Below, one piece after another: positions 1 through 64,000 of a stretch of DNA of 64,000 nucleotides. A program made the position numbers and the translations under genes. A model generated the notes under the pieces. The model was not told the origin of the DNA. It saw only the letters and a list, made by a program, of their open reading frames with translations, and ran no database searches. The stretch lies in IMG/VR virus record IMGVR_UViG_3300017722_005389. The stretch is one strand, 5' to 3'. Each line of letters opens with the position of its first letter. The first letter of the stretch is position 1. This stretch comes from a virus (lineage: Duplodnaviria > Caudoviricetes).

Positions 1-162
1 TACAAACTTATCAGTACTAACGGTATTGTTATCTCAGAACAAAATATTAATGCTAACAATCTCTCCTTAGAAACTAATTATATTCCAAATGGGTTGTATA
101 TTTTACTTCTGATGAAATCTGATAGTTCTTTTGAAACATACAAACTTTATATCAAAAATTAG
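1..162 (+). CDS. C-terminal fragment of a protein ending in a T9SS (Por) type A sorting-domain-like tail
   Basis: Frame 1 reads YKLISTNGIVISEQNINANNLSLETNYIPNGLYILLLMKSDSSFETYKLYIKN*, fitting the Y.L....G.V / L..GLYIL / TYKL.I pattern of Bacteroidota secretion tails; truncated by window edge. Confidence 0.65.
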   Translation, partial: YKLISTNGIVISEQNINANNLSLETNYIPNGLYILLLMKSDSSFETYKLYIKN

Positions 163-176
163 ATATTTATATAAAG

Positions 177-1325
177 ATGAAAAAAATAATCCTCACAGAA
201 AATCAATATAGGCTTCTTTTGAAAGAAGCATCAGGAGTTCCAAACAATATTATAAATGTTGCTTCACAAATATATAATCAATTAATTAAAGATTTAAAAA
301 ATGATGAACAATTGATCTATGATTTTAATAATACTAAATTTAAAATAAATAGAAATTTTGAAATAGGCGATGTTACTTTCAAAGACAGTTATATCAATTT
401 AATTTTAAGTGTAGGTGGTGATGAAATAACCCCATATCAATTTGGAACAAATCCAAAAGATTATCAATATTTTACTAATGATTTGAAACTTAAACCAAAA
501 AATGAAACCCTACCAATTATTGTTGATGTTGGTTTTATGGTTAGTACCGATACTACTGTAAAAGATTTCAAAAATCATTTGATATCCAATGAAACTGAAT
601 ATGTATCAACCATAGCACATGAAATAAAACACGCATATGATTTAATTAAAAATCCTAAGCCTAATATAGATTCTATGGCTAACTATTTAGCAAATACAAG
701 TATGTCAGCCTATGAGTTTGAAGAATTTTTTTATAACTTATATTATATAGAAAATGTTGAAAATTTGGTAAGACCCACAGAAATTATTACTCAAATTGAA
801 AAACTTGGAATAACTAAAAAAGATTTTTTATCATTCATAACCTCAAATAAAGTGGTGACTCAATTAAAAGAAATACAATCATTTAGTTTTGATGACTTAT
901 ATAATTCAATCTTAAAAGAAAGGTTGGAAAAAAATAAAAATAGAAGAGAATTAAATCACTACACTCTTGAATACACACCATTACCACCAAAAGAAGAATC
1001 TGAAATTGTTCAAGAATTAAATAATACCTTAGATAGAATATTCCAAATCCATAAAAGAAATAGAGTAGAAGGTTTCATAAATATTCTTGAAGAAATATTT
1101 GATACAAAAGAAATACCCGAAGAAATTAAGAAAAATGCAATAGAAAAATTTGAAAAGGATACCAATAAATTATTTGGTGGGAATTCAGCTAATTTTTATA
1201 GAGAAGCAGAAAAATTAATGAAAACTAAATCTACTGAAGTTTTACGAAAGATTTATGGATTATATGCTTTAACTAAAGACAATCCAGATAATGTAAAAAA
1301 TACCCAAAACATATTCAAAAGGTAA
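177..1325 (+). CDS. Leader-bearing putative virion/ejected protein, zincin-like metallopeptidase
   Basis: MKKIILTENQYRLLLKE leader; TIAHEIKH (HExxH); paralogous to 47115..48461 (EASGVPNNI vs EALGVPDNI; ENLVRPTE vs ENSVRTSE). Confidence 0.75.
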   Translation: MKKIILTENQYRLLLKEASGVPNNIINVASQIYNQLIKDLKNDEQLIYDFNNTKFKINRNFEIGDVTFKDSYINLILSVGGDEITPYQFGTNPKDYQYFTNDLKLKPKNETLPIIVDVGFMVSTDTTVKDFKNHLISNETEYVSTIAHEIKHAYDLIKNPKPNIDSMANYLANTSMSAYEFEEFFYNLYYIENVENLVRPTEIITQIEKLGITKKDFLSFITSNKVVTQLKEIQSFSFDDLYNSILKERLEKNKNRRELNHYTLEYTPLPPKEESEIVQELNNTLDRIFQIHKRNRVEGFINILEEIFDTKEIPEEIKKNAIEKFEKDTNKLFGGNSANFYREAEKLMKTKSTEVLRKIYGLYALTKDNPDNVKNTQNIFKR

Positions 1326-1336
1326 TTGAATAACAA

Positions 1337-1909
1337 ATGAAAAAAATAATCCTCACAGAGAATCAATATAGACTTCTTTTGAAAGAAAATGAAAAATCTC
1401 TTGAAAAATTTTATCAAGAAAATAATATCGATGAAGATGATCTTTCATATTTAGGTAAAGGTGATTTTGGTAAAGCTTATTCAATAGGAAATAGAAGAGT
1501 TCTAAAGATAACTTCCTCAAAAAATGAATTTGAAATTGCAAAAGAACTTAAAAATAATAATTCACCTGTATTTGATTCATTTGCAAAAATCTATAAGACT
1601 GAAATAATTGGTAGAGATATGTATATTATTTTAGAAGAATTAGATACAGATTCAAGTATACAAGATTTATATTATGAACTGCAAAATCTTTTAGATGAAC
1701 AAGGTCTTCCAATTCAATATCTTAGTTATTTAGATACAGATGAATTGAATATATCTAAAAAATTACAAAGTTTCATGGATGATATGGAAGATATCATAAG
1801 AGCTTATAGAACTTTAGGCATAGAAGCTTCTGATATAAGACCTGAGAATTTAGGTTATTCGGAAAACTTAAAATTGAAAGCATTTGATATAGATAATAAA
1901 CAAAGATGA
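1337..1909 (+). CDS. Leader-bearing protein kinase-like protein
   Basis: LGKGDFGKAY (Gly loop), VLKIT..E, YIILEEL, DIRPEN (catalytic loop), AFDID. Confidence 0.8.
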   Translation: MKKIILTENQYRLLLKENEKSLEKFYQENNIDEDDLSYLGKGDFGKAYSIGNRRVLKITSSKNEFEIAKELKNNNSPVFDSFAKIYKTEIIGRDMYIILEELDTDSSIQDLYYELQNLLDEQGLPIQYLSYLDTDELNISKKLQSFMDDMEDIIRAYRTLGIEASDIRPENLGYSENLKLKAFDIDNKQR

Positions 1910-2646
1910 AAAAAATAATCCTCACAGAAAATCAATATAGACTCCTTTTGAAAGAAGCAAAGGAAAATGTAATATACATTCCATATGACGATGATGACTA
2001 TGATGAACAAGAATCAAGCATAGATGAATACCAAGCTGCAGATGATGCCCTCAAAATTGCAAAAGAAACAGGTGTCAATATCCTAAGAGATAAAAATATC
2101 AAAGGAATACTTTATGATACTAATGAAAAAATTGTAGTAGGAGCACTATGGACTTCAGATGACTCAGATACATTCTCCTTCGATATAGCCATAACCCCAT
2201 CATACCAAAATCAAGGACTCTCATCTGAACTTATAAGTAATGCTATAGATGAATATAATAACCAAAAAAGTATGTATGATGAGATGGGAGAACCTTTCGG
2301 TATGGAAGTAGATGTTATAAATCCAAAGTTGGCGCAAATATTAACAAAACACTACGGATTTAAAACTATCAAAAATGTAAACGACACAAGAGTCTTAATG
2401 ACTATTAACGATCAAAAAGATGAAACCGTCAAGTGTAGTAACTGTGGTTGGGAATGGAAATTAAAAGATGGTGGCAAAAAACCATATTTATGTCATAAGT
2501 GTGGTCATGATAACTCAAAGGCAGAATTAACTGAAAGATGTTGGAAAGGTTACACTCAAAAAGGAATGAAAACAATGTTCGGAAAAAAATACCCTAATTG
2601 TGTTAAAAAAATAAATGATACAAGAACCCTAATAAACATCAAATGA
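1906..2646 (+). CDS. Leader-bearing GNAT acetyltransferase fused to Zn-ribbon and CWKGY micro-domains
   Basis: FDIAITPSYQNQGLSSELI (GNAT motif A); CSNC..CHKC; ERCWKGY..PNCVK. Confidence 0.7.
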   Translation: MKKIILTENQYRLLLKEAKENVIYIPYDDDDYDEQESSIDEYQAADDALKIAKETGVNILRDKNIKGILYDTNEKIVVGALWTSDDSDTFSFDIAITPSYQNQGLSSELISNAIDEYNNQKSMYDEMGEPFGMEVDVINPKLAQILTKHYGFKTIKNVNDTRVLMTINDQKDETVKCSNCGWEWKLKDGGKKPYLCHKCGHDNSKAELTERCWKGYTQKGMKTMFGKKYPNCVKKINDTRTLINIK

Positions 2647-3107
2647 AAAAAATAATCCTCACAGAAAATCAATATAACTTCCTTTTGAAAGAAAATAGAT
2701 CTGAATTATACTCCTATTTAGAATCTGTTAAAGATAATATTGCTAAAGCAGCTCAAAAAGTTTATGATAATTGGGAACAAGATGAAGAAGGTTATGATGA
2801 AGTTTATGGAGGCGGAGGTATCTGCGATGATATAGCTGACGCAATGTGCAATGTAATACAAGGATATGATTGCTTTCATTTATATAATGAACATGATTGC
2901 CATACTTCTATCTATGTTTACGATACTGAAAATAAGGAAATTTATAATGTAGACATCCCTCCGTATAAATATGAAAAAGGATATGGATATACCTGGGAAA
3001 AAATACAAGATGTAGAATTATCAAATAAAGATGTTCAAATAAATGATTTAACTTACGATGAATATATTGATGAAGACGGAGAACCTCTTGAATATCTTTT
3101 TAATTAA
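2643..3107 (+). CDS. Leader-bearing hypothetical protein
   Basis: Leader; acidic domain with GGGICDDIA motif. Confidence 0.8.
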   Translation: MKKIILTENQYNFLLKENRSELYSYLESVKDNIAKAAQKVYDNWEQDEEGYDEVYGGGGICDDIADAMCNVIQGYDCFHLYNEHDCHTSIYVYDTENKEIYNVDIPPYKYEKGYGYTWEKIQDVELSNKDVQINDLTYDEYIDEDGEPLEYLFN

Positions 3108-3230
3108 TACACTATCTCGTAATCCTAATGATGAAATATTTGACTTCTAATGAAGTTTATATACTTTCTAATGAAATGTATAAGGTTTCTAATGAAGTAC
3201 GCTTAAAATGCCTAAAGAATGAGAAATAGA

Positions 3231-3938
3231 ATGAAAAAAATAATCCTCACTGAAAATCAATACGAAAAATTAAAACATGATGCATCCTATTACGATGAAT
3301 CTAATACACGCATCCCTAAAGAAATAGAATTTAATAAGTTAGGCGTAGATGACGAACTTACTATATACTTCAAAGATAATGTTGATAAAGACACCATAAC
3401 CGAATTTCTTAAAGAATTTAACTCCGCAAGAAAAAAAATAGAAAATAGATTCAAACTCAAACTCGGTAGACAATATAAGGATCCAGATGCTCAATATAAT
3501 ATATTCTTTGGAAAAAATATTGTCTTCGATGATACATATAATGGATACAGCTCCGCAGAATACATAAGAGGCTATGCACAACATTCTCCCACAGACAGCT
3601 TCTACTTCAACCTACCTAAAGTCAAAGAACTTTACGATATGGCAAAAAAAGACTGGATACCAAACCCAAACTATAAAGCAAATAAATCAAGAAGCTATAA
3701 TATTAATAAAATAGAAGACATCATTATACACGAAATAGCACACGCCCTCTATTTCCAACAACCAACCTCCAAAAGAAAACAATGGGAAGAATACTTCAAT
3801 CAAGAAGGTTGGCAAAACGCCACATCATTTTATGGGCAAGAAAATGATCAAGAAATGTTTGCTGAAACCATTGTTGACCTCATTAATGGAGAATCTAATC
3901 AAGCAGTATCTGACCTTGTTGAAATATTTGACTTCTAA
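3231..3938 (+). CDS. Leader-bearing zincin-like metallopeptidase
   Basis: Start moved to MKKIILTENQY; IIHEIAH and downstream EMFAE. Confidence 0.75.
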   Translation: MKKIILTENQYEKLKHDASYYDESNTRIPKEIEFNKLGVDDELTIYFKDNVDKDTITEFLKEFNSARKKIENRFKLKLGRQYKDPDAQYNIFFGKNIVFDDTYNGYSSAEYIRGYAQHSPTDSFYFNLPKVKELYDMAKKDWIPNPNYKANKSRSYNINKIEDIIIHEIAHALYFQQPTSKRKQWEEYFNQEGWQNATSFYGQENDQEMFAETIVDLINGESNQAVSDLVEIFDF

Positions 3939-4002
3939 TGAAATCTATGAGGATATTTAAAATAGAATATAATAAATAAAAAATAAAATAAAAAAAACAA
4001 TT

Positions 4003-4638
4003 ATGAAAAAAGTAGTCAAATTAAATGAATCAGATCTTACTAAATTGGTAAGAAAAATTATTAAAGAAAATCTTATCAATGAAGGGATAAGAGCTTACCG
4101 TGATTTTACAGAATTAGTTCGTATGGGAGGATTTAGTTCATCAGAATATTATATAACAATCGACACAGAACCCTTCGTATTAAAATTTACATCTACAAAA
4201 AACCCAAGTGGTATATTTTATATGGGTGATAATGATTGTGCAGGATCAGCTAAAGTTGTTGACTATGCAGTAAATTTATTTTACTCTGAAGCAAATAAAG
4301 AATTACCTTCGGATCAATTACAACCATTTGCCAAAAACATTGTAAAAACAGTTGATCAATATGCAAAAAGAAATTCTTTAATTCAATTTAAAGACTTATA
4401 TAATAATATAAAAGCCATAAATAATCCAAAGGTAATCTATAAAGTTTCATTTTTTGAAAATAATCCTTCCTCATTATCAAATATGATGTCTATGGGAAAT
4501 TTTAAAGATGTGCTTTCAAATGAACAACAACATTATCTGATAGAACATTACTTCAAAAATACTATGATGCAAGTAGTCGGAAATGGTAAAACTTATAAAG
4601 TATACTCACTATGCTATAAATCTCATTCTCTTGAATAG
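4003..4638 (+). CDS. Leader-bearing hypothetical protein
   Basis: MKKVVKLNESDLTKLVRKIIKE..LINE leader. Confidence 0.8.
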   Translation: MKKVVKLNESDLTKLVRKIIKENLINEGIRAYRDFTELVRMGGFSSSEYYITIDTEPFVLKFTSTKNPSGIFYMGDNDCAGSAKVVDYAVNLFYSEANKELPSDQLQPFAKNIVKTVDQYAKRNSLIQFKDLYNNIKAINNPKVIYKVSFFENNPSSLSNMMSMGNFKDVLSNEQQHYLIEHYFKNTMMQVVGNGKTYKVYSLCYKSHSLE

Positions 4639-4707
4639 TACTCACTATGCTATAAATAAATTTTGGTAAATCTTAATCAGTAGATTCTATATCAAGTTGC
4701 AAAATAC

Positions 4708-4732
4708 AAAAGGGTTCAAAAGAACCCTTTTT
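4708..4732. terminator. Bidirectional intrinsic terminator
   Basis: aaaagggttc-aaaa-gaaccctttttt between convergent genes. Confidence 0.7.
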
Positions 4733-5477
4733 TGCTTCCTTTAGGTATATTATTGGAATTTCTATATTTAACCAAAAAATCATGCAAAGCTTTTATCTTT
4801 TCATAAGGAGTACTGTTACGATAAGCATTTAAATCTGTTGTAGACAACTCACTATCTAAAAGAAACAATTTTTCCCAATCTTTGAACACTCCCATATATT
4901 CAGGATGCTCCTCTACAAAATATTCAAAGGCTGGATAATTTATATCCCCTCCAACAAATATTTCAGAAGGATTTATTTTCGCATAGTTTATTGAACCATC
5001 CGAATCTATAATATTCTTAGCCTCTTGATATGCTCTTTCAAGCTCTTCTTTAGTATGTAAATTTAAATACGCAAATTCTAAGAATCTACTCAAAGGCTTA
5101 GTCAAAACAGAATTACCTAAAGCAGGTTTAATCAATTCTTCAAAAGATTCTAATGTTTTCTGTGCATTTCTTTTTCTCGTTAAAAGAATTAAATCTTGCC
5201 TGGTCTTTGTTATTAATTTATCTAAATTTTTAATGAATTCATCACTCTGATTCTTTCTATACCATTCATCAAATCCCTCTGGATCATCCATGAATTCATC
5301 TTGCTTACTGTTCCAATCAAAATTACTTTGATAATAATGACCGTACTCGTTTTTTAATGTATCTAATACTTCTTTGGGGAATGCATTAAAATTAACATCA
5401 AAATTTACATCCTCTCTTAAAACTTTCTGCGCATTCAACACACGAAGCTGCTTAACTATGAACTCTCTTAATAACAT
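4716..5477 (-). CDS. Leader-bearing hypothetical protein
   Basis: MLLREFIVKQLR..VLRE leader; 253 aa. Confidence 0.8.
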   Translation of the reverse strand: MLLREFIVKQLRVLNAQKVLREDVNFDVNFNAFPKEVLDTLKNEYGHYYQSNFDWNSKQDEFMDDPEGFDEWYRKNQSDEFIKNLDKLITKTRQDLILLTRKRNAQKTLESFEELIKPALGNSVLTKPLSRFLEFAYLNLHTKEELERAYQEAKNIIDSDGSINYAKINPSEIFVGGDINYPAFEYFVEEHPEYMGVFKDWEKLFLLDSELSTTDLNAYRNSTPYEKIKALHDFLVKYRNSNNIPKGSKKGFF

Positions 5478-5514
5478 ATGATTTTTTATATAAATATCTT
5501 AATTCTGTATTCTA

Positions 5515-6075
5515 TTACCCCCTTCCATAAAATGCTAATATTTTTTTTCGACCTAATTCAACATGTGCAGCCATTCTATGAGCACCATCACGAAATCTAC
5601 TATCAGTGTAAATTATTGGAGGCAACTCTTCACCACTTCTTATGATATCCATATATTCGTTAACCCTATCAAAATGCTCTAAATCTTCATAATCATCTGC
5701 TAATCTATATTTAGTAAAACTTTCAATTGTTGGAACATACATCAATTCATATTCACCTCTAAATTTACCTGTTGAATCATCCGCAAAATGCCCCATCCTT
5801 TCATATACTTCTGGCAAATCTTCAGCAGAAACAATTTCCCCTAATTTAACACCACCCCATTCAATTCTTTCATCTTCAGATATAGGCTCCACTTCAGGTT
5901 TTGGTGTCGATCTTAATAACGCTTCTAATTTAGGAATATTAGCAATTTCTTCAGGTGTGCCTTCACCGTAATATTTCAACCAGGCTAATTCAATAAATAA
6001 CTCATCGTACCCTTCATCATTAATTTCTTCATTCAATTGACGAAGCTGCTTAACTATGAACTCTCTTAACAACAT
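5515..6075 (-). CDS. Leader-bearing protein with ParB/sulfiredoxin-like domain
   Basis: ELPPII..DGAHRMAA....G...I..F at C-terminus. Confidence 0.65.
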   Translation of the reverse strand: MLLREFIVKQLRQLNEEINDEGYDELFIELAWLKYYGEGTPEEIANIPKLEALLRSTPKPEVEPISEDERIEWGGVKLGEIVSAEDLPEVYERMGHFADDSTGKFRGEYELMYVPTIESFTKYRLADDYEDLEHFDRVNEYMDIIRSGEELPPIIYTDSRFRDGAHRMAAHVELGRKKILAFYGRG

Positions 6076-6186
6076 ATGATTTTTATATAAATATTCTTTG
6101 GAGGAATAAAAAATTGTCTTGAGATAAGTTACATAAACATTGGTGTTACTTTATTTCATAAACCATTTAGACAAAAAAATCTTTCT

Positions 6187-7029
6187 TTATCCGTTAATAT
6201 ATCTATACAAATATGACACAAGCTTTGAACGCATCTTTATTGATAGTAATTCAAATCCGTTAAAATTATTCAATAAAAACTTGTAAGATGAATTGAAATC
6301 TTTAAGCTTTATTCTATTTCTTTTGACTTTACTTAACAACTCTGAAAAACTTGCCCAAACTTCAGAAGTTTGAGTGATATAGTCATTTCCATACCCATCA
6401 ACATAATCGATGCCTATTTTATTATTACTTCTATAATCATCAAACATGTGTCTTAATTCATGGGATAAATTATATATGTAAATGGGTATTAAATATTTTT
6501 GCACTATTTTTTTAACCTCTTCTTTTGTCAATTCACGATCATACTTCTTTTCTAATTTTCTAATACTGGCATATATTAAAGAATTTGTTTCTTGATGATT
6601 GTAATTAATTTTTATTGTGTTTGAATCAAATCCATATGCTAAATTACCATAGACATTAGAGGGCAATCTATTGGTAAAAATAACAATGCATTTTGTAATG
6701 TGTAAAAACTCTTCAAATTCATCATCAAACCCCTTTTCTGACCATTTGTTAAATATTGCATCACATTTTATTTTATAATCATCCTGTAAAATTTCTATAC
6801 CAGTACTATTTTCTAAATCATCCATGATATAATCAATTATTACACTCAAATCCAATTTAGATACTATTTCCTTAGATACTTCATATAAACTATTTTGACT
6901 GCTTAAAAATCCCTCATTAAGCATATTTTCACTATTTTTAACATTTTTTGAATACACCGAAATATCCTCAAATGAATTCTCATTCAAATATTCTATTATA
7001 GTTGCCTTTATAAACTCTCTTAACAACAT
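6187..7029 (-). CDS. Leader-bearing zincin-like metallopeptidase
   Basis: Start moved to MLLREF; LSHELRH and SEVWA. Confidence 0.7.
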   Translation of the reverse strand: MLLREFIKATIIEYLNENSFEDISVYSKNVKNSENMLNEGFLSSQNSLYEVSKEIVSKLDLSVIIDYIMDDLENSTGIEILQDDYKIKCDAIFNKWSEKGFDDEFEEFLHITKCIVIFTNRLPSNVYGNLAYGFDSNTIKINYNHQETNSLIYASIRKLEKKYDRELTKEEVKKIVQKYLIPIYIYNLSHELRHMFDDYRSNNKIGIDYVDGYGNDYITQTSEVWASFSELLSKVKRNRIKLKDFNSSYKFLLNNFNGFELLSIKMRSKLVSYLYRYING

Positions 7030-7120
7030 ATGATTTTTATATAAATATTCTTTGGAGGAATAAAAAAAGCGCATGTACATTTTAGTTACATATGCGCTTT
7101 GTGTTTATTTTTTAGGACAC

Positions 7121-7318
7121 TCAGAAATTATTATCACTATCGCTTTTAAGGTCTATAAATGGTAAAGACATTTCTACTAATTTAGGTATTGTATTACCAC
7201 CATCAAAAACCACATTATATTTTCCATCGTCAGACATCATCTTAATAAAATTGTTCTTTTCTTCTTCTTTTATTTCATGATAGACACCACAAAAAATTGT
7301 TGGTTTGTTGTTTTCCAT
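7121..7318 (-). CDS. Hypothetical protein
   Basis: ORF in co-oriented cluster. Confidence 0.6.
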   Translation of the reverse strand: MENNKPTIFCGVYHEIKEEEKNNFIKMMSDDGKYNVVFDGGNTIPKLVEMSLPFIDLKSDSDNNF

Positions 7319-7325
7319 ATAAGAT

Positions 7326-7856
7326 TTATTTTAAAAAATTATCAAGAAAGCTATCAACACCATCCGAATCAATGAGTTTAAATATTAAACTTTTGAATTT
7401 TAAAATTTCTTGATTAAATCTATCTTCTTTAAATTTAACAAATCTATCTAATTCTAATAGTAAATCTTCTCTCCAACTTTGAGGTTTTAATGTGAAAAAC
7501 TCATAAGAAGAACAACCATCACACAGAAAAAAATGATTATTCATACACTCATCTTTTATACAAGAACTCGTTCCACCAATACTATTTTCGACACATAATG
7601 TAGAAAAATTAGTCCATCCATAATAATCATCCTCATCTTTTTTCCAAAAATTTATTGGAACATAATCCATTACATAAATTTCTGAGCCATAGAATCTTAT
7701 ACAAAATATTTTATCCCCATTATTTAAGTCTGATAATTTTGTTTTTTCTTTTGATTTTATAACCTCTTTTTTTAATTCATCAATATGCTTCAATTGTAAA
7801 TCAATTTCATCTCTCATTTTTAAGAGTTCTTCTTTTTTTAAGTTTTCAATTTTCAT
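7326..7856 (-). CDS. Hypothetical protein
   Basis: 176-aa ORF. Confidence 0.75.
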   Translation of the reverse strand: MKIENLKKEELLKMRDEIDLQLKHIDELKKEVIKSKEKTKLSDLNNGDKIFCIRFYGSEIYVMDYVPINFWKKDEDDYYGWTNFSTLCVENSIGGTSSCIKDECMNNHFFLCDGCSSYEFFTLKPQSWREDLLLELDRFVKFKEDRFNQEILKFKSLIFKLIDSDGVDSFLDNFLK

Positions 7857-7867
7857 ATTTTATTTTT

Positions 7868-8071
7868 TTATTTTATGCTTCGCTCTTTCACAATAAAGTG
7901 TACAGGACACCATTCACTTTTTCTTTCTGATTCTGTTGTTTGTTCTTTCCATAATTTATCTGCTTCTTGTTCTGCATCAATTTTATTATAAAATAATAAT
8001 CCAATTGAATGTTCTTGACTAAATCTTCCATTCAGACCAATGACTTGTACTATTTCAAATATTTTTTCCAT
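7868..8071 (-). CDS. Hypothetical protein
   Basis: ORF in co-oriented cluster. Confidence 0.65.
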   Translation of the reverse strand: MEKIFEIVQVIGLNGRFSQEHSIGLLFYNKIDAEQEADKLWKEQTTESERKSEWCPVHFIVKERSIK

Positions 8072-8336
8072 ATTTTATTTTTTAAGTTGATTAAAAAAAT
8101 TTAAAATCTTCTCTAATTGCTTATCATCATTTGGATAGAACTCACCTTTTTTAAATTGCTCACCCTTCTCATATCCATATTTATCAGCAATATAAGCAAT
8201 GGCTACTTTCATTTTATAATCTTCGATAGATATCACATTTTTCATAATATTAACAAGGTTTTATTAATTTTGAAATAAAATAAGTTTCTTCGGAGAACTT
8301 GCGCAAACATTTGTGTTATAGGTAATAAAACAAAAA

Positions 8337-8567
8337 TTATTTGTTTTTCATTTGAGGATACCACTCATCCTTAAACGCAATATAATCTTGTAAAGTGTTC
8401 ATTTCATCAAGTTCAATCCTTGTAAATAAATCTTCAATTGCAAAATAAACAATTGTTGAATTATTAGGATTCATAGCATCTTGAATCAATCTCCACGATC
8501 TTAACACAAATTCTTTTTCCATAGGTATAATTTTTGTTTTACATACATATACCCAACCGTTATACAC
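8337..8567 (-). CDS. Hypothetical protein
   Basis: ORF; start may be the internal MEKEF. Confidence 0.55.
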   Translation of the reverse strand: MYNGWVYVCKTKIIPMEKEFVLRSWRLIQDAMNPNNSTIVYFAIEDLFTRIELDEMNTLQDYIAFKDEWYPQMKNK

Positions 8568-8582
8568 AATGCTACCAAAGTG

Positions 8583-8966
8583 CTAATATTTGAGTTCAAA
8601 GTTTTTAAAATCAATATTTATAATTTCAATATTATTAGGTTCAATATTTGAAAAATATCTAAATTCTTTTGGTTCAACCCCATTAATACCATCTTTATAC
8701 CAACCTTCACTTGAATTTATTTCATTCAGTTCCACATTTACTTTTAAAACAACAGCTTTATTAGTTTTAACCCAACCGTTTGTAAGCATTGTCTTTGAAA
8801 TAAATTCAATATCATTGGTTAAAAATATTGGTTGCATCCCATAATTTGATTTATATCTTTTATGAGCATCTTTTCTACAAAATCCCGTTTTACCAGAATT
8901 TATTTTTAACCCTTCTGTTAGTATTGAGGTTAGATATTTTTCTTTTGTTATGTGGTATAATTCCAT
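8583..8966 (-). CDS. ADP-ribosyltransferase-fold protein (KptA/DarT-like)
   Basis: LYHIT....L.SI...GL and PIFLT motifs. Confidence 0.55.
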   Translation of the reverse strand: MELYHITKEKYLTSILTEGLKINSGKTGFCRKDAHKRYKSNYGMQPIFLTNDIEFISKTMLTNGWVKTNKAVVLKVNVELNEINSSEGWYKDGINGVEPKEFRYFSNIEPNNIEIINIDFKNFELKY

Positions 8967-9122
8967 TATTGTATTTTTAAAAAGTGATAAAATAAAGAAT
9001 ATGTATCCATTCCATTATAGGAACCATATGACTTCTATATTAGTTCCAAAAGATGCAAATATTTTTCCCCAAATAAAAAAAAGCCACTTTCTTAAGAGGC
9101 TTTTTTGATTTTATGTGAAATG

Positions 9123-10124
9123 TTAAAGAGGATTTCTTACTAATCTTTGTAAATTATCTTTAATACTTAGTATTATATTTCGTATGGTACTAAGTTGCCC
9201 TTTAACCTGTTCAATTCCCATACTTTCATCAAGTTTATTAACATATCTATTTAAATCCATAATAAGTCTATCAAAATAATTATCAACTGCAGTAATTTTA
9301 AAACTATTTTCAAAAATATTCCTTTTTGATTTTTTATTTCGTGATAAATAACTTTCTGATAAAGGAAGATTTAAAATAGAAGCAATTGAATCTTCAATAG
9401 GAGCTAATATTTGATCAACTGAATTAGAAAACATTTTTTCTGTAATATTGTCATCAATATATTTGTACTTTAAAGTTTCAAAACTTCTATTGAATTGTCT
9501 TACATTATCTTTCATTTGTTGCAATTTAGCCCCTAATTCATTATTTTGTGATTTAGGCGTATTTTGCTGCTGAGGAACGTTATTTTGCTGCTGAGGAACG
9601 TTATTTTGCTGCTGAGGAGTATTATTTTGCTGCTGAGGATATAATGGTTCAACTATTGGTATTAAATCTAGCATTCGATCTATAGACATTTTAAAAGGCA
9701 AAAGTCCATATTGAAATTTTCTGATAAAGTTATCTAATTCATCATTATCCGAAATTTCATAAATTTTCTTTAAAACTGAAAAAACTTCCAATGTTGCTTC
9801 AAGGATTTTAGGAAGCCTAATTTTCAATATTGAAAGAGTATCTAAAGGAGAAGCTGAATTTGGTAATTCAACCTTAAACATGTTATAAACTGCACTAGAT
9901 AATGTACTGTATTTTTCAAAATAATTTTCGACTAAATTTGAAACCTTAGAAGTATCAGTATTATTTAAAAATCTCTTAAATTCAGTTTGAATTTCTATAG
10001 CGTTGTTATAGTTTCCTATGAGTACTTTAAATTCATTACGCATCTCTTCTTTTGGATCCCTTTCAACTTCCTCTTTAATAACTCTTCTTACTAATTTTTT
10101 TAATTCATTCAACTTGATTTTCAT
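9123..10124 (-). CDS. Leader-bearing helical protein with PQQQNN repeats
   Basis: MKIKLNELKKLVRRVIKE leader; 21-bp repeat at 9560-9638. Confidence 0.8.
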   Translation of the reverse strand: MKIKLNELKKLVRRVIKEEVERDPKEEMRNEFKVLIGNYNNAIEIQTEFKRFLNNTDTSKVSNLVENYFEKYSTLSSAVYNMFKVELPNSASPLDTLSILKIRLPKILEATLEVFSVLKKIYEISDNDELDNFIRKFQYGLLPFKMSIDRMLDLIPIVEPLYPQQQNNTPQQQNNVPQQQNNVPQQQNTPKSQNNELGAKLQQMKDNVRQFNRSFETLKYKYIDDNITEKMFSNSVDQILAPIEDSIASILNLPLSESYLSRNKKSKRNIFENSFKITAVDNYFDRLIMDLNRYVNKLDESMGIEQVKGQLSTIRNIILSIKDNLQRLVRNPL

Positions 10125-10225
10125 ATAACATTTTTTTTAGATTTATATTTTATTATAAATATATCACTTTGCCTAAAGTATAATCATATTTATTTTTATT
10201 TGAATCCAAATATGTTCCAGTTAAA

Positions 10226-11236
10226 TCAATCTCGTTCAGTTAATTTTATTTTATCTATAATATATTGTATTAACCGAATGGTTTCAGATGAAACATATTG
10301 ATAGTTACCAAAATTTTTATTATTAGAAGCATATTCATTTAAATCATCCTCCATTCCTTGCAAACGTTCTAAATATTTCTGTGAATACCCTTTAAGTAAA
10401 TGTATCCAATTATCATTACTTTTTAAAAAATTTGTTAACTCTTTTAAACCACTAACTATTTCATTTTTTTCCTCATTATCAATATCTTCTTCATAATCCA
10501 TTTCCAATATACTTACAGCATTTTGCAATTTAATCATTTTTTCTGAAAAATCTTTAATGCCATTAGTTTTTTCTTGTATTTTTTTATCTATATCTGGATA
10601 ATCTTCCAATAAATCATCGTCAAATTTTATTTTTGGATTTTTGTTTGAAAAATCTCTTGTAACAATATCTAGAATAATTCTTATTATCTTATTTTCATCA
10701 AATTTATTTCTTGTAATTGATACAATCATTGGATCAAAATAACCCTCAAAATAAATTGAATAAAATTCATTGTCATTTGCAATCTTTTCCCAAATATTTC
10801 GAGCTTGAGGTGTTGCTGATGGTGTTGAACTTGCCCACCCCAAAAATTTAATAAAACTCTTATAAATTAAATAACCCAAACCATATCCCCTCAACTCTTC
10901 AGGTATTCCATCTGAAAAATGAATCCTATTTTTTGGTAATCTTTCAGATGTAATAATAATATTACTTAATATTTTATTTTTATCTTTAATGTTTTTAAAA
11001 TGAGTATTAATAAATTCATCCGAAAAAATTACATGATAATCATCATAGATATAATCAGCTGTTATCTTTTCAAAAGATATTCCATCAATACCTGAAATTT
11101 TATGCCCCCTCTTTTCATAATTTGGTTTCATTGTATAATCTAAATAGGTATCGGTTAAATCAAGTCCCTCCTCAAATTCTACTGATAACTCTTGAACAAT
11201 TCTATTATATTGACTCTCAGTAATTATAATTTTCAT
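10226..11236 (-). CDS. Leader-bearing GNAT-like protein
   Basis: MKIIITESQY leader; ELRGYGLGYLIY and A.NIWEK motifs. Confidence 0.6.
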   Translation of the reverse strand: MKIIITESQYNRIVQELSVEFEEGLDLTDTYLDYTMKPNYEKRGHKISGIDGISFEKITADYIYDDYHVIFSDEFINTHFKNIKDKNKILSNIIITSERLPKNRIHFSDGIPEELRGYGLGYLIYKSFIKFLGWASSTPSATPQARNIWEKIANDNEFYSIYFEGYFDPMIVSITRNKFDENKIIRIILDIVTRDFSNKNPKIKFDDDLLEDYPDIDKKIQEKTNGIKDFSEKMIKLQNAVSILEMDYEEDIDNEEKNEIVSGLKELTNFLKSNDNWIHLLKGYSQKYLERLQGMEDDLNEYASNNKNFGNYQYVSSETIRLIQYIIDKIKLTERD

Positions 11237-11733
11237 AAATTAATTTTATTATAAATATATTATCCGCTCTAAAGCATAATAGAAAATTTTTATAGTCTTT
11301 TGATATATTTTTGATTCCTTTTGAAACATTTTTTATACTCTTTTGATATTTATTATACTTTCTAAAGAAATTATATACCTATTCTAAAATTCAGGAAGCA
11401 AAAAATTTTACAACTTTTTTTTTAATAGGGGTTTCAAAAACGCCCTTTTGATAAAAAAAAATACTTTTTTTGAAAATTCACAATTTCTTAAGAAATAATA
11501 TTTTGTTTTTTGAGGGTTTTACAAAACTTTCTTTTGTGGGTTTTTAAACTTTCTTTTGAAGGGGGTAGCTAAACTCCCTCCCCAGCTGGATTTGGACACT
11601 CTAAAGAAAATAAAAAACCCTCCAAAGAAGTATAAAAACTTTCTATTGGAGGATTAAAAAAAAATATTGTCCCAAATCAACTTTCAAAGGAAATGTCCCA
11701 CCTATTTCCAATGGACAACATAAAAAACTTTCT

Positions 11734-11955
11734 TTAGAAAATTATCATAGCTTTCTCTTGAAGTACTCTTTCGCTCATTGTTGCGAATTGAAGTGTCCCT
11801 TTTTCAAGAGCTGAGGCTTCATTAGGAGATAAGAGTTTCATCAGTTCAGGCTTCTGAATTCGGAATCTTTTGTATTTCTGACGTTTTTCGTTAATTTCGT
11901 AGAGATCAAACAGGTGGTTGTTCGAATAATTGACAATTTCGTATAATCTGTTCAT
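11734..11955 (-). CDS. Hypothetical protein
   Basis: Start moved to MNRLYE. Confidence 0.55.
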   Translation of the reverse strand: MNRLYEIVNYSNNHLFDLYEINEKRQKYKRFRIQKPELMKLLSPNEASALEKGTLQFATMSERVLQEKAMIIF

Positions 11956-12049
11956 AAAATTTTCTTTATTAATATACAATTTTCCAAAGAAAAATAAAAA
12001 ATTCCCAGAGAAATCATAAAAAATTTCTTTGGGAAGCAAAAAATGTCCT

Positions 12050-12420
12050 AATGTGTATACGAAATTTATATCATATCTCCAATATACGAAGATTCAAACG
12101 TCCCAGTCCAGGTTCAAAAGAACGTATATTCAATTTTCTTTTGAAAAAGATCAGGTTTCTCATGAAAATGTGAGTGTCCAAGGTCAAATTTCGGCTGTCC
12201 AGGGACCAGAAATGACCAAAAAGTGTCAAAAAACACGGTGTTTTACCAAAAAATACAACAAAAACGTTCAATTGGATGACCATAAATTGCATAAGTGATT
12301 GATTTCCAATGAAATATTAAATTTCAAAGGAAAAAAGTGTCAAAAAACACGGTGTTTTACCAAAAATGTTCAAATGAATCAGCCCTGAAACGTTCAAAAG
12401 AACGATCTCAGGGCTGAGGG
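12050..12420. repeat. Non-coding repeat locus with TATACG motifs and a duplicated 35-bp palindrome-containing unit
   Basis: aaaaagtgtcaaaaaacacggtgttttaccaaaaa at 12218-12252 and 12332-12366; aatatacgaagatt shared with 34026 and 39090. Confidence 0.7.
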
Positions 12421-12605
12421 AATTTAAAATTTTTCAAAAGGAAGTCTACTAAGCTTTCTTTTGAATAAAATGTTTGTTTAATTTTCTTAAAATGGACTGT
12501 AGCGAAGTCTACATTCTTCCAAACGACAATTTTTGTGGTACCTCTTTTGAAGGTATACGGATTTTTATCTGGTTTGAAACCCCAGGCTAGCAAAGTTTGC
12601 TTCAT
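12408..12605 (-). CDS. Hypothetical protein
   Basis: Start moved to MKQTLL. Confidence 0.5.
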   Translation of the reverse strand: MKQTLLAWGFKPDKNPYTFKRGTTKIVVWKNVDFATVHFKKIKQTFYSKESLVDFLLKNFKFPQP

Positions 12606-12956
12606 AAGATATACTAAAAATTTTCTAAAGGAGGTAATGTATATGTTCAATAGTAGCAATATACGTAAAGTACTGAACTTTGGCACTGATTGCGACCTGA
12701 GCCTTCACTCAGGGTACAGCAAAGGTGGGAAGCATTTTTGAGAAAACCAAATTTTTTTGGAACTTTAACAAAAAATATTTTTGGTATTAGAATATGTTCA
12801 ATATACGAAAATTTCGATTTAGTGTTGGGTTGGATTACAAACCCCCAACTTTACAGTTTAGCCTCCGATAGTATCAAAGGTACGACTTTCTTCTGACATT
12901 TCATAATTTTTCTTAAGAAAATTTCAGTTTCTTTATATTTATTTTAAAAGCAGGCA

Positions 12957-13793
12957 ATGAAAATAATTATAACTGAATCTCAACATAAATTTTTGATAAG
13001 CGAAAATTATGATCTAACCCCAGAAGAGATGGACCAGGTTAGGGAATTAGCTAGAAAAAGAGCTGTTCAAACATTAGAAAATTTGAAGAAAAATGTAGGT
13101 GAATTAACTCAAAGGATAGAGAGAATGGAAAATATTGATTATTCAAAAATACCTCCAGATGTTGCTGAAACACTTAAAGAAACCATGGATACTCTTTATA
13201 AGGAAACATCAAGAGATTTAAAATATAATAAAAAACAACTGGAGGAATTTGATCTGGAAGATTCTATTGAAAAACTTGTTAAATGGGATTTAAGTTCTGC
13301 AAACGGTATAAGTCATGAGTTCAGATATCAAAAATATAAGAAGGAGGCATTGAATCGTAAATTAACAAAAGAAGATATAATCAATTTATTTGTCACAGCT
13401 CTCGAAGGTGGATCCAATTATTGGTATTACGTAGGAAATTCTGATAAGATTAATAATACAGGCGAACCATCATCTGAAGAAATTGGTAAGTTTATATTGA
13501 ATGGTGGTGAAGTAATATTTTATGATAAAGAGCTCGTGGAAGAAATTTTGGGGAAAATGGATGATTCTTATTATCATATTCAAGGTGATATTGTGGATGA
13601 AAAATTATTCGCTGAAGATAAAGAGAAAGCATTATTGGGGCGTGTCGATATGGATTCAATTTTGAAAGGGATCAGTATTACTAAAGAAGATTACCCTGAA
13701 GTTTGGGAAAATATATTATTGGAACAATATGATGCAAATGATGCTGACGTCTTTCTGCAGTTGTGTGTGATGGGTGAAGTTGTATTTGGTTAA
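12957..13793 (+). CDS. Leader-bearing hypothetical protein
   Basis: MKIIITESQHKFLISE leader; C-terminal ALEGGSNYW...DADVFLQLCVMGEVVFG domain. Confidence 0.85.
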   Translation: MKIIITESQHKFLISENYDLTPEEMDQVRELARKRAVQTLENLKKNVGELTQRIERMENIDYSKIPPDVAETLKETMDTLYKETSRDLKYNKKQLEEFDLEDSIEKLVKWDLSSANGISHEFRYQKYKKEALNRKLTKEDIINLFVTALEGGSNYWYYVGNSDKINNTGEPSSEEIGKFILNGGEVIFYDKELVEEILGKMDDSYYHIQGDIVDEKLFAEDKEKALLGRVDMDSILKGISITKEDYPEVWENILLEQYDANDADVFLQLCVMGEVVFG

Positions 13794-13869
13794 AAAATTT
13801 CTAAAGAAAAAAAAACGCTTCCTTTTGGAAGCGTTTTGGTTTTTATGAAGAGTGGTTTTTGGCAGCTGT

Positions 13870-14190
13870 TTAAAATCTAAATCTAAATATCCCACTATTA
13901 AAAAGCTTTTTAACCTGTGGATTATATTTATTTGCTGGAGCATTTTTATATTGTGAAAAATCATCTTTGGTTAATTTTCTTCCCATTCGTTTTTCTAAAC
14001 AGTTCATACAAAGAGTATTTGATTCATTACCATATTCACTCCAGATGTCATCATTTACCATATACATATCGTAATCATAAGTACCACAATCCTTACAAGT
14101 GAATCTTTCAATCTCCTCTTGAGGTATATCGGTTTCTTCTTTGATAATTGCTTTTACAATTTGTCTGAGTTCGCTTAATTTGATTTTCAT
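13870..14190 (-). CDS. Leader-bearing Zn-finger protein
   Basis: CKDC...LCMNCLEKRMGR. Confidence 0.75.
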   Translation of the reverse strand: MKIKLSELRQIVKAIIKEETDIPQEEIERFTCKDCGTYDYDMYMVNDDIWSEYGNESNTLCMNCLEKRMGRKLTKDDFSQYKNAPANKYNPQVKKLFNSGIFRFRF

Positions 14191-14200
14191 AAAGATTTTT

Positions 14201-14914
14201 TTATCTTATTTCTTGGTGTTTGTATAGAGTGAGAGCAAGTTCCCAGTTGTTTTCTGCTATATCTATTAGTTTATCAATTGTTTCTTTGTCTTTTTTCACA
14301 CGTCTTAATTTTTTAAAGTAATAAGCCATCATTTCGCCTGGATCCGCTACAATAGTCAAATTACGTTCTCTTGCTTCTTTAAATTCAAATGCAGATTTTA
14401 TTACGTAATCAGAAAAAAAGTAATTTTTTACGCTTAATTTAACTTCCCCTGTTGTAAAGAAATATTTAGCTTCATTAGCAGTTAATTTATAGTAGGTTTC
14501 ATCAGAATTTTCAGATTTTATCAAATTATCTTCAAAAGTCCTAAGAATTTTATCATATGATAGTAGATCCCCACTAGGATTGAAAATACTATCAGTTGAG
14601 CGTTTAAATCCATTACTACCAACTTTTTCAGAATATATTTTTTCATATTCTTCTTTAGTTTTTATCTCATTTAATTCATCCCAAGAAATATTATTTAAAG
14701 GCATACCAAAATAAAAACCCCATTTTATTTCAACGCCATTTTTATTTACAAATACACCTATACCATCAGGTTTTCCTTTTTCAATATTTCCTGTAAATTT
14801 TCCTCCTTCATAAGGGAAATCTTTAAAAAAAAACTCATTCAATATTTTTTTGTTTTGTTCTTCTTTGATAATTGCTTTTACAATTTGTCTGAGTTCGCTT
14901 AATTTGATTTTCAT
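14201..14914 (-). CDS. Leader-bearing protein with a MORN-like segment
   Basis: Same leader DNA as 13870; YEGGKFTGNIEKGKPDGIG. Confidence 0.7.
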   Translation of the reverse strand: MKIKLSELRQIVKAIIKEEQNKKILNEFFFKDFPYEGGKFTGNIEKGKPDGIGVFVNKNGVEIKWGFYFGMPLNNISWDELNEIKTKEEYEKIYSEKVGSNGFKRSTDSIFNPSGDLLSYDKILRTFEDNLIKSENSDETYYKLTANEAKYFFTTGEVKLSVKNYFFSDYVIKSAFEFKEARERNLTIVADPGEMMAYYFKKLRRVKKDKETIDKLIDIAENNWELALTLYKHQEIR

Positions 14915-15033
14915 GAAATTTTATTATAAATATTCTCTAAAGAAAGTTTTAAAATTTCTTCAGAAAAATTTGGAAATGCCAAAAGAAAGTGAGACTTTTG
15001 TTCCCATTAAATCACTGTTAAAACATTTGACTT

Positions 15034-15291
15034 ATGAAATCTGAGATTATTGAAAATCTTTCTAAAGAAATCAGAGTACTTTCTTCTGATGAAGTTGAGG
15101 CTGAAAAAGCTGTTTTTATGTTAGAGCGCAGCATCATGGTTTTTAATATGGACTCCAATAAGGATGCTTTGGTTGAGTATGTTAAACGCCAGCTTGATAC
15201 ACACAGAAAAGGTGCAACCTGGTATGCAGAACATTATGTATTAGCTGGTGAATCATTTTTAAAATACGTTTCTCATGGCGAAAATATATAG
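15034..15291 (+). CDS. Hypothetical early protein
   Basis: ORF downstream of a tttg...gacttttg promoter-like site. Confidence 0.75.
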   Translation: MKSEIIENLSKEIRVLSSDEVEAEKAVFMLERSIMVFNMDSNKDALVEYVKRQLDTHRKGATWYAEHYVLAGESFLKYVSHGENI

Positions 15292-15646
15292 GGCATATTA
15301 TTACAGTGGCTGCAAAGATTGGAAAAAGCCTGAATGGAATCACCTGATGTACAGAGAAACCTTTCCAACTTTCAAGCAGGCAAAAAATGATGTCGATCGG
15401 ATCCTGATGTATGAAGGAAGAAAAGATATTGTTTCTGAAGAAATCGATGAGAAGAATGGAACTTATGAAATTCGCTATATCTGTGATGATGCCAGGAAGT
15501 TTCAGCATTACAAGAAAATCGAGATCCGTTGTGAAGAGGGTGTTGCTCCAAAGGCACCTAAAGCTTCTGAAGAAGTGAAAGTTGAGAAGCCAGAATCTAA
15601 ACCTCAAAAGAAAACTGAAACTTCCAAAGGGAAAAAAAAGAATTGA
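15275..15646 (+). CDS. Hypothetical protein with Lys-rich tail
   Basis: 123-aa ORF overlapping the upstream gene. Confidence 0.75.
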   Translation: MAKIYRAYYYSGCKDWKKPEWNHLMYRETFPTFKQAKNDVDRILMYEGRKDIVSEEIDEKNGTYEIRYICDDARKFQHYKKIEIRCEEGVAPKAPKASEEVKVEKPESKPQKKTETSKGKKKN

Positions 15647-15702
15647 AATATATCTAAAACTTTTTAATTAATTTTATTTTTAACTTTTTAAATTTTTAAC
15701 TT

Positions 15703-15957
15703 ATGAAAACGTATAGCTTAAAGTTTTCTGTCACAGAAACACACACTCTTGAACTTAAAAAAAAACCTACAAAAAAACAACTCGATACACTTAGAAAGAT
15801 GAGTACTGGAGAAATGTTAGCAGATAGTGTACGTGCTGAATTATCTGATCTGATATATTTAGAACTTGAGCATAGTGTAGAAGATGTTACCCCTGAAAAA
15901 TATCATTGGTTTGAACTTTGTGAAGGTGATGAAAAAACTTTAACTTATAAAGGATAA
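15703..15957 (+). CDS. Hypothetical protein
   Basis: 84-aa ORF. Confidence 0.7.
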   Translation: MKTYSLKFSVTETHTLELKKKPTKKQLDTLRKMSTGEMLADSVRAELSDLIYLELEHSVEDVTPEKYHWFELCEGDEKTLTYKG

Positions 15958-15963
15958 AACAAA

Positions 15964-16060
15964 AGTCCTGTGGCGGAATTGGTAGACGCACCGAAAGGTA
16001 GGAACGGTATGGAACCCGATTAAATAATCCTAATTACAGGTTCAAATCCTGTCAGGACCA
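15964..16060 (+). tRNA. tRNA-like RNA (Leu/Ser-type D arm, canonical T arm, aberrant anticodon arm; anticodon not assignable)
   Basis: TGGCGGAATTGGTAGACGC D arm, ACAGG-TTCAAAT-CCTGT T arm, GTCCTG/CAGGAC acceptor stem; about 45 nt between D and T arms. Confidence 0.7.
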
Positions 16061-16073
16061 CAAATTAATAAAT

Positions 16074-16271
16074 ATGAAAAATAAGATATTAACATTAATT
16101 TTCTTTTCATTAGGAGTTTTATGTTTTTATATTTTTGCATGTCAAATTGAATATGATAATTATTTCATTACAAGTTTATGGCTGCATATTTCTCAATTTT
16201 TCTTTTTTGGAGCCATATATTATTTTCATTTAACCTTTAAAGAAAATAAAAATCATGATAAAGAAAAATAA
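16074..16271 (+). CDS. Small membrane protein
   Basis: Two hydrophobic segments. Confidence 0.6.
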   Translation: MKNKILTLIFFSLGVLCFYIFACQIEYDNYFITSLWLHISQFFFFGAIYYFHLTFKENKNHDKEK

Positions 16272-16315
16272 TTTTATTTCTTCAGAAAATTATTTTAAAA
16301 TTTCTTTTGAAAAAA

Positions 16316-16348
16316 TTTGGAATTCTGAAGAAGGTTTACTACTTTTGT
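16316..16348 (+). promoter_or_regulatory. Bacteroidota housekeeping-sigma promoter
   Basis: tttg...tacttttg with about 20-nt spacing. Confidence 0.6.
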
Positions 16349-16382
16349 TACTACAAATTTGAATCATTAAAATTATAGCATT

Positions 16383-16577
16383 ATGGAAGAGTTAATTAAA
16401 ATCAAATCTGAAAACGGTATACAACTGACAGATCGAGAATTGGCTGTCAGATGGTGGGGGAGACGTTCTGAAGAAGAAAAGAAAGTTCTTTTAGAAACAT
16501 ATTTACCTTCTTATGAAATAAGCAGTGTAACCTATGAAACTATGTATTGGATCTGGTTGAAGCAACAAAAATTATAA
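16383..16577 (+). CDS. Hypothetical protein
   Basis: 64-aa ORF after promoter. Confidence 0.7.
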   Translation: MEELIKIKSENGIQLTDRELAVRWWGRRSEEEKKVLLETYLPSYEISSVTYETMYWIWLKQQKL

Positions 16578-16621
16578 TTTTTCAAACGAACTATATTATT
16601 TAATTTTTAAAAACAACAATT

Positions 16622-17503
16622 ATGGAAACCACAAATCTCGGTAATCAATTTGATACACTTCTTGGTGATATCAGCAAAGAAACACGTTCAGACATGATCC
16701 AGATCGACATCAGAAACATTGATGTCAACTGGGAAGAAAATGTTCGTCAGATTTATAACAACATTGAAGCATTATCAGAATCCATCAAGGAGCATGGATT
16801 GAAAGAGCCTCTGAAGTTGTCTCGCATCAAAGGGACCGACAGGTATCTTTTGGTGGATGGTCACAGAAGATACAAAGCAATCATGTTTCTTTTGGAGCAG
16901 GGGGTTCCAGTTTCCAGGGTGAAAGCTATTCTTGTGAACAATTCCCCAGAAGTTCGTCTTTCAGAGATGATCATCACAGGAGTTCAAAAGCAACCTTTGC
17001 ATCCTGTAGAACAAGCTGAAGCTTTCTTAAGACTGCAGAAATATGGATGGGATGTTAAGAAGATTGCATCTATGCTTTCTGAAGATGGCAAAAACAGGAC
17101 GAACCTTGTATACCGCTACTTGAAACTTGCCAATGCTCCTGAAGCGATCAAACAGAGATGTTTGAAGGGTGAGATTTCCCACGACACTGTTATCAAAATT
17201 ATTGAGGATACTGGAGCCGATTATGAAAAGGTTGTGGAGACAGTTGAAGATGCTGTTGCTGCCAACACCATTGTCACAGAGACTGGTGAGAAGGTCGTGA
17301 AGAAAGTTAAAACTCGTCAAGTGGAAGCTATTGTAAAACCAAAGAAAGCTGGTTTTATGGAGAAGCTCCGTTTGGCTTCTGATGAATTCTTCAACGAAGG
17401 AGAAGAAAACGACATCCTGGAGGAATTCATCAAGCTGGATAACACTGAAGCTTCTACAGAAGATATCAAAGCGTTCTTTAGAAATATTACTAGGAAATCC
17501 TAA
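16622..17503 (+). CDS. parB: ParB/Spo0J-like protein (ParB N-domain plus HTH)
   Basis: LSESIKEHGLKEPL, LVDGHRRYKA, LHPVEQAEAF, HTH-like segment with VYRYLKL. Confidence 0.85.
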   Translation: METTNLGNQFDTLLGDISKETRSDMIQIDIRNIDVNWEENVRQIYNNIEALSESIKEHGLKEPLKLSRIKGTDRYLLVDGHRRYKAIMFLLEQGVPVSRVKAILVNNSPEVRLSEMIITGVQKQPLHPVEQAEAFLRLQKYGWDVKKIASMLSEDGKNRTNLVYRYLKLANAPEAIKQRCLKGEISHDTVIKIIEDTGADYEKVVETVEDAVAANTIVTETGEKVVKKVKTRQVEAIVKPKKAGFMEKLRLASDEFFNEGEENDILEEFIKLDNTEASTEDIKAFFRNITRKS

Positions 17504-17553
17504 TTGTTGTTACCTGAACCCTCTTAGGAGGGTTCTTTTTAAATTGTATTTCT

Positions 17554-17748
17554 ATGGAACGCAAAATAAAATACTTTGGAATACTTGTAGTATTTCTATT
17601 GATACTTCAAATGCCAATTTTTTATAAAATTTCTAAGCTCCAATTAGGCTTCTGGATCGATTTGATAAGCTATCTATCATTAGCTTGTCATATGGCGATT
17701 TTTGCTATGGTTGCTATCGAGATAATAAAAAAAGAATTGGAACTTTAA
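17554..17748 (+). CDS. Small membrane protein
   Basis: Two hydrophobic helices. Confidence 0.6.
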   Translation: MERKIKYFGILVVFLLILQMPIFYKISKLQLGFWIDLISYLSLACHMAIFAMVAIEIIKKELEL

Positions 17749-17820
17749 AAAATAATTTAAAACAAATCCTTTTATTTTCATTTGAAAGTATATATATTTG
17801 TGGAATAAAATTTTTATAAT

Positions 17821-18063
17821 ATGAACCCTCCAAAGAAAAATTTACCAGATTCTTTAAAAAAATATTCCGAAGATTATTCTGAAGATGATCTGGATATATT
17901 CCTTCTATCTTTTATAGATGAGGATTATGAATTCAAAACCAGTAATGCCAATGATCCTGATATCTGGGATGGATTCAGTTACCCCGAAGAAGAATACTTT
18001 CTTCCTATGGAACCTTCAAACATTCAAGATAGCACAATACAGGTCAACCAAAGACCACTTTAA
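17821..18063 (+). CDS. Acidic hypothetical protein
   Basis: 80-aa acidic ORF. Confidence 0.6.
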   Translation: MNPPKKNLPDSLKKYSEDYSEDDLDIFLLSFIDEDYEFKTSNANDPDIWDGFSYPEEEYFLPMEPSNIQDSTIQVNQRPL

Positions 18064-18089
18064 ACCACATTTATTTTTAATACTTTCAA

Positions 18090-18248
18090 ATGAAAATTGC
18101 AATTTTTATTTTAGCACTCGGTATTTTCTTGGGAAGCTGCACAACTTGCAAAGAAAAATGCTGTACCGAAAAGGAAAAGCAGGACTCTACCAAAGTTGCT
18201 GTAGATACAGTTGTCGTTGACACTGTTTCCAAAGACTCAGCTAAGTAA
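18090..18248 (+). CDS. Small lipoprotein (not in ORF track)
   Basis: MKIAIFILALGIFLGS-C lipobox, 52 aa, followed by terminator gcttctgaa-gaaa-tttcagaagc-tttttt. Confidence 0.7.
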   Translation: MKIAIFILALGIFLGSCTTCKEKCCTEKEKQDSTKVAVDTVVVDTVSKDSAK

Positions 18249-18646
18249 TTTTAAGTTAAGCTTAACTCTGGCTTCTGAAGAAATTTCAGAAGCCTTTTTT
18301 TATTCTAAATTAATTTCCAACTTAATTAATTTTATTTGGCTTTCTTAAGAAACCACAAAACTTTCTTTGGGGTATTTCCCCTACAGTATATATTAAAAGT
18401 GTATGTGTTCTATATTATTCAATATAATATTCTTCTTTAGTTAATACTTTTGAGATTCTTTATATCTATATTATGAAACTCAAAAGTATTGATCTAAACA
18501 GTCTAAAACGAAGTAGTGATGGGGCTTTCAGCCTATTCTATGCTTTTTATATTAATTTTTAGCATTTTTTACAAAAAAAACAGGTGGACAACTTATGTTA
18601 TTCACCTGTTTGCGGTCGAGCCATTTATTTTAGATTTAAGACACTT

Positions 18647-19285
18647 TTATTTCTTAGGCTTGGTCTTAGTCCCACTTGGCTTAGTTTTTTCCTCCTGTCC
18701 AGCTTCAGGTTCATTCTGAAGGGATGTAGATTTGTCCAAGTAATTAAAAATTTGTTTTCTTTTGGATTTGATAAAGCTTGTGAGGATGGAATCAGATTTT
18801 CCATTGATGGCTGAGAAGTTCTCAAGGATTGATATGATGTATTCGGTCATAATATAGATGACCAGGATATTGTGTAGGGTATAGAAGAAGTACTCAGTAA
18901 TTTCCGAAAGAACATCTGGGTTGTCAACATAAGAAAGATAGAAGCTGTTGGTAACGAGTAATAGTCCAAGCCAAACAAAAATTTTAAGTCCGAATCTACT
19001 AAACTTTCTGCTGACGATTGGAATTCCTTTTACTACACTGGCACAAAGTCCTGTTATTAGTTCTAGGATTGCTGCAAAAATAAATCCAACGATAGCCATT
19101 GAAGATAGTCCAAGCCAAATTTCCAACGTAGCAAAGATGGAAAAGCTAAGGATCGAGAATGGGAGTGTGAATAGAAGTAACTTTGGGTGGACAAGAGAGT
19201 TAAAGAAGTCCGAAAGGTTTGCAAAGCCAAATTGGTGGACAAACAGATCGAGCTGGGATTCAATAATGGAGATGAGTGGTTTCAT
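18647..19285 (-). CDS. Putative holin
   Basis: Several TM helices; ELITGL.AS, SRKFSRFGLK, EY.ISILENF motifs of phage holin family 4-like proteins; TATTTAT motif upstream. Confidence 0.7.
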   Translation of the reverse strand: MKPLISIIESQLDLFVHQFGFANLSDFFNSLVHPKLLLFTLPFSILSFSIFATLEIWLGLSSMAIVGFIFAAILELITGLCASVVKGIPIVSRKFSRFGLKIFVWLGLLLVTNSFYLSYVDNPDVLSEITEYFFYTLHNILVIYIMTEYIISILENFSAINGKSDSILTSFIKSKRKQIFNYLDKSTSLQNEPEAGQEEKTKPSGTKTKPKK

Positions 19286-19404
19286 ATTTTTTATAAATAA
19301 ATATTCAATAAATATGATAGCAGTCAAGAATTTATGGGCTGTCCAAAAGAAAAAAAGGGTAATATCCTGAAGACATTACCCTTGGTTAGTTTAAGGTGGA
19401 CAAC

Positions 19405-19875
19405 TTAGAATAGATCTGCGTTTGAATATAAAAGTTCCGAGTCTTCTTTAGAAGGTTCAACAATTACAAAAGTGTCCAAGATTTTTTCAGAGATTTTTTT
19501 GATGAATGCTTCGACTGTTGTGAAGTAGATCTTTGATCCATTATGATTAGAGCATTCAATATGGATTCCATTATCTTTGTACAGTATTACGAATGAGCTT
19601 ATCTCCCTGTCCAAGTAAAGAGGTTCTCCTCCATTAGTCCCTTGAACTTTGTGGAACAAGTTATTTTTTAAATCTTCTGGCGTGTCCAGAAATACATTCA
19701 AGGGGGTACCTTTAGGATTTCTGTAGCCTTGTTGATGTACATAGTATAAGAAATCAATAACTTCACAATACGATTGATAGATCACTTCCTTCTTATAATT
19801 TTCCAAAGAAAGTTTATAATTTCTTTCGATGGTTTTTTGTTCCTTAAGAGTGTCAAAATAATTTTGATAATTCAT
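19405..19875 (-). CDS. Hypothetical early protein
   Basis: 156-aa ORF. Confidence 0.8.
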   Translation of the reverse strand: MNYQNYFDTLKEQKTIERNYKLSLENYKKEVIYQSYCEVIDFLYYVHQQGYRNPKGTPLNVFLDTPEDLKNNLFHKVQGTNGGEPLYLDREISSFVILYKDNGIHIECSNHNGSKIYFTTVEAFIKKISEKILDTFVIVEPSKEDSELLYSNADLF

Positions 19876-19893
19876 GTTGATTAAGTTTTAAGA

Positions 19894-20136
19894 TTAATGT
19901 TTACATCCTGCAGCGGACATAATCATAAATAATGTTACAAAAAGTATTAATTGGAACCATCTGACTCTTCTTGCGAATATAGTTTCAAGTCCATAGCAGA
20001 TTGAAAATCCGAAGCAGAATAAGGCTACTATTTCTCTAAATATAGGTTGGTCGCTGACTGCATCATAAATATCGAAAGCCCATACAAAGCTGATTGCCCA
20101 CCAAAAGATTGCTGTTATAACTTTGAAAACGAACAT
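19894..20136 (-). CDS. Small membrane protein
   Basis: Three hydrophobic segments; cassette promoter upstream. Confidence 0.75.
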   Translation of the reverse strand: MFVFKVITAIFWWAISFVWAFDIYDAVSDQPIFREIVALFCFGFSICYGLETIFARRVRWFQLILFVTLFMIMSAAGCKH

Positions 20137-20228
20137 AGCTTTAAATTTTAATAGTGAAATGATAGTAAAAATACAAAAGAAATTTCAAACTTCCAAAGAA
20201 ATTCAAAATTTCTTTTGGAAGTCCAATG

Positions 20229-20489
20229 TTAAAGATGAACAAAATTCTTGCAGTAGACGAAAAAAACCAAGTTTTTTATGCAGACTGAATCTGCTCTGTT
20301 GAGAGCTTGTTCAAGGTTATTATCGATAACTGCTTGAACAAAGCTTCCACCTAACAGAACTTTATCTCTTGTCATCATAATGGTTGCAGCAATATGGCAA
20401 ACATGGTATTCATCTTCTCCAATTGGCGCAGGTATGCCATTATAAAATTGTCCGAAAGCTTTTTCAGCTAATATATAATATTTTTCCAT
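20229..20489 (-). CDS. Hypothetical protein
   Basis: ORF, MMTRD..GGSFVQA motif. Confidence 0.7.
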   Translation of the reverse strand: MEKYYILAEKAFGQFYNGIPAPIGEDEYHVCHIAATIMMTRDKVLLGGSFVQAVIDNNLEQALNRADSVCIKNLVFFVYCKNFVHL

Positions 20490-20524
20490 AATAAAGTTAT
20501 TTTTGTACAATAAATCGATCAACT

Positions 20525-20716
20525 TTAGAAATTAGTTTTGAATTTATCATTCAACTGGTCGAAAAGGTCGTTGATTTTATCAACTTCTTTTTGGTAGTAA
20601 TCTTTCAACTCTTGGTGTTCAGCTTTGTCCATCTCATAGATATAAGTGTTCCTTAGAGTCAAAGTATTTGCCGTTAGGAGAACGAATTGTTCTTCTGTTA
20701 ATTTGAAATTTTTCAT
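20525..20716 (-). CDS. Hypothetical protein
   Basis: 63-aa ORF with shared leader. Confidence 0.7.
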   Translation of the reverse strand: MKNFKLTEEQFVLLTANTLTLRNTYIYEMDKAEHQELKDYYQKEVDKINDLFDQLNDKFKTNF

Positions 20717-20740
20717 AGTCTTTAAAGTTTTAATAGTAAT

Positions 20741-21244
20741 TTAAATATTGTTCTTAGATTCCAACCATTTTGAATATTCAAAATCTATGATGTCTTGCTT
20801 AACCTCATACACATTGTCATTGTAACGGTACAAATCATCTTCTTCTGACCAATAAATCAAGTCCAAAAATTCTTGTTCCACATAAGTTACGTTATATGTC
20901 CCATCGGCATAAACCTTTGCTGTTCCGTATACCTCACAGCTATCTTCATCAAACTCGGTTTCGGCATCCAAACCATATTCTCTACAGAGTATAGCCAAAT
21001 CTTCAAGATTAGGTGTCCACTTAGTCATATACCTTATTGAAAATTCTGTCCCATCAGCTATTTCATTTGGTTCATCTTTAACGATAAAACAGAAGTAACC
21101 ATTTTTTATATTCTCGCTGTGTATGGCTTGACCTTCATTGTATCTTTCTTCTGTGTAAGCAGCTTTGTTAATAGCATTGGTCAAAGCTTCGATTTTGTCC
21201 GAACTTCCTTTGAAAGAAGTAAAGTTGTTGCACCAATTCGGCAT
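20741..21244 (-). CDS. MPNWC-family (DUF1281/YubB ferredoxin-like) protein
   Basis: MPNWCNN start; MTKWTP motif. Confidence 0.65.
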   Translation of the reverse strand: MPNWCNNFTSFKGSSDKIEALTNAINKAAYTEERYNEGQAIHSENIKNGYFCFIVKDEPNEIADGTEFSIRYMTKWTPNLEDLAILCREYGLDAETEFDEDSCEVYGTAKVYADGTYNVTYVEQEFLDLIYWSEEDDLYRYNDNVYEVKQDIIDFEYSKWLESKNNI

Positions 21245-21311
21245 AAGTTTAAAGTTTTAATAGTGATTTAAAAATAAGAGCGTAAGCGATTAAAATTGTC
21301 CAACAAAAATA

Positions 21312-21356
21312 CAAAAGAAATCTTGAACTTCCAAATGAAATCCAAGATTTCTTTTG
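21312..21356 (-). promoter_or_regulatory. Cassette promoter inside a hairpin (representative copy)
   Basis: Minus strand TTTG + 20 nt + TATTTTTG; the spacer is the 3' arm of a 14-bp inverted repeat. Confidence 0.85.
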
Positions 21357-21388
21357 TGTAAACCCAAAATTTTTATTTTGAAATAATT

Positions 21389-21937
21389 TTATTTGTTTCT
21401 TTCGATTTCGGCATCGTACAGAACTTGCCATCTCAAAGGAATGTTTTTAATACAGACAAATTCCTCATCCTCCTCAAGTTGCATCTTATTATTCATTAAC
21501 TCAATCAGCGAGGTGTAATGATAGACAATGTCCAAACTCTCCTTCGGACAATTATTCTTTGTGTCCCAAGCGACAAAATCTTCTCTGAGGATGTTTGGCA
21601 GTTCTATTGGGGGAAACATATTATGCCAATTCTCTTTTACACAATAATCGCTGTCCATATCAAGCAAATGTTCAATGTCATTAGTTGCATAATGCATTCT
21701 ATTATATTCATCCATGTTCAAGTGAATCGAAATTCCCGAAAGTGTTTCGGCAGAACTATTGTGAATGATAGCGTGTAATTCACTCAACACTTTCTTTGCA
21801 CAATCCATTCGGTTTTGGATTTCAAGCAATTTGATTTCAAGAAGCACCATCTGTGCTAATACTTCTTTAGAGTGTACATCTTTGTTTGCATTTGGATTGG
21901 CAATCAACTCTCTGAGTTCTTTAAATTCTTTTAGCAT
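21389..21937 (-). CDS. Hypothetical protein
   Basis: 182-aa cassette gene. Confidence 0.8.
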   Translation of the reverse strand: MLKEFKELRELIANPNANKDVHSKEVLAQMVLLEIKLLEIQNRMDCAKKVLSELHAIIHNSSAETLSGISIHLNMDEYNRMHYATNDIEHLLDMDSDYCVKENWHNMFPPIELPNILREDFVAWDTKNNCPKESLDIVYHYTSLIELMNNKMQLEEDEEFVCIKNIPLRWQVLYDAEIERNK

Positions 21938-22043
21938 AATCTTTAAGTTTTAATAGTGAATAAGTGATTTAAAATTGTCCAACAAAAATACAAAAGAAAG
22001 TTGACATTTCCAAGAGAAGCATCAACTTTCTTTTGAAATAATA

Positions 22044-22283
22044 TTATTTTTTTTCTGTTCCGTATTCTTCAATATAATACGCCACATCATTCCAAGTTAT
22101 GCCATAACTTGCATCATGATGCTTAATCATATCCTCCAAAGCCTCTTGCGCTGCTTCTTTGTCTATGGTGTATGCCGAATCGTTATATTCTATAAAATCC
22201 TGCACAGACCACTTGATGGATTCTTTTTTGTACTGCTGAAATTCAGCCAGTAATTGCTCATACATTTCTTTGTAATTTTCCAT
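22044..22283 (-). CDS. Hypothetical protein
   Basis: 79-aa ORF. Confidence 0.75.
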   Translation of the reverse strand: MENYKEMYEQLLAEFQQYKKESIKWSVQDFIEYNDSAYTIDKEAAQEALEDMIKHHDASYGITWNDVAYYIEEYGTEKK

Positions 22284-22295
22284 AGCTGTTATAGT

Positions 22296-22502
22296 TTAAT
22301 AAATGTTTAATAATTCTTTTTCTACTGCATTGTAAAAGTTGATTTGGTTTACATTGTGCTTGTCTCCGTTAAACTTTTTTAGGTCTATCAAATACTTTCT
22401 TATCTGTCTTAAAAATTTCTCATTAGATTTGAAAGCATGCTTCTCTACCTCTATGAATTCTAAGACTCTTTTTTTAGTCGCATAATAAGTTACCTTTCTC
22501 AT
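22296..22502 (-). CDS. Hypothetical protein
   Basis: 68-aa ORF. Confidence 0.7.
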   Translation of the reverse strand: MRKVTYYATKKRVLEFIEVEKHAFKSNEKFLRQIRKYLIDLKKFNGDKHNVNQINFYNAVEKELLNIY

Positions 22503-22523
22503 AGCTGTTATAATTTAAAGTGA

Positions 22524-22736
22524 TTAAAACCAATCCAACTCAAGTAGTGAGATTTTACCCTCTAATATGCCTTGCATTGTCTCTTTGCTAACAATCGCAT
22601 TTACCCAACCACCGCAGGTTTCTGTGATGTCAAATTTGTCCTCAGACATTCTGTAAACATCACGAGTAATCAACCCGAATTTCCAATCAATAGAATGTCC
22701 AATTGGCAAGTTCATAATTTTTTCCATAGCTGTCAT
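22524..22736 (-). CDS. Hypothetical protein
   Basis: 70-aa cassette gene. Confidence 0.7.
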   Translation of the reverse strand: MTAMEKIMNLPIGHSIDWKFGLITRDVYRMSEDKFDITETCGGWVNAIVSKETMQGILEGKISLLELDWF

Positions 22737-22805
22737 AATAGTATAAATTTTAATTGTGAATTAATTGTAGTACAAAAATAGAAAATACTTTTCACATTTC
22801 ATAAT

Positions 22806-23111
22806 TTATTTTGAAATTTCTTTTGTAATAATTACTTTTTCAATAAATTTCCCATGTACGAAAATATCCCCCAATCCAACTTCATCTGTTGACAATACGG
22901 TTGCCAAGCAATATTCTAAGATTTCTTGTCTGTGTTCTCTTGCAATATCATCCTGCTCACCTTTCAAGCGATAAACAAACTCTCTTGGTTCATCTGCATC
23001 ATTTTCAAATGCGTGAATCAGTTTTGTGTTGACATCATAAAAGATATCAAAGGTGTTGTCATTGGTAGTGTTGTCAGCCAATTCAATTTGCTCTAAAAAT
23101 AATTCTAACAT
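22806..23111 (-). CDS. Hypothetical acidic protein
   Basis: 101-aa cassette gene. Confidence 0.75.
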   Translation of the reverse strand: MLELFLEQIELADNTTNDNTFDIFYDVNTKLIHAFENDADEPREFVYRLKGEQDDIAREHRQEILEYCLATVLSTDEVGLGDIFVHGKFIEKVIITKEISK

Positions 23112-23207
23112 AGCTGTAAGTGTTTAAATAGTGAATTAAAGATAGTGTAAAATTACAAAAGAAATCTCGAACTTCCAAATGAAATCCGAAATTTCTTTTG
23201 AAATAAA

Positions 23208-23660
23208 TTAAAATACTTTTGAGTAATCTTCTTTGTTAAAGAGTTTTATAATATCTCTCAATACATCTGTATAATTCTCAAGAGGAATGTTTATACTAAA
23301 TTCAACGTAACCATGCCCAGTACCATCCCCTAAAAAGTTTTTATCTGCTTTTGAGGTTTCTTTATACTTTTCATATAACTCTCCTAAGCTAATAAATTGA
23401 GTGCTTTCTCTATAACCTAATACTTTCATTTTAAACTTAACAGAATCCTTTGTAGCGTAAAATGAAGGCACTTCATATCTTTGACCTATTTTGCCTAAAT
23501 GAATAGTGCAATAGGAATTGTAGTCGTGTACTTCAACATTTATTCTAAATACATTTGAGAGGTCATTTGCTAATGTTTTTGCAAATGCTTTGTTTCTTTT
23601 AACGTTATCAATTTCGGTTCTTTCAGAATCCAACATTGCTTGAAGAAATAAGTTTTCCAT
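23208..23660 (-). CDS. Hypothetical protein, tandem paralog A
   Basis: MENLFLQAM..SERTEIDN shared with 23781. Confidence 0.85.
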   Translation of the reverse strand: MENLFLQAMLDSERTEIDNVKRNKAFAKTLANDLSNVFRINVEVHDYNSYCTIHLGKIGQRYEVPSFYATKDSVKFKMKVLGYRESTQFISLGELYEKYKETSKADKNFLGDGTGHGYVEFSINIPLENYTDVLRDIIKLFNKEDYSKVF

Positions 23661-23780
23661 AATAGTATAAATTTTAATAGTGAATTAAAGATAGTGTAAA
23701 ATTACAAAAGAAATCTTGAACTTCCAAATAAAATTCAAGATTTCTTTTGTGTAAACCCAAAATTTTTATTTTGAAATAAT

Positions 23781-24239
23781 TTAAAATACTTTGGCGTATC
23801 TATTTAATTTAAACAATGATAGAATATCCTTTAGAACATCATCATAATTCTGAAGGGGAATTTGTATTCTAAACGTAACGTTACCATGCCCACTTTTCTC
23901 ATTTAAGAAATTATTATCTGCTGTAGCTGAATCTTTATATTTCTCATATAAATCTCCTAACAGCCTTCCAAAAAGTTGCGACTCACCTCTATACCCCAAT
24001 ACATTCATATTGAATATGACACCATCTTTTTTAGCAATAAAGTATGGGCAATTAAATCTTTGACTCATTGTTCCAACATAAATTTGTGAAGAATCAATAG
24101 AATCACTGATTTGCAAATTTATTTGAAATACTTTCGAAAGGTCATTTGCTAATTTTCTTGCGAAATCTTTGTTTGCTTTAATGTTATCAATTTCAGTTCT
24201 TTCAGAAATTGGCATTGCTTGAAGAAATAAGTTTTCCAT
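23781..24239 (-). CDS. Hypothetical protein, tandem paralog B
   Basis: Colinear similarity to 23208 along its whole length. Confidence 0.85.
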   Translation of the reverse strand: MENLFLQAMPISERTEIDNIKANKDFARKLANDLSKVFQINLQISDSIDSSQIYVGTMSQRFNCPYFIAKKDGVIFNMNVLGYRGESQLFGRLLGDLYEKYKDSATADNNFLNEKSGHGNVTFRIQIPLQNYDDVLKDILSLFKLNRYAKVF

Positions 24240-24366
24240 AATAGTATAAATTTTAATAGTGAAATAAATAGAATGTAAAATTACAAAAGAAACTCCAAAC
24301 TTCCAAATAAAATTCAGAGTTTCTTTTGTGTAAACCCAAAATTTTTATTTTGAAATAATTTAAAAG

Positions 24367-24579
24367 TTACATTTCACGAACCCATTCATCAGCATCATCA
24401 TTTGAGATTCCGAATTTTCTACAGAGAATATCCACAATTATATCTTGTGTAATAAACTCTTCTTCGTCATCAGTATCCATACAATTTCTTACAATGCCTT
24501 CTTCTACAAGAGAGTCAACAATTTCAATAGCCAAATCTCTAACGTAATCCAAATCTTTCGGGAAGTTAATCGTTTCCAT
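24367..24579 (-). CDS. Hypothetical acidic protein
   Basis: Start moved to METINF. Confidence 0.75.
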   Translation of the reverse strand: METINFPKDLDYVRDLAIEIVDSLVEEGIVRNCMDTDDEEEFITQDIIVDILCRKFGISNDDADEWVREM

Positions 24580-24676
24580 AATCTTAATGTTTAAATAGTG
24601 AAATAATTTAATTGTAGTACAAAAATAGAAAATACTTTTCACATTTCATAATTTCTTTTGAAATAATTTTATTACA

Positions 24677-24910
24677 TTAACGAATTCCTTTATTCCATCG
24701 ACCTCGGAATAATCTGCCATTTTCTTTATCATTATTATTATAAGCATAAAACAAATCACCATAATGTGATGTAGATAATAAATCTACATTATCATAAACG
24801 GATAAATCCACCTCTTTTTCAGGGTAATACCAATCGGTATTATTTTTTAACCAACCCCAACATTCGATAGTTATTTTACCATTTTCCATAAAATCAGAAA
24901 AACTTTGCAT
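24677..24910 (-). CDS. Hypothetical protein
   Basis: 77-aa cassette gene. Confidence 0.7.
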   Translation of the reverse strand: MQSFSDFMENGKITIECWGWLKNNTDWYYPEKEVDLSVYDNVDLLSTSHYGDLFYAYNNNDKENGRLFRGRWNKGIR

Positions 24911-25011
24911 AAAATAAATTTTAATAAGTGAATTAAATATTTGACCCTACAAAGATATGCAAAGCAATTCACATTTCCAAATGAAATCCAAGATTTCTTT
25001 TGAAATAATTT

Positions 25012-25851
25012 TCAATAAATTTCATCTAAGTCGATTCCGTGAGTTTCATACCACCATTCTTTTGACTTATTAGAATGTTTATCCTTTAATCTGTTATATC
25101 GTTCCAAAATTTTGTTTTGGCGTTCAATTTCATTATTAAAAAACTCATGTTCTAATACTTCTCTACACTTGTATATTTCACGAAGTATTTTACGTAAAAC
25201 ATAACCTTGTTTTAGATTAGAGGGTATATAACCACTTTCTATAATTTTTAGAGCCGTATCTTTGAGTGTTTCAACTTTATCTATTTTTTTACCATTGACA
25301 AACATTTCAAGTCTTTCAAGCCCAAATCCAACATCAATACAATTATCAAGTGGGTTGACAATATTACCAATTTCAATACCATCAACAAAAAATTCTGTAC
25401 AATAACCTCCTATTTCACCATCGCTCCAATGACAGTTTTCATCGTCTACTATTACATCCTCAATGCCCAGTTGATTATAATATCCAAGCCACTCTTTTCT
25501 GTCACTATGAATTGTAACATAATCGGGTGTAATACCTATTTTTTTTAAGAATGTAACCCAAAAGATAATAGTATCTTCAATAGACATCTCTCTGAATGAG
25601 AATAACCCAATCATATTAAAATAGAGCAAATGGGATAAATCGCCTATTTCTTCAAAGTCATTCATTCGAATACAAGCTTGAACATTTGAAACAGTATTTT
25701 TATATTCGCTATCTTTGAATTGACATTTGAATTTTTGCATTCCTGCAGGGCAAAACAAAGTTGTATTGTCATAAGGATTTACTTTGTTTTCAATGCTAAA
25801 GAAGATATTTTTTTCTTCGCAAAATTTTTGGTATTCTTCAATAATATTCAT
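25012..25851 (-). CDS. alaS: Minimal alanyl-tRNA synthetase-like protein (catalytic core only)
   Basis: TLFCPAGMQKFK, QACIR, HLLYFNMIGLFSF, IEIGNIV, IDVGFGLERL, PSNLKQGYVLRKILR; 279 aa, no editing or C-Ala domains. Confidence 0.9.
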   Translation of the reverse strand: MNIIEEYQKFCEEKNIFFSIENKVNPYDNTTLFCPAGMQKFKCQFKDSEYKNTVSNVQACIRMNDFEEIGDLSHLLYFNMIGLFSFREMSIEDTIIFWVTFLKKIGITPDYVTIHSDRKEWLGYYNQLGIEDVIVDDENCHWSDGEIGGYCTEFFVDGIEIGNIVNPLDNCIDVGFGLERLEMFVNGKKIDKVETLKDTALKIIESGYIPSNLKQGYVLRKILREIYKCREVLEHEFFNNEIERQNKILERYNRLKDKHSNKSKEWWYETHGIDLDEIY

Positions 25852-25950
25852 AAAATAAAATTTAATAAGTGAATTAAATATTTGACCCTACAAAGATATG
25901 CAAAGCAATTCACATTTCCAAAAGAAATGCAAAATTATTTCAAAAGAATT

Positions 25951-26577
25951 TTAAATTCTTCCTCTGAAGTATTTAAGTTCCTCGTTATAGTTTATTTTCT
26001 TTCTAACGAAGTTTAAAATACTTTCCTTTGTAAGTTGCCCACTTGCATCACAAAGTGGATAATTTTGCGTTCTGATGATTTCAGAAGCTGGATATGGGTT
26101 GCCTTGATGATTTATGAATGCTGGCAGAAACGTTGACATTTCCAACCTGATAAAACTATTAAGCTTGACACCAGAAAACTTTTCATTTGCTTCCCAGATT
26201 GTTACAGCTGCTTTGGCTTGTTCAACATAATTCATTTGAAGCAACTCTTCTTTAGAAACCTTTAAAAGTTCTCTTGCGTGATCACCAAACATTATAAGTC
26301 CAGCAAAGCCACCACCATCAGCTTTTGGATCCATACCAGATTCACCCCACATTATAAGCAAACAGAATTTCCAATCCAATTTTCTGGCATCACCAAAAGA
26401 TTTCAATACTTTGACAAACTCTTCCCTTTCAACATCAGGAACCTTGCAAAGCAACTCTTTGACATCTGAGTGTTCAATTTCAATGGGAAGAGGTACCTTT
26501 ATTGAATGCGCATAATTTTTTGGCGCAGCAGCGATCAATGTAATACATAAAAAAATAGAAGTAAAAATTGTTTTCAT
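25951..26577 (-). CDS. Secreted lytic transglycosylase (SLT-like)
   Basis: Signal peptide; IMWGESGMDPKA...GLIMF. Confidence 0.7.
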   Translation of the reverse strand: MKTIFTSIFLCITLIAAAPKNYAHSIKVPLPIEIEHSDVKELLCKVPDVEREEFVKVLKSFGDARKLDWKFCLLIMWGESGMDPKADGGGFAGLIMFGDHARELLKVSKEELLQMNYVEQAKAAVTIWEANEKFSGVKLNSFIRLEMSTFLPAFINHQGNPYPASEIIRTQNYPLCDASGQLTKESILNFVRKKINYNEELKYFRGRI

Positions 26578-26595
26578 AATAAAATTGTTTTAAAT

Positions 26596-26628
26596 AAAAA
26601 AACCCTTGGGCTCACTACTTCCCAAGGG
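26596..26628 (-). terminator. Intrinsic terminator
   Basis: Minus: cccttggg-aagtagtgag-cccaaggg-ttttttt. Confidence 0.8.
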
Positions 26629-26675
26629 CAATTCACTATTAAACTATAAGAACTTTTTCTTTGGGAACTTATGAG

Positions 26676-26828
26676 TTATTCCCAGGAGCATTTTTGTTTT
26701 CGATTGTATTTTTTAGCGTTCTTATGGACTTTTTTAATCGCATAAAACCCATGCGGATGCTTCTCCAGATAGACTTCTCTTGCACCAGAACCGCAAGCTT
26801 TCTCAAGAATTTTATTTGATTTTTTCAT
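26676..26828 (-). CDS. Small basic protein (not in ORF track)
   Basis: MKKSNKILEKACGSGAREVYLEKHPHGFYAIKKVHKNAKKYNRKQKCSWE, 50 aa. Confidence 0.55.
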   Translation of the reverse strand: MKKSNKILEKACGSGAREVYLEKHPHGFYAIKKVHKNAKKYNRKQKCSWE

Positions 26829-26863
26829 AAGTGGCTGTATATCATATTATAAATAGTATCCAA

Positions 26864-27367
26864 CTATATAAAAAGTGTATCACCAACTTTGGTGCCAGAA
26901 AATAATCTGGCTTCAGAAACTATAAATTTTCTAAATTGGGTGCTTTGCATATAGTTAAATCTGATGTCATCTTTTATTTTTGTGAGGGGTCTTCTTGTGT
27001 CCTCTTTAGTAGATTCAGATATTTGTTCTTTGGATTCAAGGAACCCGAACAAGTACAACTTGTCATCCTTCTTTTGTAGTCCAACCCCGATATTTTCATA
27101 AGGGTCCTTCCAATTGGAGTCCTCAGAAGCTTTCTTAGGAAACATAATCTTCTGAAGAATTTCTTGTCTAGCTTCTTCATAAACCTGCTCTTCAAAAGAA
27201 AGGTTTGAAAGTGTATTGATGTCATGTCCAATGCATTCATAGACATTCTTCTTGATATCTATAAGGTATTGTGCTGATTCTCCTTTGGAGTTGGTGTATT
27301 CCATACAGATGCATCTTACATCTTCGGTCAACTCATTCCAGCGATTTGAAACTTCTGTTACTTGCAT
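26864..27367 (-). CDS. Hypothetical protein, paralog of 42629..43282
   Basis: YTNxxGE and DTR..LTK.KD..M.S..FR.F.V shared. Confidence 0.8.
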   Translation of the reverse strand: MQVTEVSNRWNELTEDVRCICMEYTNSKGESAQYLIDIKKNVYECIGHDINTLSNLSFEEQVYEEARQEILQKIMFPKKASEDSNWKDPYENIGVGLQKKDDKLYLFGFLESKEQISESTKEDTRRPLTKIKDDIRFNYMQSTQFRKFIVSEARLFSGTKVGDTLFI

Positions 27368-27480
27368 AATAAATATTTTAATTGCAAATGTACAACTTTA
27401 TTTTTTAAAAAAGAAGGGTTCAAAGGAAAAAATTTTAATTTTCTTAAGAACCCTCCGAAAACTCAAAATTATACTAATAC

Positions 27481-27798
27481 CTAAAGTACAAAACAAGGTA
27501 CTGAAACTATATGTCCAGCTTCATTTCTTACAACAGCTGGATGTCCAGTTGCAGGTGCAAGACAATCAGTTCTCCCTTGAAGCTTTGCAGCTGTCAGAAC
27601 CACTGCTGAAACTATAAAGAAAGTTCCCTCTGCTGAATCGGGCAGGTCTTGAACTGTCCCAAACACTTGGGAACAAATTCCGTTTTCTATTTCAGAGAAT
27701 GTCGCAGAAACTCTTGCAACAGTCCCAGATTTTACAAATACTGTCCCATCGTTGAAAACGATATCGTGTGGGGTGCAATTGATGAATGTAGCAGTCAT
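27481..27798 (-). CDS. Hypothetical protein
   Basis: INCTPHDI...IVSAVV motif; 105 aa. Confidence 0.8.
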   Translation of the reverse strand: MTATFINCTPHDIVFNDGTVFVKSGTVARVSATFSEIENGICSQVFGTVQDLPDSAEGTFFIVSAVVLTAAKLQGRTDCLAPATGHPAVVRNEAGHIVSVPCFVL

Positions 27799-27984
27799 AG
27801 TAGTAAAGATTTAAATGTTAATAAAATTTTTCAATGCTGCTTTGCCTGCAATGGGTTTAGTGTGAAAAAATACGGGCTTTAGGGTTTCCCACTCCCTTTT
27901 TTTTTATTTTATAAACAAAATCCCGATTTTTTCTTTGACTTCTTTATATTCACGAAATAGTCTTTTTAGTTTTAAAAAATAAAT

Positions 27985-28445
27985 TGGTGGCGTATTAATT
28001 ATTTCACGCCTTAACTCCCAATATCTATCAATTAGTTTATCCATTCAATTTTCTTTTTGCTTCAAACAAATCAAACATTTGCTCTCCAGTTAGCGATAAT
28101 GTAATCCTGCAGCCATCTGTATGAGTGCCTGTTATTTCATCTTCCCTCTGCACTCAGTTGTAATACTAAATAATGCTTGTATTTCTACACACTATTCATT
28201 AGAAGGTTTTCGTTTTATACCTCATAGATTACAACTGCTCACCCTTGGGAACTGATTAACTTACATACTCAAGGTTGTCATCCTTGTACTGTTCCTGAAG
28301 ACTTTACAGGTTTCACATTATGTAATTCATTCTGACTTGTGTAACAGTCTTATTAATCAGGTAGTTTCACATCTTAATAAGACATTCACTACTTTAAGTG
28401 AGTTGTGGTGCATTAAAAAGAGCAGTTTGTCTACATGCTCAGATA
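27985..28445 (-). ncRNA. Candidate large structured non-coding RNA (~460 nt)
   Basis: ORF-free; 10-bp stems 28347-56/28374-83 and 28155-64/28228-37; gagtgc/gcactc; caagg/ccttg; gagca/tgctc; GAAA loops on minus strand. Confidence 0.7.
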
Positions 28446-28531
28446 TACGCAGAATATCAATGCCTTTCTATGTTCTTTAATAAATTATTGCGCATTAAAA
28501 TTGCAGAACCTAATCTTTCAATTTTAGTGTG

Positions 28532-28570
28532 AAAAAAAAGGGGGCAAATGCCAAAGGGAAATCGCCCCCC
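28532..28570 (-). terminator. Intrinsic terminator-like hairpin
   Basis: Minus: gggggcga...ttgccccc-tttttttt. Confidence 0.65.
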
Positions 28571-28588
28571 ACTTCACTAATTAAAACA

Positions 28589-28915
28589 CTATATGGATGG
28601 AACTAAATTGCTTTTTAATACCTCTTGGATTCTTTCAACAACTTCCTTAGAATTTCCTCCAACATTCCAATGGGTTATTTTTGTTTTGGCTGTACCCTCT
28701 CTGCCAAGATAATTTTTGCCGTTCTTCCAATTATAGATGGTGGCAACAGTACCATCTTCGAATTGAATATACCATTCAGCATCGGTCTTATATCCCTCGT
28801 CTGATTGTGGTTTTCCGAAAATCTTTTTAAGTAAGCTGTACTCCGCATCAATGTAACCTTGAAAATGAGTTCCATTGACATCAATGTTTGACTTATTGTG
28901 TGTTACGAATTTCAT
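28589..28915 (-). CDS. Hypothetical phage protein
   Basis: Start moved to MKFVTH; KTDAEW..ATIYNWK..WNVGG motif. Confidence 0.8.
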   Translation of the reverse strand: MKFVTHNKSNIDVNGTHFQGYIDAEYSLLKKIFGKPQSDEGYKTDAEWYIQFEDGTVATIYNWKNGKNYLGREGTAKTKITHWNVGGNSKEVVERIQEVLKSNLVPSI

Positions 28916-29054
28916 AAGAAAATAAAATTTAATAGTGAGTGAATTAAACGACCTTACAAAGATACAACTTACATTTGGCATTTCAAAATTTTTCTTTAGA
29001 AAAAAACAAGGGCTTCAAAACTTTTTTTGCTTTCTAATGAAGCCCTTGTATATT

Positions 29055-29525
29055 TTACCAAGAAGAATGGTATTCAAAAGAAACTTCATAGTCATTCTCA
29101 AAGACACCCTCTATAGCTTCTGAAAGCATTTTTATTGTGTCTGCAACATCTTCGTAATAGTACGCTTTATACTCTGTATCACCGAAGAAGAAACCTGCGT
29201 GTGTGGGCAAATTTTCCTGACTGAAAGCATTATCTTTCTTTTCTAACACTTGCTCACAAAGGGCAATAAGTTTTTTTAGTTGGGTAATGGTTACTTCGTA
29301 AACTCCACAATCATCTTCGCCATCTTGAACGTTATCTACGAACCATTTGTGGATATGGTTTGCTTTGCGCCAGTATGCAGCACTTTCATGAATTTCCGAA
29401 ATCATTTTTGGTTTAATGTTAATGACATTGCCATTAACTTTGATTTCAACAGAAGCTTCAACATTACGGTGGTCATAATGCGCACCGATGTAAATCTTCT
29501 TTGTCAGATACATATCAAGTCCCAT
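29055..29525 (-). CDS. Conserved phage protein (MGLDMYL..YWRKANHIH family)
   Basis: MGLDMYL, YWRKANHIHKWF, LPT..GFFFG. Confidence 0.85.
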   Translation of the reverse strand: MGLDMYLTKKIYIGAHYDHRNVEASVEIKVNGNVINIKPKMISEIHESAAYWRKANHIHKWFVDNVQDGEDDCGVYEVTITQLKKLIALCEQVLEKKDNAFSQENLPTHAGFFFGDTEYKAYYYEDVADTIKMLSEAIEGVFENDYEVSFEYHSSW

Positions 29526-29633
29526 AATCTTTAAAGTTTTAAAATAGTGAATAAAATAATTGTACAACAAAATTACAAAAGAAAGTTGACATTTCCAAGA
29601 GAAGCATCAACTTTCTTTTGAAATAATTAAAAT

Positions 29634-29798
29634 TTAACAATCCATATCATTTACTTGGTTTCTAAAATACTCTGTGATGTCTATTAAGGCATCCACCAAT
29701 TCTTCTTCAGACATCAATGCGAATTCTTTCGCATCTTCAACTGTTTCGATTTCGTCTGAAGAAAAATCAAAAATTGCTTCAATAAGTTTCTTTCTCAT
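29634..29798 (-). CDS. Small acidic protein (not in ORF track)
   Basis: 54-aa ORF with own cassette promoter and leader. Confidence 0.6.
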   Translation of the reverse strand: MRKKLIEAIFDFSSDEIETVEDAKEFALMSEEELVDALIDITEYFRNQVNDMDC

Positions 29799-29889
29799 AA
29801 TAAAGTTTTAAAATAGTGAATGAAATAAAATAATTGTCCTACAAAAATAGAAAATACTTTTGGCATTTCCAAATTTTCTTTTGAAAGAA

Positions 29890-30162
29890 TTACAAATAAT
29901 ATTCAGTAATCAAATTGGTAGCGGTTTCTTCTATGTAAATATCGCTCATTGTATCTGTTGTATTGTACCAATAGTCATCATCATCGGTTTTGAGAAACCC
30001 TTGCACTATATCATTGTTATAGATTTCAGTAGCAATCTGTTCAATTGCTTCAACTGAAGCAATATTATCTAACGGCATTTCTTGATTAGATCTTGTAACT
30101 CTAATTCTTTCCCAGGTTCTTGCAACATGAACCAATACATAATTGAAAATTGTCCTATTCAT
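29890..30162 (-). CDS. Hypothetical protein
   Basis: Start moved to MNRTIF. Confidence 0.7.
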   Translation of the reverse strand: MNRTIFNYVLVHVARTWERIRVTRSNQEMPLDNIASVEAIEQIATEIYNNDIVQGFLKTDDDDYWYNTTDTMSDIYIEETATNLITEYYL

Positions 30163-30288
30163 AAATTTGGATTTTTGCAGGTTTATAACCATAGTTCATT
30201 ACTATCAAGCCAATTTCATTGTCAGCTTCCTTTTCAGTCAAAGGAACTCTGTTCAACTTGATGTTCTTATAAAACAAATTAAATGTTT

Positions 30289-30555
30289 TCATACAGTATT
30301 TATTCTTATGAGTTCTGTTTTAATAACAGAAGCAAGGTTATTAAGTTGTAAGACAACATCTAAAGGGTAATATTTATAAACGGCTTCACAAGATAAGGTT
30401 TCAAAAACATCGCCACTATAAATTTTTTCTTCTAATTCGTAATCTGTATCGACATACATTTCTCTCCCCTCTAAGAGTTTAATAACTCCTTCCAACAATA
30501 CATCTTTTGGAATTTCTGTTATTGAAATAACAGAAAAGCTTTCATTGGTAAACAT
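30289..30555 (-). CDS. Hypothetical protein
   Basis: 88-aa cassette gene. Confidence 0.75.
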   Translation of the reverse strand: MFTNESFSVISITEIPKDVLLEGVIKLLEGREMYVDTDYELEEKIYSGDVFETLSCEAVYKYYPLDVVLQLNNLASVIKTELIRINTV

Positions 30556-30650
30556 AATAGTATAATTTAATAGTGAAATAAATATAATGTAAAATTACAA
30601 AAGAAATCTCGAACTTCCAAATGAAATCCAAGATTTCTTTTGAAATAATT

Positions 30651-30860
30651 TTAATTGTTTTCTATGGTATCTAAGTAAATCATTTCATTGTTGACACAAA
30701 TATATTCTCTGTTATCGTTTCCAGTATCTGTGTACACCATTATATATCCAACTGGTGTTCCATTGAGAAACAATATAATATCTTCATTATTCTCGTCCAA
30801 GTAAGACAGCTGGGCATAGCTTGTGAAATCAAGTGTCAATTCATCTGTGTAAAATTCCAT
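30651..30860 (-). CDS. Hypothetical acidic protein
   Basis: 69-aa ORF with leader. Confidence 0.75.
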   Translation of the reverse strand: MEFYTDELTLDFTSYAQLSYLDENNEDIILFLNGTPVGYIMVYTDTGNDNREYICVNNEMIYLDTIENN

Positions 30861-30887
30861 AAGTATGATGTTTAATAGTGAGAAAAT

Positions 30888-31184
30888 TTATTGAAACTCG
30901 TAACCAACTTCGGTTACATAAAAATTAGAACCATCGAGGTTGTCATTTCTCATCTTTAACATATATATGTCAAAGTATCCAAAGGTACTTTCCTTTTCGC
31001 TGTTGAACATTATGTTCCAATCAGTTATAGTATTTGTCTCGTCATCCTCGTTGACGATTTCAGCTTCAATTTTTTCATCAAAGGCTTTTGACAAACTTTC
31101 TGTCAATGTTTTCATATTAAACCTTTGACCAACCAAAGATTCTAAAAAGTCTGCAATTTCTTTTTGCTTTTGAGTGAGAGCCAT
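30888..31184 (-). CDS. Hypothetical protein
   Basis: Start moved to MALTQK. Confidence 0.75.
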   Translation of the reverse strand: MALTQKQKEIADFLESLVGQRFNMKTLTESLSKAFDEKIEAEIVNEDDETNTITDWNIMFNSEKESTFGYFDIYMLKMRNDNLDGSNFYVTEVGYEFQ

Positions 31185-31302
31185 AGTGATAATGTTTAAT
31201 AGTGATTTAAAAATAAGAGCGTAAGCGATTAAAATTGTCCAACAAAAATACAAAAGAAAGTTGACATTTCCAAGAGAAGCATCAACTTTCTTTTGAAATA
31301 AT

Positions 31303-31476
31303 TTATTTTTCTTTCAAATCTTCATAGGTGGTTATTGAAGCAGTTACTCTTTCTATAAATAAATCTGCCCATTGGTTATCGTCCATCATGCCGATACCTT
31401 TTTGGTTTTGGTAATCTGCTAAGTCCTGCTGGATGTCATCAAGAATAGCTTTTAGCGTTTCAAAATTCATGTTCAT
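31303..31476 (-). CDS. Small protein (not in ORF track)
   Basis: 57-aa ORF with leader. Confidence 0.55.
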   Translation of the reverse strand: MNMNFETLKAILDDIQQDLADYQNQKGIGMMDDNQWADLFIERVTASITTYEDLKEK

Positions 31477-31509
31477 AATGTAAAATTTTATTAGTGAGTG
31501 AAATAATAT

Positions 31510-31746
31510 TTATTCTTCGTTAAACTCTGCATTATGCTCACAATCCGCATAAAAAAGGTCGGGACAATCAGATATTTCTAATGTGTGTTTGCAATACGCA
31601 CACTCAATTTCATTGTCCATTATATCGTGTAATAGAACCTCCCCACAATTCCCACACGTTACAATGTTAATATTTGCTAACGCTATAACTCTTTTTGATA
31701 GTTCAATTTGTTTTTCAACTAATTGTCTTTTTGTTACTTTTGTCAT
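31510..31746 (-). CDS. Zn-ribbon protein
   Basis: CGNC...CAYC; start moved to MTKVTK. Confidence 0.75.
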   Translation of the reverse strand: MTKVTKRQLVEKQIELSKRVIALANINIVTCGNCGEVLLHDIMDNEIECAYCKHTLEISDCPDLFYADCEHNAEFNEE

Positions 31747-31830
31747 AATTTTTAAAGTTTTATTAGTGAATAAAATAATGTCCAACAAAAATAGAAAATA
31801 CTTTTGGCATTTCAAAATTTATTTCCAACT

Positions 31831-32091
31831 TTATTTTGAAAGAATTAAATTTTTTATAGTCCCACTTCCAATGACATAAACGAATAAATCTTCAATGATC
31901 GTTTCTTCATCGGTCTCTGTCCTATTCAAGAGAATGAAATTGTTATCATCATCTTGATAGATGAAAGTTCCCTCTGTATCGCCATCGCTTTTCACAGACC
32001 AGACTGGGTTTCCTCCCCAGTTTGCTGAAGATCTCTGGACAACTCTTTTATAATGTTTGTCCAAGAACTTCTGTACGTTTTTGTGTAACAT
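31831..32091 (-). CDS. Hypothetical protein
   Basis: 86-aa ORF with leader. Confidence 0.75.
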   Translation of the reverse strand: MLHKNVQKFLDKHYKRVVQRSSANWGGNPVWSVKSDGDTEGTFIYQDDDNNFILLNRTETDEETIIEDLFVYVIGSGTIKNLILSK

Positions 32092-32157
32092 AGTTTTAAG
32101 TTTAATAGTGAAATAAAATGTCCAAATTCAAATTGAACTTTCTTTTGAAATAATTTT

Positions 32158-32310
32158 TTAGTACAAATAAACTTTAGTTCCTCGCAGAATTTCTCTGCCA
32201 CTTTCAATAATAAACAGTTTTGCTTCTTTTAAAGATTTTGCTTTAATCTCTTGTGTGCAAAATGAATCATTAGTGTTTGCTTTGCGTGTCCAAGCTTTGT
32301 AAGTTTTCAT
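32158..32310 (-). CDS. Small protein (not in ORF track)
   Basis: 50-aa ORF with cassette promoter. Confidence 0.5.
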   Translation of the reverse strand: MKTYKAWTRKANTNDSFCTQEIKAKSLKEAKLFIIESGREILRGTKVYLY

Positions 32311-32399
32311 AATATTAGTTTTATTTGTGAATAATAAGTATAAAGATAAAAAAGAAAGTTGACATTTCCAAGAGAAGCATCAACTTTCTTTTGAAATAA

Positions 32400-32675
32400 T
32401 TACAACCAAGTTTTTTTAGTTATTTTCTTTTTTCCATCTACTAATTCCCATCTTTCAAACCACTGACCCCATTCACCCCTGCGAGACCTTGTAATTTCTA
32501 CAGTATTATCCGTAGCATTGTCCAATAGTCTTTGCAGACTTTTCTTTAGGCTTTCATAAGTGTTAAAATGCCCTTGAGCTAAATGCTCTCCATAAGTTGA
32601 GTAATAATATATTAACCCAAGTCTTTCAGCAATATTTCTATTGCTTACTTTCAAACATACATAAGGTTGTCTCAT
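32400..32675 (-). CDS. Hypothetical protein
   Basis: 91-aa cassette gene. Confidence 0.75.
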   Translation of the reverse strand: MRQPYVCLKVSNRNIAERLGLIYYYSTYGEHLAQGHFNTYESLKKSLQRLLDNATDNTVEITRSRRGEWGQWFERWELVDGKKKITKKTWL

Positions 32676-32832
32676 ATCTATATAATTTAATAGCGATTAA
32701 ATTGTCCTACAAAAATAGTAAACACTTTTGGCATTTCCAAATTTTCTTTTGAAATAATTTCAGTTTCAAAAGATTTTTTTTGGTGCCCCTGGATCGATCT
32801 CCAGGGGCATTGTCCAAAATCTTACATTGCCC

Positions 32833-33759
32833 TTACATTGCCACCGACATTGCATCGTACATTGCCTTAGTCACAATGAAGCTATTGTCCGACTGATTTT
32901 TAGGAACTTTTTTCAAGTTCAACCCTAAGACTTGTTTTTCTTGCAAGAACGTCAAATCTGTTTCATCGCCATTTGCGACATCGTAACCTAAAAACGTTTC
33001 GGGGAATTGACCACCAAAAGAAGCTAAGTCAAAGACTACAGCTATTTTTTGTCCAATTGACAATGCATACATAGCTGTAGCTATATTGTTATGCTCATTG
33101 GTATTTGCATAGCTGAATGTAACATCATAATTGCTATGCTCATTGGCATTGTCCAATTGCTTTTGCATCTTAGTATAGTCATAGAATTGAACATCTGAAT
33201 GAATGTCCAATAATGACTGGCTATCAGTTTTAAACAAGTTAATGTTCAAATCTGATGTACCATTCAAACGAACAGCAAAGTTCTTATTTTGTGATGCAGA
33301 CAAAAACTTTGCAGCACTAATTTCGGCATTAAGCCAATCCATAAAAAAGTTTCGGTTAAAAAAGAATAACCAAGTTTTTTTCAGTCTTGCCCAAGTTATT
33401 TGGTTAATAACTTGTCCTTCAGTTAACATCATTGCCCTACCTGATTCAACAAGACAAGCTTGTTTGCAGCCTGATGTAGCTTGCGGACAAATATTGAAAC
33501 CTGACATATCTGCTGCTGCAAGATACATTACTAAGGTATTGTAATCTTTTTTCTCGCCTTTGACAATCTTAGCTGAACTATTTACGCCAGCAAGATACGA
33601 CAAACCTGTCATTTTTGTAGCCTTTGAACGGTTGACAAATTTTTTGCTTTCAACGTTTCGAAGCATTGTAATTACTTCTTTCATTTTTGAAAGATAGTCT
33701 GACTTAGATGCAGACACTTCTGCTACAGCACCTGCAATTTTTTTAAGGAAAGCTTTCAT
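32833..33759 (-). CDS. GP88-like (radical-SAM-related) phage protein
   Basis: NICPQATSGCKQACL, VRLNGTSDL, QFYDYTK, YDVTFS, NGDETDLTFL. Confidence 0.8.
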   Translation of the reverse strand: MKAFLKKIAGAVAEVSASKSDYLSKMKEVITMLRNVESKKFVNRSKATKMTGLSYLAGVNSSAKIVKGEKKDYNTLVMYLAAADMSGFNICPQATSGCKQACLVESGRAMMLTEGQVINQITWARLKKTWLFFFNRNFFMDWLNAEISAAKFLSASQNKNFAVRLNGTSDLNINLFKTDSQSLLDIHSDVQFYDYTKMQKQLDNANEHSNYDVTFSYANTNEHNNIATAMYALSIGQKIAVVFDLASFGGQFPETFLGYDVANGDETDLTFLQEKQVLGLNLKKVPKNQSDNSFIVTKAMYDAMSVAM

Positions 33760-33844
33760 AGTGTATGAAATTTAATAGTGAAACAATAATAAGTACAAAG
33801 ATAGTAAAAGATATTAGAACTACAAATAATTTCAAAAGAAAATT

Positions 33845-34165
33845 TAAAATATTTTTTGTAGTCGTAACTACCTTTGCAAATATCTTGAGACAAAGATATA
33901 ACAAGTTTTTCAAATAAAAAAATTTATTTTTACCTCAAAAGAACTTTTTTAATTTCCAAATTTTTTAACAATTTTAACTAAAAAAAATTCTGGCATTGTA
34001 ATATACGAAAACACGCTGGCAACGAAATATACGAAGATTTCAATCTGTTGCAGGTCTGGATTAATCCTACCTTCGAACTTCGTCTCAGAGATATGCACTA
34101 TCAATTAGCTGTTACAAAAGTATGCATAATAGCTGGCATTACAAAATATTTTTAGTTAAATTTTT
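33845..34165. repeat. ~300-bp regulatory module copy 1 (upstream of GP88-like gene)
   Basis: Colinear near-identity with 38855-39215. Confidence 0.85.
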
Positions 34166-34367
34166 AAATTATTTTAAAATAATTTTCAAAGGAAAGATCT
34201 TTGTTTCTTTTGAACCCAGATTTGCCTCTATTCGCTTAAAATTTGCCATCTGAGACACTTTCACTCCAGTCTGGATTAATACCTCGATCCAAATGTAAAA
34301 ACGTCTCAGATCGAATATACGACAAGCTGGTATAAGGAATAAAAAAACCCCTTTCGGGGTTCAGAAG

Positions 34368-34520
34368 TTATTTTGATATCTTTATTTGTCTGTCATAAAG
34401 ATAATCTTTATAAACAGCATATACATTGTAATCTTGCTCTTCTCTAACGAAGATTAACTTTTCATCTTCAGCTGGTGTGTAAGATTTTAAAACTTGCTTT
34501 GAACTCTTTTTCATAAACAT
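34368..34520 (-). CDS. Small hypothetical protein
   Basis: ORF ending before terminator aaaaaaaccc-ctttc-ggggtt. Confidence 0.55.
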   Translation of the reverse strand: MFMKKSSKQVLKSYTPAEDEKLIFVREEQDYNVYAVYKDYLYDRQIKISK

Positions 34521-34534
34521 AATTTTTAAAGTTA

Positions 34535-34726
34535 TTATATAAGTTCCCATTTAATTACTGAGTCACTCAGTATGTTTAATATTTGCCCAGCCTCAAATCT
34601 GTCAATTACCGCATACTGAATTGTCAAAGTTTCTTTATCTTTACCCAGTAAAGATTCAGAGGTTCTAAAGGTGCTACAAAAACTATTGAATAGTTTTTTG
34701 TTGTTTAATTTCATCTGTAGTGTCAT
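34535..34726 (-). CDS. Hypothetical protein
   Basis: 63-aa ORF with leader. Confidence 0.7.
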   Translation of the reverse strand: MTLQMKLNNKKLFNSFCSTFRTSESLLGKDKETLTIQYAVIDRFEAGQILNILSDSVIKWELI

Positions 34727-35119
34727 AAGTTAAAGTTTTAATAGTGATTTAATGAGTACAAATTACGATATTATTATTGACACTACCAAATTATTTTAGT
34801 TAAAATTTTAAAATAATTTTCAAAAGAAAAATCTTTGTTTCTTTTGAACCCAGGTCCAGATTGCCCAGATTGCCCAGATATAACTCTAATGATTAAAATT
34901 TTGCCATCTGAGACGCTTTTAGCTATTCAGTAACATCTTAGCCCAGACTGGTATAAAAGTGTCTTAGATCGAAGATTGTCACAAATTATTACTATAATTG
35001 GGACAAATTTAATGATCATTCGCAAAAAAAATAGACTACCAAAAGAAAATTATTGATCTACATTTGGTAGTCTATTATACTTATCGCAAAAAAAAAGCTA
35101 CCATAAAGGTAGCCTTAAT

Positions 35120-35287
35120 TTATCTTACAATGTATGCACTATCTTTGACAAACATTACCTTGAGCGTATCATCACCGCTCCATTGGTAGTTGTCTGGTGT
35201 TACAGCAGATGCAGATGCAGTTTCAAAATTTTGCAGCAGAAAATAAGCCACAACAACTAGTACTACTAATATCAGAAAATCTTTCAT
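35120..35287 (-). CDS. Small membrane-anchored protein (not in ORF track)
   Basis: MKDFLILVVLVVVAYFLLQ..., 55 aa, leader upstream. Confidence 0.6.
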   Translation of the reverse strand: MKDFLILVVLVVVAYFLLQNFETASASAVTPDNYQWSGDDTLKVMFVKDSAYIVR

Positions 35288-35567
35288 AAGTGTAAGTTTT
35301 AATAGTGAAGTAATTATCTTTGGCTTGATTTAACACAATTGGCTACGCTTGGTGCTTGATGAGCAATCTGTGAAGTTTCAAGTAATAGAACCTCTACAAG
35401 CATTCCATTTATGAACATTACAAGTTTTTCTTCATTTTTGGATTTCATTGGTAGTGAATTTAAATGGTAAATTAAATATAGTGTAAAATTACAAAAGAAA
35501 GTTGGCATTTCAAAATAAATTACCAACTTTCTTTTGTGTAAACCCAAAATTTTTCTTTTGAAATAAT

Positions 35568-35924
35568 TTAATTTATTCTGACACCATTTTTGAATGTAAC
35601 TATAAAGCAGTCTCTGAACATTGTTCGTCTGTAGTATGAATGCTTTATATAGGCATCAGCTAAATCTTCTGAAGGAATTAAAACTCTGTAGATTATTTTT
35701 CCATCTTTCAGACAAGCAGTCTCAAATTCATAGGCATCAATAACCTGTTCATGAAACTTAGGTTTCTGCATCAGCATTTCTAGGTTTGATGTTGAAGCTA
35801 TCTGTACTGCATATTGAATTTTATCGGGTACACAAGGAACTGTTTTGTTATCGGTGCTATCAATTGATTGCCCAAAAGAAAAAGTTGCTGTAACGACAAA
35901 TAATGCGATTAAAATCTTTTTCAT
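35568..35924 (-). CDS. Secreted SPOR-like peptidoglycan-binding protein
   Basis: Signal peptide; YAVQIAS, IYRVLI, DCFIVTFKNGVRI. Confidence 0.6.
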   Translation of the reverse strand: MKKILIALFVVTATFSFGQSIDSTDNKTVPCVPDKIQYAVQIASTSNLEMLMQKPKFHEQVIDAYEFETACLKDGKIIYRVLIPSEDLADAYIKHSYYRRTMFRDCFIVTFKNGVRIN

Positions 35925-35930
35925 AAAGTT

Positions 35931-36089
35931 TTATTTTGTGTTTGAAGTAATGATTTTTATTATAGCTAAAACGAATGCTGTCCTTTCAGACATTGTTTCT
36001 TTCAGTTTAGCAAACGTTCTGTCGAACTCAGATTGATTTTCTTTTGAAATTTCAATCTTATAATTGAGTTTTGATATGTTAACTTTCAT
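35931..36089 (-). CDS. Small hypothetical protein
   Basis: Start moved to MKVNIS. Confidence 0.55.
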   Translation of the reverse strand: MKVNISKLNYKIEISKENQSEFDRTFAKLKETMSERTAFVLAIIKIITSNTK

Positions 36090-36180
36090 TTTTAATAATG
36101 AGTGAATTAAATTAGAAAACAAAATTAAAAAAGAAAGTTGGCATTTCAAAATAAATTACCAACTTTCTTTTGAATGAATT

Positions 36181-36420
36181 TTATACCGCAATTAACCAAT
36201 CAGTAACACCCCAATTTACTGAACTTGTAACCGAATAACCTTTTCTCCTAAGTCTATCAGCTACGATAGGCATATACATAAATTCCTCTACAGACCAACC
36301 AAATGAGGGTGCATCTTTGCAAGTTGTAAAGGTAGTGGTTAAACTATTACCACTTAACCAACCTTCAATTCTGTTCTGTAGTTCAGTAATGAACTGCTCT
36401 TTTCTTTCTAATGCTGTCAT
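36181..36420 (-). CDS. Hypothetical protein
   Basis: 79-aa cassette gene. Confidence 0.75.
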   Translation of the reverse strand: MTALERKEQFITELQNRIEGWLSGNSLTTTFTTCKDAPSFGWSVEEFMYMPIVADRLRRKGYSVTSSVNWGVTDWLIAV

Positions 36421-36568
36421 AAGTTATAAAATTTTAATAGTGAGTGAAATAAAATAAGTGCGTAAGTGATTTAATTGACCTTACAAAGGTAAGGATTAGT
36501 TTTATTATTTCAAAAGAAAATTCAAACTTTCTTTCGTATACTTTGAATTTTCTTTTGAAATGTTTTTT

Positions 36569-36742
36569 TTATCTGTTGATATACTGAATTCTCTGGCTTA
36601 CTACCAGCATATTGATAAAGAATAATACACAAAAAAGAAGCGAATAAAATGTACCAAATAATATAGCTGCACACATAATGCTAACAGCAGCAGCAGCCGA
36701 AAATAAAATGATAACAATAGCTGAAATGAATTGAGTTTTCAT
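36569..36742 (-). CDS. Small membrane protein
   Basis: Start moved to MKTQF; two TM helices. Confidence 0.65.
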   Translation of the reverse strand: MKTQFISAIVIILFSAAAAVSIMCAAILFGTFYSLLFCVLFFINMLVVSQRIQYINR

Positions 36743-36803
36743 AGTAAAAGTTTTTAAAGTGAGTTTAATATTTGCAGTTGGCTGGATGCTACACCCAGAA
36801 TTT

Positions 36804-37073
36804 TCATTCAATTATATACCCTTTCATTTTTTTGGCACATTCATTTCCAATTGGAAACATTCCTTGTGTTTCAGCACCTGTCATTTCAAGACATTTTTCA
36901 TCAGTTATTGATGGATGAACAGCCAACCAATTTGTATTCATATGAACGTATTTTTTATCATTTGCTTTCATTGGTTTGCCACAACAAATGCACTGGTCTT
37001 CTGCCTGACCATATTTGTCCAAATTGCTGTCTAACATTGGGGAAACATAGAGTTCCTTTGTAATCTGTTCCAT
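36804..37073 (-). CDS. Zn-binding hypothetical protein
   Basis: CICCGK...FPIGNECAKK. Confidence 0.8.
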   Translation of the reverse strand: MEQITKELYVSPMLDSNLDKYGQAEDQCICCGKPMKANDKKYVHMNTNWLAVHPSITDEKCLEMTGAETQGMFPIGNECAKKMKGYIIE

Positions 37074-37135
37074 AATAGTAAATTTTTAAAGTGAGTTTAA
37101 TATTTGCAGTTGGTCGGATACTGCGCCCCGAATGA

Positions 37136-37393
37136 TTATTCTGTAAGTTGTGTTGGCATTTTAAACCAATCTGCTGGCTCATACGAGCCAATTATAATGT
37201 CAACACAATTGATTGTCACATAGAACGCATTACAATTGTCCAAATATGGGTCGGAATCAAAAAATTCCAACTTGTATTTGCCGTTATTGGTTTCAATAAC
37301 ATCAACAAACCCATAGGTTCTATTGTATTGAACCATAATGTTTTTTACATACTGCCAATCCGATTGGCTTGCTTTATAATCTGACTTTGCCAT
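37136..37393 (-). CDS. Hypothetical protein
   Basis: 85-aa cassette gene. Confidence 0.7.
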   Translation of the reverse strand: MAKSDYKASQSDWQYVKNIMVQYNRTYGFVDVIETNNGKYKLEFFDSDPYLDNCNAFYVTINCVDIIIGSYEPADWFKMPTQLTE

Positions 37394-37492
37394 AATTATC
37401 AATTTTTAATAGTGTCCAACAAAGGTAGTGATTAGTTCTGAATAATCATAATTATTTCAAAAGAAAATTCAAATTATTTTCTAAAGAAAAAA

Positions 37493-37744
37493 TCAGTTCA
37501 AGCTTGACATATACGATAGCTTATCCTGGCTGTGTCCAAGTCTGAAATAGACATCAGCTAAGAACAAAAACTTTTGTCTAAGTGCAGACTCACTATGTTC
37601 AAAAATTTCAGTCTCAAGTTCAATTGTCTCTGCAATTTCAGCTATCAGTTTCAAAGTTTCTGAAGCTATCTTTAGATCAGAAATTGTCGGCTTGTCCAAT
37701 AGCCTATTAAATAGATCGAAATTCATTTGAATTATTTTTCTCAT
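37493..37744 (-). CDS. Hypothetical protein
   Basis: Start moved to MRKIIQ. Confidence 0.6.
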   Translation of the reverse strand: MRKIIQMNFDLFNRLLDKPTISDLKIASETLKLIAEIAETIELETEIFEHSESALRQKFLFLADVYFRLGHSQDKLSYMSSLN

Positions 37745-37787
37745 ATGTATTTTTATTTGTGGGGGGCTTTCGCCCCCCGATGAATAA

Positions 37788-38771
37788 TTATTCTGCTTCT
37801 GCTTCGGTTGGTTCAACTGCTGTTGCCAATGAACGTCCAAGTATCAGTTCAACTGCTTTTTTTGCCTCGTTGACTGCCTTGAATATCCACTTAGGCTCAC
37901 TTTCAAGTTTCGATATCCAACCGTTCAGATATGCTTGAGAGTTTTGAACGTTCATTTGGATGCCTGACAACTCGCAAAGCATTCCTGCGCCTATTTCGGC
38001 TATCAGTTCTTCATAGCTGTACTGATGACTACCAAAGCGGTCAAATTGCGCTACACCTTGTCGGTTCAATTTGTCCATGTTACCAGTGCTATGCACCAAT
38101 TCATGGAATAGGGTTTGATAGTAAGCATCGGAACTTACAAATTGTCCAATACTCGGCATATACAATATGTTAAATTGTGGGCTGTATGCAGCACTATTCG
38201 ATTCAATGATTTTGGGGCAATTTGCATAGCCTTTCAAGATGCTTTCGCCATTGTCCAAAATTGGGTTGTTTTTCGCTTCGGGAATGTACTTAGACATATC
38301 CCAATTTAAATGGTCTATTGAAAATACCACAAACCCTTTTACAGTTGGAAAACTGTATGTCTTTTTTTCGCCATTGCTGTCCAAGATAGGATTGCCATTG
38401 GCATCTTTGCATTCCTTTGTTATCGGTGTTACTCGAATAAGGTGCAGACCTTTCGCACCCTTTTTAATTGGGAAAGGTACAGCAGCACCTTTGCTATCGA
38501 CATAACCGTTACCTTGCTTTTTGTAGCCAAGCTTTTTTGCAGCACCTGCAACTGTAGCATAGTGCGCTTGAACGCCATACATAGATGCATGGAGATTCGC
38601 CCAAAATGCATTTGAACCTGTGTATACGCTGTCATAAGCTACATTGCCTACAATAGATGTTATCCAAGGCTTTTGCCATCCGACAATCCCTTGTTTCAAA
38701 CCGTTAATGAATAGTTCTGTAATCTTAGCTTCAACAGAAGCTTCGACATTAGCATTTTTAGTGTACGCCAT
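37788..38771 (-). CDS. ardC: ArdC-like antirestriction protein (ssDNA-binding domain plus zincin domain)
   Basis: WQKPW, YTGSNA, YYQTLFHELVHSTG, YSYEELIAEIGA, YLNGW. Confidence 0.9.
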   Translation of the reverse strand: MAYTKNANVEASVEAKITELFINGLKQGIVGWQKPWITSIVGNVAYDSVYTGSNAFWANLHASMYGVQAHYATVAGAAKKLGYKKQGNGYVDSKGAAVPFPIKKGAKGLHLIRVTPITKECKDANGNPILDSNGEKKTYSFPTVKGFVVFSIDHLNWDMSKYIPEAKNNPILDNGESILKGYANCPKIIESNSAAYSPQFNILYMPSIGQFVSSDAYYQTLFHELVHSTGNMDKLNRQGVAQFDRFGSHQYSYEELIAEIGAGMLCELSGIQMNVQNSQAYLNGWISKLESEPKWIFKAVNEAKKAVELILGRSLATAVEPTEAEAE

Positions 38772-38854
38772 AATAGTGAGTTTAAAAGTGAAATAATAAG
38801 TACAAAAATATGCAAAAGTTTTGAAACGGCAAAATTTTAAATGTTAAATTTTTA

Positions 38855-39215
38855 AAATATTTTTTGTAGCCGTAACTACCTTTGCAAATATCTTGAGACA
38901 AAGATATAACAAGTTTTTTAATTATTCAAATTTATTTTTACCTCAAAAGAACTTTTTTAAATTCCAAATTTTTTAACAATTTTAACTAAAAAAAATTCTG
39001 GCATTGTAATATACAACATATACGACAAATTGTATAATATACGACGTATACGACAAATTGTAATATACGAGATATACGACAGATTATATAATATACGAAG
39101 ATTTCAATCTGAGGTAGGTTTGGATTAATCCTACCTTCGAATTTACTCTCAGAGATATGCTCTATCAATTAGCTATACAAAGGTATGCATAATAGTTGAC
39201 ATTTCAAAATTATTT
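38855..39215. repeat. ~300-bp regulatory module copy 2 (upstream of ardC) with expanded ATATACG array
   Basis: Matches 33845-34165; about 7 TATACG-type motifs at 39005-39100. Confidence 0.85.
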
Positions 39216-39517
39216 CAAAAGAAAATTTAAAATATTTTCAAAATAAAATGATCAAAAAATTTGGATATATCAAATTTCCGCCTGTGCCATTTTCTCTCAA
39301 AAGATGACTCTATATATCAAAAGAAAATAAAGTTTCTTCTGAGGGCAAATCTGAGCGTTCTGAGGGGTAAATCTGAGGCTATCTTAGGGTAAATCTGAGG
39401 CTATCTGAATCTAAACTGATAGCCAGATTTTGATATACGACATATACGACATATACGAAAAATTGATAGCCAGATTTTGATATACGACAAACTGATATAA
39501 GCATAAAAAAAAGTCCC

Positions 39518-39760
39518 TTATAGGGACTCAAATTCAGAAGGGGTTATACTATAAGCTTCAGGTGAATACCATCCTGCTGTAACGTAATTCCAATTGTAAT
39601 TTTTAGTTTTTGCGTCAGTATGAATATGTATGCTACCATATTTATTTATTCCGTTAAATATGGCATTAGTGCATTTTACATCTGAGCAATAATAATTACC
39701 CTCTTTTTTAATGCTTTCTACATTAACTCTTTGCCCGATTTTAAAATTTGTGTGTTCCAT
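39518..39760 (-). CDS. Hypothetical protein (repeat-array cassette 1)
   Basis: 80-aa ORF. Confidence 0.75.
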   Translation of the reverse strand: MEHTNFKIGQRVNVESIKKEGNYYCSDVKCTNAIFNGINKYGSIHIHTDAKTKNYNWNYVTAGWYSPEAYSITPSEFESL

Positions 39761-40104
39761 AAGAAGTAAATTTAATAGTGATAAATAATTGACCTTACAA
39801 AAGTATACTTTATCTTGATATTATTATAACTTTTTTTACTTTATTTTCAAAAATAAAAAATTTAACTAAATTTATTTGGAAATATCAAATCTCCATTCTG
39901 GGGCATTATTTTTCAAAAGTCAACATAGTGTCCAACTGATGACATAAAATGGCTCAAAACCCGGTTTTTGTGGCTTCTGAAGGCATCTGAACGTTCTGAA
40001 TGCATCTGATAACCCCGATGAATGATATACTAAAAAATTACCTATAGGCAATAAAAAAACCCCGAAAGGGGTTTTTGTTCATTGTGTAAAGTTTTTTATA
40101 AATT

Positions 40105-40344
40105 TTATAGTTCAATTAAAATTGTTTTTCCAACTTCAAACAAATGCTCAAAGCCTTTTTTGTCCATGTCGGTATAAACACCGCAATGAAATGTACTGCC
40201 TAATCCGTTACGGCAAATCATAGTGCCGTAGATTATTTTAGAATCTGCACTTACTTCGATGTGAGTTTCTTGTAAGTTTTTAGATTCTTCTGTATCCCAA
40301 TACTGAGCTAATAAAGCTAATTTTAAATCATTGATAGTTTTCAT
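40105..40344 (-). CDS. Hypothetical protein (cassette 2)
   Basis: 79-aa ORF. Confidence 0.75.
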   Translation of the reverse strand: MKTINDLKLALLAQYWDTEESKNLQETHIEVSADSKIIYGTMICRNGLGSTFHCGVYTDMDKKGFEHLFEVGKTILIEL

Positions 40345-40675
40345 TGAATAGTAGTGTTTAAAGTGAATTAAATAATTTACCTTACAAAGGTATACTTTGT
40401 TTTTATATTATTATAATTTTTTTTGCTTTATTTTCAAAAATAAAAAATTTAACTAAATTTATTTTGAAATATCAAATTTCGATTCTGGGGCATTGTTTTT
40501 CCTTAGAAGGTATAAGATGTCCAAATGTCAATAAAATGCTCTCTGAGGGCAAATCTGAGTGTTCTGAATGCATCTGAACGTTCTAATGACATCTGATAAC
40601 CCCAATAAATGATATACTAAAAAATTACCTATAGGCAATAAAAAAACCCCTTTCGGGGTTTCTGTTTTGATAAAT

Positions 40676-41002
40676 TTAATCGTTTTTGAAGATTTTAGAA
40701 AATAATTGGTCAATACCAAATCCTAATACTTGATGTTTTGTACCATTCATTTCAAAATGACATTCAATCTCGATGCCATATATTGTTTTACCTGTACCCA
40801 CACAAACTAATGTATCGCCAAAATCTGCTTTATTTGGAAGATACAATTCATAGCTTTGACTACCATAATAGCCATCGTGATAGGTGTACCCACCCCCACC
40901 AGTTGATAGGGCTAATACTTGCTGGCTGTTACGAATTTTAATTTTTGTTCCATAGTAATTGATATAATAATCAACAGATTTTAAAGATTTTTGCGTTGTC
41001 AT
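40676..41002 (-). CDS. Hypothetical protein (cassette 3)
   Basis: 108-aa ORF. Confidence 0.8.
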   Translation of the reverse strand: MTTQKSLKSVDYYINYYGTKIKIRNSQQVLALSTGGGGYTYHDGYYGSQSYELYLPNKADFGDTLVCVGTGKTIYGIEIECHFEMNGTKHQVLGFGIDQLFSKIFKND

Positions 41003-41319
41003 AATAGTAGTGTTTAAAGTGAATTAAATTATTGACCTTACAAAGGTATACTTTGTTTTTATATTATTATAACTTTTTTTACTTTATTTTCAAAAATAAA
41101 AATTTTAACTAAATTTATTTGGAAATATCAAATTTCGATTCTGGGGCATTATTTTTCTTCAGAAGGTATAAGATGTCCAAATGCCAATAAAATGCTTTCT
41201 GAGGGCAAATCTGAACGTTCTGAAGGCATCTGAACGTTCTGAAGGTATCTGATAACCCCGATGAATGATATACGACAATTTGATATAGGGACAAAAAAAA
41301 TCCCCTTTCGGGGACTTTT

Positions 41320-41619
41320 TTAAAAAAAAGAAATTTCAATTTCTTTTTTTTGTGTTATTAACTCATATCGGCTCTCGCCAACATATTTGCGAGAAACGAT
41401 ATGTTTATTTTTTTGTATGTAAAATGTTCCCTTTATAATTAATACATCGCCCTTTGGCGATGCTTTCCAATGGATAATGTCAGTTACAGTTACTGACACC
41501 ATTGTTATTTGCCTATTATAAGTTATAGGTACAATAATTCTGTCACCTATGGTGTTTGGGCAATAATCGTACGTTAAGTTAGTTAGGCAGTTGTTTCTAA
41601 CAATTGTTACCTTTTTCAT
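41320..41619 (-). CDS. Hypothetical protein (cassette 4)
   Basis: 99-aa ORF. Confidence 0.75.
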   Translation of the reverse strand: MKKVTIVRNNCLTNLTYDYCPNTIGDRIIVPITYNRQITMVSVTVTDIIHWKASPKGDVLIIKGTFYIQKNKHIVSRKYVGESRYELITQKKEIEISFF

Positions 41620-41956
41620 AATAGTAGTGTTTAAAGTGAATTAAATTAATGACCTTACAAAGGTATACTTTATCTTGATATTATTATAATTTTTTTTGCT
41701 TTATTTTCAAAAATAAAAAATTTAACTAAATTTATTTGGAAATATCAAATCTCCATTCTGGGGCATTATTTTTCTTTAGAAGGTATATGACATCCAAAAG
41801 ATAATAAAATGCACTCAGAGGGCAAATCTGAGTGTTCTGAATGCATCTGAGTGTTCTGAATGCATCTGAGTGTTCTGAATGCATCGGATAACCCCAATAA
41901 ATGATATACTAAAAAATTACCTATAGGCAATAAAAAAACCCCTTTCGGGGTTTCTG

Positions 41957-42286
41957 TTATATTGCCCAAACACCACCGCAACCACAATTAGATTCTTCGG
42001 GTTCTTTGCGATTCCCACAATCGCAGTATATCAAATCTTCGTAGGCTTTTTCAGCCTCGAATAATGCACTTTCGGTGGCATAGCCTTTGCGAGAATAACC
42101 ATCCCAACCTTTGAGTTTAGAACTCAATTGCGAGAGGTTTTTTTCCGCTTGTTGCAACTTTGTAAGTTGCGTTGGTTGTGTTGGCATTTTGAACCAATCC
42201 TGCTTTAGCAACCAATCCTGATACCATTTAGGGGTATTAGAAAAATTTTCGCCTTTGTACTTTCCGAATTTAAGAATGAAGTTCAT
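41957..42286 (-). CDS. DUF3820-like N-terminus plus Cys-rich tail (cassette 5)
   Basis: LKFGKYKG....TPKWY.DWL; CDCG..CGCG. Confidence 0.7.
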   Translation of the reverse strand: MNFILKFGKYKGENFSNTPKWYQDWLLKQDWFKMPTQPTQLTKLQQAEKNLSQLSSKLKGWDGYSRKGYATESALFEAEKAYEDLIYCDCGNRKEPEESNCGCGGVWAI

Positions 42287-42628
42287 AATAGTAGTGTTTA
42301 AAGTGAATTAAATTAATGACCTTACAAAGATATACTTTGTTTTTATATTATTATAATTTTTTCTACTTTATTTTCAAAAATAAAAAATTTAACTAAATTT
42401 ATTTGGAAATATCAAATTTCGATTCTGGAGCATTGTTTTTCCTTAGAAGGTATAAGATGTCCAAATGCCAATAAAATGCTTTCTGAGGGCAAATCTGAGC
42501 GTTCTGTAGGCATCTGAGTGTAAATCTGTCCGACATTCAATTGCCCGATAGATAATATGCTACATTGCTTTATGGTATACTAAAAAATGTCCAATGGGCA
42601 AAAAAAAAGCCCCTTTCGGGGCTGTTGG

Positions 42629-43282
42629 TTATTCGTTTACTACAATGGTTTCACCCATTGCTTTCAGCGTATGTATCGCTGAAACTTTGAATTGGCGGAA
42701 TTTACCGCTTTTCATTTTAGACCTTAATATGTCTTTCGCTTTAGTTAATGCATACCTTGTGTCGGTTTTTTCAGTTTCGCTTTCGGTGACTACAACTTTG
42801 TCCCGAACTTGAAACCCGAACACAAAATATTCGTTTGTTGTCGGGTTGAACTTGAACCCATTGTCCAAGATTTCATAGGCAGATTTTTGCCCTTTGCTTC
42901 TGTTGTAGGCTGTTTGAACATCTTTAGCAGTGCAGTTTATGTCAGCTTTAGTGCCAATTCCCGAAAGGAATTGAACAACCAATCCTGCAATATGCGTGAA
43001 ATCTGCATCCGCTTTAAAATGGCGCAAATAATCAGCAATTTTGAATGCTTTTAATAGCTCAACACGAGCCGTTTCAAGCAGCATATCTTTGTCGCTGAAA
43101 TTTAGCGACATAAGATAATTGAAATCGTCAGATTTAGCCTTTTCAAGGCTGTAACCGACATTTATCAGTTGGTTTTGAACTTCGCCAAGTTCATTTGTGT
43201 AGCCATTGATAGCTACAAAACTTGTACCTTTAATTTGGCTTAGTGTAGCCTTAACAGTTTCAAAAGACATTACATTTGTCAT
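42629..43282 (-). CDS. Hypothetical protein (cassette 6), paralog of 26864..27367
   Basis: Shared motifs with 26864. Confidence 0.85.
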   Translation of the reverse strand: MTNVMSFETVKATLSQIKGTSFVAINGYTNELGEVQNQLINVGYSLEKAKSDDFNYLMSLNFSDKDMLLETARVELLKAFKIADYLRHFKADADFTHIAGLVVQFLSGIGTKADINCTAKDVQTAYNRSKGQKSAYEILDNGFKFNPTTNEYFVFGFQVRDKVVVTESETEKTDTRYALTKAKDILRSKMKSGKFRQFKVSAIHTLKAMGETIVVNE

Positions 43283-43545
43283 AATAGTAGTGTTTAAAGT
43301 GAATTAAATAATTGACCTTACAAAGGTCTTATTTTATTTTATATTATTATAATTTTTTCTACTTTATTTTCAAAAATAAAAAATTTAACATAAAAAATTT
43401 GGAAATATCAAATTTCGATTCTGAAGCGTTATTTTTCAAAAGTCAACATAGTGTCCAACTAATGACATAAAATGGCTCAAAACCCGGTTTTTGTGGCTTC
43501 TGAAGGCATATAAGGTTCTTTAGAAAATCAATATTTTTTCTTTAG

Positions 43546-43825
43546 AAGGTGTCCGATATACTAAAGTTTTATTATATACGAATGTGTCCAATGTACGTTG
43601 TATACGTTATATACGAATGTGTCCAATGTACGCTGTATACGTTATATGCGAATGTGTCCAATGTACGCTGTATACGTTATATACGAAGGTGTCCGATATA
43701 CTAAAGTTTTATTATATACGAATGTGTCCAATGTACGTTGTATACGTTATATACGAATGTGTCCAATGTACGCTGTATACGTTATATACGAATGTGTCCA
43801 ATGTACGTTGTATACGTTATATACA
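43546..43825. repeat. Eight 35-bp tandem units in a BAAA-BAAA higher-order arrangement
   Basis: A = aatgtgtccaatgtacg(t/c)tgtatacgttatatacg; B = aaggtgtccgatatactaaagttttattatatacg. Confidence 0.95.
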
Positions 43826-44225
43826 CAGCTACCTACTATATACGACATATACGCAAGTATGTACAATATACGTTATATACGAAAATTTGCCCATACCATA
43901 TACAAGATATACAACAACACCTACCATATACGTCATATACGCAGTACCTACTATATACGTTATATACGTAAGTACCTACTATATACGTCATATACGCAGT
44001 ACCTACCATATACGTTATATACGACAGTACCTACTATATACGTTATATACGAAGCCCCTACCATATACGTTATATACGCAGTACCTACCATATATAACAT
44101 ATACGAAAGTATAGCCCTACCATATACGAAAATATACCCCTACCATATACGAAAATACCCCTCCCCTCCATATACGACATCTCCCCCTACCCATATACGA
44201 AACCCCCCTCCTGACCTGTATACGA
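43826..44225. repeat. Degenerate ~27-29 bp array of cctac(c/t)atatacgttatatacg grading into C-run repeats
   Basis: Direct reading; paired ATATACG 9 nt apart. Confidence 0.9.
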
Positions 44226-44284
44226 AATCTGGTCATGGATCAGCCGACCTGCTAAAAAAATTTTTTTCAAAATTTTCAAATTCC

Positions 44285-44440
44285 CCAAAGAAAGCAATCT
44301 TATCTTCCAAAGAAAGCAATCTTATCTTCCAAAGAAAGCAATCCTATCTTCCAAAGAAATTAAAATGTTTCCAAAGAAAGCAAAATGTTTCCAAAGAAAG
44401 TAAAATGTTTCCAAAGAAAGTAAAATGTTTCCAAAGAAAT
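44285..44440. repeat. ccaaagaaa 22-bp (x3) and 20-bp (x4-5) tandem repeats
   Basis: Direct reading. Confidence 0.9.
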
Positions 44441-44490
44441 TAATCATATTGTCGCAAAAATGTACAATATTTGCGACAGATAAAAACCTG

Positions 44491-44572
44491 AAATATCGTT
44501 GGAATGGGCGATAAATGAAAATATCGTTGCGATGGGTGATATATGAAAATATCGTTGCGATGGGTGATATAT
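44491..44572. repeat. Three ~28-bp tandem repeats gaaaatatcgttgcgatgggtgatatat
   Basis: Direct reading; first copy degenerate. Confidence 0.85.
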
Positions 44573-44652
44573 GTTTATTTCAAAAATGGGTCAGTGTCAA
44601 AAATTTTTTTTTGGTGAAATTTTGGTTTTTGGGGTATATTTATGATAAAATA

Positions 44653-45537
44653 ATGGATAATAGAAAATTATTAGATGAATCGAGAATAAATCAGAGGATG
44701 TTTCATTTGATGGAAAGTGGTTTCTTTGGAAAAAAACTTCTTAAGGAGGATGAGAGTCCTTATGATGATAATGATTTAGATAGCATGTCAAACTTAATAT
44801 TAAGTTGGGATAAGGTTAACATTGATATTGTTTTCACTATGCTTGAGGCTTATCCATTAGTTTTAGAAGAGTTTTTTAAACGTAGTGAATTTGAGGAACT
44901 AGAGCCATTTTTAAGGGAAAATCATTTAAGTTTTACTAAAGAAGATTTATATGAGTTTTCGGATGTCTATCATGTAAATATGTTTAACAATAAAGAAATC
45001 ACTGAGATACCTAAAAGTCTATTAAATTTACCAGAATTAGGTATAATAACTATTGCAAAATGTGGGCTAAAGAGTATACCTGTTGAGATTGGTAAATGTA
45101 AAATAAGAGAATTAGATTTGCGTGGAAATGATATTACTGATATACCTGATTCTCTTACAGATATAACTACATTAGACTATTTGGATTTGAGTCATAATAA
45201 AATTAGTTATTTGCCAGAATCGATTGGTAATTTGGTAGGATTGTTATATTTGGATGTGAGTAATAATAATCTTCACGATTTGCCTGACAGCATTGTTAAA
45301 TTAGATAAATTAGAACATTTTGATGTAGAAAATAATTACAGAATAAATTTGCCACGTGAGTATTGGGCGATATTCAATCAGACTATGGAGGATATATTTA
45401 GCGATGGGATGAGTTATCAAGAGTTGTTTCATAAGTTTAAGAATAGTGCTATTATGAGGTTTGATTCATTGAGGGATGGTGACAAGCGTAAGATATTGGA
45501 GGCGTTGTATGAGTATTGGAATTTGTATAAAAAATAA
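44653..45537 (+). CDS. Leader-bearing leucine-rich-repeat protein
   Basis: Start moved to MDNRK; HLMESGFFGK leader; LxxLxLxxNxL repeats (LDLRGNDITDIP, LDLSHNKISYLP, LDVSNNNLHDLP). Confidence 0.85.
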   Translation: MDNRKLLDESRINQRMFHLMESGFFGKKLLKEDESPYDDNDLDSMSNLILSWDKVNIDIVFTMLEAYPLVLEEFFKRSEFEELEPFLRENHLSFTKEDLYEFSDVYHVNMFNNKEITEIPKSLLNLPELGIITIAKCGLKSIPVEIGKCKIRELDLRGNDITDIPDSLTDITTLDYLDLSHNKISYLPESIGNLVGLLYLDVSNNNLHDLPDSIVKLDKLEHFDVENNYRINLPREYWAIFNQTMEDIFSDGMSYQELFHKFKNSAIMRFDSLRDGDKRKILEALYEYWNLYKK

Positions 45538-45549
45538 GTAAAATAATAT

Positions 45550-46308
45550 ATGAGAATAATTATTACGGAAGAGCAATATGGTTTTATAACTTCATATAAA
45601 AATATTACTGAAAATACTTTATTAAAAAATGTTGTTAGGAGATATGAATCTTTAATAAAGAAAAAGGGTGTTGGTATTTTAGGTAAATTGGAGGAATCTG
45701 ATTTAGAAAATCCAAATAAATATGAAGACGAAATAAATACAATTATTGAATTATATTATGATTTAGAAGATGCTTATAACTATGATGATGATTTTGATTA
45801 TAAACAAGGTCAATCTGAGTTATTTTCTAAATTAAAAGATAACATTGTATATAAGATGTGGTTTAATTATAAAAATGCTATGGAGCGTAACAGACCTGAT
45901 TCTGCGTTATCGTTAGATAGGTTTGCGAATTATTTAAATTCAGGTACGTTATTATTATTTGAAAATAATGAAAGTTACATTATTGGTAAATATTCAAATG
46001 GATTTTTTAAACCATCACATTTTGCACCTAAGAGTATAAGAGAGGGTATTGAGATAATAAAGGAATTAATTAAGTATGACAATATAGTTTTTACTGTAAC
46101 AGATGATTTAAAAGATATGTTAGATAAATTGGGGGCATATTCAAATGATAATCTTGTTATTTCGATGATATTTAGGGATATGCTTGTTAAAAAGCATGTG
46201 GTTCTAACGAATCCTTATATAATGGCACAGGTATTAAATGGATTGATGAATAATGAGTATAAAGACATATCAGATTTTGAAAATATAACTTATGAAGATT
46301 TAAAATAA
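45550..46308 (+). CDS. Leader-bearing hypothetical protein
   Basis: MRIIITEEQY leader. Confidence 0.8.
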   Translation: MRIIITEEQYGFITSYKNITENTLLKNVVRRYESLIKKKGVGILGKLEESDLENPNKYEDEINTIIELYYDLEDAYNYDDDFDYKQGQSELFSKLKDNIVYKMWFNYKNAMERNRPDSALSLDRFANYLNSGTLLLFENNESYIIGKYSNGFFKPSHFAPKSIREGIEIIKELIKYDNIVFTVTDDLKDMLDKLGAYSNDNLVISMIFRDMLVKKHVVLTNPYIMAQVLNGLMNNEYKDISDFENITYEDLK

Positions 46309-46316
46309 ATTAATAT

Positions 46317-47102
46317 ATGAGTAAGATAATAATAACGGAGGGTCAGTTAAGTTTTCTTTTTGAGGGTGTCAATGAGCAGGGGGAGCTTCGCAGGTTGGTT
46401 GAGGAGGTTATAGATAAATTTTCAAAAGAAAACTTATCTGTTGTCAAGAGGGTTAAGAGGCAGATAGATTCGGGTCTTCATTTTGATGGTTATTTTAACA
46501 GTGACTATATCAGTTTGGTTGAAATTACAAATGGGGGGTTATATGATTTGTTGGGAGATTTCATCAAGAATTCTTCGGTTAATATAGTTTTTTATGAAGA
46601 TCAAAACAAGCGTAGGAAGGGGTATTATGATGGTAATGTTAAAATAAAATATAATAAAGATTTTGAGGATAGTTTGGTATATCAGGTTGGGTTTTACGAG
46701 AAGGCTGATGATATTAGTTCATCGGAAGCTGAACAGATTCTTAAGAAGGCTATGGGAATTTCCTTTAGGAGTACATTGATTCATGAGTTGCAGCATGCTT
46801 ATGATGCTTATAGGAGTGGTGGGAAGTATAGATCAGACAGGAGGAGTGTTGCTTATTATAACAAAAGGGGTGAAAAGGATATGAGTGATGAGGAGTATCA
46901 AGTATATTTAAGATTACCACATGAGTATTGGGCAAGGTTCAGTGAGACGATGGCGGATATATTTAGAAATAGGATGAGTTTTGAGGATTTGCTTGATAAG
47001 TTTAAGAAGAGTGCTATTATGAGGTTTGATTCATTGAGGGATGGTGACAAGCGTAGGATATTGAAGGCGTTGTATGGGTATTGGGATTTGCATAAAAAAT
47101 AA
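46317..47102 (+). CDS. Leader-bearing zincin-like metallopeptidase
   Basis: LIHELQHAYD...HEYWARFSE. Confidence 0.75.
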   Translation: MSKIIITEGQLSFLFEGVNEQGELRRLVEEVIDKFSKENLSVVKRVKRQIDSGLHFDGYFNSDYISLVEITNGGLYDLLGDFIKNSSVNIVFYEDQNKRRKGYYDGNVKIKYNKDFEDSLVYQVGFYEKADDISSSEAEQILKKAMGISFRSTLIHELQHAYDAYRSGGKYRSDRRSVAYYNKRGEKDMSDEEYQVYLRLPHEYWARFSETMADIFRNRMSFEDLLDKFKKSAIMRFDSLRDGDKRRILKALYGYWDLHKK

Positions 47103-47114
47103 GTAAAATAATAT

Positions 47115-48461
47115 ATGAGAACAATAAATGAGGCATTAGGGGTTCCAGATAACATTTTAAAGTTAGGTGAGCAGTTGTATAATGAGATATTGGATATTAT
47201 CAAGAATGAGAAAAACTTTGATAATATTATGAAACGTGTGTATACTGTCAGGGGTGGTATTATAGGAGATGTAAACTTTAAGAGTATTGACATATCATTT
47301 AATATAGATATTGAATCGAATCCAGGTTATTTTGATGATAATGAGATGTTTTCGTATCGTGGCATGTCATATAAACCTAATGATTATAAAATTGAATCTT
47401 CTAAAGATGAAAAAGAATATTTTAAAAAATATGAGCAGAATGATATAAGTATTGATATTATATTAAATTTCAAATTAGATGAGACTTTTGTTGAAGGTTT
47501 TAAAAAGTATCTTCCATCTAAATTATATGAGTTTATATCGAGTGATAAATCTGAATTTGTTACAGACTTGACACATGAATTGATGCATGGATATGATTTT
47601 TACAAGGCTAATGTAAAAAATATAAAAAGTAAAATGGATTACGATTCAGCCAGAGAATCTATATCAATGGTTAATAGCATCAGACCTTTGGATGAATTAT
47701 TTTTTATGATGTATTATTTTCACAGTATTGAAAATTCTGTCAGGACATCTGAGTTGGCTGCAGAAATAAAACAAAGTGGTATAAAGCAGGATGAGTTTTT
47801 GAAAAAATTTAAAGAGACAACTGTTTACAAGTATATTCAAAGGGTTAAAAGTATTTCTTTTGAAAGTATTATGAAACGTTTGAGTACTGATTCTTACATG
47901 CAAATATTTTTTAATACTTTAAAGGCTAATGGGATGTCTGATGATAAATTGGTGAGAATGTCTGATGCAGCAATTGTAGATGCATTCATGAATTGGTTTT
48001 ATGATATTATAAAGAAGAATAAATCTAGTAGTATGAAAGATTACCTTTTAGGTGATGAGCAAAAACTTTCAGACAAGCAGCAGAAATATTTTGATGATTA
48101 CATAAGAAATCTTAACAAGCATAAGGATTACAAAGATTTCTTCAAAAGTGAGATAGGCATTCTCAAGAAAAATGCGGATAATCTTCTTAGGAAGATTTCT
48201 GGTGTTTACGCATATATACCATTGATGAATTCGGAGCGAGTTGATTTGGATGATCAGGTTCGAATGTTGGCAAAGATGGTTAACAAGGGGGACAGGGGAA
48301 GTATTGAGATTGCTTCGCAGATTGCTGATGGCATAGGTATTGATTTTAACAAGTATGTCATAGGAAGGTATTTCAAGAGTTCTTTAGCAGTCAACAAACT
48401 TTCTTTGGATGTATCGGGTCTTATCCAGTATTTTAAGAAAAGAAGAAATAATAATATATGA
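47115..48461 (+). CDS. Zincin-like protein, paralog of 177..1325
   Basis: MRTINE short leader; LTHELMH. Confidence 0.75.
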   Translation: MRTINEALGVPDNILKLGEQLYNEILDIIKNEKNFDNIMKRVYTVRGGIIGDVNFKSIDISFNIDIESNPGYFDDNEMFSYRGMSYKPNDYKIESSKDEKEYFKKYEQNDISIDIILNFKLDETFVEGFKKYLPSKLYEFISSDKSEFVTDLTHELMHGYDFYKANVKNIKSKMDYDSARESISMVNSIRPLDELFFMMYYFHSIENSVRTSELAAEIKQSGIKQDEFLKKFKETTVYKYIQRVKSISFESIMKRLSTDSYMQIFFNTLKANGMSDDKLVRMSDAAIVDAFMNWFYDIIKKNKSSSMKDYLLGDEQKLSDKQQKYFDDYIRNLNKHKDYKDFFKSEIGILKKNADNLLRKISGVYAYIPLMNSERVDLDDQVRMLAKMVNKGDRGSIEIASQIADGIGIDFNKYVIGRYFKSSLAVNKLSLDVSGLIQYFKKRRNNNI

Positions 48462-48979
48462 GAACAATAATAATAACGGAGGGTCAGTTTAGGTTTCTTA
48501 AGGAGGTTGAGAATATTTCAGATGGGAAATATGAGGCTATATTTGTAGCAGGGTTTGAGACAGGATATGGAACTGATAAGCAGTTACAATATTTTAAAAA
48601 TGGGTTTGGTGTGAACAGGAATGTTGCTGTTTTCAAGTTTGACATGACACCTTTCAATCAAAAGCAGAGTATTTCGGATGTTTTGGCTTCAAATCCAAAG
48701 ATACCTGTATTTTTATTTAGTGCTGGTGCTCAGAATGCGGAATTTTTATCTTCAAATGGAAATATAGATCGTAACAAGTTGTATATTATACAGCCTAATG
48801 GTACGAGGGATGCTGTTAAGAAAAGTGTTGATGCAGCTGTGAATAATAACGTGCCAGCTAAAAATGTTTTTGTTGGGTCTGCGCCTAATGTTGGGAAGGA
48901 CATTGTTCAAGGGGCAACACCGACTGTATCAAAAGATCATTTTCAATCTTTGACAGAAGTTGCATCTAAATTTGCTTAA
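48458..48979 (+). CDS. Leader-bearing alpha/beta-hydrolase-like protein
   Basis: IFVAG; PVFLFSAGA nucleophile-elbow-like; paralogous to C-terminus of 49004. Confidence 0.6.
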   Translation: MRTIIITEGQFRFLKEVENISDGKYEAIFVAGFETGYGTDKQLQYFKNGFGVNRNVAVFKFDMTPFNQKQSISDVLASNPKIPVFLFSAGAQNAEFLSSNGNIDRNKLYIIQPNGTRDAVKKSVDAAVNNNVPAKNVFVGSAPNVGKDIVQGATPTVSKDHFQSLTEVASKFA

Positions 48980-49003
48980 GATAAGATATTTATAAATAAA
49001 AAG

Positions 49004-49897
49004 ATGATAAACGAATCAAAATTAAACTCAAAGATGTTTCATTTGATGGAAAGTGGTTTCTTTGGGAAGCAAGTTTTGAATGAGGCTGAAGAGATAAAGC
49101 AGGGTGCTTATGGGGATCCGTATCAATATAAGAGGGTTGAAACTCCTGATGGCATCAAATATATGTATGCTAAAAAGGGGAATGACAATTGGGTTGAACA
49201 AATTTACAAAGTTGGAATTGATAGTATCAAAAAATTGATATTTCCAAAGGATTTGGAAGGTTCTTCAGAAAAAACAAGTGCTTCTTCAGAAAAAACAAGT
49301 GCTTCTTCAGAAAAAACAAGTGCTTCTTCAGAAAAAAAAGATGCTTCTTCAGAAAAAAAGAGTGCTTCTCCAGAAACAAAGGCTTCTTCAGAAAAATCTT
49401 CTTTTGCAAGCAAATTTATGAGCAGTGGAACTTACGATGCCATATTTGTAGCAGGTGACAAAACACGTATTCCCATTCCAAGTCAATTACAATATTTTAA
49501 GAATGGGTTTGGCAAGGATAGGAATGTTGCAGCATTTGATTCTAATGCAGGTTGTGTTCCATTTGGACACAAACAGACAATTGAGCAAGTGTTGGCTGAA
49601 AATCCTAAGATACCTGTATTTTTGTATAGTTTAGGTGCAATATATGTAGACAGGGTTGCTTCAAATGGTAATGCGGATGTTCGAAAGATATTTGTAATTG
49701 AGCCTTATTATGGAAGGGGGCAACATGTTAAAGATAATATAGATGTAGCTATTGGTATGGGTGTCAAGCCTAGCCAAATTTATGTTGGAGGATATGCTGA
49801 TGTAGGATTAGGTGTTGTTAAAGGTGCTACACCTACTAAATCTAATAATCACTCTTTAGCTGTAACAGAAGTTGCTGAAATACATAAGAATGCGTAA
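49004..49897 (+). CDS. Leader + GDPYQYK module + SSEKTSA repeats + alpha/beta-hydrolase-like domain
   Basis: PVFLYSLGA; 21-bp tandem repeat 49261-49400. Confidence 0.7.
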   Translation: MINESKLNSKMFHLMESGFFGKQVLNEAEEIKQGAYGDPYQYKRVETPDGIKYMYAKKGNDNWVEQIYKVGIDSIKKLIFPKDLEGSSEKTSASSEKTSASSEKTSASSEKKDASSEKKSASPETKASSEKSSFASKFMSSGTYDAIFVAGDKTRIPIPSQLQYFKNGFGKDRNVAAFDSNAGCVPFGHKQTIEQVLAENPKIPVFLYSLGAIYVDRVASNGNADVRKIFVIEPYYGRGQHVKDNIDVAIGMGVKPSQIYVGGYADVGLGVVKGATPTKSNNHSLAVTEVAEIHKNA

Positions 49898-49965
49898 TTA
49901 AAGCATAAGAATGCGTAATTAAAGCATGAAAATACATAAATTAAAGATATTTATAAATAAAAAAA

Positions 49966-50976
49966 ATGATAAACGAATCAAAATTAAACAACAAGATGCT
50001 CCATTTGATGGAAAGCGGTTTCTTTGGGAAGGGACTTTTAAAGGAACAAGAAGAAGTGAAACAAGGAGGTCAGGGAGATCCATACCAGTATAAAAAAGTT
50101 AAGAATACTGATGGAACTGTGAAATATTTTTATGCTAAAAAGGGTAATACTAATTGGGTTGAACAAAAATATAAAGAAGGTATTGATAGTATTAAAAAAT
50201 ATTATTTTCCAGATGAAGGAAATACTTCTACGGAAACAAAACCTGAAACAAAACCTGAAACAAAACCTGAAACAAAACCTGAAACAAAACCTGAAACAAA
50301 TGGGCAAGAAGTGATTAAACAAGGAGGTCAGGGTGATCCCTACCAATATAAAAGAGTTCAAAATACAGATGGTAGTGTAAAATATTTTTATGCTAAAAAG
50401 GGTGATACTAATTGGACTGAACAAAAAGATCCAACAGGTATTAGTGATATTCAAAAATATTATTTTACAGATGATTTTAAAGGTTCTACTGGAGCAAAAA
50501 CTGATGCAGGTGTAAAAGATAATACAGGTGTAAAAGATAATACAGGTGTAAAAGATAATACTGCTAATACAAATGCTGAAATGGACAGTAAAGAATTGGC
50601 TAGAAGGCAAAAGAGTTTTTATGCTGGGTTATCTAAAATTAGTTTGGCAGCAAATAATTTCACTTATAAAAAGGGTAATTTTGAGATAAATGATATTACA
50701 ACAAGCACCCCTAGTATACGTTTTAGGGATTATAATGGTAAATATATGGATGAGACTAAAATAGAGATAGATCCTGAGTTTATAAAAATAGCAAAAGCTA
50801 AAGGGTTTAGTGAAAGAGGATGTTGGGTATATAGGGCAATTGAAGATGTAGAGGGTGAATATAAATATGCCAAAAAAGGATTATATCTTTTCAAATGTGG
50901 ATCTGGCTCTTATCCATATAGATATAACATGTCAATAGATGAGTTGAAAAAAATATCATATGTATATTCAAAATAA
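49966..50976 (+). CDS. Leader + two GDPYQYK modules + ETKP and GVKDNT repeats + unknown C-domain
   Basis: Internal duplication visible in protein and DNA. Confidence 0.8.
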   Translation: MINESKLNNKMLHLMESGFFGKGLLKEQEEVKQGGQGDPYQYKKVKNTDGTVKYFYAKKGNTNWVEQKYKEGIDSIKKYYFPDEGNTSTETKPETKPETKPETKPETKPETNGQEVIKQGGQGDPYQYKRVQNTDGSVKYFYAKKGDTNWTEQKDPTGISDIQKYYFTDDFKGSTGAKTDAGVKDNTGVKDNTGVKDNTANTNAEMDSKELARRQKSFYAGLSKISLAANNFTYKKGNFEINDITTSTPSIRFRDYNGKYMDETKIEIDPEFIKIAKAKGFSERGCWVYRAIEDVEGEYKYAKKGLYLFKCGSGSYPYRYNMSIDELKKISYVYSK

Positions 50977-51083
50977 AATATATAAAATAAATAAAAAAAA
51001 AATCTTCAGAAAGCAATAAATTTTCCGAAGATTTTTTTTTATCTTTGTAGAATTGTTTAACTTTTAAAAAAAAAAATATAATT

Positions 51084-51296
51084 ATGGAAGATGAATTTTC
51101 TTTACGTTTATTTATTGGATTATTTGCTGCAGATGTTGATATTTTTTTGCTTCAGAATAAAGAGCAAACTGCTGATAATGACAAAGAGTTTTTCACCAGA
51201 GATGAGATAAGATCTCAATTGAAAGCTACGGTTTCAAAATTTGCGAACGTGATGCAGCATTTAGGATATAATCTTGATAAACCATTACTCAAATGA
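51084..51296 (+). CDS. Hypothetical protein
   Basis: 70-aa ORF after a tatctttg -7 box. Confidence 0.7.
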   Translation: MEDEFSLRLFIGLFAADVDIFLLQNKEQTADNDKEFFTRDEIRSQLKATVSKFANVMQHLGYNLDKPLLK

Positions 51297-52138
51297 AATA
51301 TTATTTATTTTTACTATTATTATTTTACAATTGCACGTTTGTAGCTTCTTCGGAACCACAGATTTCATCAGAATTTGAAAAAATTTCTGAAGAACCCAAC
51401 AATGGTATTCAGTTGAGGGTTTTATCTTGGAACATCCAGAATTTTGGAGAAAGCAAGATGAAGAATGACAGCATAATGCATTATATAGCGGAGGTTATAA
51501 ATTCTTATGATATTGTTGTGATTCAGGAGATATCAACGAGTATTTATGGGGCTAAAGCTGTTGCAAAGTTGGATGGCATATTGGACAGGATGGGAAGTAA
51601 TTGGGATTATGCTATTTCGGATCCAACTGAAGGTGTTGGAACTGAGCGGTATGCTTATATTTTCAAGCCAAGCAGAATTCAATTGAAAAAGGCATTTCTT
51701 GAGAAGGTTTTTGAAACTTCTATAGAGAGGGAGCCTTATTTGGGAATTTTTGAATTCAAGGGAAGTTTATATAACTTCTATAACATCCATTTGGTTCCAG
51801 AGGGCAAAAATCCTGAGAAGGAGGTAAGTGTCTTATGTATGTTAAGTGGTTTTAAGGGAAAGTATATTGTTCTTGGGGATTTCAATCTTTCTGAAAAGCA
51901 TCGTTCATTTGATTGTCTTAAGAAGACTTATAAGGCTTCATTTGAGAATGAGAAGACTTCTTTGAAGATGGAGGTTAAAGATGGTGAATATTTGAACAAG
52001 GAGTATGACAATGCTTTTATTTCTTCAGAGGTTACATTGATTTCTAAAGGGGTTGTGCATTTTTACAAGGATTTTAATAATATAAAATCTGCGAGAGCTG
52101 TTTCAGATCATTGTCCTATATTTATAACTATAAAATAA
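51293..52138 (+). CDS. Exported DNase I-like endonuclease/exonuclease/phosphatase
   Basis: SWNIQNF, DIVVIQEI, ERYAYIF, REPY, HL, GDFN, SDHCPI; hydrophobic N-terminus. Confidence 0.9.
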   Translation: MKYYLFLLLLFYNCTFVASSEPQISSEFEKISEEPNNGIQLRVLSWNIQNFGESKMKNDSIMHYIAEVINSYDIVVIQEISTSIYGAKAVAKLDGILDRMGSNWDYAISDPTEGVGTERYAYIFKPSRIQLKKAFLEKVFETSIEREPYLGIFEFKGSLYNFYNIHLVPEGKNPEKEVSVLCMLSGFKGKYIVLGDFNLSEKHRSFDCLKKTYKASFENEKTSLKMEVKDGEYLNKEYDNAFISSEVTLISKGVVHFYKDFNNIKSARAVSDHCPIFITIK

Positions 52139-52212
52139 TTGAACAAAAATATATGTTTTTGTATGTATAATTGAACATTATGAAAAATTCCCAGATTGCT
52201 CTGGGAATTTTT

Positions 52213-53067
52213 TTATGGTACGATGTTTAGAATATTTCCAACGATGAATAAATCTCCGCTTAAAAGTCCATCTGCTTGGGCTGCTGCAAGGTCTACATAA
52301 GTTTTTAGACCTGATATGTTCAATCTGACAGGTTGAGTTGCATCTGTCGGGTCTGCATAAATATTGAATCCTGCAGTGTAGGTTTGAGCGATGTTATTAG
52401 CATACATGCTTACAATTTTAACACCAGCTGCGTCTTGCATATCAATACCTATTTCAGTTTGAGCTGTAAGGTCATTAACTTTTAATGAAGTTTCAGTAGC
52501 GGATAAAGATAAAATTGAAGTCTGACCTGATATGTTGTCTTCAAAACTAATTCCTGATGAAACAGTATCTAAACTTATACTTGTATTTATACTTCCAACA
52601 GAAGTATTAAAAAATATGTTATCATATTCTATTGAAATTTGACTGTTATCTGATGCAAGATCTTCCACACGCATTTCTATACTGCCCACAGCCATTGCTA
52701 TATTTAAATAATACGTTCCATCGAAAATTGATTTGATGTATGAAGGGAAAAATGTTGAACCATCTCCTCCGAATGCTGGCACATTTGAATTAAAAGCAAA
52801 ATCTTCATAATAAGTTCCAGATACAGGGTCTTTATAATAAACTCCAGGTGCTTCTACAGTAGTTGTAAATGGAAATTCATAATAATCTGAATCAAAAGTT
52901 TTAAATTTTGTTCCATAATTATATCCAAATTCGTCTGTAAACAGTGTCATCATATTCCACATATCTTCTATAGAAAATTTGCCATTTATACCATTGGTTT
53001 GGGTATAAAGTTCTGTGGTACCTGTTGGTGGTGACAGTGGAAAATTATTTGGTTTTATTCCTGCCAT
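52213..53067 (-). CDS. Putative structural/tail accessory protein with shared N-terminal adaptor
   Basis: IKPNNFP..GTTELYTQTNG..KFSI shared with 57532/58101/58646; beta-rich body. Confidence 0.65.
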   Translation of the reverse strand: MAGIKPNNFPLSPPTGTTELYTQTNGINGKFSIEDMWNMMTLFTDEFGYNYGTKFKTFDSDYYEFPFTTTVEAPGVYYKDPVSGTYYEDFAFNSNVPAFGGDGSTFFPSYIKSIFDGTYYLNIAMAVGSIEMRVEDLASDNSQISIEYDNIFFNTSVGSINTSISLDTVSSGISFEDNISGQTSILSLSATETSLKVNDLTAQTEIGIDMQDAAGVKIVSMYANNIAQTYTAGFNIYADPTDATQPVRLNISGLKTYVDLAAAQADGLLSGDLFIVGNILNIVP

Positions 53068-53069
53068 AA

Positions 53070-53312
53070 TTAAGAATTTATAATATTTATTGCGTTTTCT
53101 GCAGAAGCTATTTCTGAGTTCACTTTTTGAGTTAGAAATGCCAATTGTTGTTGTCTTTGTTGTACAACATTATTCAAAAATTTGATTACATCTTCTTTTT
53201 TCATTGTTTTATGAGTGAAAGTGGTTTCACCTATAATTGATTTTTTGGAAGTATCTTTGGTTTCTAAAGTAATGTTATCTCCTTGTGTTTCTACAATTTT
53301 ATATTCTATCAT
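53070..53312 (-). CDS. Hypothetical protein
   Basis: 80-aa ORF. Confidence 0.7.
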   Translation of the reverse strand: MIEYKIVETQGDNITLETKDTSKKSIIGETTFTHKTMKKEDVIKFLNNVVQQRQQQLAFLTQKVNSEIASAENAINIINS

Positions 53313-53327
53313 AATTTTAATTTTTTG

Positions 53328-53561
53328 TTATTTTGTTTTATTACAAGAATCAATATAGTCTTTTAGTTTCTCAATTTCTTTTTCTGACATTGTTTTTAAT
53401 TTTTTTTTGGAGATTCCATGAGCCAATGCATCTTCTGCCCAATCATATTTAAGTTTTGCTTCGTTTTTTCCGAGTGAGATTGGATCATTATCATCTTCAC
53501 TTTTTTCCATTTCTTCTTTGATGATTGTTTTTACCAATCTTTTAAAATTTTGCAGGTTCAT
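53328..53561 (-). CDS. Leader-bearing small protein
   Basis: FKRLVKTIIKEE leader. Confidence 0.7.
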   Translation of the reverse strand: MNLQNFKRLVKTIIKEEMEKSEDDNDPISLGKNEAKLKYDWAEDALAHGISKKKLKTMSEKEIEKLKDYIDSCNKTK

Positions 53562-53579
53562 AAATAGATTTTTTAATAT

Positions 53580-53900
53580 TTAGTTGTTTAATTTTTCTTC
53601 AGAAGGTATTTCTGGTTCTTTAGGAAGTATTTCGGTTTCTTCAGGAAGTAAATCTTTTGCTTTTGATTTTCTGTATCCGAGAAGTCCTACACCTATACCA
53701 ACGAAAATGATACTTTGAGTTACCACATCGATATCTTTTGCCAGGAACATTTTATCAATGCATCCTAAGAAGAAGCATAGTGTTCCTACGGAGCATATCA
53801 AAATTCCCATAACGCCTGAAGCTGAGGTTTTTCCATCAGAGTTAGATGTCATTTGAGCGAATGAGAATTTGTTTATCATTTCGTTAAATTTCTTTTTCAT
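53580..53900 (-). CDS. Two-TM membrane protein
   Basis: TSNSDGKTSASG then two hydrophobic helices. Confidence 0.75.
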   Translation of the reverse strand: MKKKFNEMINKFSFAQMTSNSDGKTSASGVMGILICSVGTLCFFLGCIDKMFLAKDIDVVTQSIIFVGIGVGLLGYRKSKAKDLLPEETEILPKEPEIPSEEKLNN

Positions 53901-53955
53901 TGGTTTTTTATTTATAAATATTCCATATTTCTCTTATATTTATAAAAAAGACAAA

Positions 53956-55749
53956 ATGATTTTACCGATTGAGCAAAAAAGAGATGAAATAATTGAAAAA
54001 ATTCAAAAGAACCAAATAACAATCATAAGCACCCCCACTGGATCGGGAAAAACCATGATGGTTCCGAAGTATGCGTATGATTTGCTTGGGAAGCAGATTT
54101 TTTGTACTGTACCGAGGCGGATACTTGCGACTGAAGCGATGAACAGTGCGAATGACATACATGGTGAGGAGTTTGCAGGATATATTCATGGAGAAGGAAC
54201 GTTTAATAAAGAAGCCCCAGTTTGTTATATAACTGAGGGTTCTTTTATTATGAGGAATATGGCTGATAAGTTGACTGTTGGTTCTGTGGTATGTTTTGAC
54301 GAAGTTCATGAGCAGGGCAAGATTCTTGAGACATTGCTTTATGCTGCCATTGGGTATGCTGAAAAGGGTTTGAAGATTGTTTTAATGTCTGCGACTTTGG
54401 ATATTCCTAAATACAAGGGTTATTATGAAAAGCGAGGTCTTTCTGTTGGGGTTGTATCGCTTCCACCTGCGGAGAAATTGTTTGATATTTCTTATGAAAT
54501 CACGGCTTCTCCAGAGAAGTCTGTTGCAGAGGCTGCGAAGGCTGGTGGCAGGGTTTTGGTTGGTCTTTCTGGCAAAGAGGAGATTGAGCGATTTCAGAGG
54601 GATGTTGTTCGAACTTTCAAGGGAAAGATTTTTCAGATTCATGGGGAGGTTGAGATTGAGGAACAGGAGGAGGCTTTGGCGTGTTTGGAGCCATGTGTTT
54701 ATCTTTGCACGAACATGGTCCAATCTGGTATAACCATCAAGGGTTTGACACATGGGTATTTTGATGGATTTGGGAAGAGGATAGAGATGGAGAAGGGTGA
54801 GAACAAGCTTGTGAAATATAAGTTGTCTAAAAGTGAAATGAAGCAATGGTATGGCAGGTTGGGCAGGTTATGTGCTGGGACAATTTTTATAACGAATAAA
54901 AAGGATATTGAGTTAGAAGGTAGGGATGAGATGCCAACGCCAGAAATTTTAAGAACTTCTTTGGAGGATATCATTCTTTATTTTGCATATATGGGATTAG
55001 ATTTATCTGAATGTGTACTATTAAATAAGCCTCCAAAAGAAAACATAAGACTTTCTGTGGAGGTTTTGAAAAAATTGGGATGTGCTGATGTTTCAGGCAA
55101 AGTTATTTCGTATGGATTGGCTGTGATTTCTGAAGGGGCTGGTGTTCGGGGTGGAATTGCTGCTATAAAGGGAAGATTTTTGAGTTTGGAGAATTTGGCT
55201 AAAAAGGTTGCTTTGGTATCAAGTTACAAATCATTTTTCAGCAAGAATGGTGAGATGACAACACCTTTGAATATTATAACAAAGTTTATTGGGGATGATT
55301 TGTATGAGAAGTACAAGCATTCTGATTTGTTGTTGCAAGTTGGGGTTGTGGAATATTTTATCAAGAAGTATTCTGTTATCAATGATAAGAGGACTGGTTA
55401 TGTTATACCTGAGCTTGAGTTGGAATTGTTCAAGCAAGAGTGTGACAATGCTTTTATTTTTAGAAGAACCTTACAAAACATCATATATAATTTTTATAAG
55501 ATTGATAGGTTGACTGTTAATGGTTCTGAGGAGATTGAAAATATTGATCTGGTGATAAAGGCTATGTATGCTGATTGTATAACTGATGCGTTCTTTGGTA
55601 AGGCATATGATGGAAAGAATTTCAGAAAAATTGTGCATAATTCAAAGGCTGTTCAACTTCTTAGGAAGAACGCTGTTGGCAATTTTGTATGTCTTGAGGA
55701 CAAAAGGAACAAGAATATTTTTCTTTTGGAGAATGTAACATATATATAA
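53956..55749 (+). CDS. HrpA-like DEAH-box RNA helicase
   Basis: Start moved to MILPI; PTGSGKT, DEVHE, MSATLD, TNMVQSGITI, QWYGRLGR. Confidence 0.9.
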   Translation: MILPIEQKRDEIIEKIQKNQITIISTPTGSGKTMMVPKYAYDLLGKQIFCTVPRRILATEAMNSANDIHGEEFAGYIHGEGTFNKEAPVCYITEGSFIMRNMADKLTVGSVVCFDEVHEQGKILETLLYAAIGYAEKGLKIVLMSATLDIPKYKGYYEKRGLSVGVVSLPPAEKLFDISYEITASPEKSVAEAAKAGGRVLVGLSGKEEIERFQRDVVRTFKGKIFQIHGEVEIEEQEEALACLEPCVYLCTNMVQSGITIKGLTHGYFDGFGKRIEMEKGENKLVKYKLSKSEMKQWYGRLGRLCAGTIFITNKKDIELEGRDEMPTPEILRTSLEDIILYFAYMGLDLSECVLLNKPPKENIRLSVEVLKKLGCADVSGKVISYGLAVISEGAGVRGGIAAIKGRFLSLENLAKKVALVSSYKSFFSKNGEMTTPLNIITKFIGDDLYEKYKHSDLLLQVGVVEYFIKKYSVINDKRTGYVIPELELELFKQECDNAFIFRRTLQNIIYNFYKIDRLTVNGSEEIENIDLVIKAMYADCITDAFFGKAYDGKNFRKIVHNSKAVQLLRKNAVGNFVCLEDKRNKNIFLLENVTYI

Positions 55750-55776
55750 TTTTAAGACTATTTATAGATAAAAAAT

Positions 55777-57528
55777 ATGAAAATAAGATTAACTGAATCG
55801 CAGTATATTGATTTTTTAAATGAAAAAAAATTAAGATTCTTAAGAAAAAACGGTTGCAATACTTGCAATAAAAAAAGTGGATTATTAGCAGAAATGTACT
55901 TACAAGAAGATTTAAAGGTAGGTAAAGGTGTTGTTTGTTTGAATCAAAATGATGTTGCAGAATATATAAATTCTGTTAGGCTGGGTGCAGTAAAAATTGC
56001 TGATAAATACAAACAGTTTCTCGATATTATTAATTTTAATAAATTACAAGGTAAAACATTTACTACAGCAAATCCATTTATACATGGAAAATCTAAATTA
56101 TTTTTCGATGATGAAGGAGGTGTACAAACAGAAAATAAACGTATTACTCAATTAAAAAAAGAATTAGATGAATTATATACAGAGTATCGAAAGGCTATAA
56201 CTTCAAAAAGTGGTTCTGCAGATAACATAGCTAATAAAATAAAGAAAAGGCTTGGAAATCTTTTAGATATATATGAAGGTTTAGAGGTTGATATAGAAAA
56301 TTTTAGAAAGAATTTATTAGTTGAGCCAAGAACTATTATCAGTAAGAATGAAAAAATGATGAAATCTGGGGGCAAGAACGATGTAGTTGTAAATACAGGT
56401 ATTCCAGCTGTTGGAGCTATTGTATTTAATACAGCAGCTAATGAATTTCAAATGGTTGAGACTTGTCCTGGTAGGGGTACTTGTGTTAATTTCTGTTATG
56501 CATTGACAAGTAATTATACTCGTTTTATGGGTACTTATGATGTTATGATAAGAAGGTTGAATTTAATGATTAATAACCCTAAAAAATATGAAGATAAATT
56601 ATTTAATGAATTATATAATTTAGCTAAAAATAAAAATGCTTTTTTATATAAGGCTGAACTTAATGATGTTGTGAGAAACTTCATTTCAAAAGGAAAAAAA
56701 CAATTAAATAATCTAAAAAATCAAAATCCTGAATTGAGTTTTGATGAAATTTTTGATTTCAAAAAAATAGGATTAGGAAAGGAATTTGAAGAATATATGA
56801 CAGCTTATTTAATTGAAAAAAAGAGGGTAGTGTTAAGATGGAATGATTCAGGAGACTTTTTTAATGAAACTTATCAAGTATTAGCATCAAATGTATTAAA
56901 GCGATTAAGAGATTTGGATGTGTATATTGTCAGTACGACTTATACCAAGATTGCAGATGTTAGTGCAGATGTTAAAAAATTGTTTAGTAAAGAAATGGAT
57001 TTTGCAATTTATTCTATAGGTGGTGCAAGTAAAGTTGAAACTAAGAAGTTTAATGCTGCAACTGAAACTAATAGACCTATTAAAAAGGCTATAAGTCCTC
57101 AAGGTGATATATTTATAAATCCTATAACAAAAGAACCGTATGATTATCTTTTTTCAGATTTAAATTATATCTTAGATATAAGAAAACAAAAGGAACCAAA
57201 TAATAAGATATATACTGCTATAGCTAAAACTTATTTTAAAACTGAATATAATCCAAAGGATCATATACAATCAAGTAAAATTAAAAATGAAATAGAGTCA
57301 TTAATTCCATCTGTAAGAGAGGAATTTAAAGAGCAAATGAAGGAATACTTAAAAAGAGAATATAATGAATCTGTTAGTTTTTTTGATATTGTTTTTCTTG
57401 ATGAATTAAAAAATAATCCAAAGAAACAATATGGTGAAAAAAGATATTATGTTATAGTTCCAAAAGGATCTGGGGATGATGCAACCATATACAGCACTAC
57501 TAAATGGATATTGAATTTATTACACTAA
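55777..57528 (+). CDS. Leader-bearing GP88-like (radical-SAM-related) protein
   Basis: MKIRLTESQY leader; TCPGRGTCVNFCYA; LRWNDSGDFF; TYTK. Confidence 0.75.
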   Translation: MKIRLTESQYIDFLNEKKLRFLRKNGCNTCNKKSGLLAEMYLQEDLKVGKGVVCLNQNDVAEYINSVRLGAVKIADKYKQFLDIINFNKLQGKTFTTANPFIHGKSKLFFDDEGGVQTENKRITQLKKELDELYTEYRKAITSKSGSADNIANKIKKRLGNLLDIYEGLEVDIENFRKNLLVEPRTIISKNEKMMKSGGKNDVVVNTGIPAVGAIVFNTAANEFQMVETCPGRGTCVNFCYALTSNYTRFMGTYDVMIRRLNLMINNPKKYEDKLFNELYNLAKNKNAFLYKAELNDVVRNFISKGKKQLNNLKNQNPELSFDEIFDFKKIGLGKEFEEYMTAYLIEKKRVVLRWNDSGDFFNETYQVLASNVLKRLRDLDVYIVSTTYTKIADVSADVKKLFSKEMDFAIYSIGGASKVETKKFNAATETNRPIKKAISPQGDIFINPITKEPYDYLFSDLNYILDIRKQKEPNNKIYTAIAKTYFKTEYNPKDHIQSSKIKNEIESLIPSVREEFKEQMKEYLKREYNESVSFFDIVFLDELKNNPKKQYGEKRYYVIVPKGSGDDATIYSTTKWILNLLH

Positions 57529-57531
57529 TTT

Positions 57532-58104
57532 ATGTCAAATCAAAGACCGAATACATTTCAACTTCTTCAGAACATTGATGGTTCTGAAGAAGTTTATACG
57601 CAAAATAACGGAATCAGTGAAAAATTCACTGTTGATCAGGTAAAAACGTATATTCTTCAGAACGTTGATGTTTGGGAGTATAAGGAGTTTATTTTGACAC
57701 CATCAGATTTGGCACAAATTTCAACAGTAAAGTTTCAGCTTCTTGATGAGAATGATTTGGGTTCTGATGAGTATTATGAGATTGGCAGAATAATATTTGA
57801 ATCAATTATTAATGAGGCAAATAATATTCCTAATGATGCAGGAAAACCTCTTTATTTGGTATATAAACAAAATCCGACAATACCTTACACTGATCCTCAT
57901 CCAAACAATGCTTTTGTCGATGATTTACCATCCACTTTGATAGGTTGTAGTTTACCTGTGGTATTTAATTATTACATGAACAAATCTTTTAGAGAATTTA
58001 CGCCAAATATGGGATTATATTTAGATTCTCAACTTAATGGAGGTGGCGGTACAGTTCAATATAAAATAAAAATTTATTACAAGAGGAGACCTATTAACTC
58101 ATGA
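57532..58104 (+). CDS. Adaptor-family paralog 1
   Basis: IDGSEEVYTQ N-terminus; YLDS..Y.IKIYYK C-terminus. Confidence 0.8.
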   Translation: MSNQRPNTFQLLQNIDGSEEVYTQNNGISEKFTVDQVKTYILQNVDVWEYKEFILTPSDLAQISTVKFQLLDENDLGSDEYYEIGRIIFESIINEANNIPNDAGKPLYLVYKQNPTIPYTDPHPNNAFVDDLPSTLIGCSLPVVFNYYMNKSFREFTPNMGLYLDSQLNGGGGTVQYKIKIYYKRRPINS

Positions 58105-58643
58105 GTATAAAAAGACCTACAGATTTTCCTGTGAAACCATTTATTGATGGTTCTGAAGAAATTTATACCCAGACTGGTGGAATTAATTATAAATTTACAG
58201 TCAATGATGTGGCTTCTTTAGTGTTACAAGGAGTTAACCAGTGGTTATATAAGGAAGTTATACCTAGTAGCTCTGAATGGGAGAGTGTAGATGTATCACC
58301 AATACAGCTTTTAGATGAAAGTTTGTTGGCTCCTAATGAATTTTATGAAGTTAACAGGATTATATGTGAGGTTATTGTCGGGGCAGTTTCAGGTCTTGAT
58401 AAATCTCCTATATATTTTTTATATAAACAAAATGCTTTAATCCCTTTAAATACTTCAAGTACTATTGGAGCAATTGATAGTACATTTTATGAATCAACCG
58501 TTAATGCTGTTAATGTTTATTATATGGAAGAGATTCCTGGATTGTTTCAAAAAGGAGATGGATTATATTTACAATCATTTATTGATGCAGTTCCTAATGA
58601 TTCAGTTTACACATTTAAGATTTATTATAGAATAAGCAGTTAA
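58101..58643 (+). CDS. Adaptor-family paralog 2
   Basis: IDGSEEIYTQ; LYLQS..FKIYYR. Confidence 0.8.
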   Translation: MSIKRPTDFPVKPFIDGSEEIYTQTGGINYKFTVNDVASLVLQGVNQWLYKEVIPSSSEWESVDVSPIQLLDESLLAPNEFYEVNRIICEVIVGAVSGLDKSPIYFLYKQNALIPLNTSSTIGAIDSTFYESTVNAVNVYYMEEIPGLFQKGDGLYLQSFIDAVPNDSVYTFKIYYRISS

Positions 58644-58645
58644 TT

Positions 58646-59167
58646 ATGGCAAATGTAAAACCTAATGAGTTTCCAATGAAACCATTTATTGATGGTTCTG
58701 AAGAAGTATATACCCAAACGCCAAGTGGCAATTACAAATACACTCTTTCAACAGCAATTGACTATATTTCCATTGGAGTTGATAAATGGGAGTCTATGGA
58801 ATTAGTTTTAACCCCCTCAAATATGGGAGTTAGTATAAATATTTTGGATGAAAATTTATTGGGTGTTAATGAATACTATGAGATTCATAAGGTGGTTATT
58901 ATGTATGATTTTGGCACAATAGCATATGATCAAAACTCATCAATTCGTTTTAGATTTTTGGATAATATAAATGCATATATTTACAACTTTTTTTCACTAC
59001 CAAAAACTTTTTTTGAAGAGCCAAATAGTTTTGTATCTTATTTTCATACTCAAAATGACCATGACCCATATTCTAGGAATACAGGTTTTTATTTGGAAGG
59101 CACCGATAGTTTATCAATCGGTGATGGTACTATAACAATTAGGGTTTATTACAAGATAAATTCTTAA
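58646..59167 (+). CDS. Adaptor-family paralog 3
   Basis: IDGSEEVYTQ; FYLEG..IRVYYK. Confidence 0.8.
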   Translation: MANVKPNEFPMKPFIDGSEEVYTQTPSGNYKYTLSTAIDYISIGVDKWESMELVLTPSNMGVSINILDENLLGVNEYYEIHKVVIMYDFGTIAYDQNSSIRFRFLDNINAYIYNFFSLPKTFFEEPNSFVSYFHTQNDHDPYSRNTGFYLEGTDSLSIGDGTITIRVYYKINS

Positions 59168-59691
59168 GAAATCCTATTATATTCTCTAAAACTATGAGGA
59201 TATTCGTTATAATCATCTGCTTCATAAGATTTTTCATAAGAAATCTCCCATTCATCCCAATTTACTGGTAAATATGCATCTGGATTTTCAATTTCGCCTT
59301 GCATTTCGGTTATAAACAGCTTATCGCATAAATTTATACCTTGTTCATACAAATTTTGACCTCCAATGATGTAAATATTCTTCTTTAGAAGGGTTGTACT
59401 ATATAAACAGTTTATCAAATCATGAAAAAGCAAAGTATTTTTAGCATTATAGTTTTTATCTTCAGAAATTATGCAATTTACTCTAAAAGGATTGGCTTTT
59501 CTTTGATTTCTATCCTGATTTTCAAAAGTAAATTCGTCCATAATGACAATTGATCGCTGGGTTTTAGATCTTTCGCTTTTTGTATGCAATTTTGTCAAAA
59601 ATGGGAACAAATTATCTTTAAAAGTGGCACCATTTTTATCAATTCTTGTGAAAATCGATATAAATGGCTTTTGTCGAGGGGTTTCCTTCAT
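59164..59691 (-). CDS. Divergent dihydrofolate-reductase-fold protein
   Basis: IVIM..T.E, R.N.IIS, IYIIGGQNLY, DKLFITE, DAYLP; substrate-side motifs degenerate. Confidence 0.7.
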   Translation of the reverse strand: MKETPRQKPFISIFTRIDKNGATFKDNLFPFLTKLHTKSERSKTQRSIVIMDEFTFENQDRNQRKANPFRVNCIISEDKNYNAKNTLLFHDLINCLYSTTLLKKNIYIIGGQNLYEQGINLCDKLFITEMQGEIENPDAYLPVNWDEWEISYEKSYEADDYNEYPHSFREYNRIS

Positions 59692-59695
59692 TATT

Positions 59696-59950
59696 TTATT
59701 TGGTTTTTATGGATTTCAACAGAAATTTATCTTGTTCTACTGAAATTTCGTTCATTTTCATTTGTAATGAGGTAAATGTTGACAAAAGTTCCATTTTATA
59801 GGTGGATTTTTTGTCATCATCAGGGGTTTCTTCGATTTTTTTAAGAATATTGTGGCAATTTTCGCTTAAATTCCAGTATTCTTCGTCTAAATTTTTAAAA
59901 TTTTCGTTAAAAGTCTCGAAATTTCTTTGGAGTGTTGATATTTTGTCCAT
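59696..59950 (-). CDS. Coiled-coil hypothetical protein
   Basis: 84-aa ORF. Confidence 0.65.
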   Translation of the reverse strand: MDKISTLQRNFETFNENFKNLDEEYWNLSENCHNILKKIEETPDDDKKSTYKMELLSTFTSLQMKMNEISVEQDKFLLKSIKTK

Positions 59951-61265
59951 TTGATTGCATTAGATTCTTAAGAAGCTCCTTCATTTCATATGGAGGGGCA
60001 TCTGTTACGTCATTATTATTAGTAGGAGAACCTTTTATCCATGTAGAAAGTTCATATATATCGTCAAAATCTATTTCATCTTCATTATTCCTAATTCTTT
60101 CGCTCCATTTCTCCCAAACACCCTTTCCATAGTTAAAAATATCTCTTAAAAAGTCTAAAATTTCCTTATTTTTTATTTTTTTTATATCTTTTATGTTAAA
60201 ATGTTCACTATTATAACTATAAAAGTAGTTTTCTAAGTTTCTAAAGAGGTTTGAAAGCTTGTTTTGGACTAATTTTAACTTCTCAAGAGTGATTATATAG
60301 TAGATTTTATCTAAATTTAACGATTTTACTGAATAAATGTTTGCAATATGCTTAAGATTTTTGCCTATAATCTTCTTTGAATTGATTGCTTCTGTGTGAT
60401 CAGTTGTCACTTTTAACACTTTATTACCTCCAATATCGTAAGCATGACCGAATAGACCCCCACCTAAATGCTTATAAGAAGTGATCCCAAGCTTATCGAA
60501 GATTTTATCCATGAAATCATACCCTTTATTTTCTTCATTTATGTTAAAGTCTTCAGGATCTTCATCAAAAGAATCAAAATAATTTCCAAAGCCGATATCA
60601 AAAATTGCTAAATCCCCATTAGGTTTCAATCCCCAATTAGAAACATTTAATATTTCGCCAGTATCTATATTATTTTCGCTTAATTCATCAATCATTGAAA
60701 GCATTTGATTGAATAACCATTCAAATTGCTTGTTTTTCAATGGAGGGATTTGTATATCGTCTATAGTACCATGTTCATAATAATGATGCATGATTTCTGC
60801 TAAAGACATTTTTTGTTCAGAGTACTCTAAAAGTTTTTTTTTTGAAGGGTTGTAATTTTCAAATATTTGAGGATTAATTCTTCCAAATTTTCTCATCATA
60901 ACACCTGCAAAAGAATTTGCTTCATTTTCATGAGGGCTTCCATCCTCTCCAGAGAGGTTTGTAAGCTCTCCATTGAGATCTTGTTGAACGTGTTTAAGTT
61001 CATGTGCTATACTTCTTAAAATGTCTCCTATATGCCTATTTTTAACATATACACAAAGGGATTTATCGGAAGGTTTATAATGTGCAAAGGTTGAGAGTTC
61101 ACCATCCCTTTTAGTTTTTAATTTTATAGCAAGTTTCTGCTTTATATTAAGTTGTTCTTTGCAAGAACTTATAAATTTCTTCATAAGTTCAAATTTTTCA
61201 TCGGTAATATATGGGTGTGAATCTGGAAGATTGCTGTATTGTTGTTCAGTTATAAGAATTTTCAT
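59907..61265 (-). CDS. Leader + zincin + kinase-like halves in reversed order
   Basis: IAHELKH..ENEANSFAG; SNWG..AIFDIG; HLGGGLFGHAY..VLKVT..E. Confidence 0.7.
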   Translation of the reverse strand: MKILITEQQYSNLPDSHPYITDEKFELMKKFISSCKEQLNIKQKLAIKLKTKRDGELSTFAHYKPSDKSLCVYVKNRHIGDILRSIAHELKHVQQDLNGELTNLSGEDGSPHENEANSFAGVMMRKFGRINPQIFENYNPSKKKLLEYSEQKMSLAEIMHHYYEHGTIDDIQIPPLKNKQFEWLFNQMLSMIDELSENNIDTGEILNVSNWGLKPNGDLAIFDIGFGNYFDSFDEDPEDFNINEENKGYDFMDKIFDKLGITSYKHLGGGLFGHAYDIGGNKVLKVTTDHTEAINSKKIIGKNLKHIANIYSVKSLNLDKIYYIITLEKLKLVQNKLSNLFRNLENYFYSYNSEHFNIKDIKKIKNKEILDFLRDIFNYGKGVWEKWSERIRNNEDEIDFDDIYELSTWIKGSPTNNNDVTDAPPYEMKELLKNLMQSNGQNINTPKKFRDF

Positions 61266-61295
61266 GAATAATCTTTAACTATAAATATATTCTTG

Positions 61296-61655
61296 TTATT
61301 CAAAAATCAAATGCCTACCATTTTCTTGAAATACAACTGAATGTAAAATATTGTTAGTAAAATGAAGTATAATCCATTTTCCCCATTCAGGGGTTTCTTT
61401 TTCGTACATAAATAATTTATATATACCATTGATTTGTCTATGGTAAATTTTGCCTATTTTTTCTTTTATAATGGTATTTTTAAATATCACTGTGATTTCT
61501 GTTGTATCAGAATTTATTGTAATTTTAGAATGAATTCTTTTTACTTTTTCTTCATCCCCATATATTTTAGTCATTAATTTTGATTCAAAAGAAAATTGTG
61601 CTTTAACTAAATTGGACATTCCAATTAATATAAAAATAACAAGTAGATTTTTCAT
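61296..61655 (-). CDS. Secreted hypothetical protein
   Basis: Signal peptide ending VKA-Q. Confidence 0.7.
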   Translation of the reverse strand: MKNLLVIFILIGMSNLVKAQFSFESKLMTKIYGDEEKVKRIHSKITINSDTTEITVIFKNTIIKEKIGKIYHRQINGIYKLFMYEKETPEWGKWIILHFTNNILHSVVFQENGRHLIFE

Positions 61656-61705
61656 AGATTTTATTTTTTTTATGGTTTATGAGTATTTATTAGTAAATAA
61701 GTATT

Positions 61706-62155
61706 ATGAATAATAAAAATAATAAATTAAATTACATTAAAAATCTTATTCGAGAACAAGTGCAACTTGAATTTAAAAGGAAAAATAATTTTTTAAATGA
61801 GCAAGAGTTGGGAAATAATGAAATAGAACTAGTTTTTAATTCATCAGAAAATGGTGGTAGTTTTTTTATTAAAGATGTTAGTAAAAGGCAGAACCTTTTG
61901 TCAAAATATAAATATCTTAATTTGACAGGTTTTAGAAGATTCAAAGGTGATAATACTGTTGGAACACCTAATTTGATCGAATTTGTTATAAATTTAAATG
62001 ATTATAAATATAAAGTAACTAAAAACGATTTTGTTGTGAGTTATAATGATCAAACTAAAACAATAAATGTCGATTTTAAAAATCTGTCAGTAGGAGGTGT
62101 TATAAATTTGATCACTCCTAAAGGTATGAAAGTTCGACATGATATGCGTTATTAA
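61706..62155 (+). CDS. Leader-like hypothetical protein
   Basis: IKNLIRE..FLNE. Confidence 0.7.
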   Translation: MNNKNNKLNYIKNLIREQVQLEFKRKNNFLNEQELGNNEIELVFNSSENGGSFFIKDVSKRQNLLSKYKYLNLTGFRRFKGDNTVGTPNLIEFVINLNDYKYKVTKNDFVVSYNDQTKTINVDFKNLSVGGVINLITPKGMKVRHDMRY

Positions 62156-62160
62156 GATTA

Positions 62161-63303
62161 TTAAATAATCAATTTTTTCTTTAGAATTTTTTCTATATTC
62201 TTTATTTGTTTATAAGAAATAACTATAAGTTTATAACCATTATTCTTTGCAAAAAGTTTCTTTATTTTATCATTTTCTTTTTGAATTTTGAATTTATCTT
62301 CTCCACCGAAGATTTCTATAGCTTCATAATGTTGTTTTCCATTGAATTCTATTAAGGTTTTTAAAGAAGAAATATAAAAATCAAAAGAAAGCTGAAGGAT
62401 GTTTCTGCATTTTTTAAATTTCTTTTGGGATGTAAATTTTATTTTATTAAAATTTAGATATTCTCTTATGATTATTTCACCTTTAGATTCTTTACATTTT
62501 GGACATCCTTGCCCTGATGTATGTGAATGTGCTCTTTGGGTGAAATAACCATGTTTTTTACATTTTATTTTTATTTTATCATTTGATCCTTTATATTCAA
62601 CTTTTGAATAATCGTATTTATTCTTATGTTTTTCTTTACATTTTTTTAAGAAGTAATCAAGCTCATTTATCAGTTTACCTCTTGAAATATTAATTGCGCA
62701 TTTCGGGCAGTCAGATTTTCTCAAATGATCAACAGCTCTTTGTTCAAATTCACCATGTTTTTTACATATAATTTTAATTTTAGATCTAACTCCTTTATAA
62801 TTCACCAAGGAATAATCATATGTTTCACCATGAATTTCTTTTGCTTTTTTTATGAAGCTTTTTGTATCTAATCTATAAGTATTTTTTTCTTTTTGGATTT
62901 TACATTTTTTCCCTCTATCAATATATCTGCATTTTGGGCAATTGAACCCTGAAGCATGTATTCTCGGAAGTTGTTCGAACTCTCCATGTGATGGGCATAT
63001 TATTTTTACTTTTATATTATTATTTTTATAATCCACCAAGGAATAATCATATTTGTTACCATGAACTTCTTTTGATTTTTTAATAAATCCTTCAGTATCA
63101 TTTTTGCTTGTATGGCTACATTTGGGACACCCTGCAGGATTTTTTCTAATATGAGATTGAGCCGTAGTTTCAAAAATACCATGTTCTTTACAAATTATTT
63201 TCATAGGTATTTTAGAATTTATATAATTAGCTAAAGAATAATCATACCTATCCCCATGTATTTCAGTTGCCTTTTGAATAAATCTTTCTGTAGTGTATTT
63301 CAT
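62161..63303 (-). CDS. DUF723-repeat Zn-ribbon protein with C-terminal PD-(D/E)XK/Vsr-like nuclease (homing-endonuclease-like)
   Basis: Four HGxxYDYS..IICxxHG..CPKC repeats; FDFYI..LIEFNGKQHY. Confidence 0.85.
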   Translation of the reverse strand: MKYTTERFIQKATEIHGDRYDYSLANYINSKIPMKIICKEHGIFETTAQSHIRKNPAGCPKCSHTSKNDTEGFIKKSKEVHGNKYDYSLVDYKNNNIKVKIICPSHGEFEQLPRIHASGFNCPKCRYIDRGKKCKIQKEKNTYRLDTKSFIKKAKEIHGETYDYSLVNYKGVRSKIKIICKKHGEFEQRAVDHLRKSDCPKCAINISRGKLINELDYFLKKCKEKHKNKYDYSKVEYKGSNDKIKIKCKKHGYFTQRAHSHTSGQGCPKCKESKGEIIIREYLNFNKIKFTSQKKFKKCRNILQLSFDFYISSLKTLIEFNGKQHYEAIEIFGGEDKFKIQKENDKIKKLFAKNNGYKLIVISYKQIKNIEKILKKKLII

Positions 63304-64000
63304 TTCAAATACTTTCTTTTATATAGCCACAATGCACAATTTTTAGGTTCGGCTCTGTCGATATTTTTTAAAAATTCAATGTTGAAAGGATCCACAGCTT
63401 TATTTTTACTATAGACTTTAGCTAATTCTCCCCAAATATCTCTATAAAGTAGATTAAATTCTGGGTGGAATCTATGATACAATGATTTTTTATAAAAATA
63501 AGTTGGATAATACTTTTCTTCTTCCGAAGGAACATCTGGAATTTCCAATGGTTCTAATACAGGTTCTCCATGTTGACCTAAAAATCCTATTTCTTCTATG
63601 AGCAGATGTCCCATATAGGTTTCATAACAATAGAAATTCCTGCCTTTATCATTTGTCAGATACATTAATGTTGTACCTGGTTTGTAATCTTTTAGCCATT
63701 GAAGGGTTAAAGTATTTCTTTGGATAATTTTTTCACCGACATTTTGTTTTGTTGTGATTTTCTTATCAAGTTCAATAATATTTTCAATAACACTTTCGAT
63801 TTGGAAGTAATAGATTTTGATATTTTTGCTGATACCTGATTTTAGAATTCTATCTATACGTCCGTTTCTTTGAGTGATTTTGGATGGGTTCCATTTCTGG
63901 TCAAAATGTATAAGGATGTTTGCGTTGTGTAAGCTTACGCCTTCAGATAACACATCTGTTGCAGCGAGGACATTTATATCGAATAACTCTGAAGAATCAT
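63300..64000 (-). CDS. C-terminal part of an SF2 (SNF2-like) helicase, truncated by window
   Basis: Frame stays open to window edge: INVLAATDVLSEGVSL..WNPSKITQRNGRIDR. Confidence 0.85.
   Translation of the reverse strand, partial: DSSELFDINVLAATDVLSEGVSLHNANILIHFDQKWNPSKITQRNGRIDRILKSGISKNIKIYYFQIESVIENIIELDKKITTKQNVGEKIIQRNTLTLQWLKDYKPGTTLMYLTNDKGRNFYCYETYMGHLLIEEIGFLGQHGEPVLEPLEIPDVPSEEEKYYPTYFYKKSLYHRFHPEFNLLYRDIWGELAKVYSKNKAVDPFNIEFLKNIDRAEPKNCALWLYKRKYLK

Follow-up and report, generated by a model that had tools for sequence, protein, structure and literature searches.

A phage gene cassette with a composite structured leader that probably includes a type-P1 twister ribozyme enlarged in loop L4

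The question raised by this locus was what occupies the 790 nt that separate two minus-strand genes (28981..28589 and 27798..27481) of a phage (Duplodnaviria; Caudoviricetes; IMG/VR record IMGVR_UViG_3300017722_005389), of which a stretch of 64,000 nucleotides, referred to here as the window, was analyzed. An earlier note had proposed that positions 27985-28445, which lie in this gap, form one densely paired noncoding RNA of about 460 nt, free of open reading frames (ORFs) on both strands, richer in GC than its flanks, and belonging to an ornate class such as ROOL or GOLLD or to a new one. The GC content was 0.34-0.375 in the interval and 0.355-0.435 in the coding flanks, which was the reverse of the proposed difference, and single-sequence folding of the interval was no better than that of shuffles (minus strand, z = -1.69; plus strand, z = -0.35). 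Together with the lack of an Rfam match, these values meant that the window sequence alone was insufficient to establish an RNA. Based on the comparisons with relatives and homologs presented below, we concluded, with a probability of roughly 0.8, that the region is a gene cassette acquired by the phage, with a composite structured leader that includes a type-P1 twister ribozyme, and not a single large RNA.

Relatives of the locus were retrieved via the two flanking proteins, which yielded three IMG/VR contigs (L001/L006, L002/L005, and L004/L007) whose flanking proteins were 89-99% identical to those of the window. In these contigs, the counterpart of window 29632->28523 (90-92% identity) was joined directly to that of 27876->25948 (96% identity); positions 27877-28522 were missing, and the intergenic spacer was about 125 nt, compared to 790 nt in the window. 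A 15-nt direct repeat, TTTTTTCACACTAAA, was found at both junctions on the minus strand, which also carries the other features of the locus described below. The left copy (28523..28537) is the tail of the terminator of the upstream gene, which is a strong hairpin (-22.3 kcal/mol, z = -3.98), and the right copy (27856..27870) is the end of the cassette. When one copy of the repeat is included, the cassette measures 667 bp (27856..28522) and has no counterpart in the near-identical phage contigs. It is a self-contained unit missing at the same site in close relatives, as is the case for moron-like insertions. A mobile element of the MITE or IS kind was ruled out, since no terminal inverted repeats were found at the cassette and no second copy was found within the 64-kb window. 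A consensus scan identified no promoter belonging to the cassette. The same scan did not pick up a weak terminator-like hairpin, GGGAGUGGGAAACCCUAAAGCCC (27865..27896; -8.2 kcal/mol, z = -0.42), which is preceded by A9 and followed by GUA-U6, and its assignment is tentative for that reason. A blastn search against GenBank phages gave no match.

The downstream part of the cassette is, by comparison with its homologs, a real protein gene. The ORF at 27904..28044 is predicted to encode a 46-aa protein (MDKLIDRYWELRREIINTPPIYF...) with 12 homologs at 64-93% identity, among which a TPPIYF motif is invariant; the homologs are found in packed small-gene arrays of other phage contigs, and no ribozyme was present there. 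The 3' 60 nt of the interval that had been described as lacking an ORF (27985-28044) are part of this gene. The ggcgu/acgcc hairpin followed by ACCA, which had been taken for the 3' end of the RNA, also falls inside it (27995-28016), and ACGCCACCA encodes T-P-P. In one homolog (L203:2534-2556), this hairpin reads GGUGU/ACACC, with both sides changed and pairing kept; this is a single case and could be due to chance. Readings of the region as a group I intron, tmRNA, RNase P, or Y-RNA/tRNA-like molecule were rejected, as they had no Rfam support and the putative ACCA 3' end is coding sequence. The absence of RNase P, tmRNA, and group I signatures, already reported in the earlier note, held even at E<=10.

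Upstream of the gene, the proposal of a conserved structured RNA was upheld, with a different extent: the interval comprises a conserved RNA of about 280 nt (28140..28419), a 95-nt leader between this RNA and the start codon (28045..28139) that is not conserved in homologs, and the start of the 46-aa gene. Exact matches to the 22-mer AGATGTGAAACTACCTGATTAA were found in 24 IMG/VR contigs, matches to ATTACAACTGAGTGCAGAGGG in >119, and matches to GATATAAAGACTTCTTA in 82, with about 46 unique copies of the last located in complete twister contexts. The gene neighborhoods of the contigs with these words were unrelated to one another. ATTACAACTGAGTGCAGAGGG was found in only five prokaryotic MAG contigs, so the RNA is essentially phage-borne. 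When the homologs were aligned, conserved blocks alternated with three variable regions, and conservation ended just past GAGGG and a few bases (P1).

Most copies were short (96 instances, 80 of them unique, with lengths of about 115-135 nt). The order of elements in this form is P1 - U^AA - UGCA (P2) - CC - AYAA - CUCAC (P4) - UUCCCAAGG (L4) - GUGAG (P4') - CAGUUGUAAU..AUUACAACUG (P5) - AG - UGCA (P2') - GAGGG - P1'. It parallels, element by element, the Rfam twister-P1 consensus ccuuUAAcgCcGCC..cCGGUCCCAAGCCCGg..gGcgGAGGGaagg, which reads more fully ccuuUAAcgCcGCC[P3]cCGGUCCCAAGCCCGggUAAA..gGcgGAGGGaagg. The twister class was described by Roth et al. in 2014 (cited via the reviews PMC5408937 and PMC11662667), and its published consensus has the essential stems P1, P2, and P4, two pseudoknots, and the optional stems P0, P3, and P5 (PMC5408937). 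Because the published position of P3 in L2 is on the 5' side and that of P5 is on the 3' side (PMC11662667), the short form is read as a predicted type-P1 twister with P5 and without P3. The short forms are, then, new members of the known twister class.

The window copy could be matched to the same consensus block by block, as a predicted type-P1 twister that has P5 and carries an insertion domain in L4. P1 pairs UUUU (28419-16) with AAGA (28143-40) and P2 pairs UGCA (28412-09) with UGCA (28152-49); the predicted scissile bond, placed by analogy with the class, is U28415^A28414. P4 is formed by CUCAC (28402-398) and GUGAG (28242-38), and the L4 loop sequence UUCCCAAGG lies at 28251-43. The pseudoknot partners are CCC (28249-47) and GGG (28146-44) for T1 and CC (28408-07) and GG (28244-43) for T2, and GAGGG is found at 28148-44. 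The P5 stem (28155..28237) consists of CAGUUGUAAU (28237-28) and AUUACAACUG (28164-55) and encloses a 63-nt variable interior that includes a UGUA-GAAA-UACA hairpin. Thus, U^AA, P2, CC/GG, P4, UUCCCAAGG, P5, and GAGGG were all intact in the window, and a descriptor scan of the window returned this copy as its sole candidate.

The earlier note had named the lack of covariation among homologs as evidence against an RNA. Covariation was seen in P4, P2, P1, P5, H1, and Pa (the last two are elements of the enlarged form described below). Among the 80 unique minimal copies, the five positions of P4 were 99-100% paired, with two to four Watson-Crick types per position. In a 17-sequence alignment, all five P4 pairs changed on both sides and 97.6% of cells were paired; the covariation score was 0.223, compared to 0.115 for shuffles (0/500 reached 0.223) and 0.04-0.06 for slid partners. 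P1 was variable and had many pair types, and it was weak, as 52% of cells were paired in the same alignment. P2 variants included UGCA/UGCA, CACA/UGUG, UGCG/CGCA, and UGUA/UACA. The columns of T1 (CCC/GGG), T2 (CC/GG), and most of P2 and P5 were nearly invariant in the homolog set, which is partly because homologs were retrieved with exact 17-22-nt patterns that fixed some of these columns by design. The set retrieved via a word in the L4 domain leaves the 3' half unconstrained, and P2 and P5 covaried there (for P5, UAGC/GCUA and CAAUUG/CAAUUG). Complementary T1 and T2 partners were present in 97-100% of copies, in columns too invariant for a covariation signal to be read. RNAalifold, when run unaided, recovered P2, P4, H1, Pc, Pa, and P5, with compensatory changes in 18/43 pairs.

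A covariance model was built from 17 minimal copies, with the window excluded. When searched against the 64-kb window, the model gave one match (28276..28136, minus strand, 57.1 bits, E 7e-12), the 5' part of which is mis-threaded because the true 5' strand lies past the L4 insertion. The score was 18.2 bits on the plus strand, which agreed with the proposal that the minus strand is the functional one. Rfam scans, which had also been suggested as a check, were run at the gathering thresholds and at E<=10 on the window, 18 homologous loci, and 5 further loci. No match to the element itself was obtained in any scanned locus; the only hits were tRNAs, hatchet ribozymes, and one canonical twister located elsewhere. 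In the window and the 18 homologous loci, the twister models (RF03160, RF03154, and RF02684) and the twister-sister model (RF02681) gave no match at E<=10, so the score of the Rfam twister model stayed below its gathering threshold. The same scan did find a canonical twister-P1 elsewhere in one contig (L127, 48.5 bits). The likely cause of the miss is the 60-170-nt P5 plus the L4 domain, which fall where the model expects a few bases. The RNA is indeed missing from Rfam hits, and since its architecture is not scored by the Rfam twister models, the suggested Rfam test would pass over it. The stems P1, P2, and P4 occur in canonical order with L1, L2, and L4; the window also has the conserved nucleotides (UAA at the scissile bond, YCCCAAG in L4, and GAGGG 5' of the P1 3' strand), which are near-invariant in the 80 minimal and 46 enlarged unique copies. 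By these comparative criteria, the RNA is a predicted twister, and the Rfam score was the sole measure that failed to recognize it.

P4 directly closes the 9-nt L4 loop of the common form. The window copy falls in an enlarged subclass (at least 46 unique copies) that retains P4 but has L4 open on the 5' side, where H1 carrying Pc, followed by Pa, makes up an inserted domain of about 100-300 nt. Between the P4 5' strand and C-UCCCAAGG, the insert reads G-UAG (H1) - AUAUAAAG - ACUUCUUA..V1..UAAGAUGU (Pc), followed by GAAA - CUAC (H1') - CUGAUUAA..V2..UUAAUCAG (Pa). The result is a three-way junction of P4, H1, and Pa that has no linker nucleotides and whose third strand is the catalytic L4 sequence. 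The enlarged copies had compensatory variants of P4 (CUCAU/AUGAG, CCUAC/GUAGG, CCUGA/UCAGG, CCCAU/AUGGG, and CUAUC/GAUAG) and several compensatory pair types at each position of Pa. In the case of H1, pair 3 was G:C in 29/46 copies and A:U in 17/46, with all copies paired, and pair 2 was C:G in one copy. A U.U mismatch in Pc was kept in every copy of the enlarged form, and one contig (L162) had an intermediate form in which H1 is a simple hairpin. Kink-turn, loop-E, and tetraloop-receptor motifs were checked by eye at the H1/Pc internal loop, and none fit. No description of an L4 insertion was found in the twister literature that we searched, which did not cover the original 2014 class paper, and the enlarged form does not seem to have been catalogued as a twister variant, as far as we checked.

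In the window, the L4 domain (28252..28397) consists of a UUAAA linker, H1 (GUAG 28392-89 and CUAC 28364-61), Pc (AUGUCUU-AUU-AAGAUGU, 28385-69), GAAA (28368-65), and Pa (CUGAUUAA 28360-53 and UUAAUCAG 28259-52, with a 93-nt variable region inside). It is atypical in that it has the extra linker, has UGA in place of AUAUAAAG, and has V1 reduced to a triloop, and it could be degenerate. These departures from an otherwise near-invariant junction raise an alternative, namely, that the window copy is a decaying, catalytically dead relic whose accessory domain has degenerated and that only the small gene matters now. The four-pair P1 would fit this idea, as would strong window-specific alternative stems that compete with Pc/Pa and P2'/T1. 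We consider it unlikely, although it is the alternative that should be taken most seriously: the window copy has lost none of the core twister elements, its H1 and Pc fold in the predicted way, pairing in Pc is kept or improved by the changes there (U-G for C-G, and G-U for the U.U mismatch), and P1 is reported not to be important for twister cleavage (PMC11662667).

Of the stems listed in the earlier note, both 10-bp inverted repeats exist. One of them, CAGTTGTAAT/ATTACAACTG (28155-64 / 28228-37), is P5 and, with the gagca/ugcuc hairpin described in the next paragraph, is one of the only two listed stems that are kept in homologs. The other, GTCTTATTAA/TTAATAAGAC (28347-56 / 28374-83), is not kept, and its arms lie on Pc and the Pa 5' strand. 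The gagugc/gcacuc and cacu/agug stems, which are also not kept, overlap the conserved strands of P2', P4, and H1, and caagg/ccuug sits in a variable loop.

The predicted twister is preceded by a second conserved RNA module, AUAGAAAGG-hairpin-GUAUAUCUGAGCAUGUAGACAAACUGCUC (28420..28471), which was found in nine contexts. Its pattern is AAUAGAAAGG-[4-bp covarying hairpin, loop UGAUAUU]-GUAUACCUGAGCAUGUAGACAAACUGCUY, and its last hairpin, GAGCA (28440-28436) / UGCUC (28424-28420), occupies the P0 position. Both hairpins covary, the first as GACG/CGUC, GCAG/CUGC, and GUAG/CUAC and the last as GAGCA/UGCUC versus AAGCA/UGCUU. The module had no Rfam match. It was also present in L100, L105, L156, L163, L177, L196, L198, and L202, with or without a downstream twister, and a recurrent hairpin, CAAGGGUUGCAACCUUG-UGAGAGUAC, preceded it at several loci.

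Taken as a type-P1 twister in the leader of an acquired cassette, the RNA suggests the following course of events. A minus-strand transcript would open with the upstream hairpin module followed by the twister. By analogy with the class, cleavage would occur at the U28415-A28414 bond, on the 5' edge of the ribozyme. It would give the upstream RNA a 2',3'-cyclic phosphate, and the message for the 46-aa protein would have a 5'-OH and the compact, folded ribozyme at its 5' end. Such cleavage would separate the small-gene message from the upstream RNA and uncouple their fates. In the enlarged form, L4 would become a single-stranded arm of a tight three-way junction, and the most likely role of the L4 domain would be to scaffold or gate formation of the T1/T2 pseudoknots.

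The genes downstream of the homologs point to a generic element. An ATG ORF started within 60 nt of the ribozyme 3' end in 45/126 instances, and a cluster of these starts lay 29-60 nt from that end. Grouping the first protein downstream in 112 instances gave 82 clusters, which speaks for a generic processing element rather than regulation of particular genes; a riboswitch-like tie to one gene family was rejected on this basis. A general role in tRNA processing was likewise unsupported, as ARAGORN called a tRNA within 300 nt downstream in only 2/134 instances. It is conceivable, but we rate it a long shot, that the L4 domain (H1, the AUAUAAAG/GAAA internal loop, Pc with its invariant U.U mismatch, and Pa) is a sensor and the enlarged form a natural allosteric twister. 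If so, T1 and T2 would form only once a ligand or protein folded the domain, and cleavage of many different phage early messages would answer one common signal.

Two further readings would remove the ribozyme leader altogether. According to the first, the interval is a single, stable, ornate noncoding RNA about 460 nt long, a member of the ROOL/GOLLD group or of a new class. The long ORF-poor stretch with many stems is what suggested it, and some homologs lie near tRNA genes; ROOL and GOLLD RNAs occur near tRNA genes. We regard this reading as very improbable. ROOL and GOLLD models were unmatched at E<=10 and the core is that of a predicted twister; conservation stops directly past GAGGG and P1 and covers about 280 nt plus the 50-nt upstream module, short of the >500 nt of conserved structure in those families; the 3' third is a leader and a conserved protein gene; and most copies of this RNA have only about 115-135 nt. 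According to the second, to which we give hardly any weight, conservation is mainly at the DNA level, in a recombination or mobility module that shuffles small-gene cassettes among phages, with the RNA folds being incidental; the arrival of the element with 15-nt direct repeats and the identity of 17-22-nt stretches across many unrelated contigs speak for it, but the pairing-keeping compensatory changes in P4, P2, P1, H1, and Pa indicate selection on RNA, the insertion junctions lie at least 100 nt outside the ribozyme, and no terminal inverted repeats were found.

Several other observations were made during the analysis. Contigs with the twister variant also carried hatchet ribozymes (RF02678, 81-83 bits; L202:8766-8903, L177:2899-3036, and L105:46-208) and the sub-threshold canonical type-P1 twister mentioned above (L127:855-923). 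These regions of the phage contigs are ribozyme-rich, which fits the published clustering of self-cleaving ribozymes in phage-related regions (PMC10085705; PMC6765202). Eight relatives (L122, L141, L163, L201, L089, L095, L140, and L169) share P4'/P5/P2'/GAGGG and have 5' halves in which UAA is missing or the sequence is CCCAAUGCAC or CCUUUGCA, and the UCCCAAG loop is absent from some of them; judged from their sequences, they may be rearranged or degenerate twister forms. In L080 (2220-2340), the V1 loop of the L4 domain contains sequences like those of a tRNA D-arm and T-arm (GCCCAAUUGGUAGAGCG ... GGUUCGAGCCC), as if a tRNA-like unit were nested inside the putative ribozyme. In L063, ARAGORN called a tRNA with the anticodon UUA (ochre suppressor) 104-181 nt downstream of an enlarged twister, in the same region as L064:4630-4710, which hints at stop-codon recoding in that phage. 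tRNA-like 5' ends (AGUCAGGUGGCG..) that ARAGORN did not call directly follow the twisters of L116 and L149. The 5' end of a tRNA in the window itself (15964-16060, plus strand, 37.3 bits) is similar to these; this tRNA has 33 nt in a stretch that takes 17 in the model, together with an extra arm of 9 nt, and it may have an intron or a long variable arm.

Elsewhere in the window, intergenic elements of about 90-110 nt are repeated between 24236 and 32430 (32401-32295, 31853-31759, 31306-31180, 30650-30553, 29632-29521, 25012-24920, and 24328-24236) and are also repeated in related contigs. A short motif recurs every 600-650 nt or so between small minus-strand genes at 39900-43380, with TAATGCCCC at 41768, 41151, and 39908 and A/T-rich matches at 39840-57, 40427-44, 41083-100, 41700-17, 42367-84, and 43363-80. 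The first 160 or so residues of a 279-aa ORF (25012-25851, minus strand) match the class II alanyl-tRNA synthetase family (PF01411, E 1.3e-20), and the ORF is predicted to encode a truncated AlaRS-like protein in this phage.

Twister is among the best-studied small ribozymes. The comparisons presented here point to a widespread phage twister lineage, with its core in more than a hundred contigs and its enlarged form in dozens, that the Rfam twister models miss in both forms; phage ribozyme counts based on Rfam would accordingly be underestimates. The L4 domain would be a natural test of how much the active-site loop of a twister tolerates and a possible control point. In the window, the putative ribozyme and a small gene would have moved together in one inserted cassette, a case relevant to the ways in which phages put together, and insulate, their small accessory genes.

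The known system closest to this RNA is the type-P1 twister (RF03160). The two share the order of elements, the U^AA loop, P2, P4 with its YCCCAAG loop, GAGGG before the P1 3' strand, complementary segments for T1 and T2, a P5 stem on the 3' side of L2, a hairpin at the place of P0, and a ribozyme-rich phage neighborhood. They differ in that P3 is absent here, the enlarged subclass has H1 with Pc and Pa between the P4 5' strand and UCCCAAGG, neither the minimal nor the enlarged form is scored by the Rfam models, and the T2 partners are CC/GG here and G-C in both segments of the Rfam consensus. On the assignment of T2 partners that we take to apply in the published structures, CC/GG keeps the pairing. 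Type-P5 and type-P3 twisters (RF02684 and RF03154) have the catalytic core and pseudoknots predicted for this RNA but are circularly permuted: their open stem is P5 or P3, and that of this RNA is P1. According to reviews, these two types and twister-sister are common between small phage genes, as is this RNA. ROOL and GOLLD are likewise phage-borne, structured, and sometimes near tRNA genes, but they match this RNA neither in sequence nor in structure, and this RNA is much smaller and has the core of a known ribozyme. The theta (HDV-like) ribozymes next to phage tRNAs (PMC10879173) and other self-cleaving ribozymes that punctuate phage and prophage operons are also small RNAs located between phage genes or beside tRNAs, where they presumably serve transcript processing. 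They belong to other classes, whereas the twister proposed here would stay on the 5' end of the downstream message.

Follow-up and report, generated by a model that had tools for sequence, protein, structure and literature searches.

What kind of element alternates long direct repeats with complete, unrelated genes? The question is raised by a locus at 39.2-43.5 kb of a 64-kb window (the whole stretch of viral DNA analysed here, 64,000 nt), in which six direct repeats of 317-344 nt alternate with six minus-strand genes. A first-pass annotation had read it as an ordered gene-capture or shuffling array with an integron-like layout. The layout is one already described in phages, as promoter-early stem-loop (PeSL) cassettes, and no new recombination system emerges from it.

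A repeat search of the window returned one family, with six 300-nt copies at 39760, 40347, 41003, 41620, 42287 and 43283 that were 64-89% identical to the reference copy. A profile built from these copies matched all six places (E values from 1.7e-62 to 2.1e-99) and detected a seventh, degenerate copy at 39233-39528 (E = 1.4e-19). The six intervening ORFs, all on the minus strand, encode 217, 109, 99, 108, 79 and 80 aa and show no detectable similarity to one another. The alternation of six repeats with six unrelated genes proposed in the first-pass annotation was therefore confirmed, as was its start beside the repeat locus at 43.5 kb: the array abuts a tandem-repeat locus of ~0.9 kb, and its downstream end, in gene direction, leads into an ArdC anti-restriction gene (Table 1). 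A CRISPR array was considered and rejected. CRISPR repeats are short (~24-48 nt) and identical, with short non-coding spacers, whereas these repeats are ~320 nt long, 64-89% identical, and their "spacers" are complete ORFs.

Table 1. Features of the array and its flanks, in gene direction (positions in the window)
Feature	Position	Strand	Description
Tandem-repeat locus	43545..44470	.	35-nt, 27/28-nt, 22-nt and 20-nt repeats; at strand switch; upstream bound of array
Unit 1	43283..43545	-	Slot-1 type, block A, upstream of 217-aa gene; without own terminator part; abuts tandem-repeat locus
Cargo 1	42629..43282	-	217-aa ORFan, "alpha" family; in slot 1 of most relatives, else replaced by ~203-aa "beta"
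Unit 2	42287..42628	-	Slot-2 type, block B; 20-nt insert common to slot-2 units of L008, L012, L019 and L009
Cargo 2	41957..42286	-	109-aa DUF3820-like protein
Unit 3	41620..41956	-	Block B variant; one additional 19-nt TCAGA double repeat
Cargo 3	41320..41619	-	99-aa ORFan; only 6 library matches at E<=0.001
Unit 4	41003..41319	-	Block B
Cargo 4	40676..41002	-	108-aa ORFan
Unit 5	40345..40675	-	Block B
Cargo 5	40105..40344	-	79-aa ORFan
Unit 6	39761..40104	-	Last-slot type, block A; hairpin loop inverted versus other units
Cargo 6	39518..39760	-	80-aa ORFan; homologue (76 aa) 79% identical in last slot of L012
Unit 7, degenerate	39180..39517	-	Terminator, GTCGTATAT repeats, 22-nt TCAGA-type repeats, canonical TTTG-N19-TAccTTTG promoter
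ArdC-type anti-restriction gene	37788..38771	-	ArdcN and zincin peptidase domains; own TTTG-N19-TAttTTTG promoter

In gene direction, each unit runs from a hairpin terminator through phased TCAGA repeats (spaced every 9-10 nt), a middle block and two -7 boxes (TAnnTTTG) to a leader of ~34 nt and the ATG, with ~200 nt between hairpin and promoter. One GTATA box after the terminator is kept in every unit. The genes had been described as fitting almost exactly from leader to terminator, with some stops abutting the hairpin, and this was borne out: the shared leader, 19 nt of which are identical in five units, directly precedes every cargo ATG, and the genes end 0-38 nt ahead of a GC hairpin that is followed by a T-run. 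In the 80-aa gene the stop codon lies inside the hairpin loop. The units are also mosaics, as first noted. The middle block has two forms, of which form A is shared by the units at 39761 and 43283, and form B by those at 40345, 41003 and 42287, as well as by the unit at 41620 and the seventh copy.

The hairpin with its T-run lies at the 5' end of units 2-7 and has a stem of 5-9 bp. We rejected a structured RNA within the unit because, in 14 aligned units, essentially all compensatory changes fall in the stem of this hairpin; the covariation term given by RNAalifold for the same alignment was only -0.99, and a search of Rfam gave sub-threshold matches only. Two TAnnTTTG boxes, spaced 50 nt apart, are present in each unit. 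This motif is the -7 box of flavobacterial sigma-A (PMC9723704), and Shine-Dalgarno (SD) sequences are absent from Bacteroidetes mRNAs (PMC6847099). Window-wide, the box is most frequent 40-49 nt upstream of ATGs, where 21 of 112 genes carry it and ~4 would be expected to, and at the level of a motif match the block from 21 to 39 kb holds 15 canonical TTTG-N17-23-TAnnTTTG sites. A near-consensus sigma-70 hexamer pair, TTGAAA-16-TATAAT, also occurs in every unit. Each unit is thus predicted to carry two tandem promoters of Bacteroidota, or host, type and, since it combines terminator, promoter and leader, to give each cassette a promoter of its own. The remark that the repeats are far larger than promoter function needs is a fair one; tandem promoters and phased TCAGA repeats explain their size in part only.

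The source of the window is an uncultured freshwater phage of ~271 kb, whose contig closes circularly and which probably infects Bacteroidota. The T4 late-promoter consensus is TATAAATA, and a box close to it, TATTTATA, was found 13-47 nt (mostly 13-22 nt) before 16 ORF starts, most of which belong to large ORFs. The window contains genes for DHFR and a holin; no T4 core gene lies within its 64 kb, and ARAGORN detected no tRNA in it. Anti-defence clusters adjoin ArdC-type genes in plasmid leading regions and in early accessory loci of phages, and the array resembles them as a set of small, fast-evolving, co-oriented genes beside an anti-restriction gene, presumably expressed early. In contrast to the plasmid clusters, it lies in a phage rather than a conjugative element: a plasmid leading region, an idea prompted by ArdC, was rejected because of the holin, DHFR, late-type promoters, PHROG phage families and closed 271-kb contig.

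The array was then compared with its relatives, contigs from other metagenomes with 83-93% identical flanks, in all of which the ArdC gene is a conserved anchor downstream. DNA searches of the region against phage and plasmid collections gave no match, and an ArdC-anchored search of IMG/VR added no further contig. The relatives have the same flanks and units, but their cargo varies: arrays of 2 to 6 units were seen, the genes fall into at least 16 families, and their order differs, giving eight different arrangements. Listed in order from the repeat locus towards ArdC, and with alpha and beta as the forms of slot 1, D as the DUF3820-like gene and S65 as a gene of 62-65 aa, these are alpha, D109, 99, 108, 79, 80 in the window; beta, D106, S65 in L019/L020; alpha, S62+71 in L013-15; 60+alpha, 94 in L016/17; beta, 94 in L008; beta, 85, 34-codon mini-gene+76 in L012; 60+alpha, S65, D96 in L037/38; and alpha, D109, 66, S65+92 in L039. 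Most arrangements were found in two or three independent assemblies; those of L008, L012, L039, L011 and L009 come from single assemblies, and some of these could be chimeras joined across the repeats. D and S65 are seen in either order, and alpha and beta are each paired both with 94 and with D. Heterology between relatives extends from the ATG to the stop codon. Gene content and order are thus not invariant, and the proposal of a gene-shuffling array is supported. Two deeply diverged alleles of slot 1 co-occur in one lake sample.

Across genomes, the units cluster by slot, regardless of cargo. The window unit before alpha and the L012 slot-1 unit before beta share 96.8% identity, and unit 6 shares 90.8% with the unit that precedes the 76-aa homologue in L012. 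Four-gamete testing of 1485 informative site pairs gave 668 failures. In L008, the unit ahead of 94 shows 0 mismatches to an L012 unit over ~250 nt but has the leader of L016, and in the few pairs examined breakpoints fell within units at several different positions.

It could be argued that the units are conserved only as a shared regulatory module of co-regulated promoters and operator arrays, their cargo differing through generic illegitimate recombination and differential loss, and that the repeats have no special role in shuffling. Selection on function is indicated by the last 110 nt ahead of the ATG, which hardly vary even where two genomes share no more than 68% identity in their slot-1 proteins. 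The cargo 4 ORF alone (108 aa) recurs, 87% identical at the nucleotide level, on the contig of a different phage in the same samples; that phage has no unit and the borders are ORF-exact, so ORF-bounded transfer happens even where the donor offers no unit homology. The window-type array is, moreover, identical in at least eight assemblies from several samples, implying that turnover is not fast within a strain. A purely regulatory role does not, however, account for recombinant units, in which extended identical tracts switch at several points, nor for the same cargo lying behind different slot units and in different order, and the identical leader in five window units points to gene conversion within the genome. 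We regard this explanation as unlikely.

Taken together, we hypothesise that the locus consists of six independent monocistronic early-gene cassettes in an early, hyperplastic region of the phage genome. By the PeSL mechanism, the long units that they have in common would allow cargo to be exchanged, gained and lost through homologous recombination. We give this reading a probability of about 0.7. Within each unit, the hairpin terminator would end transcription of the preceding gene, the TCAGA repeats and dimorphic block would probably act as regulator-binding repeats, the two tandem host-type promoters would restart transcription, and the SD-free leader would deliver the ATG. Since 250-340 nt of near-identical DNA flanks every ORF, ordinary homologous recombination can shuffle whole ORFs. 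Recombination between units, within one genome or between co-infecting relatives, would delete, duplicate, reorder or replace entire ORFs while keeping their expression intact.

PeSLs of T4-type phages are repeats that combine a stem-loop terminator, an early host-type promoter and a leader running to the ATG (Arbiol 2010, PMC2839356; Comeau 2014, PMC4122927). They separate the small ORFans of a hyperplastic early region and bound the indels, replacements and displacements that distinguish close relatives there; crossovers fall between promoter and ATG, and recombination yields excised mini-circles (PMC2839356, PMC4122927). The present units share the composite order of terminator, promoter and next gene's leader, the clustering of many copies among small ORFans (seven long units, together with 14-16 shorter hairpin-promoter repeats of classical PeSL size at 20-37 kb in the same presumed early block), and the element-bounded indels, replacements and displacements between relatives with crossovers between promoter and ATG; excised circles may likewise form here. 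Described PeSLs are compact, their stem-loop lying immediately before the promoter, whereas these units are about five times larger. They also differ in their two tandem TAnnTTTG boxes of Bacteroidota type without an SD sequence, and in their phased TCAGA repeats and dimorphic middle block, ~150 nt per unit that go beyond any described PeSL. The cassettes further resemble the morons of lambdoid and other phages (Juhala/Hendrix), which are accessory genes with their own promoter and terminator. Each cargo is likewise an autonomous transcription unit, variable among relatives and dispensable, but a moron is usually a lone insertion whose flanks are unrelated, and here six stand in tandem with one standard 320-nt flank in common.

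Could a site-specific recombinase from another part of the genome insert and excise ORF cassettes at a fixed site in each unit, as in an integron? The repeat-gene-repeat layout of small unrelated genes in tandem, with cargo varying among relatives, is shared with that system. An integron, however, has IntI, attI and attC and carries promoterless cassettes on a common Pc. A Pfam scan of 40 window ORFs found no recombinase domain, including that of a tyrosine recombinase (IntI), in agreement with the first-pass annotation; the only palindrome is the terminator hairpin, with nothing like the imperfect palindrome of attC; every cassette has its own promoter; and breakpoints do not fall at a single site. 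Nor did we find the polarised acquisition that an integron-like array would suggest, because slot 1, adjoining the tandem-repeat locus, keeps the same gene family and is the most conserved slot. As a mechanism, the integron analogy is therefore not supported, and we consider it very improbable.

The flanking repeats raise another alternative, that units and tandem repeats form one DNA-protein platform (a replication origin, partition site or enhancer) on which a phage protein binds GTATA/TTGGACA and TCAGA motifs, the genes between being incidental. CGTATAT is concentrated at both ends of the array, with 36 of its 47 window copies within 39.0-39.5 kb and 43.5-44.3 kb, and the retention of the GTATA box in every unit fits such binding. 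The tandem-repeat locus lies at a strand switch and at the minimum of cumulative GC skew, and a ParB-like gene is present at 16622-17503. On the other hand, the GC skew switches where gene direction changes, no binding protein was identified, and the exact end of the unit at the ATG and its own terminator and promoters are left unexplained. We judge this very improbable. A related reading keeps the cassettes as such: the units and the flanking ~0.9-kb tandem-repeat locus, which share TCAGA, the dimorphic block and GTATA/TTGGACA, would be a protein-bound platform that co-regulates the cassettes and promotes their recombination. This is a doubtful extension; if true, jumbo phages of Bacteroidota would possess a dedicated locus for "expression and capture", recombinase-independent or dependent on a novel factor, and a functional analogue of the integron built on homologous recombination.

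To our knowledge, the documented cases of PeSL-type shuffling come from T4-type phages that infect Proteobacteria. On the PeSL reading, the locus brings this architecture, enlarged and with Bacteroidota promoter logic, to an uncultured freshwater jumbo phage, and adds data from natural populations on combinatorial exchange of cargo and on an ORF-exact exchange in which the partner is an unrelated, co-occurring phage. The units also mark a defined place beside ArdC in which to seek new host-takeover or anti-defence genes, and provide a ready-made context in which to express genes of Bacteroidota phages.

As for the cargo itself, no protein matched a known anti-defence family, and searches against Pfam, PHROG, NCBIfam and PDB sequences gave no match apart from a weak one to PF12843 for cargo 2. 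The predicted model of the 217-aa protein (pLDDT 66.8) matched no PDB fold and one uncharacterised viral protein, and the Atlas feature search returned nothing. The cargo probably comprises accessory genes of fast turnover, encoding host-takeover or anti-defence proteins co-expressed with ArdC. Cargo 2 has 87 homologues, several of them labelled DUF3820 by JGI; one in slot 2 of L019 is 84% identical, and another, 68% identical, lies in an unrelated phage contig that carries ERF (L021).

A repeat search of the window, whose G+C content is about 30%, returned one 300-nt repeat family, in which copies match the reference copy at 64-89% identity. A profile made from these copies recovers the six units at E-values of 1.7e-62 to 2.1e-99, together with a seventh, degenerate copy. 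The six cargo proteins encoded between the units showed no similarity when compared with one another. Because the repeats form a single family matched by its own profile, and the ORFs between them are unrelated, the repeat-gene array reported in the first-pass annotation is real and far beyond chance.

Coordinates of the features discussed (window positions unless a contig is named)
Feature	Position	Strand	Details
Tandem-repeat block	43545-44470		about 0.9 kb; 35-nt x about 9, 27/28-nt x about 10, 22-nt x 4, 20-nt x 5
Six cargo ORFs	between 43545 and 39518	minus	217, 109, 99, 108, 79, 80 aa; alternate with six direct repeats
108-aa ORF	40676-41010 (stretch compared with L031)	minus
Copy of 108-aa ORF	L031 2345-2685		flanks unrelated; contig without a unit
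Hairpin before unit 6	40055-40076
Seventh, degenerate unit	39233-39528		upstream of next gene
ArdC-type anti-restriction gene	37788-38771		next after seventh copy; ArdcN and zincin-peptidase domains
90-nt non-coding element (approximate length)	39085-39178; 34020-34113
Early block with shorter repeats	20165-36187
TATTTATA sites	164-61287	both	upstream of 16 ORF starts
34-codon mini-gene	L012 2344-2448; L011 1361-1447

In gene direction, a unit opens with a GC hairpin and a T-run, beginning 0-38 nt past the preceding stop codon; that of the 80-aa gene falls inside the hairpin loop. A GTATA box follows, then four to six TCAGA motifs at 9-10-nt spacing, a middle block of about 60 nt, about 110 nt that are nearly invariant across all copies and carry two TAnnTTTG boxes 50 nt apart, and a leader of about 34 nt, without a Shine-Dalgarno sequence, which ends at the ATG. 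The genes thus span leader to terminator, as had been noted. The units were also correctly described as mosaics, since the middle block has two unrelated forms, A in the first and last units, B in the four units between these and in the seventh copy. When 14 units from six genomes were folded with RNAalifold, compensatory changes were essentially confined to the hairpin stem (covariation term -0.99), and an Rfam search of the unit gave no match above threshold, which marks the hairpin as a conserved structure, the remainder of the unit acting as DNA sequence. Before unit 6 the hairpin keeps its stem and has an inverted loop, TTCG-type instead of the GAAA-type found elsewhere (gene strand).

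TAnnTTTG is the flavobacterial sigma-A -7 box (PMC9723704), and Shine-Dalgarno sequences are absent from Bacteroidetes mRNAs (PMC6847099). Window-wide, occurrences of this box upstream of start codons peak at a distance of 40-49 nt. Of the 112 genes, 21 have one at 33-65 nt, against about 4 expected, and nearly all genes so preceded belong to the minus-strand small-gene block at 21-43 kb. The full form, TTTG-N17-23-TAnnTTTG, occurs at 15 sites in this block, among them those in the seventh unit and ahead of ArdC. Each unit further contains TTGAAA-16-TATAAT, a near-consensus sigma-70 pair. A different motif, TATTTATA, is found instead 13-22 nt before the ATG of most large genes on both sides of the small-gene block; in all it stands 13-47 nt (mostly 13-22) upstream of 16 ORF starts, most of them of large ORFs, and none of these sites lies in the array. 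This pattern indicates a second, late-type class of predicted promoters, which resembles the T4 late consensus TATAAATA. We infer that the host is a member of the Bacteroidota and that the array belongs to the early class.

Relatives were recovered by DNA-pattern scans and protein look-ups. Their flanks are 83-93% identical to the window in DNA, and their ArdC proteins 84-92% identical.

Cargo of the arrays, read from the tandem-repeat locus toward ArdC (numbers are lengths in amino acids; alpha and beta, two forms of the slot-1 gene; D, DUF3820-like gene; S, gene of 62-65 aa, called S65 in the text; L-numbers, compared contigs)
Source	Cargo
Window	alpha217, D109, 99, 108, 79, 80
L019/L020	beta203, D106, S65
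L013/14/15	alpha216, S62+71
L016/17	60+alpha214, 94
L008	beta203, 94
L012	beta203, 85, 34-codon membrane mini-gene + 76 (homologue of 80-aa gene)
L037/38 and one further contig	60+alpha214, S65, D96
L039	alpha218, D109, 66, S65+92
L011	241-aa gene between two units

The arrays, with 2 to 6 units occupied, draw on at least 16 families of cargo. D and S65 are found in both orders, and alpha pairs with 94 and with D, as does beta. The proposal of a gene-shuffling array is supported by this variation in number, identity and order between conserved flanks; invariant content and order, named at the outset as evidence against it, is not what the relatives display. A very distant homology between alpha and beta is probable: over their full length they align at 21-28% identity (BLASTP E 4e-6 to 2e-3), though hhalign gives E 7e-4 at a probability of just 26%. 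Both coexist in one metagenome, Ga0181349 (L009, L005, L029), and the L009 unit downstream of beta shares 97.9% identity with the unit that follows alpha in the window. For most arrangements there are two or three independent assemblies, which speaks against assembly chimeras; those of L008, L012, L039, L011 and L009 come from a single assembly each, and for them this caveat stays. At least eight assemblies, taken from several samples, have the six cassettes in the identical order, so that turnover shows between lineages and not within the window strain. The hydrophobic mini-gene of L012 and L011, placed after the last unit and ahead of the homologue of the 80-aa gene, begins with the same ATGGAACAC as that homologue and is absent from the window.

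Between relatives, nucleotide similarity is lost at the ATG, give or take a few bases, and returns at the stop codon or hairpin. Units cluster by slot across genomes regardless of the gene behind them: the unit that precedes alpha in the window and the one that precedes beta in L012 are 96.8% identical, and slot-2 units form one clade though they precede D, 94, 85 or S62. The units themselves are recombinant. The L008 unit before 94 has zero mismatches over about 250 nt to the L012 unit before 85, yet its leader is that of the L016 unit before 94. The four-gamete test fails for 668 of 1485 informative site pairs in the six window units. A 19-nt leader stretch is identical in five of them, whereas orthologous units elsewhere have different leaders, which points to within-genome conversion. 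Breakpoints accordingly lie at several positions, as expected of homologous exchange and not of site-specific crossover.

The closest known system is the promoter-early stem-loop (PeSL) cassette of T4-type phages, a stem-loop terminator, early promoter and leader repeated between ORFans in hyperplastic regions; PeSLs mark the borders of insertions, deletions, replacements and displacements that distinguish close relatives, and inverse PCR has shown them to recombine and yield mini-circles, with the crossovers falling in the stretch from the -10 element to the ATG (PMC2839356; PMC4122927). The array shares the anatomical and comparative features of this system, its promoters being motif predictions. 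However, its units are longer, at about 320 nt, with about 200 nt separating hairpin from promoter, and they add predicted tandem Bacteroidota-type promoters, phased TCAGA repeats and the dimorphic block. Ordinary PeSL size is found in the early block, where 14-16 shorter repeats of hairpin, promoter box and leader (about 55-140 nt) lie between small minus-strand genes. The integron-like layout had suggested an ordered capture mechanism, and the array departs from integrons on every feature tested: no recombinase domain was found among 40 window ORFs examined, in agreement with the first-pass annotation, there is no attC-like structure, the cassettes are not promoterless, and crossover positions are several. 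Polarised acquisition also fails, the slot adjoining the repeat locus being the conserved one. The array is not an integron analogue in mechanism, and we consider it likely, at roughly 70%, that it is an enlarged Bacteroidota-phage variant of PeSL cassettes. What chance remains of something new lies in about 150 nt of each unit and in the neighbouring tandem-repeat locus.

Cargo ORFs also pass between different phages. In another phage contig of the same samples, the 108-aa ORF, and nothing beyond it, recurs at 87% nucleotide identity, an ORF-exact transfer between co-occurring phages for which the donor side needs no units. The 109-aa gene is a member of the widespread DUF3820 group, and a 68% identical copy lies between other flanks in an unrelated, ERF-carrying phage contig. 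Apart from this DUF3820 hint, the cargo proteins had no match in Pfam, PHROGs, NCBIfam or PDB sequences, and a fold search with the 217-aa model (pLDDT 66.8) gave no informative match. A role in host takeover or anti-defence is suggested by their small size, their turnover, their promoter class and their place beside ArdC.

The source is a phage, identified by a holin, DHFR, a ParB-like protein and PHROG families in the window; no close cultured phage was found. Exact-protein look-ups placed window proteins in freshwater metagenomes and on the 271,154-bp contig k141_1631700 (L024 and L004). One end of this contig holds the 217-, 109-, 99-, 108- and 79-aa genes and its start the 80-aa gene and ArdC, the ends joining within the unit between the 79- and 80-aa genes. 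Since the ends hold the two array halves, the genome assembles as a circle that the assembler broke at a repeat, inside a unit.

The tandem-repeat block sits where minus- and plus-strand genes diverge, at the cumulative GC-skew minimum. Its GTATA and TTGGACA motifs reappear at 39000-39100 and in each of the units. Possible roles for the block are an origin, a partition site or a regulator array. The conserved 90-nt element lies directly downstream of a canonical TTTG-N19-TAnnTTTG promoter at both its positions. The window, L008 and L016 each carry two copies, which are 88-99% conserved and display no covariation. The element is not a tRNA; it may be a small RNA or a binding site.

Follow-up and report, generated by a model that had tools for sequence, protein, structure and literature searches.

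A non-coding block at positions 43545-44575 of the window, by which we mean the whole 64-kb stretch of phage DNA analysed here, consists of five adjacent tandem repeat families that together cover about 1 kb without a gene. Our best explanation, which we hold tentatively, is that the block is a fast-evolving, amplified putative protein-docking platform within the control grammar of the early genes, and that it evolves rapidly via unequal exchange. The main block contains about 37 copies of one short word, ATATACG, and the word also occurs, in the same orientation, upstream of several other early genes. The locus is kept in four further lineages: L115 (IMG/VR), L123 (JGI), L125/L126 (a 275,969-bp ENA contig, ArdC 85% identical) and L129/L130 (ArdC 68% identical).

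Five tandem repeat families

Between the first early gene (42629-43282, minus strand) and the ATG of an LRR gene (44653, plus strand) lie 1,370 bases without a credible gene. The original prediction had listed four repeat families here. All four are present where it had placed them; a fifth family, array C, had been missed.

Array A (43545-43824) is a 140-bp unit present twice with 98% identity. What had been described as a 35-bp BAAA repeat in two copies is this array: each 140-bp unit comprises one variant 35-mer of the form GTCCGATATACTAAAG...TATACG and three AATGTGTCCAATGTACGYTGTATACGTTATATACG 35-mers. Array B (about 43825-44105) has a unit of 27/28 bp in about ten copies, built from AGTACCTACY and ATATACGTYATATACG, and every unit contains the doublet ATATACGnnATATACG. 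Array C (44098-44230) has about five units of 23-25 bp, each made of CCCCTACC and ATATACGAAA, with ATATACG once per unit. It is followed by a unique block, ATCTGGTCATGGATCAGCCGACCTGC, and an A/T tract (44231-44282), which are near-identical in L115 and L125 and diverged in L129. Array D (44283-44443), with the word TTCCAAAGAAAG, starts with 3.4 copies of a 22-bp unit and continues with 4.8 copies of a 20-bp unit. An inverted repeat with 9-bp arms, TGTCGCAAA-N11-TTTGCGACA, lies at 44450-44478 and is a candidate operator-like or hairpin element. Array E (44491-44574) consists of three 28-bp units, AAATATCGTTGCGATGGGTGATATATGA, and is lineage-specific. The remaining stretch (44575-44652, plus strand) is the leader of the right-hand gene, with a late-promoter-like TATATTTAT at 44635-44643 just ahead of the start codon at 44653.

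In arrays A, B and C the word ATATACG recurs on a 9-bp phase, as a triplet, a doublet and a singlet per unit, respectively. The companion of the word differs by array: GTGTCCAA, AGTACCTACY and CCCCTACC. The block has nothing in common with the rest of the window beyond short words. A blastn search with 43300-44700 found no match among INPHARED phages and PLSDB plasmids, and Rfam contains no RNA family that matches within or near the array. A sigma-70 style promoter scan is uninformative for a Bacteroidota-type promoter.

The array is real and varies between strains

The original prediction had allowed that long reads might expose the array as an assembly artefact. Three independent JGI contigs, assembled from other samples, are 100% identical to it: L137 over 40629-45282, L139 to 44226 and L141 to 43645. 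The same architecture is found in four diverged lineages. Gene callers do put ORFs of 160-265 aa within the array, which could suggest coding sequence. These open frames are by-products of the repeats, because the unit lengths (35, 27/28, 23-25, 20/22 and 28 bp) are no consistent multiple of 3, and neither are the indels that separate strains (210, 22, 20 and 28 bp). The chance that the array is an assembly artefact or coding sequence is therefore negligible, even though ENA k141 assemblies contain a shorter form.

This shorter form occurs in two ENA k141 contigs whose flanks are 100% identical to the window. In these contigs array A measures 70 bp instead of 280, array D lacks one 22-mer and one 20-mer, and array E has two copies instead of three. 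L138 has this form of D and E between flanks that are 100% identical, and its array A differs in copy number and unit type. The polymorphism in D and E is probably real because both arrays are shorter than the assembler k of 141. The length difference in array A could be an assembly collapse, and the exact copy number of A is uncertain.

The architecture persists while the units turn over

In the relatives the order of elements is kept (D, C, B/A, R6, first early gene, where R6 is a promoter unit described below). Unit types and copy numbers vary in every relative. In L115, array B comprises 14 units and array A about one, alongside a D-type array of 5.6 copies of 20 bp and 1.9 copies of E. 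In L123, where the contig breaks off within the array, it is the other 35-mer of A that has been amplified. L125 has an 18+17-bp unit that combines TCTGA and TATACG words, and a D-type array of 5.5 copies of 22 bp. L129 carries only about four CCCCTACC-N-TATACGAA units at the homologous site. Array B is absent from L129, and array E is absent from both L125 and L129. The inverted repeat is identical in L115; in L125 it reads TTTGTCACAAAT...ATTTGTGACAAA, with both arms changed and the pairing kept. Array C is the conserved core of the block: it is kept in L115, L123 and L125, and L129 has about four units.

The state of L129 implies that a small conserved site was amplified to the large number of repeats in particular lineages. 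Could most of the array then be a neutral satellite? According to this explanation, a small functional site of about four words was inflated by replication slippage and unequal recombination, in a phage that recombines readily, and the extra copies are idle. The basal state in L129, the different unit types and copy numbers in every relative, the loss of E from L125 and L129 and of B from L129, and the differences even between strains with identical flanks all fit such a process. However, at least four lineages have retained large arrays although these are unstable. Furthermore, the word is intact in nearly all copies: across 98 sites in three phages each position of ATATAC is 87-100% conserved and the G at position 7 is 90% conserved, with flanks conserved only weakly. 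Finally, three separate combinations of word and companion have each been amplified. We thus consider a mostly neutral satellite improbable. The docking platform has to share part of this evidence, since copy numbers that vary between strains with identical flanks fit neutral slippage equally well.

One oriented word at the early-gene junctions

TATACG occurs 59 times on the plus strand of the window and 8 times on the minus strand. The excess lies entirely in intergenic clusters. Outside these clusters we count 11 occurrences where 10-11.5 are expected, split 6/5 by strand. Avoidance of the word elsewhere in the stretch is hence ruled out. The strand bias also exists in the relatives, where the counts of early-sense CGTATA versus TATACG are 55:2, 40:1, 44:2 and 12:0.

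Outside the main block all copies in clusters are intergenic and on the plus strand. A single site lies at 41.27 kb. One secondary cluster (39433-39486), 2.9 copies of a 9-bp repeat plus one further site, stands beside a terminator and is expanded in L123. A second (39007-39098), 3.4 copies of a 28-bp repeat, lies upstream of the ArdC promoter module. Further sites (34002-34321) are located upstream of the promoter module of a GP88-like gene, also beside a terminator. Five words (12056-12807) fall into a second non-coding hinge (11.24-12.95 kb), together with the 22-bp repeat CCAAAGAAA. The original prediction that TATACG clusters thin out with distance from the array was right about the clusters at 39.4, 39.0 and 34.0 kb, but it overlooked the site at 41.27 kb and the five words at 12.06-12.80 kb.

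One to six copies come just after the previous terminator, and the next early start codon follows at 150-300 bp. In every relative several early transcription units have the word at their upstream edge. The clusters upstream of ArdC are in the same place in L125 and L129 despite diverged surroundings. In L129, word pairs with the consensus TTGTCGTATAT stand directly after terminators and ahead of the promoter modules of ArdC and the GP88-like gene; the surroundings of these pairs have diverged, and ArdC itself is only 68% identical. Such a recurrence of one oriented word ahead of several transcription units is an arrangement of the operator or UAS type. That many terminator-to-promoter junctions share a conserved word in one orientation suggests a protein reading all of them.

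Several other matches turned out to be unrelated. Loose-word matches in IMG/VR include a collagen-like gene with GYT repeats (L037), and those in other viruses (L099/L121, L117-L120) are simple 9-bp microsatellites. A contig from the metagenome scan (L122) is unrelated and eukaryote-like. TATATACG was considered as a late promoter and ruled out, because the late consensus is a different one, ATATTTATA. Motifs of the ATATTTATA type stand 10-15 nt before the ATG of many virion-type genes on both strands.

The array grew at the head of the early genes

As the original prediction had stated, the genes to the left of the array are read leftward; they occupy the minus strand for about 24.7 kb, down to about 18.6 kb. 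The genes to the right are on the plus strand and G-rich, also as described, and they are preceded by the late-type ATATTTATA motif. The left side consists of small minus-strand genes, among them ArdC (37788-38771, identified by domain and family search), parted by repeated promoter/terminator units. R6 (43283-43544, minus strand) is the sixth copy of this early promoter/leader unit of about 330 bp. It contains a TAnnTTTG-type -7 box, an A/T tract and a reduced TCTGA part. Exchanges between repeated R units are visible in the relatives.

An alignment of R1 to R6 shows where the array began. R1-R5 have GATATAC(T/G)A adjoining the upstream terminator, and in R6 array A starts exactly there. Therefore the array grew from an ordinary unit. 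The kilobase block, as judged from its sequence, looks like one ordinary junction with amplified sub-elements.

The gene directly downstream of the array-headed promoter (42629-43282, minus strand) encodes a protein of 217 aa from a large uncharacterised family with 737 representatives. It is the sole constant neighbour of the array across relatives, with homologues at the equivalent position in L125 (69% identity), L129 (48%) and L115 (24%). The protein has no sequence match in Pfam, PHROG or PDB. Its AF2 model is of high confidence (pLDDT 94.6); Foldseek gives no match at E<=0.001, and VIA gives weak matches to Sm/WYL-like barrels (Z 6.0-6.6). Distant members of the family have no array upstream. 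Without a family match, with weak fold matches and with homologues that lack arrays, the 217-aa protein is disfavoured as the cognate binder. Family and fold searches of the neighbouring genes yielded no candidate binder either, and searches with the helicase and ArdC proteins found no close cultured relatives.

On the right-hand side the array has no constant partner. In the window the right-hand gene encodes LRR domains (domain search), while in L115 it encodes a signal-peptide protein. Hence the array is not tied to the right-hand gene. In L125 the array and the late block are separated by an RE_MjaI-like gene that has the orientation of the early genes, so the array does not sit at the divergence point in every lineage.

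These observations suggest how a docking platform might have arisen and what it might do. The block would be the enlarged upstream control region that heads a 25-kb series of early-gene cassettes. In early sense the word reads (TTGT)CGTATA(T) and would be part of the ordinary early-gene grammar, bound by a sequence-specific DNA-binding protein. At the head of the series, where no gene lies upstream, tandem duplication may have amplified the element to about 37 copies with three companions. Array D, by its appearance, could have arisen by amplification of the promoter arm that holds the -7 box: read in early sense, its TTTCTTTGG resembles this arm in PeSL-type early promoters, and its words match the TTTCTTTTG box of hairpin-type early promoters. 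The platform might concentrate or nucleate the protein and thereby boost or time early transcription, or insulate it from the adjacent late block. The copy number itself would not be critical.

Several findings speak against such a platform. At 150-300 bp the word is too far upstream for a simple class I/II activator. About 37 sites exceed the regulatory need of any one promoter. The conserved neighbour gene lacks any DNA-binding signature, and in its wider family there is no link to arrays. Regularly spaced repeats, an early promoter and transcriptional divergence also describe oriE of T4. The platform could double as an oriE-like origin, and the two roles are not mutually exclusive.

Is the array a replication origin?

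The original prediction offered two functions for the array, a replication origin or a genome end. What holds of it is the iteron-like, non-coding, conserved array that heads the early genes. The silent-site skew inversion and the DnaA boxes that would go with these functions are not found, and nothing positive indicates a terminus.

The skew argument was that iteron arrays at a skew inversion mark origins. The raw cumulative GC skew indeed has its minimum at 43-45 kb. The raw skew inverts because the coding strand switches at the array. To separate the effect of coding strand from that of position we used the GC skew of the plus strand at four-fold degenerate sites. This skew does not invert at the array; its sign is positive to the left (+0.15 in the adjoining minus-strand genes, 39.5-43.3 kb) as well as to the right (+0.51 in the plus-strand genes, 44.6-52.1 kb). 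Further right it stays positive on either coding strand (+0.27 for minus genes at 52.2-53.9 kb, +0.26 for plus genes at 53.9-59.2 kb and +0.23 for minus genes at 59.2-63.7 kb). Further left it is positive for the minus genes at 18.6-38.8 kb (+0.31, +0.21 and +0.10) and at 13.8-14.9 kb (+0.29), and 0.00 for the plus genes at 12.9-18.2 kb. Negative values are found in the minus genes at 4.7-11.2 kb (-0.15) and the plus genes at 0.2-4.6 kb (-0.68). The sign thus changes near 11-12 kb, at the second non-coding hinge with its TATACG and CCAAAGAAA words. Before a raw GC-skew minimum at a transcriptional divergence is taken for an origin, silent sites should be checked; here the silent-site signal points to another non-coding hinge, 32 kb away.

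The main rival explanation is an origin of the T4 oriE type. The oriE of T4 combines direct repeats at regular intervals with dependence on an early promoter (PMC3016281). Like oriE, the T4 origins oriF and oriG are found where transcription diverges and base composition shifts; no role of the repeats is proven, and oriF and oriG are primed by R-loops (PMC3016281). In the window, a G-rich transcript in the early direction might form an R-loop over a cluster of C-runs and prime the leading strand. Even direct repeats at the same place in related phages are present, as in oriE. The spacing of array C (23-25 bp, about five copies) and array D (20-22 bp, about eight copies) resembles that of the iterons of theta origins in plasmids, lambda or P1 (about 17-22 bp, roughly two helical turns), and about four to five C units are kept in every relative. 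Array C has the highest C-run density of the window, with a cluster at 44158-44192, and on the early-sense strand it contains the one G4-like motif of the window; the feature is conserved in the relatives. An early-direction transcript would be G-rich at this cluster, which would favour R-loops. The predicted early promoter unit R6 adjoins the array. R6 contains an easily melted tract next to the array: just one 80-mer of the window is less stable than that at 43328-43407. The promoter/terminator scan detects no terminator-like site inside the arrays, and in L125 the co-oriented gene reads towards the array.

Against these points stands, besides the missing skew inversion, the absence of DnaA boxes: there are none between 32.4 and 48.1 kb, and in the whole window TTATCCACA with at most one mismatch has 17 matches where 23.8 are expected. 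Family searches including PHROG detected no Rep family, RepEA/RepEB or other initiator family beside the array. The word is not limited to one or two control loci but spread over the early junctions. The A/T tract of R6 is common to all six R units, and the divergence seen in the window does not hold in L125. In T4 itself the link between the oriE iterons and replication is not established (PMC3016281). An oriE-type origin at the array therefore seems rather unlikely to us.

T4 oriE is still an instructive comparison (Vaiskunaite et al. 1999, reviewed in PMC3016281). Both loci have even direct repeats in a conserved place and small adjacent early genes, and in T4, too, a role of the repeats is unproven; the early-mode promoter and the transcriptional divergence of oriE have a counterpart in the predicted promoter of R6 and in the divergence seen in the window, though not in L125. 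But T4 has one cluster of 12-nt repeats, whereas here we find five families over 1 kb with about 37 copies of a 7-nt word. Also unlike T4, the word recurs at other early junctions, no repEA/repEB homologue was detected and the four-fold skew is not inverted.

Is the array a genome end?

The second proposed function, a packaging or first-entry end, would make the array a physical genome end, a packaging signal or a T5-like region where injection stops. In T5 the iss region comprises 1.2-1.7 kb of non-coding nested direct and inverted repeats beside the pre-early genes, with a conserved order (bioRxiv 10.1101/866236). The genes beside our array are of a type that is needed first, for example ArdC, and several contigs end in or near the array. 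The resemblance to T5 iss repeat region 3 (bioRxiv 10.1101/866236) extends to a non-coding length of more than 1 kb, "Russian-doll" nested repeats beside the first-expressed genes and an order conserved among relatives. T5 differs in having eight DnaA boxes in a 131-bp inverted-repeat pair within the terminal repeat. At our array there are neither DnaA boxes nor a long inverted-repeat pair, and we found nothing else that would positively indicate an end.

The assemblies also differ from what T5 would predict, since the relatives assemble as circles or with the array internal. In L125 the array is internal to the 276-kb contig. A 271,154-bp ENA contig closes as a circle, because its start carries the next gene of the map (80 aa, 220-462, followed by ArdC); its break is in the R1 unit (a repeat of about 330 bp), at a distance of 3.4 kb to the left of the array. 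Where contigs end within the array, the repeats account for the break, and one such end is a Nextera adapter chimera. Such circular or internal assemblies lend no support to a physical end, which is less than proof against it. [quoted passage not shown] Overall, an end, packaging signal or injection stop at this site is very improbable.

Known systems with repeated control elements

The cassettes with PeSLs (promoter-early stem-loops) in T4-type phages resemble the early region described here (PMC2839356, PMC4122927). Beside our array, too, repeated promoter/terminator units bracket unrelated small early genes. As noted, array D looks like one promoter-hairpin arm, and unit exchanges are seen in our relatives. 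The difference is that PeSLs are single composite units between genes. The passages of PMC4122927 that we searched do not describe kilobase-sized, gene-free tandem arrays of sub-elements.

Repeat arrays of this general kind are familiar at phage early/late boundaries. Plasmids offer a further parallel in the omega heptad arrays of pSM19035 and the KorB sites of RK2. There, a short word in variable tandem number lies upstream of several transcription units of one replicon, and the binders and their dual role as repressor and centromere protein are known. Both systems share with ours one tandem word in front of several units, which implies one protein reading many sites. In contrast to them, the binder here is putative, the word is further upstream and one locus is amplified tenfold.

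A more far-reaching version of this idea treats the word as a boundary system. A phage or host protein sitting on oriented CGTATA after early terminators would partition early from late domains. A 31-kb early region would have large platforms at both edges, with the array (43.5-44.6 kb) on one side and the degenerate hinge (11.2-12.95 kb) on the other, and they might act by insulation, looping or nucleation of a spreading protein. We know of no T4-like phage described with such a domain-organising word system, and consider the boundary system doubtful, indeed quite improbable.

To our knowledge, no origins, regulators or early-promoter control have been mapped in uncultured Bacteroidota jumbo phages. 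For the docking platform that we favour, the conserved word of 7-11 nt, with one site of about 37 copies and about six small sites, provides a concrete bait for a protein that would control the early region or initiate replication there. Independent of its function, the fast turnover of copy numbers in the array could help tell strains apart in lake metagenomes.

A second hinge as origin candidate

A second hinge, non-coding and 1.7 kb long, lies at 11240-12950. Besides five TATACG words (the core word of the tandem array at 43545-44575), it contains duplicated palindromes and a repeat of 22 bp, CCAAAGAAA. Around this hinge, the GC skew of the + strand at four-fold degenerate sites flips its sign: on the left the skew is -0.68 and -0.15, on the right 0.00 to +0.31. 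Judged by skew, an origin is more plausible at this hinge than at the array, for which the original prediction had proposed a replication origin or a genome end.

Early and late signals

TCTGA repeats of 9/19 bp form arrays at 39338-39419, 40553-40596, 41209-41252 and 41826-41885; each R unit (the early promoter/leader repeats of about 330 bp) has them. The centre of the TCTGA 19-mer is a perfect palindrome, GAACGTTC. In L125, a 276-kb relative, one repeat unit interleaves TCTGA and TATACG words.

Virion-type genes on both strands share a ATATTTATA-type motif, 10-15 nt 5' of the start codon. The motif is found upstream of the ATG at 177, 5477, 6075, 10124, 11236, 14914, 49004, 49966, 55777 and 61265, and also at 44635-44643, ahead of the LRR gene to the right of the array. 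It is likely the late promoter.

The first early protein and a tRNA match

The first early gene (42629-43282, minus strand) belongs to a widespread, uncharacterised family with 737 representatives after clustering at 50% identity, for which there is no Pfam or PHROG model. The structure of its product is predicted with very high confidence and weakly resembles Sm/WYL-like barrels; a Foldseek search against the PDB returned zero matches at E<=0.001. In one distant relative, a DUF932 gene adjoins the homologue.

Rfam gives a tRNA match (RF00005) of 97 nt on the plus strand at 15964-16060 (37.3 bits, E 3e-4), which is absent from the ARAGORN results. The match may be an intron-containing or otherwise unusual tRNA.

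Rearrangements and contig ends

In L125, an RE_MjaI-like restriction endonuclease gene (6049-6651), co-oriented with the early genes, separates the array from the late block. The conserved inverted repeat follows this gene and in L125 looks like its terminator.

Compared with 33759-39760 of the window, contig L146 (JGI Ga0066181_10004906) lacks the ArdC interval: the GP88-like gene comes directly after an 80-aa gene. ArdC and GP88 are each preceded by a copy of a duplicated 300-bp promoter module, and the arrangement fits a deletion or exchange between these copies.

Another contig, L140 (ENA ERZ27247906 k141_261151), ends inside array C, where it continues straight into a Nextera adapter, CTGTCTCTTATACACATCT... 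This end is an adapter chimera in the public assembly.

An unrelated, GC-richer viral contig of 36.6 kb (IMGVR_UViG_3300045988_166349) carries 9-bp tandem repeats, TATATACGT, at both ends. A terminal repeat, or the junction of a circular molecule, is a possible explanation.
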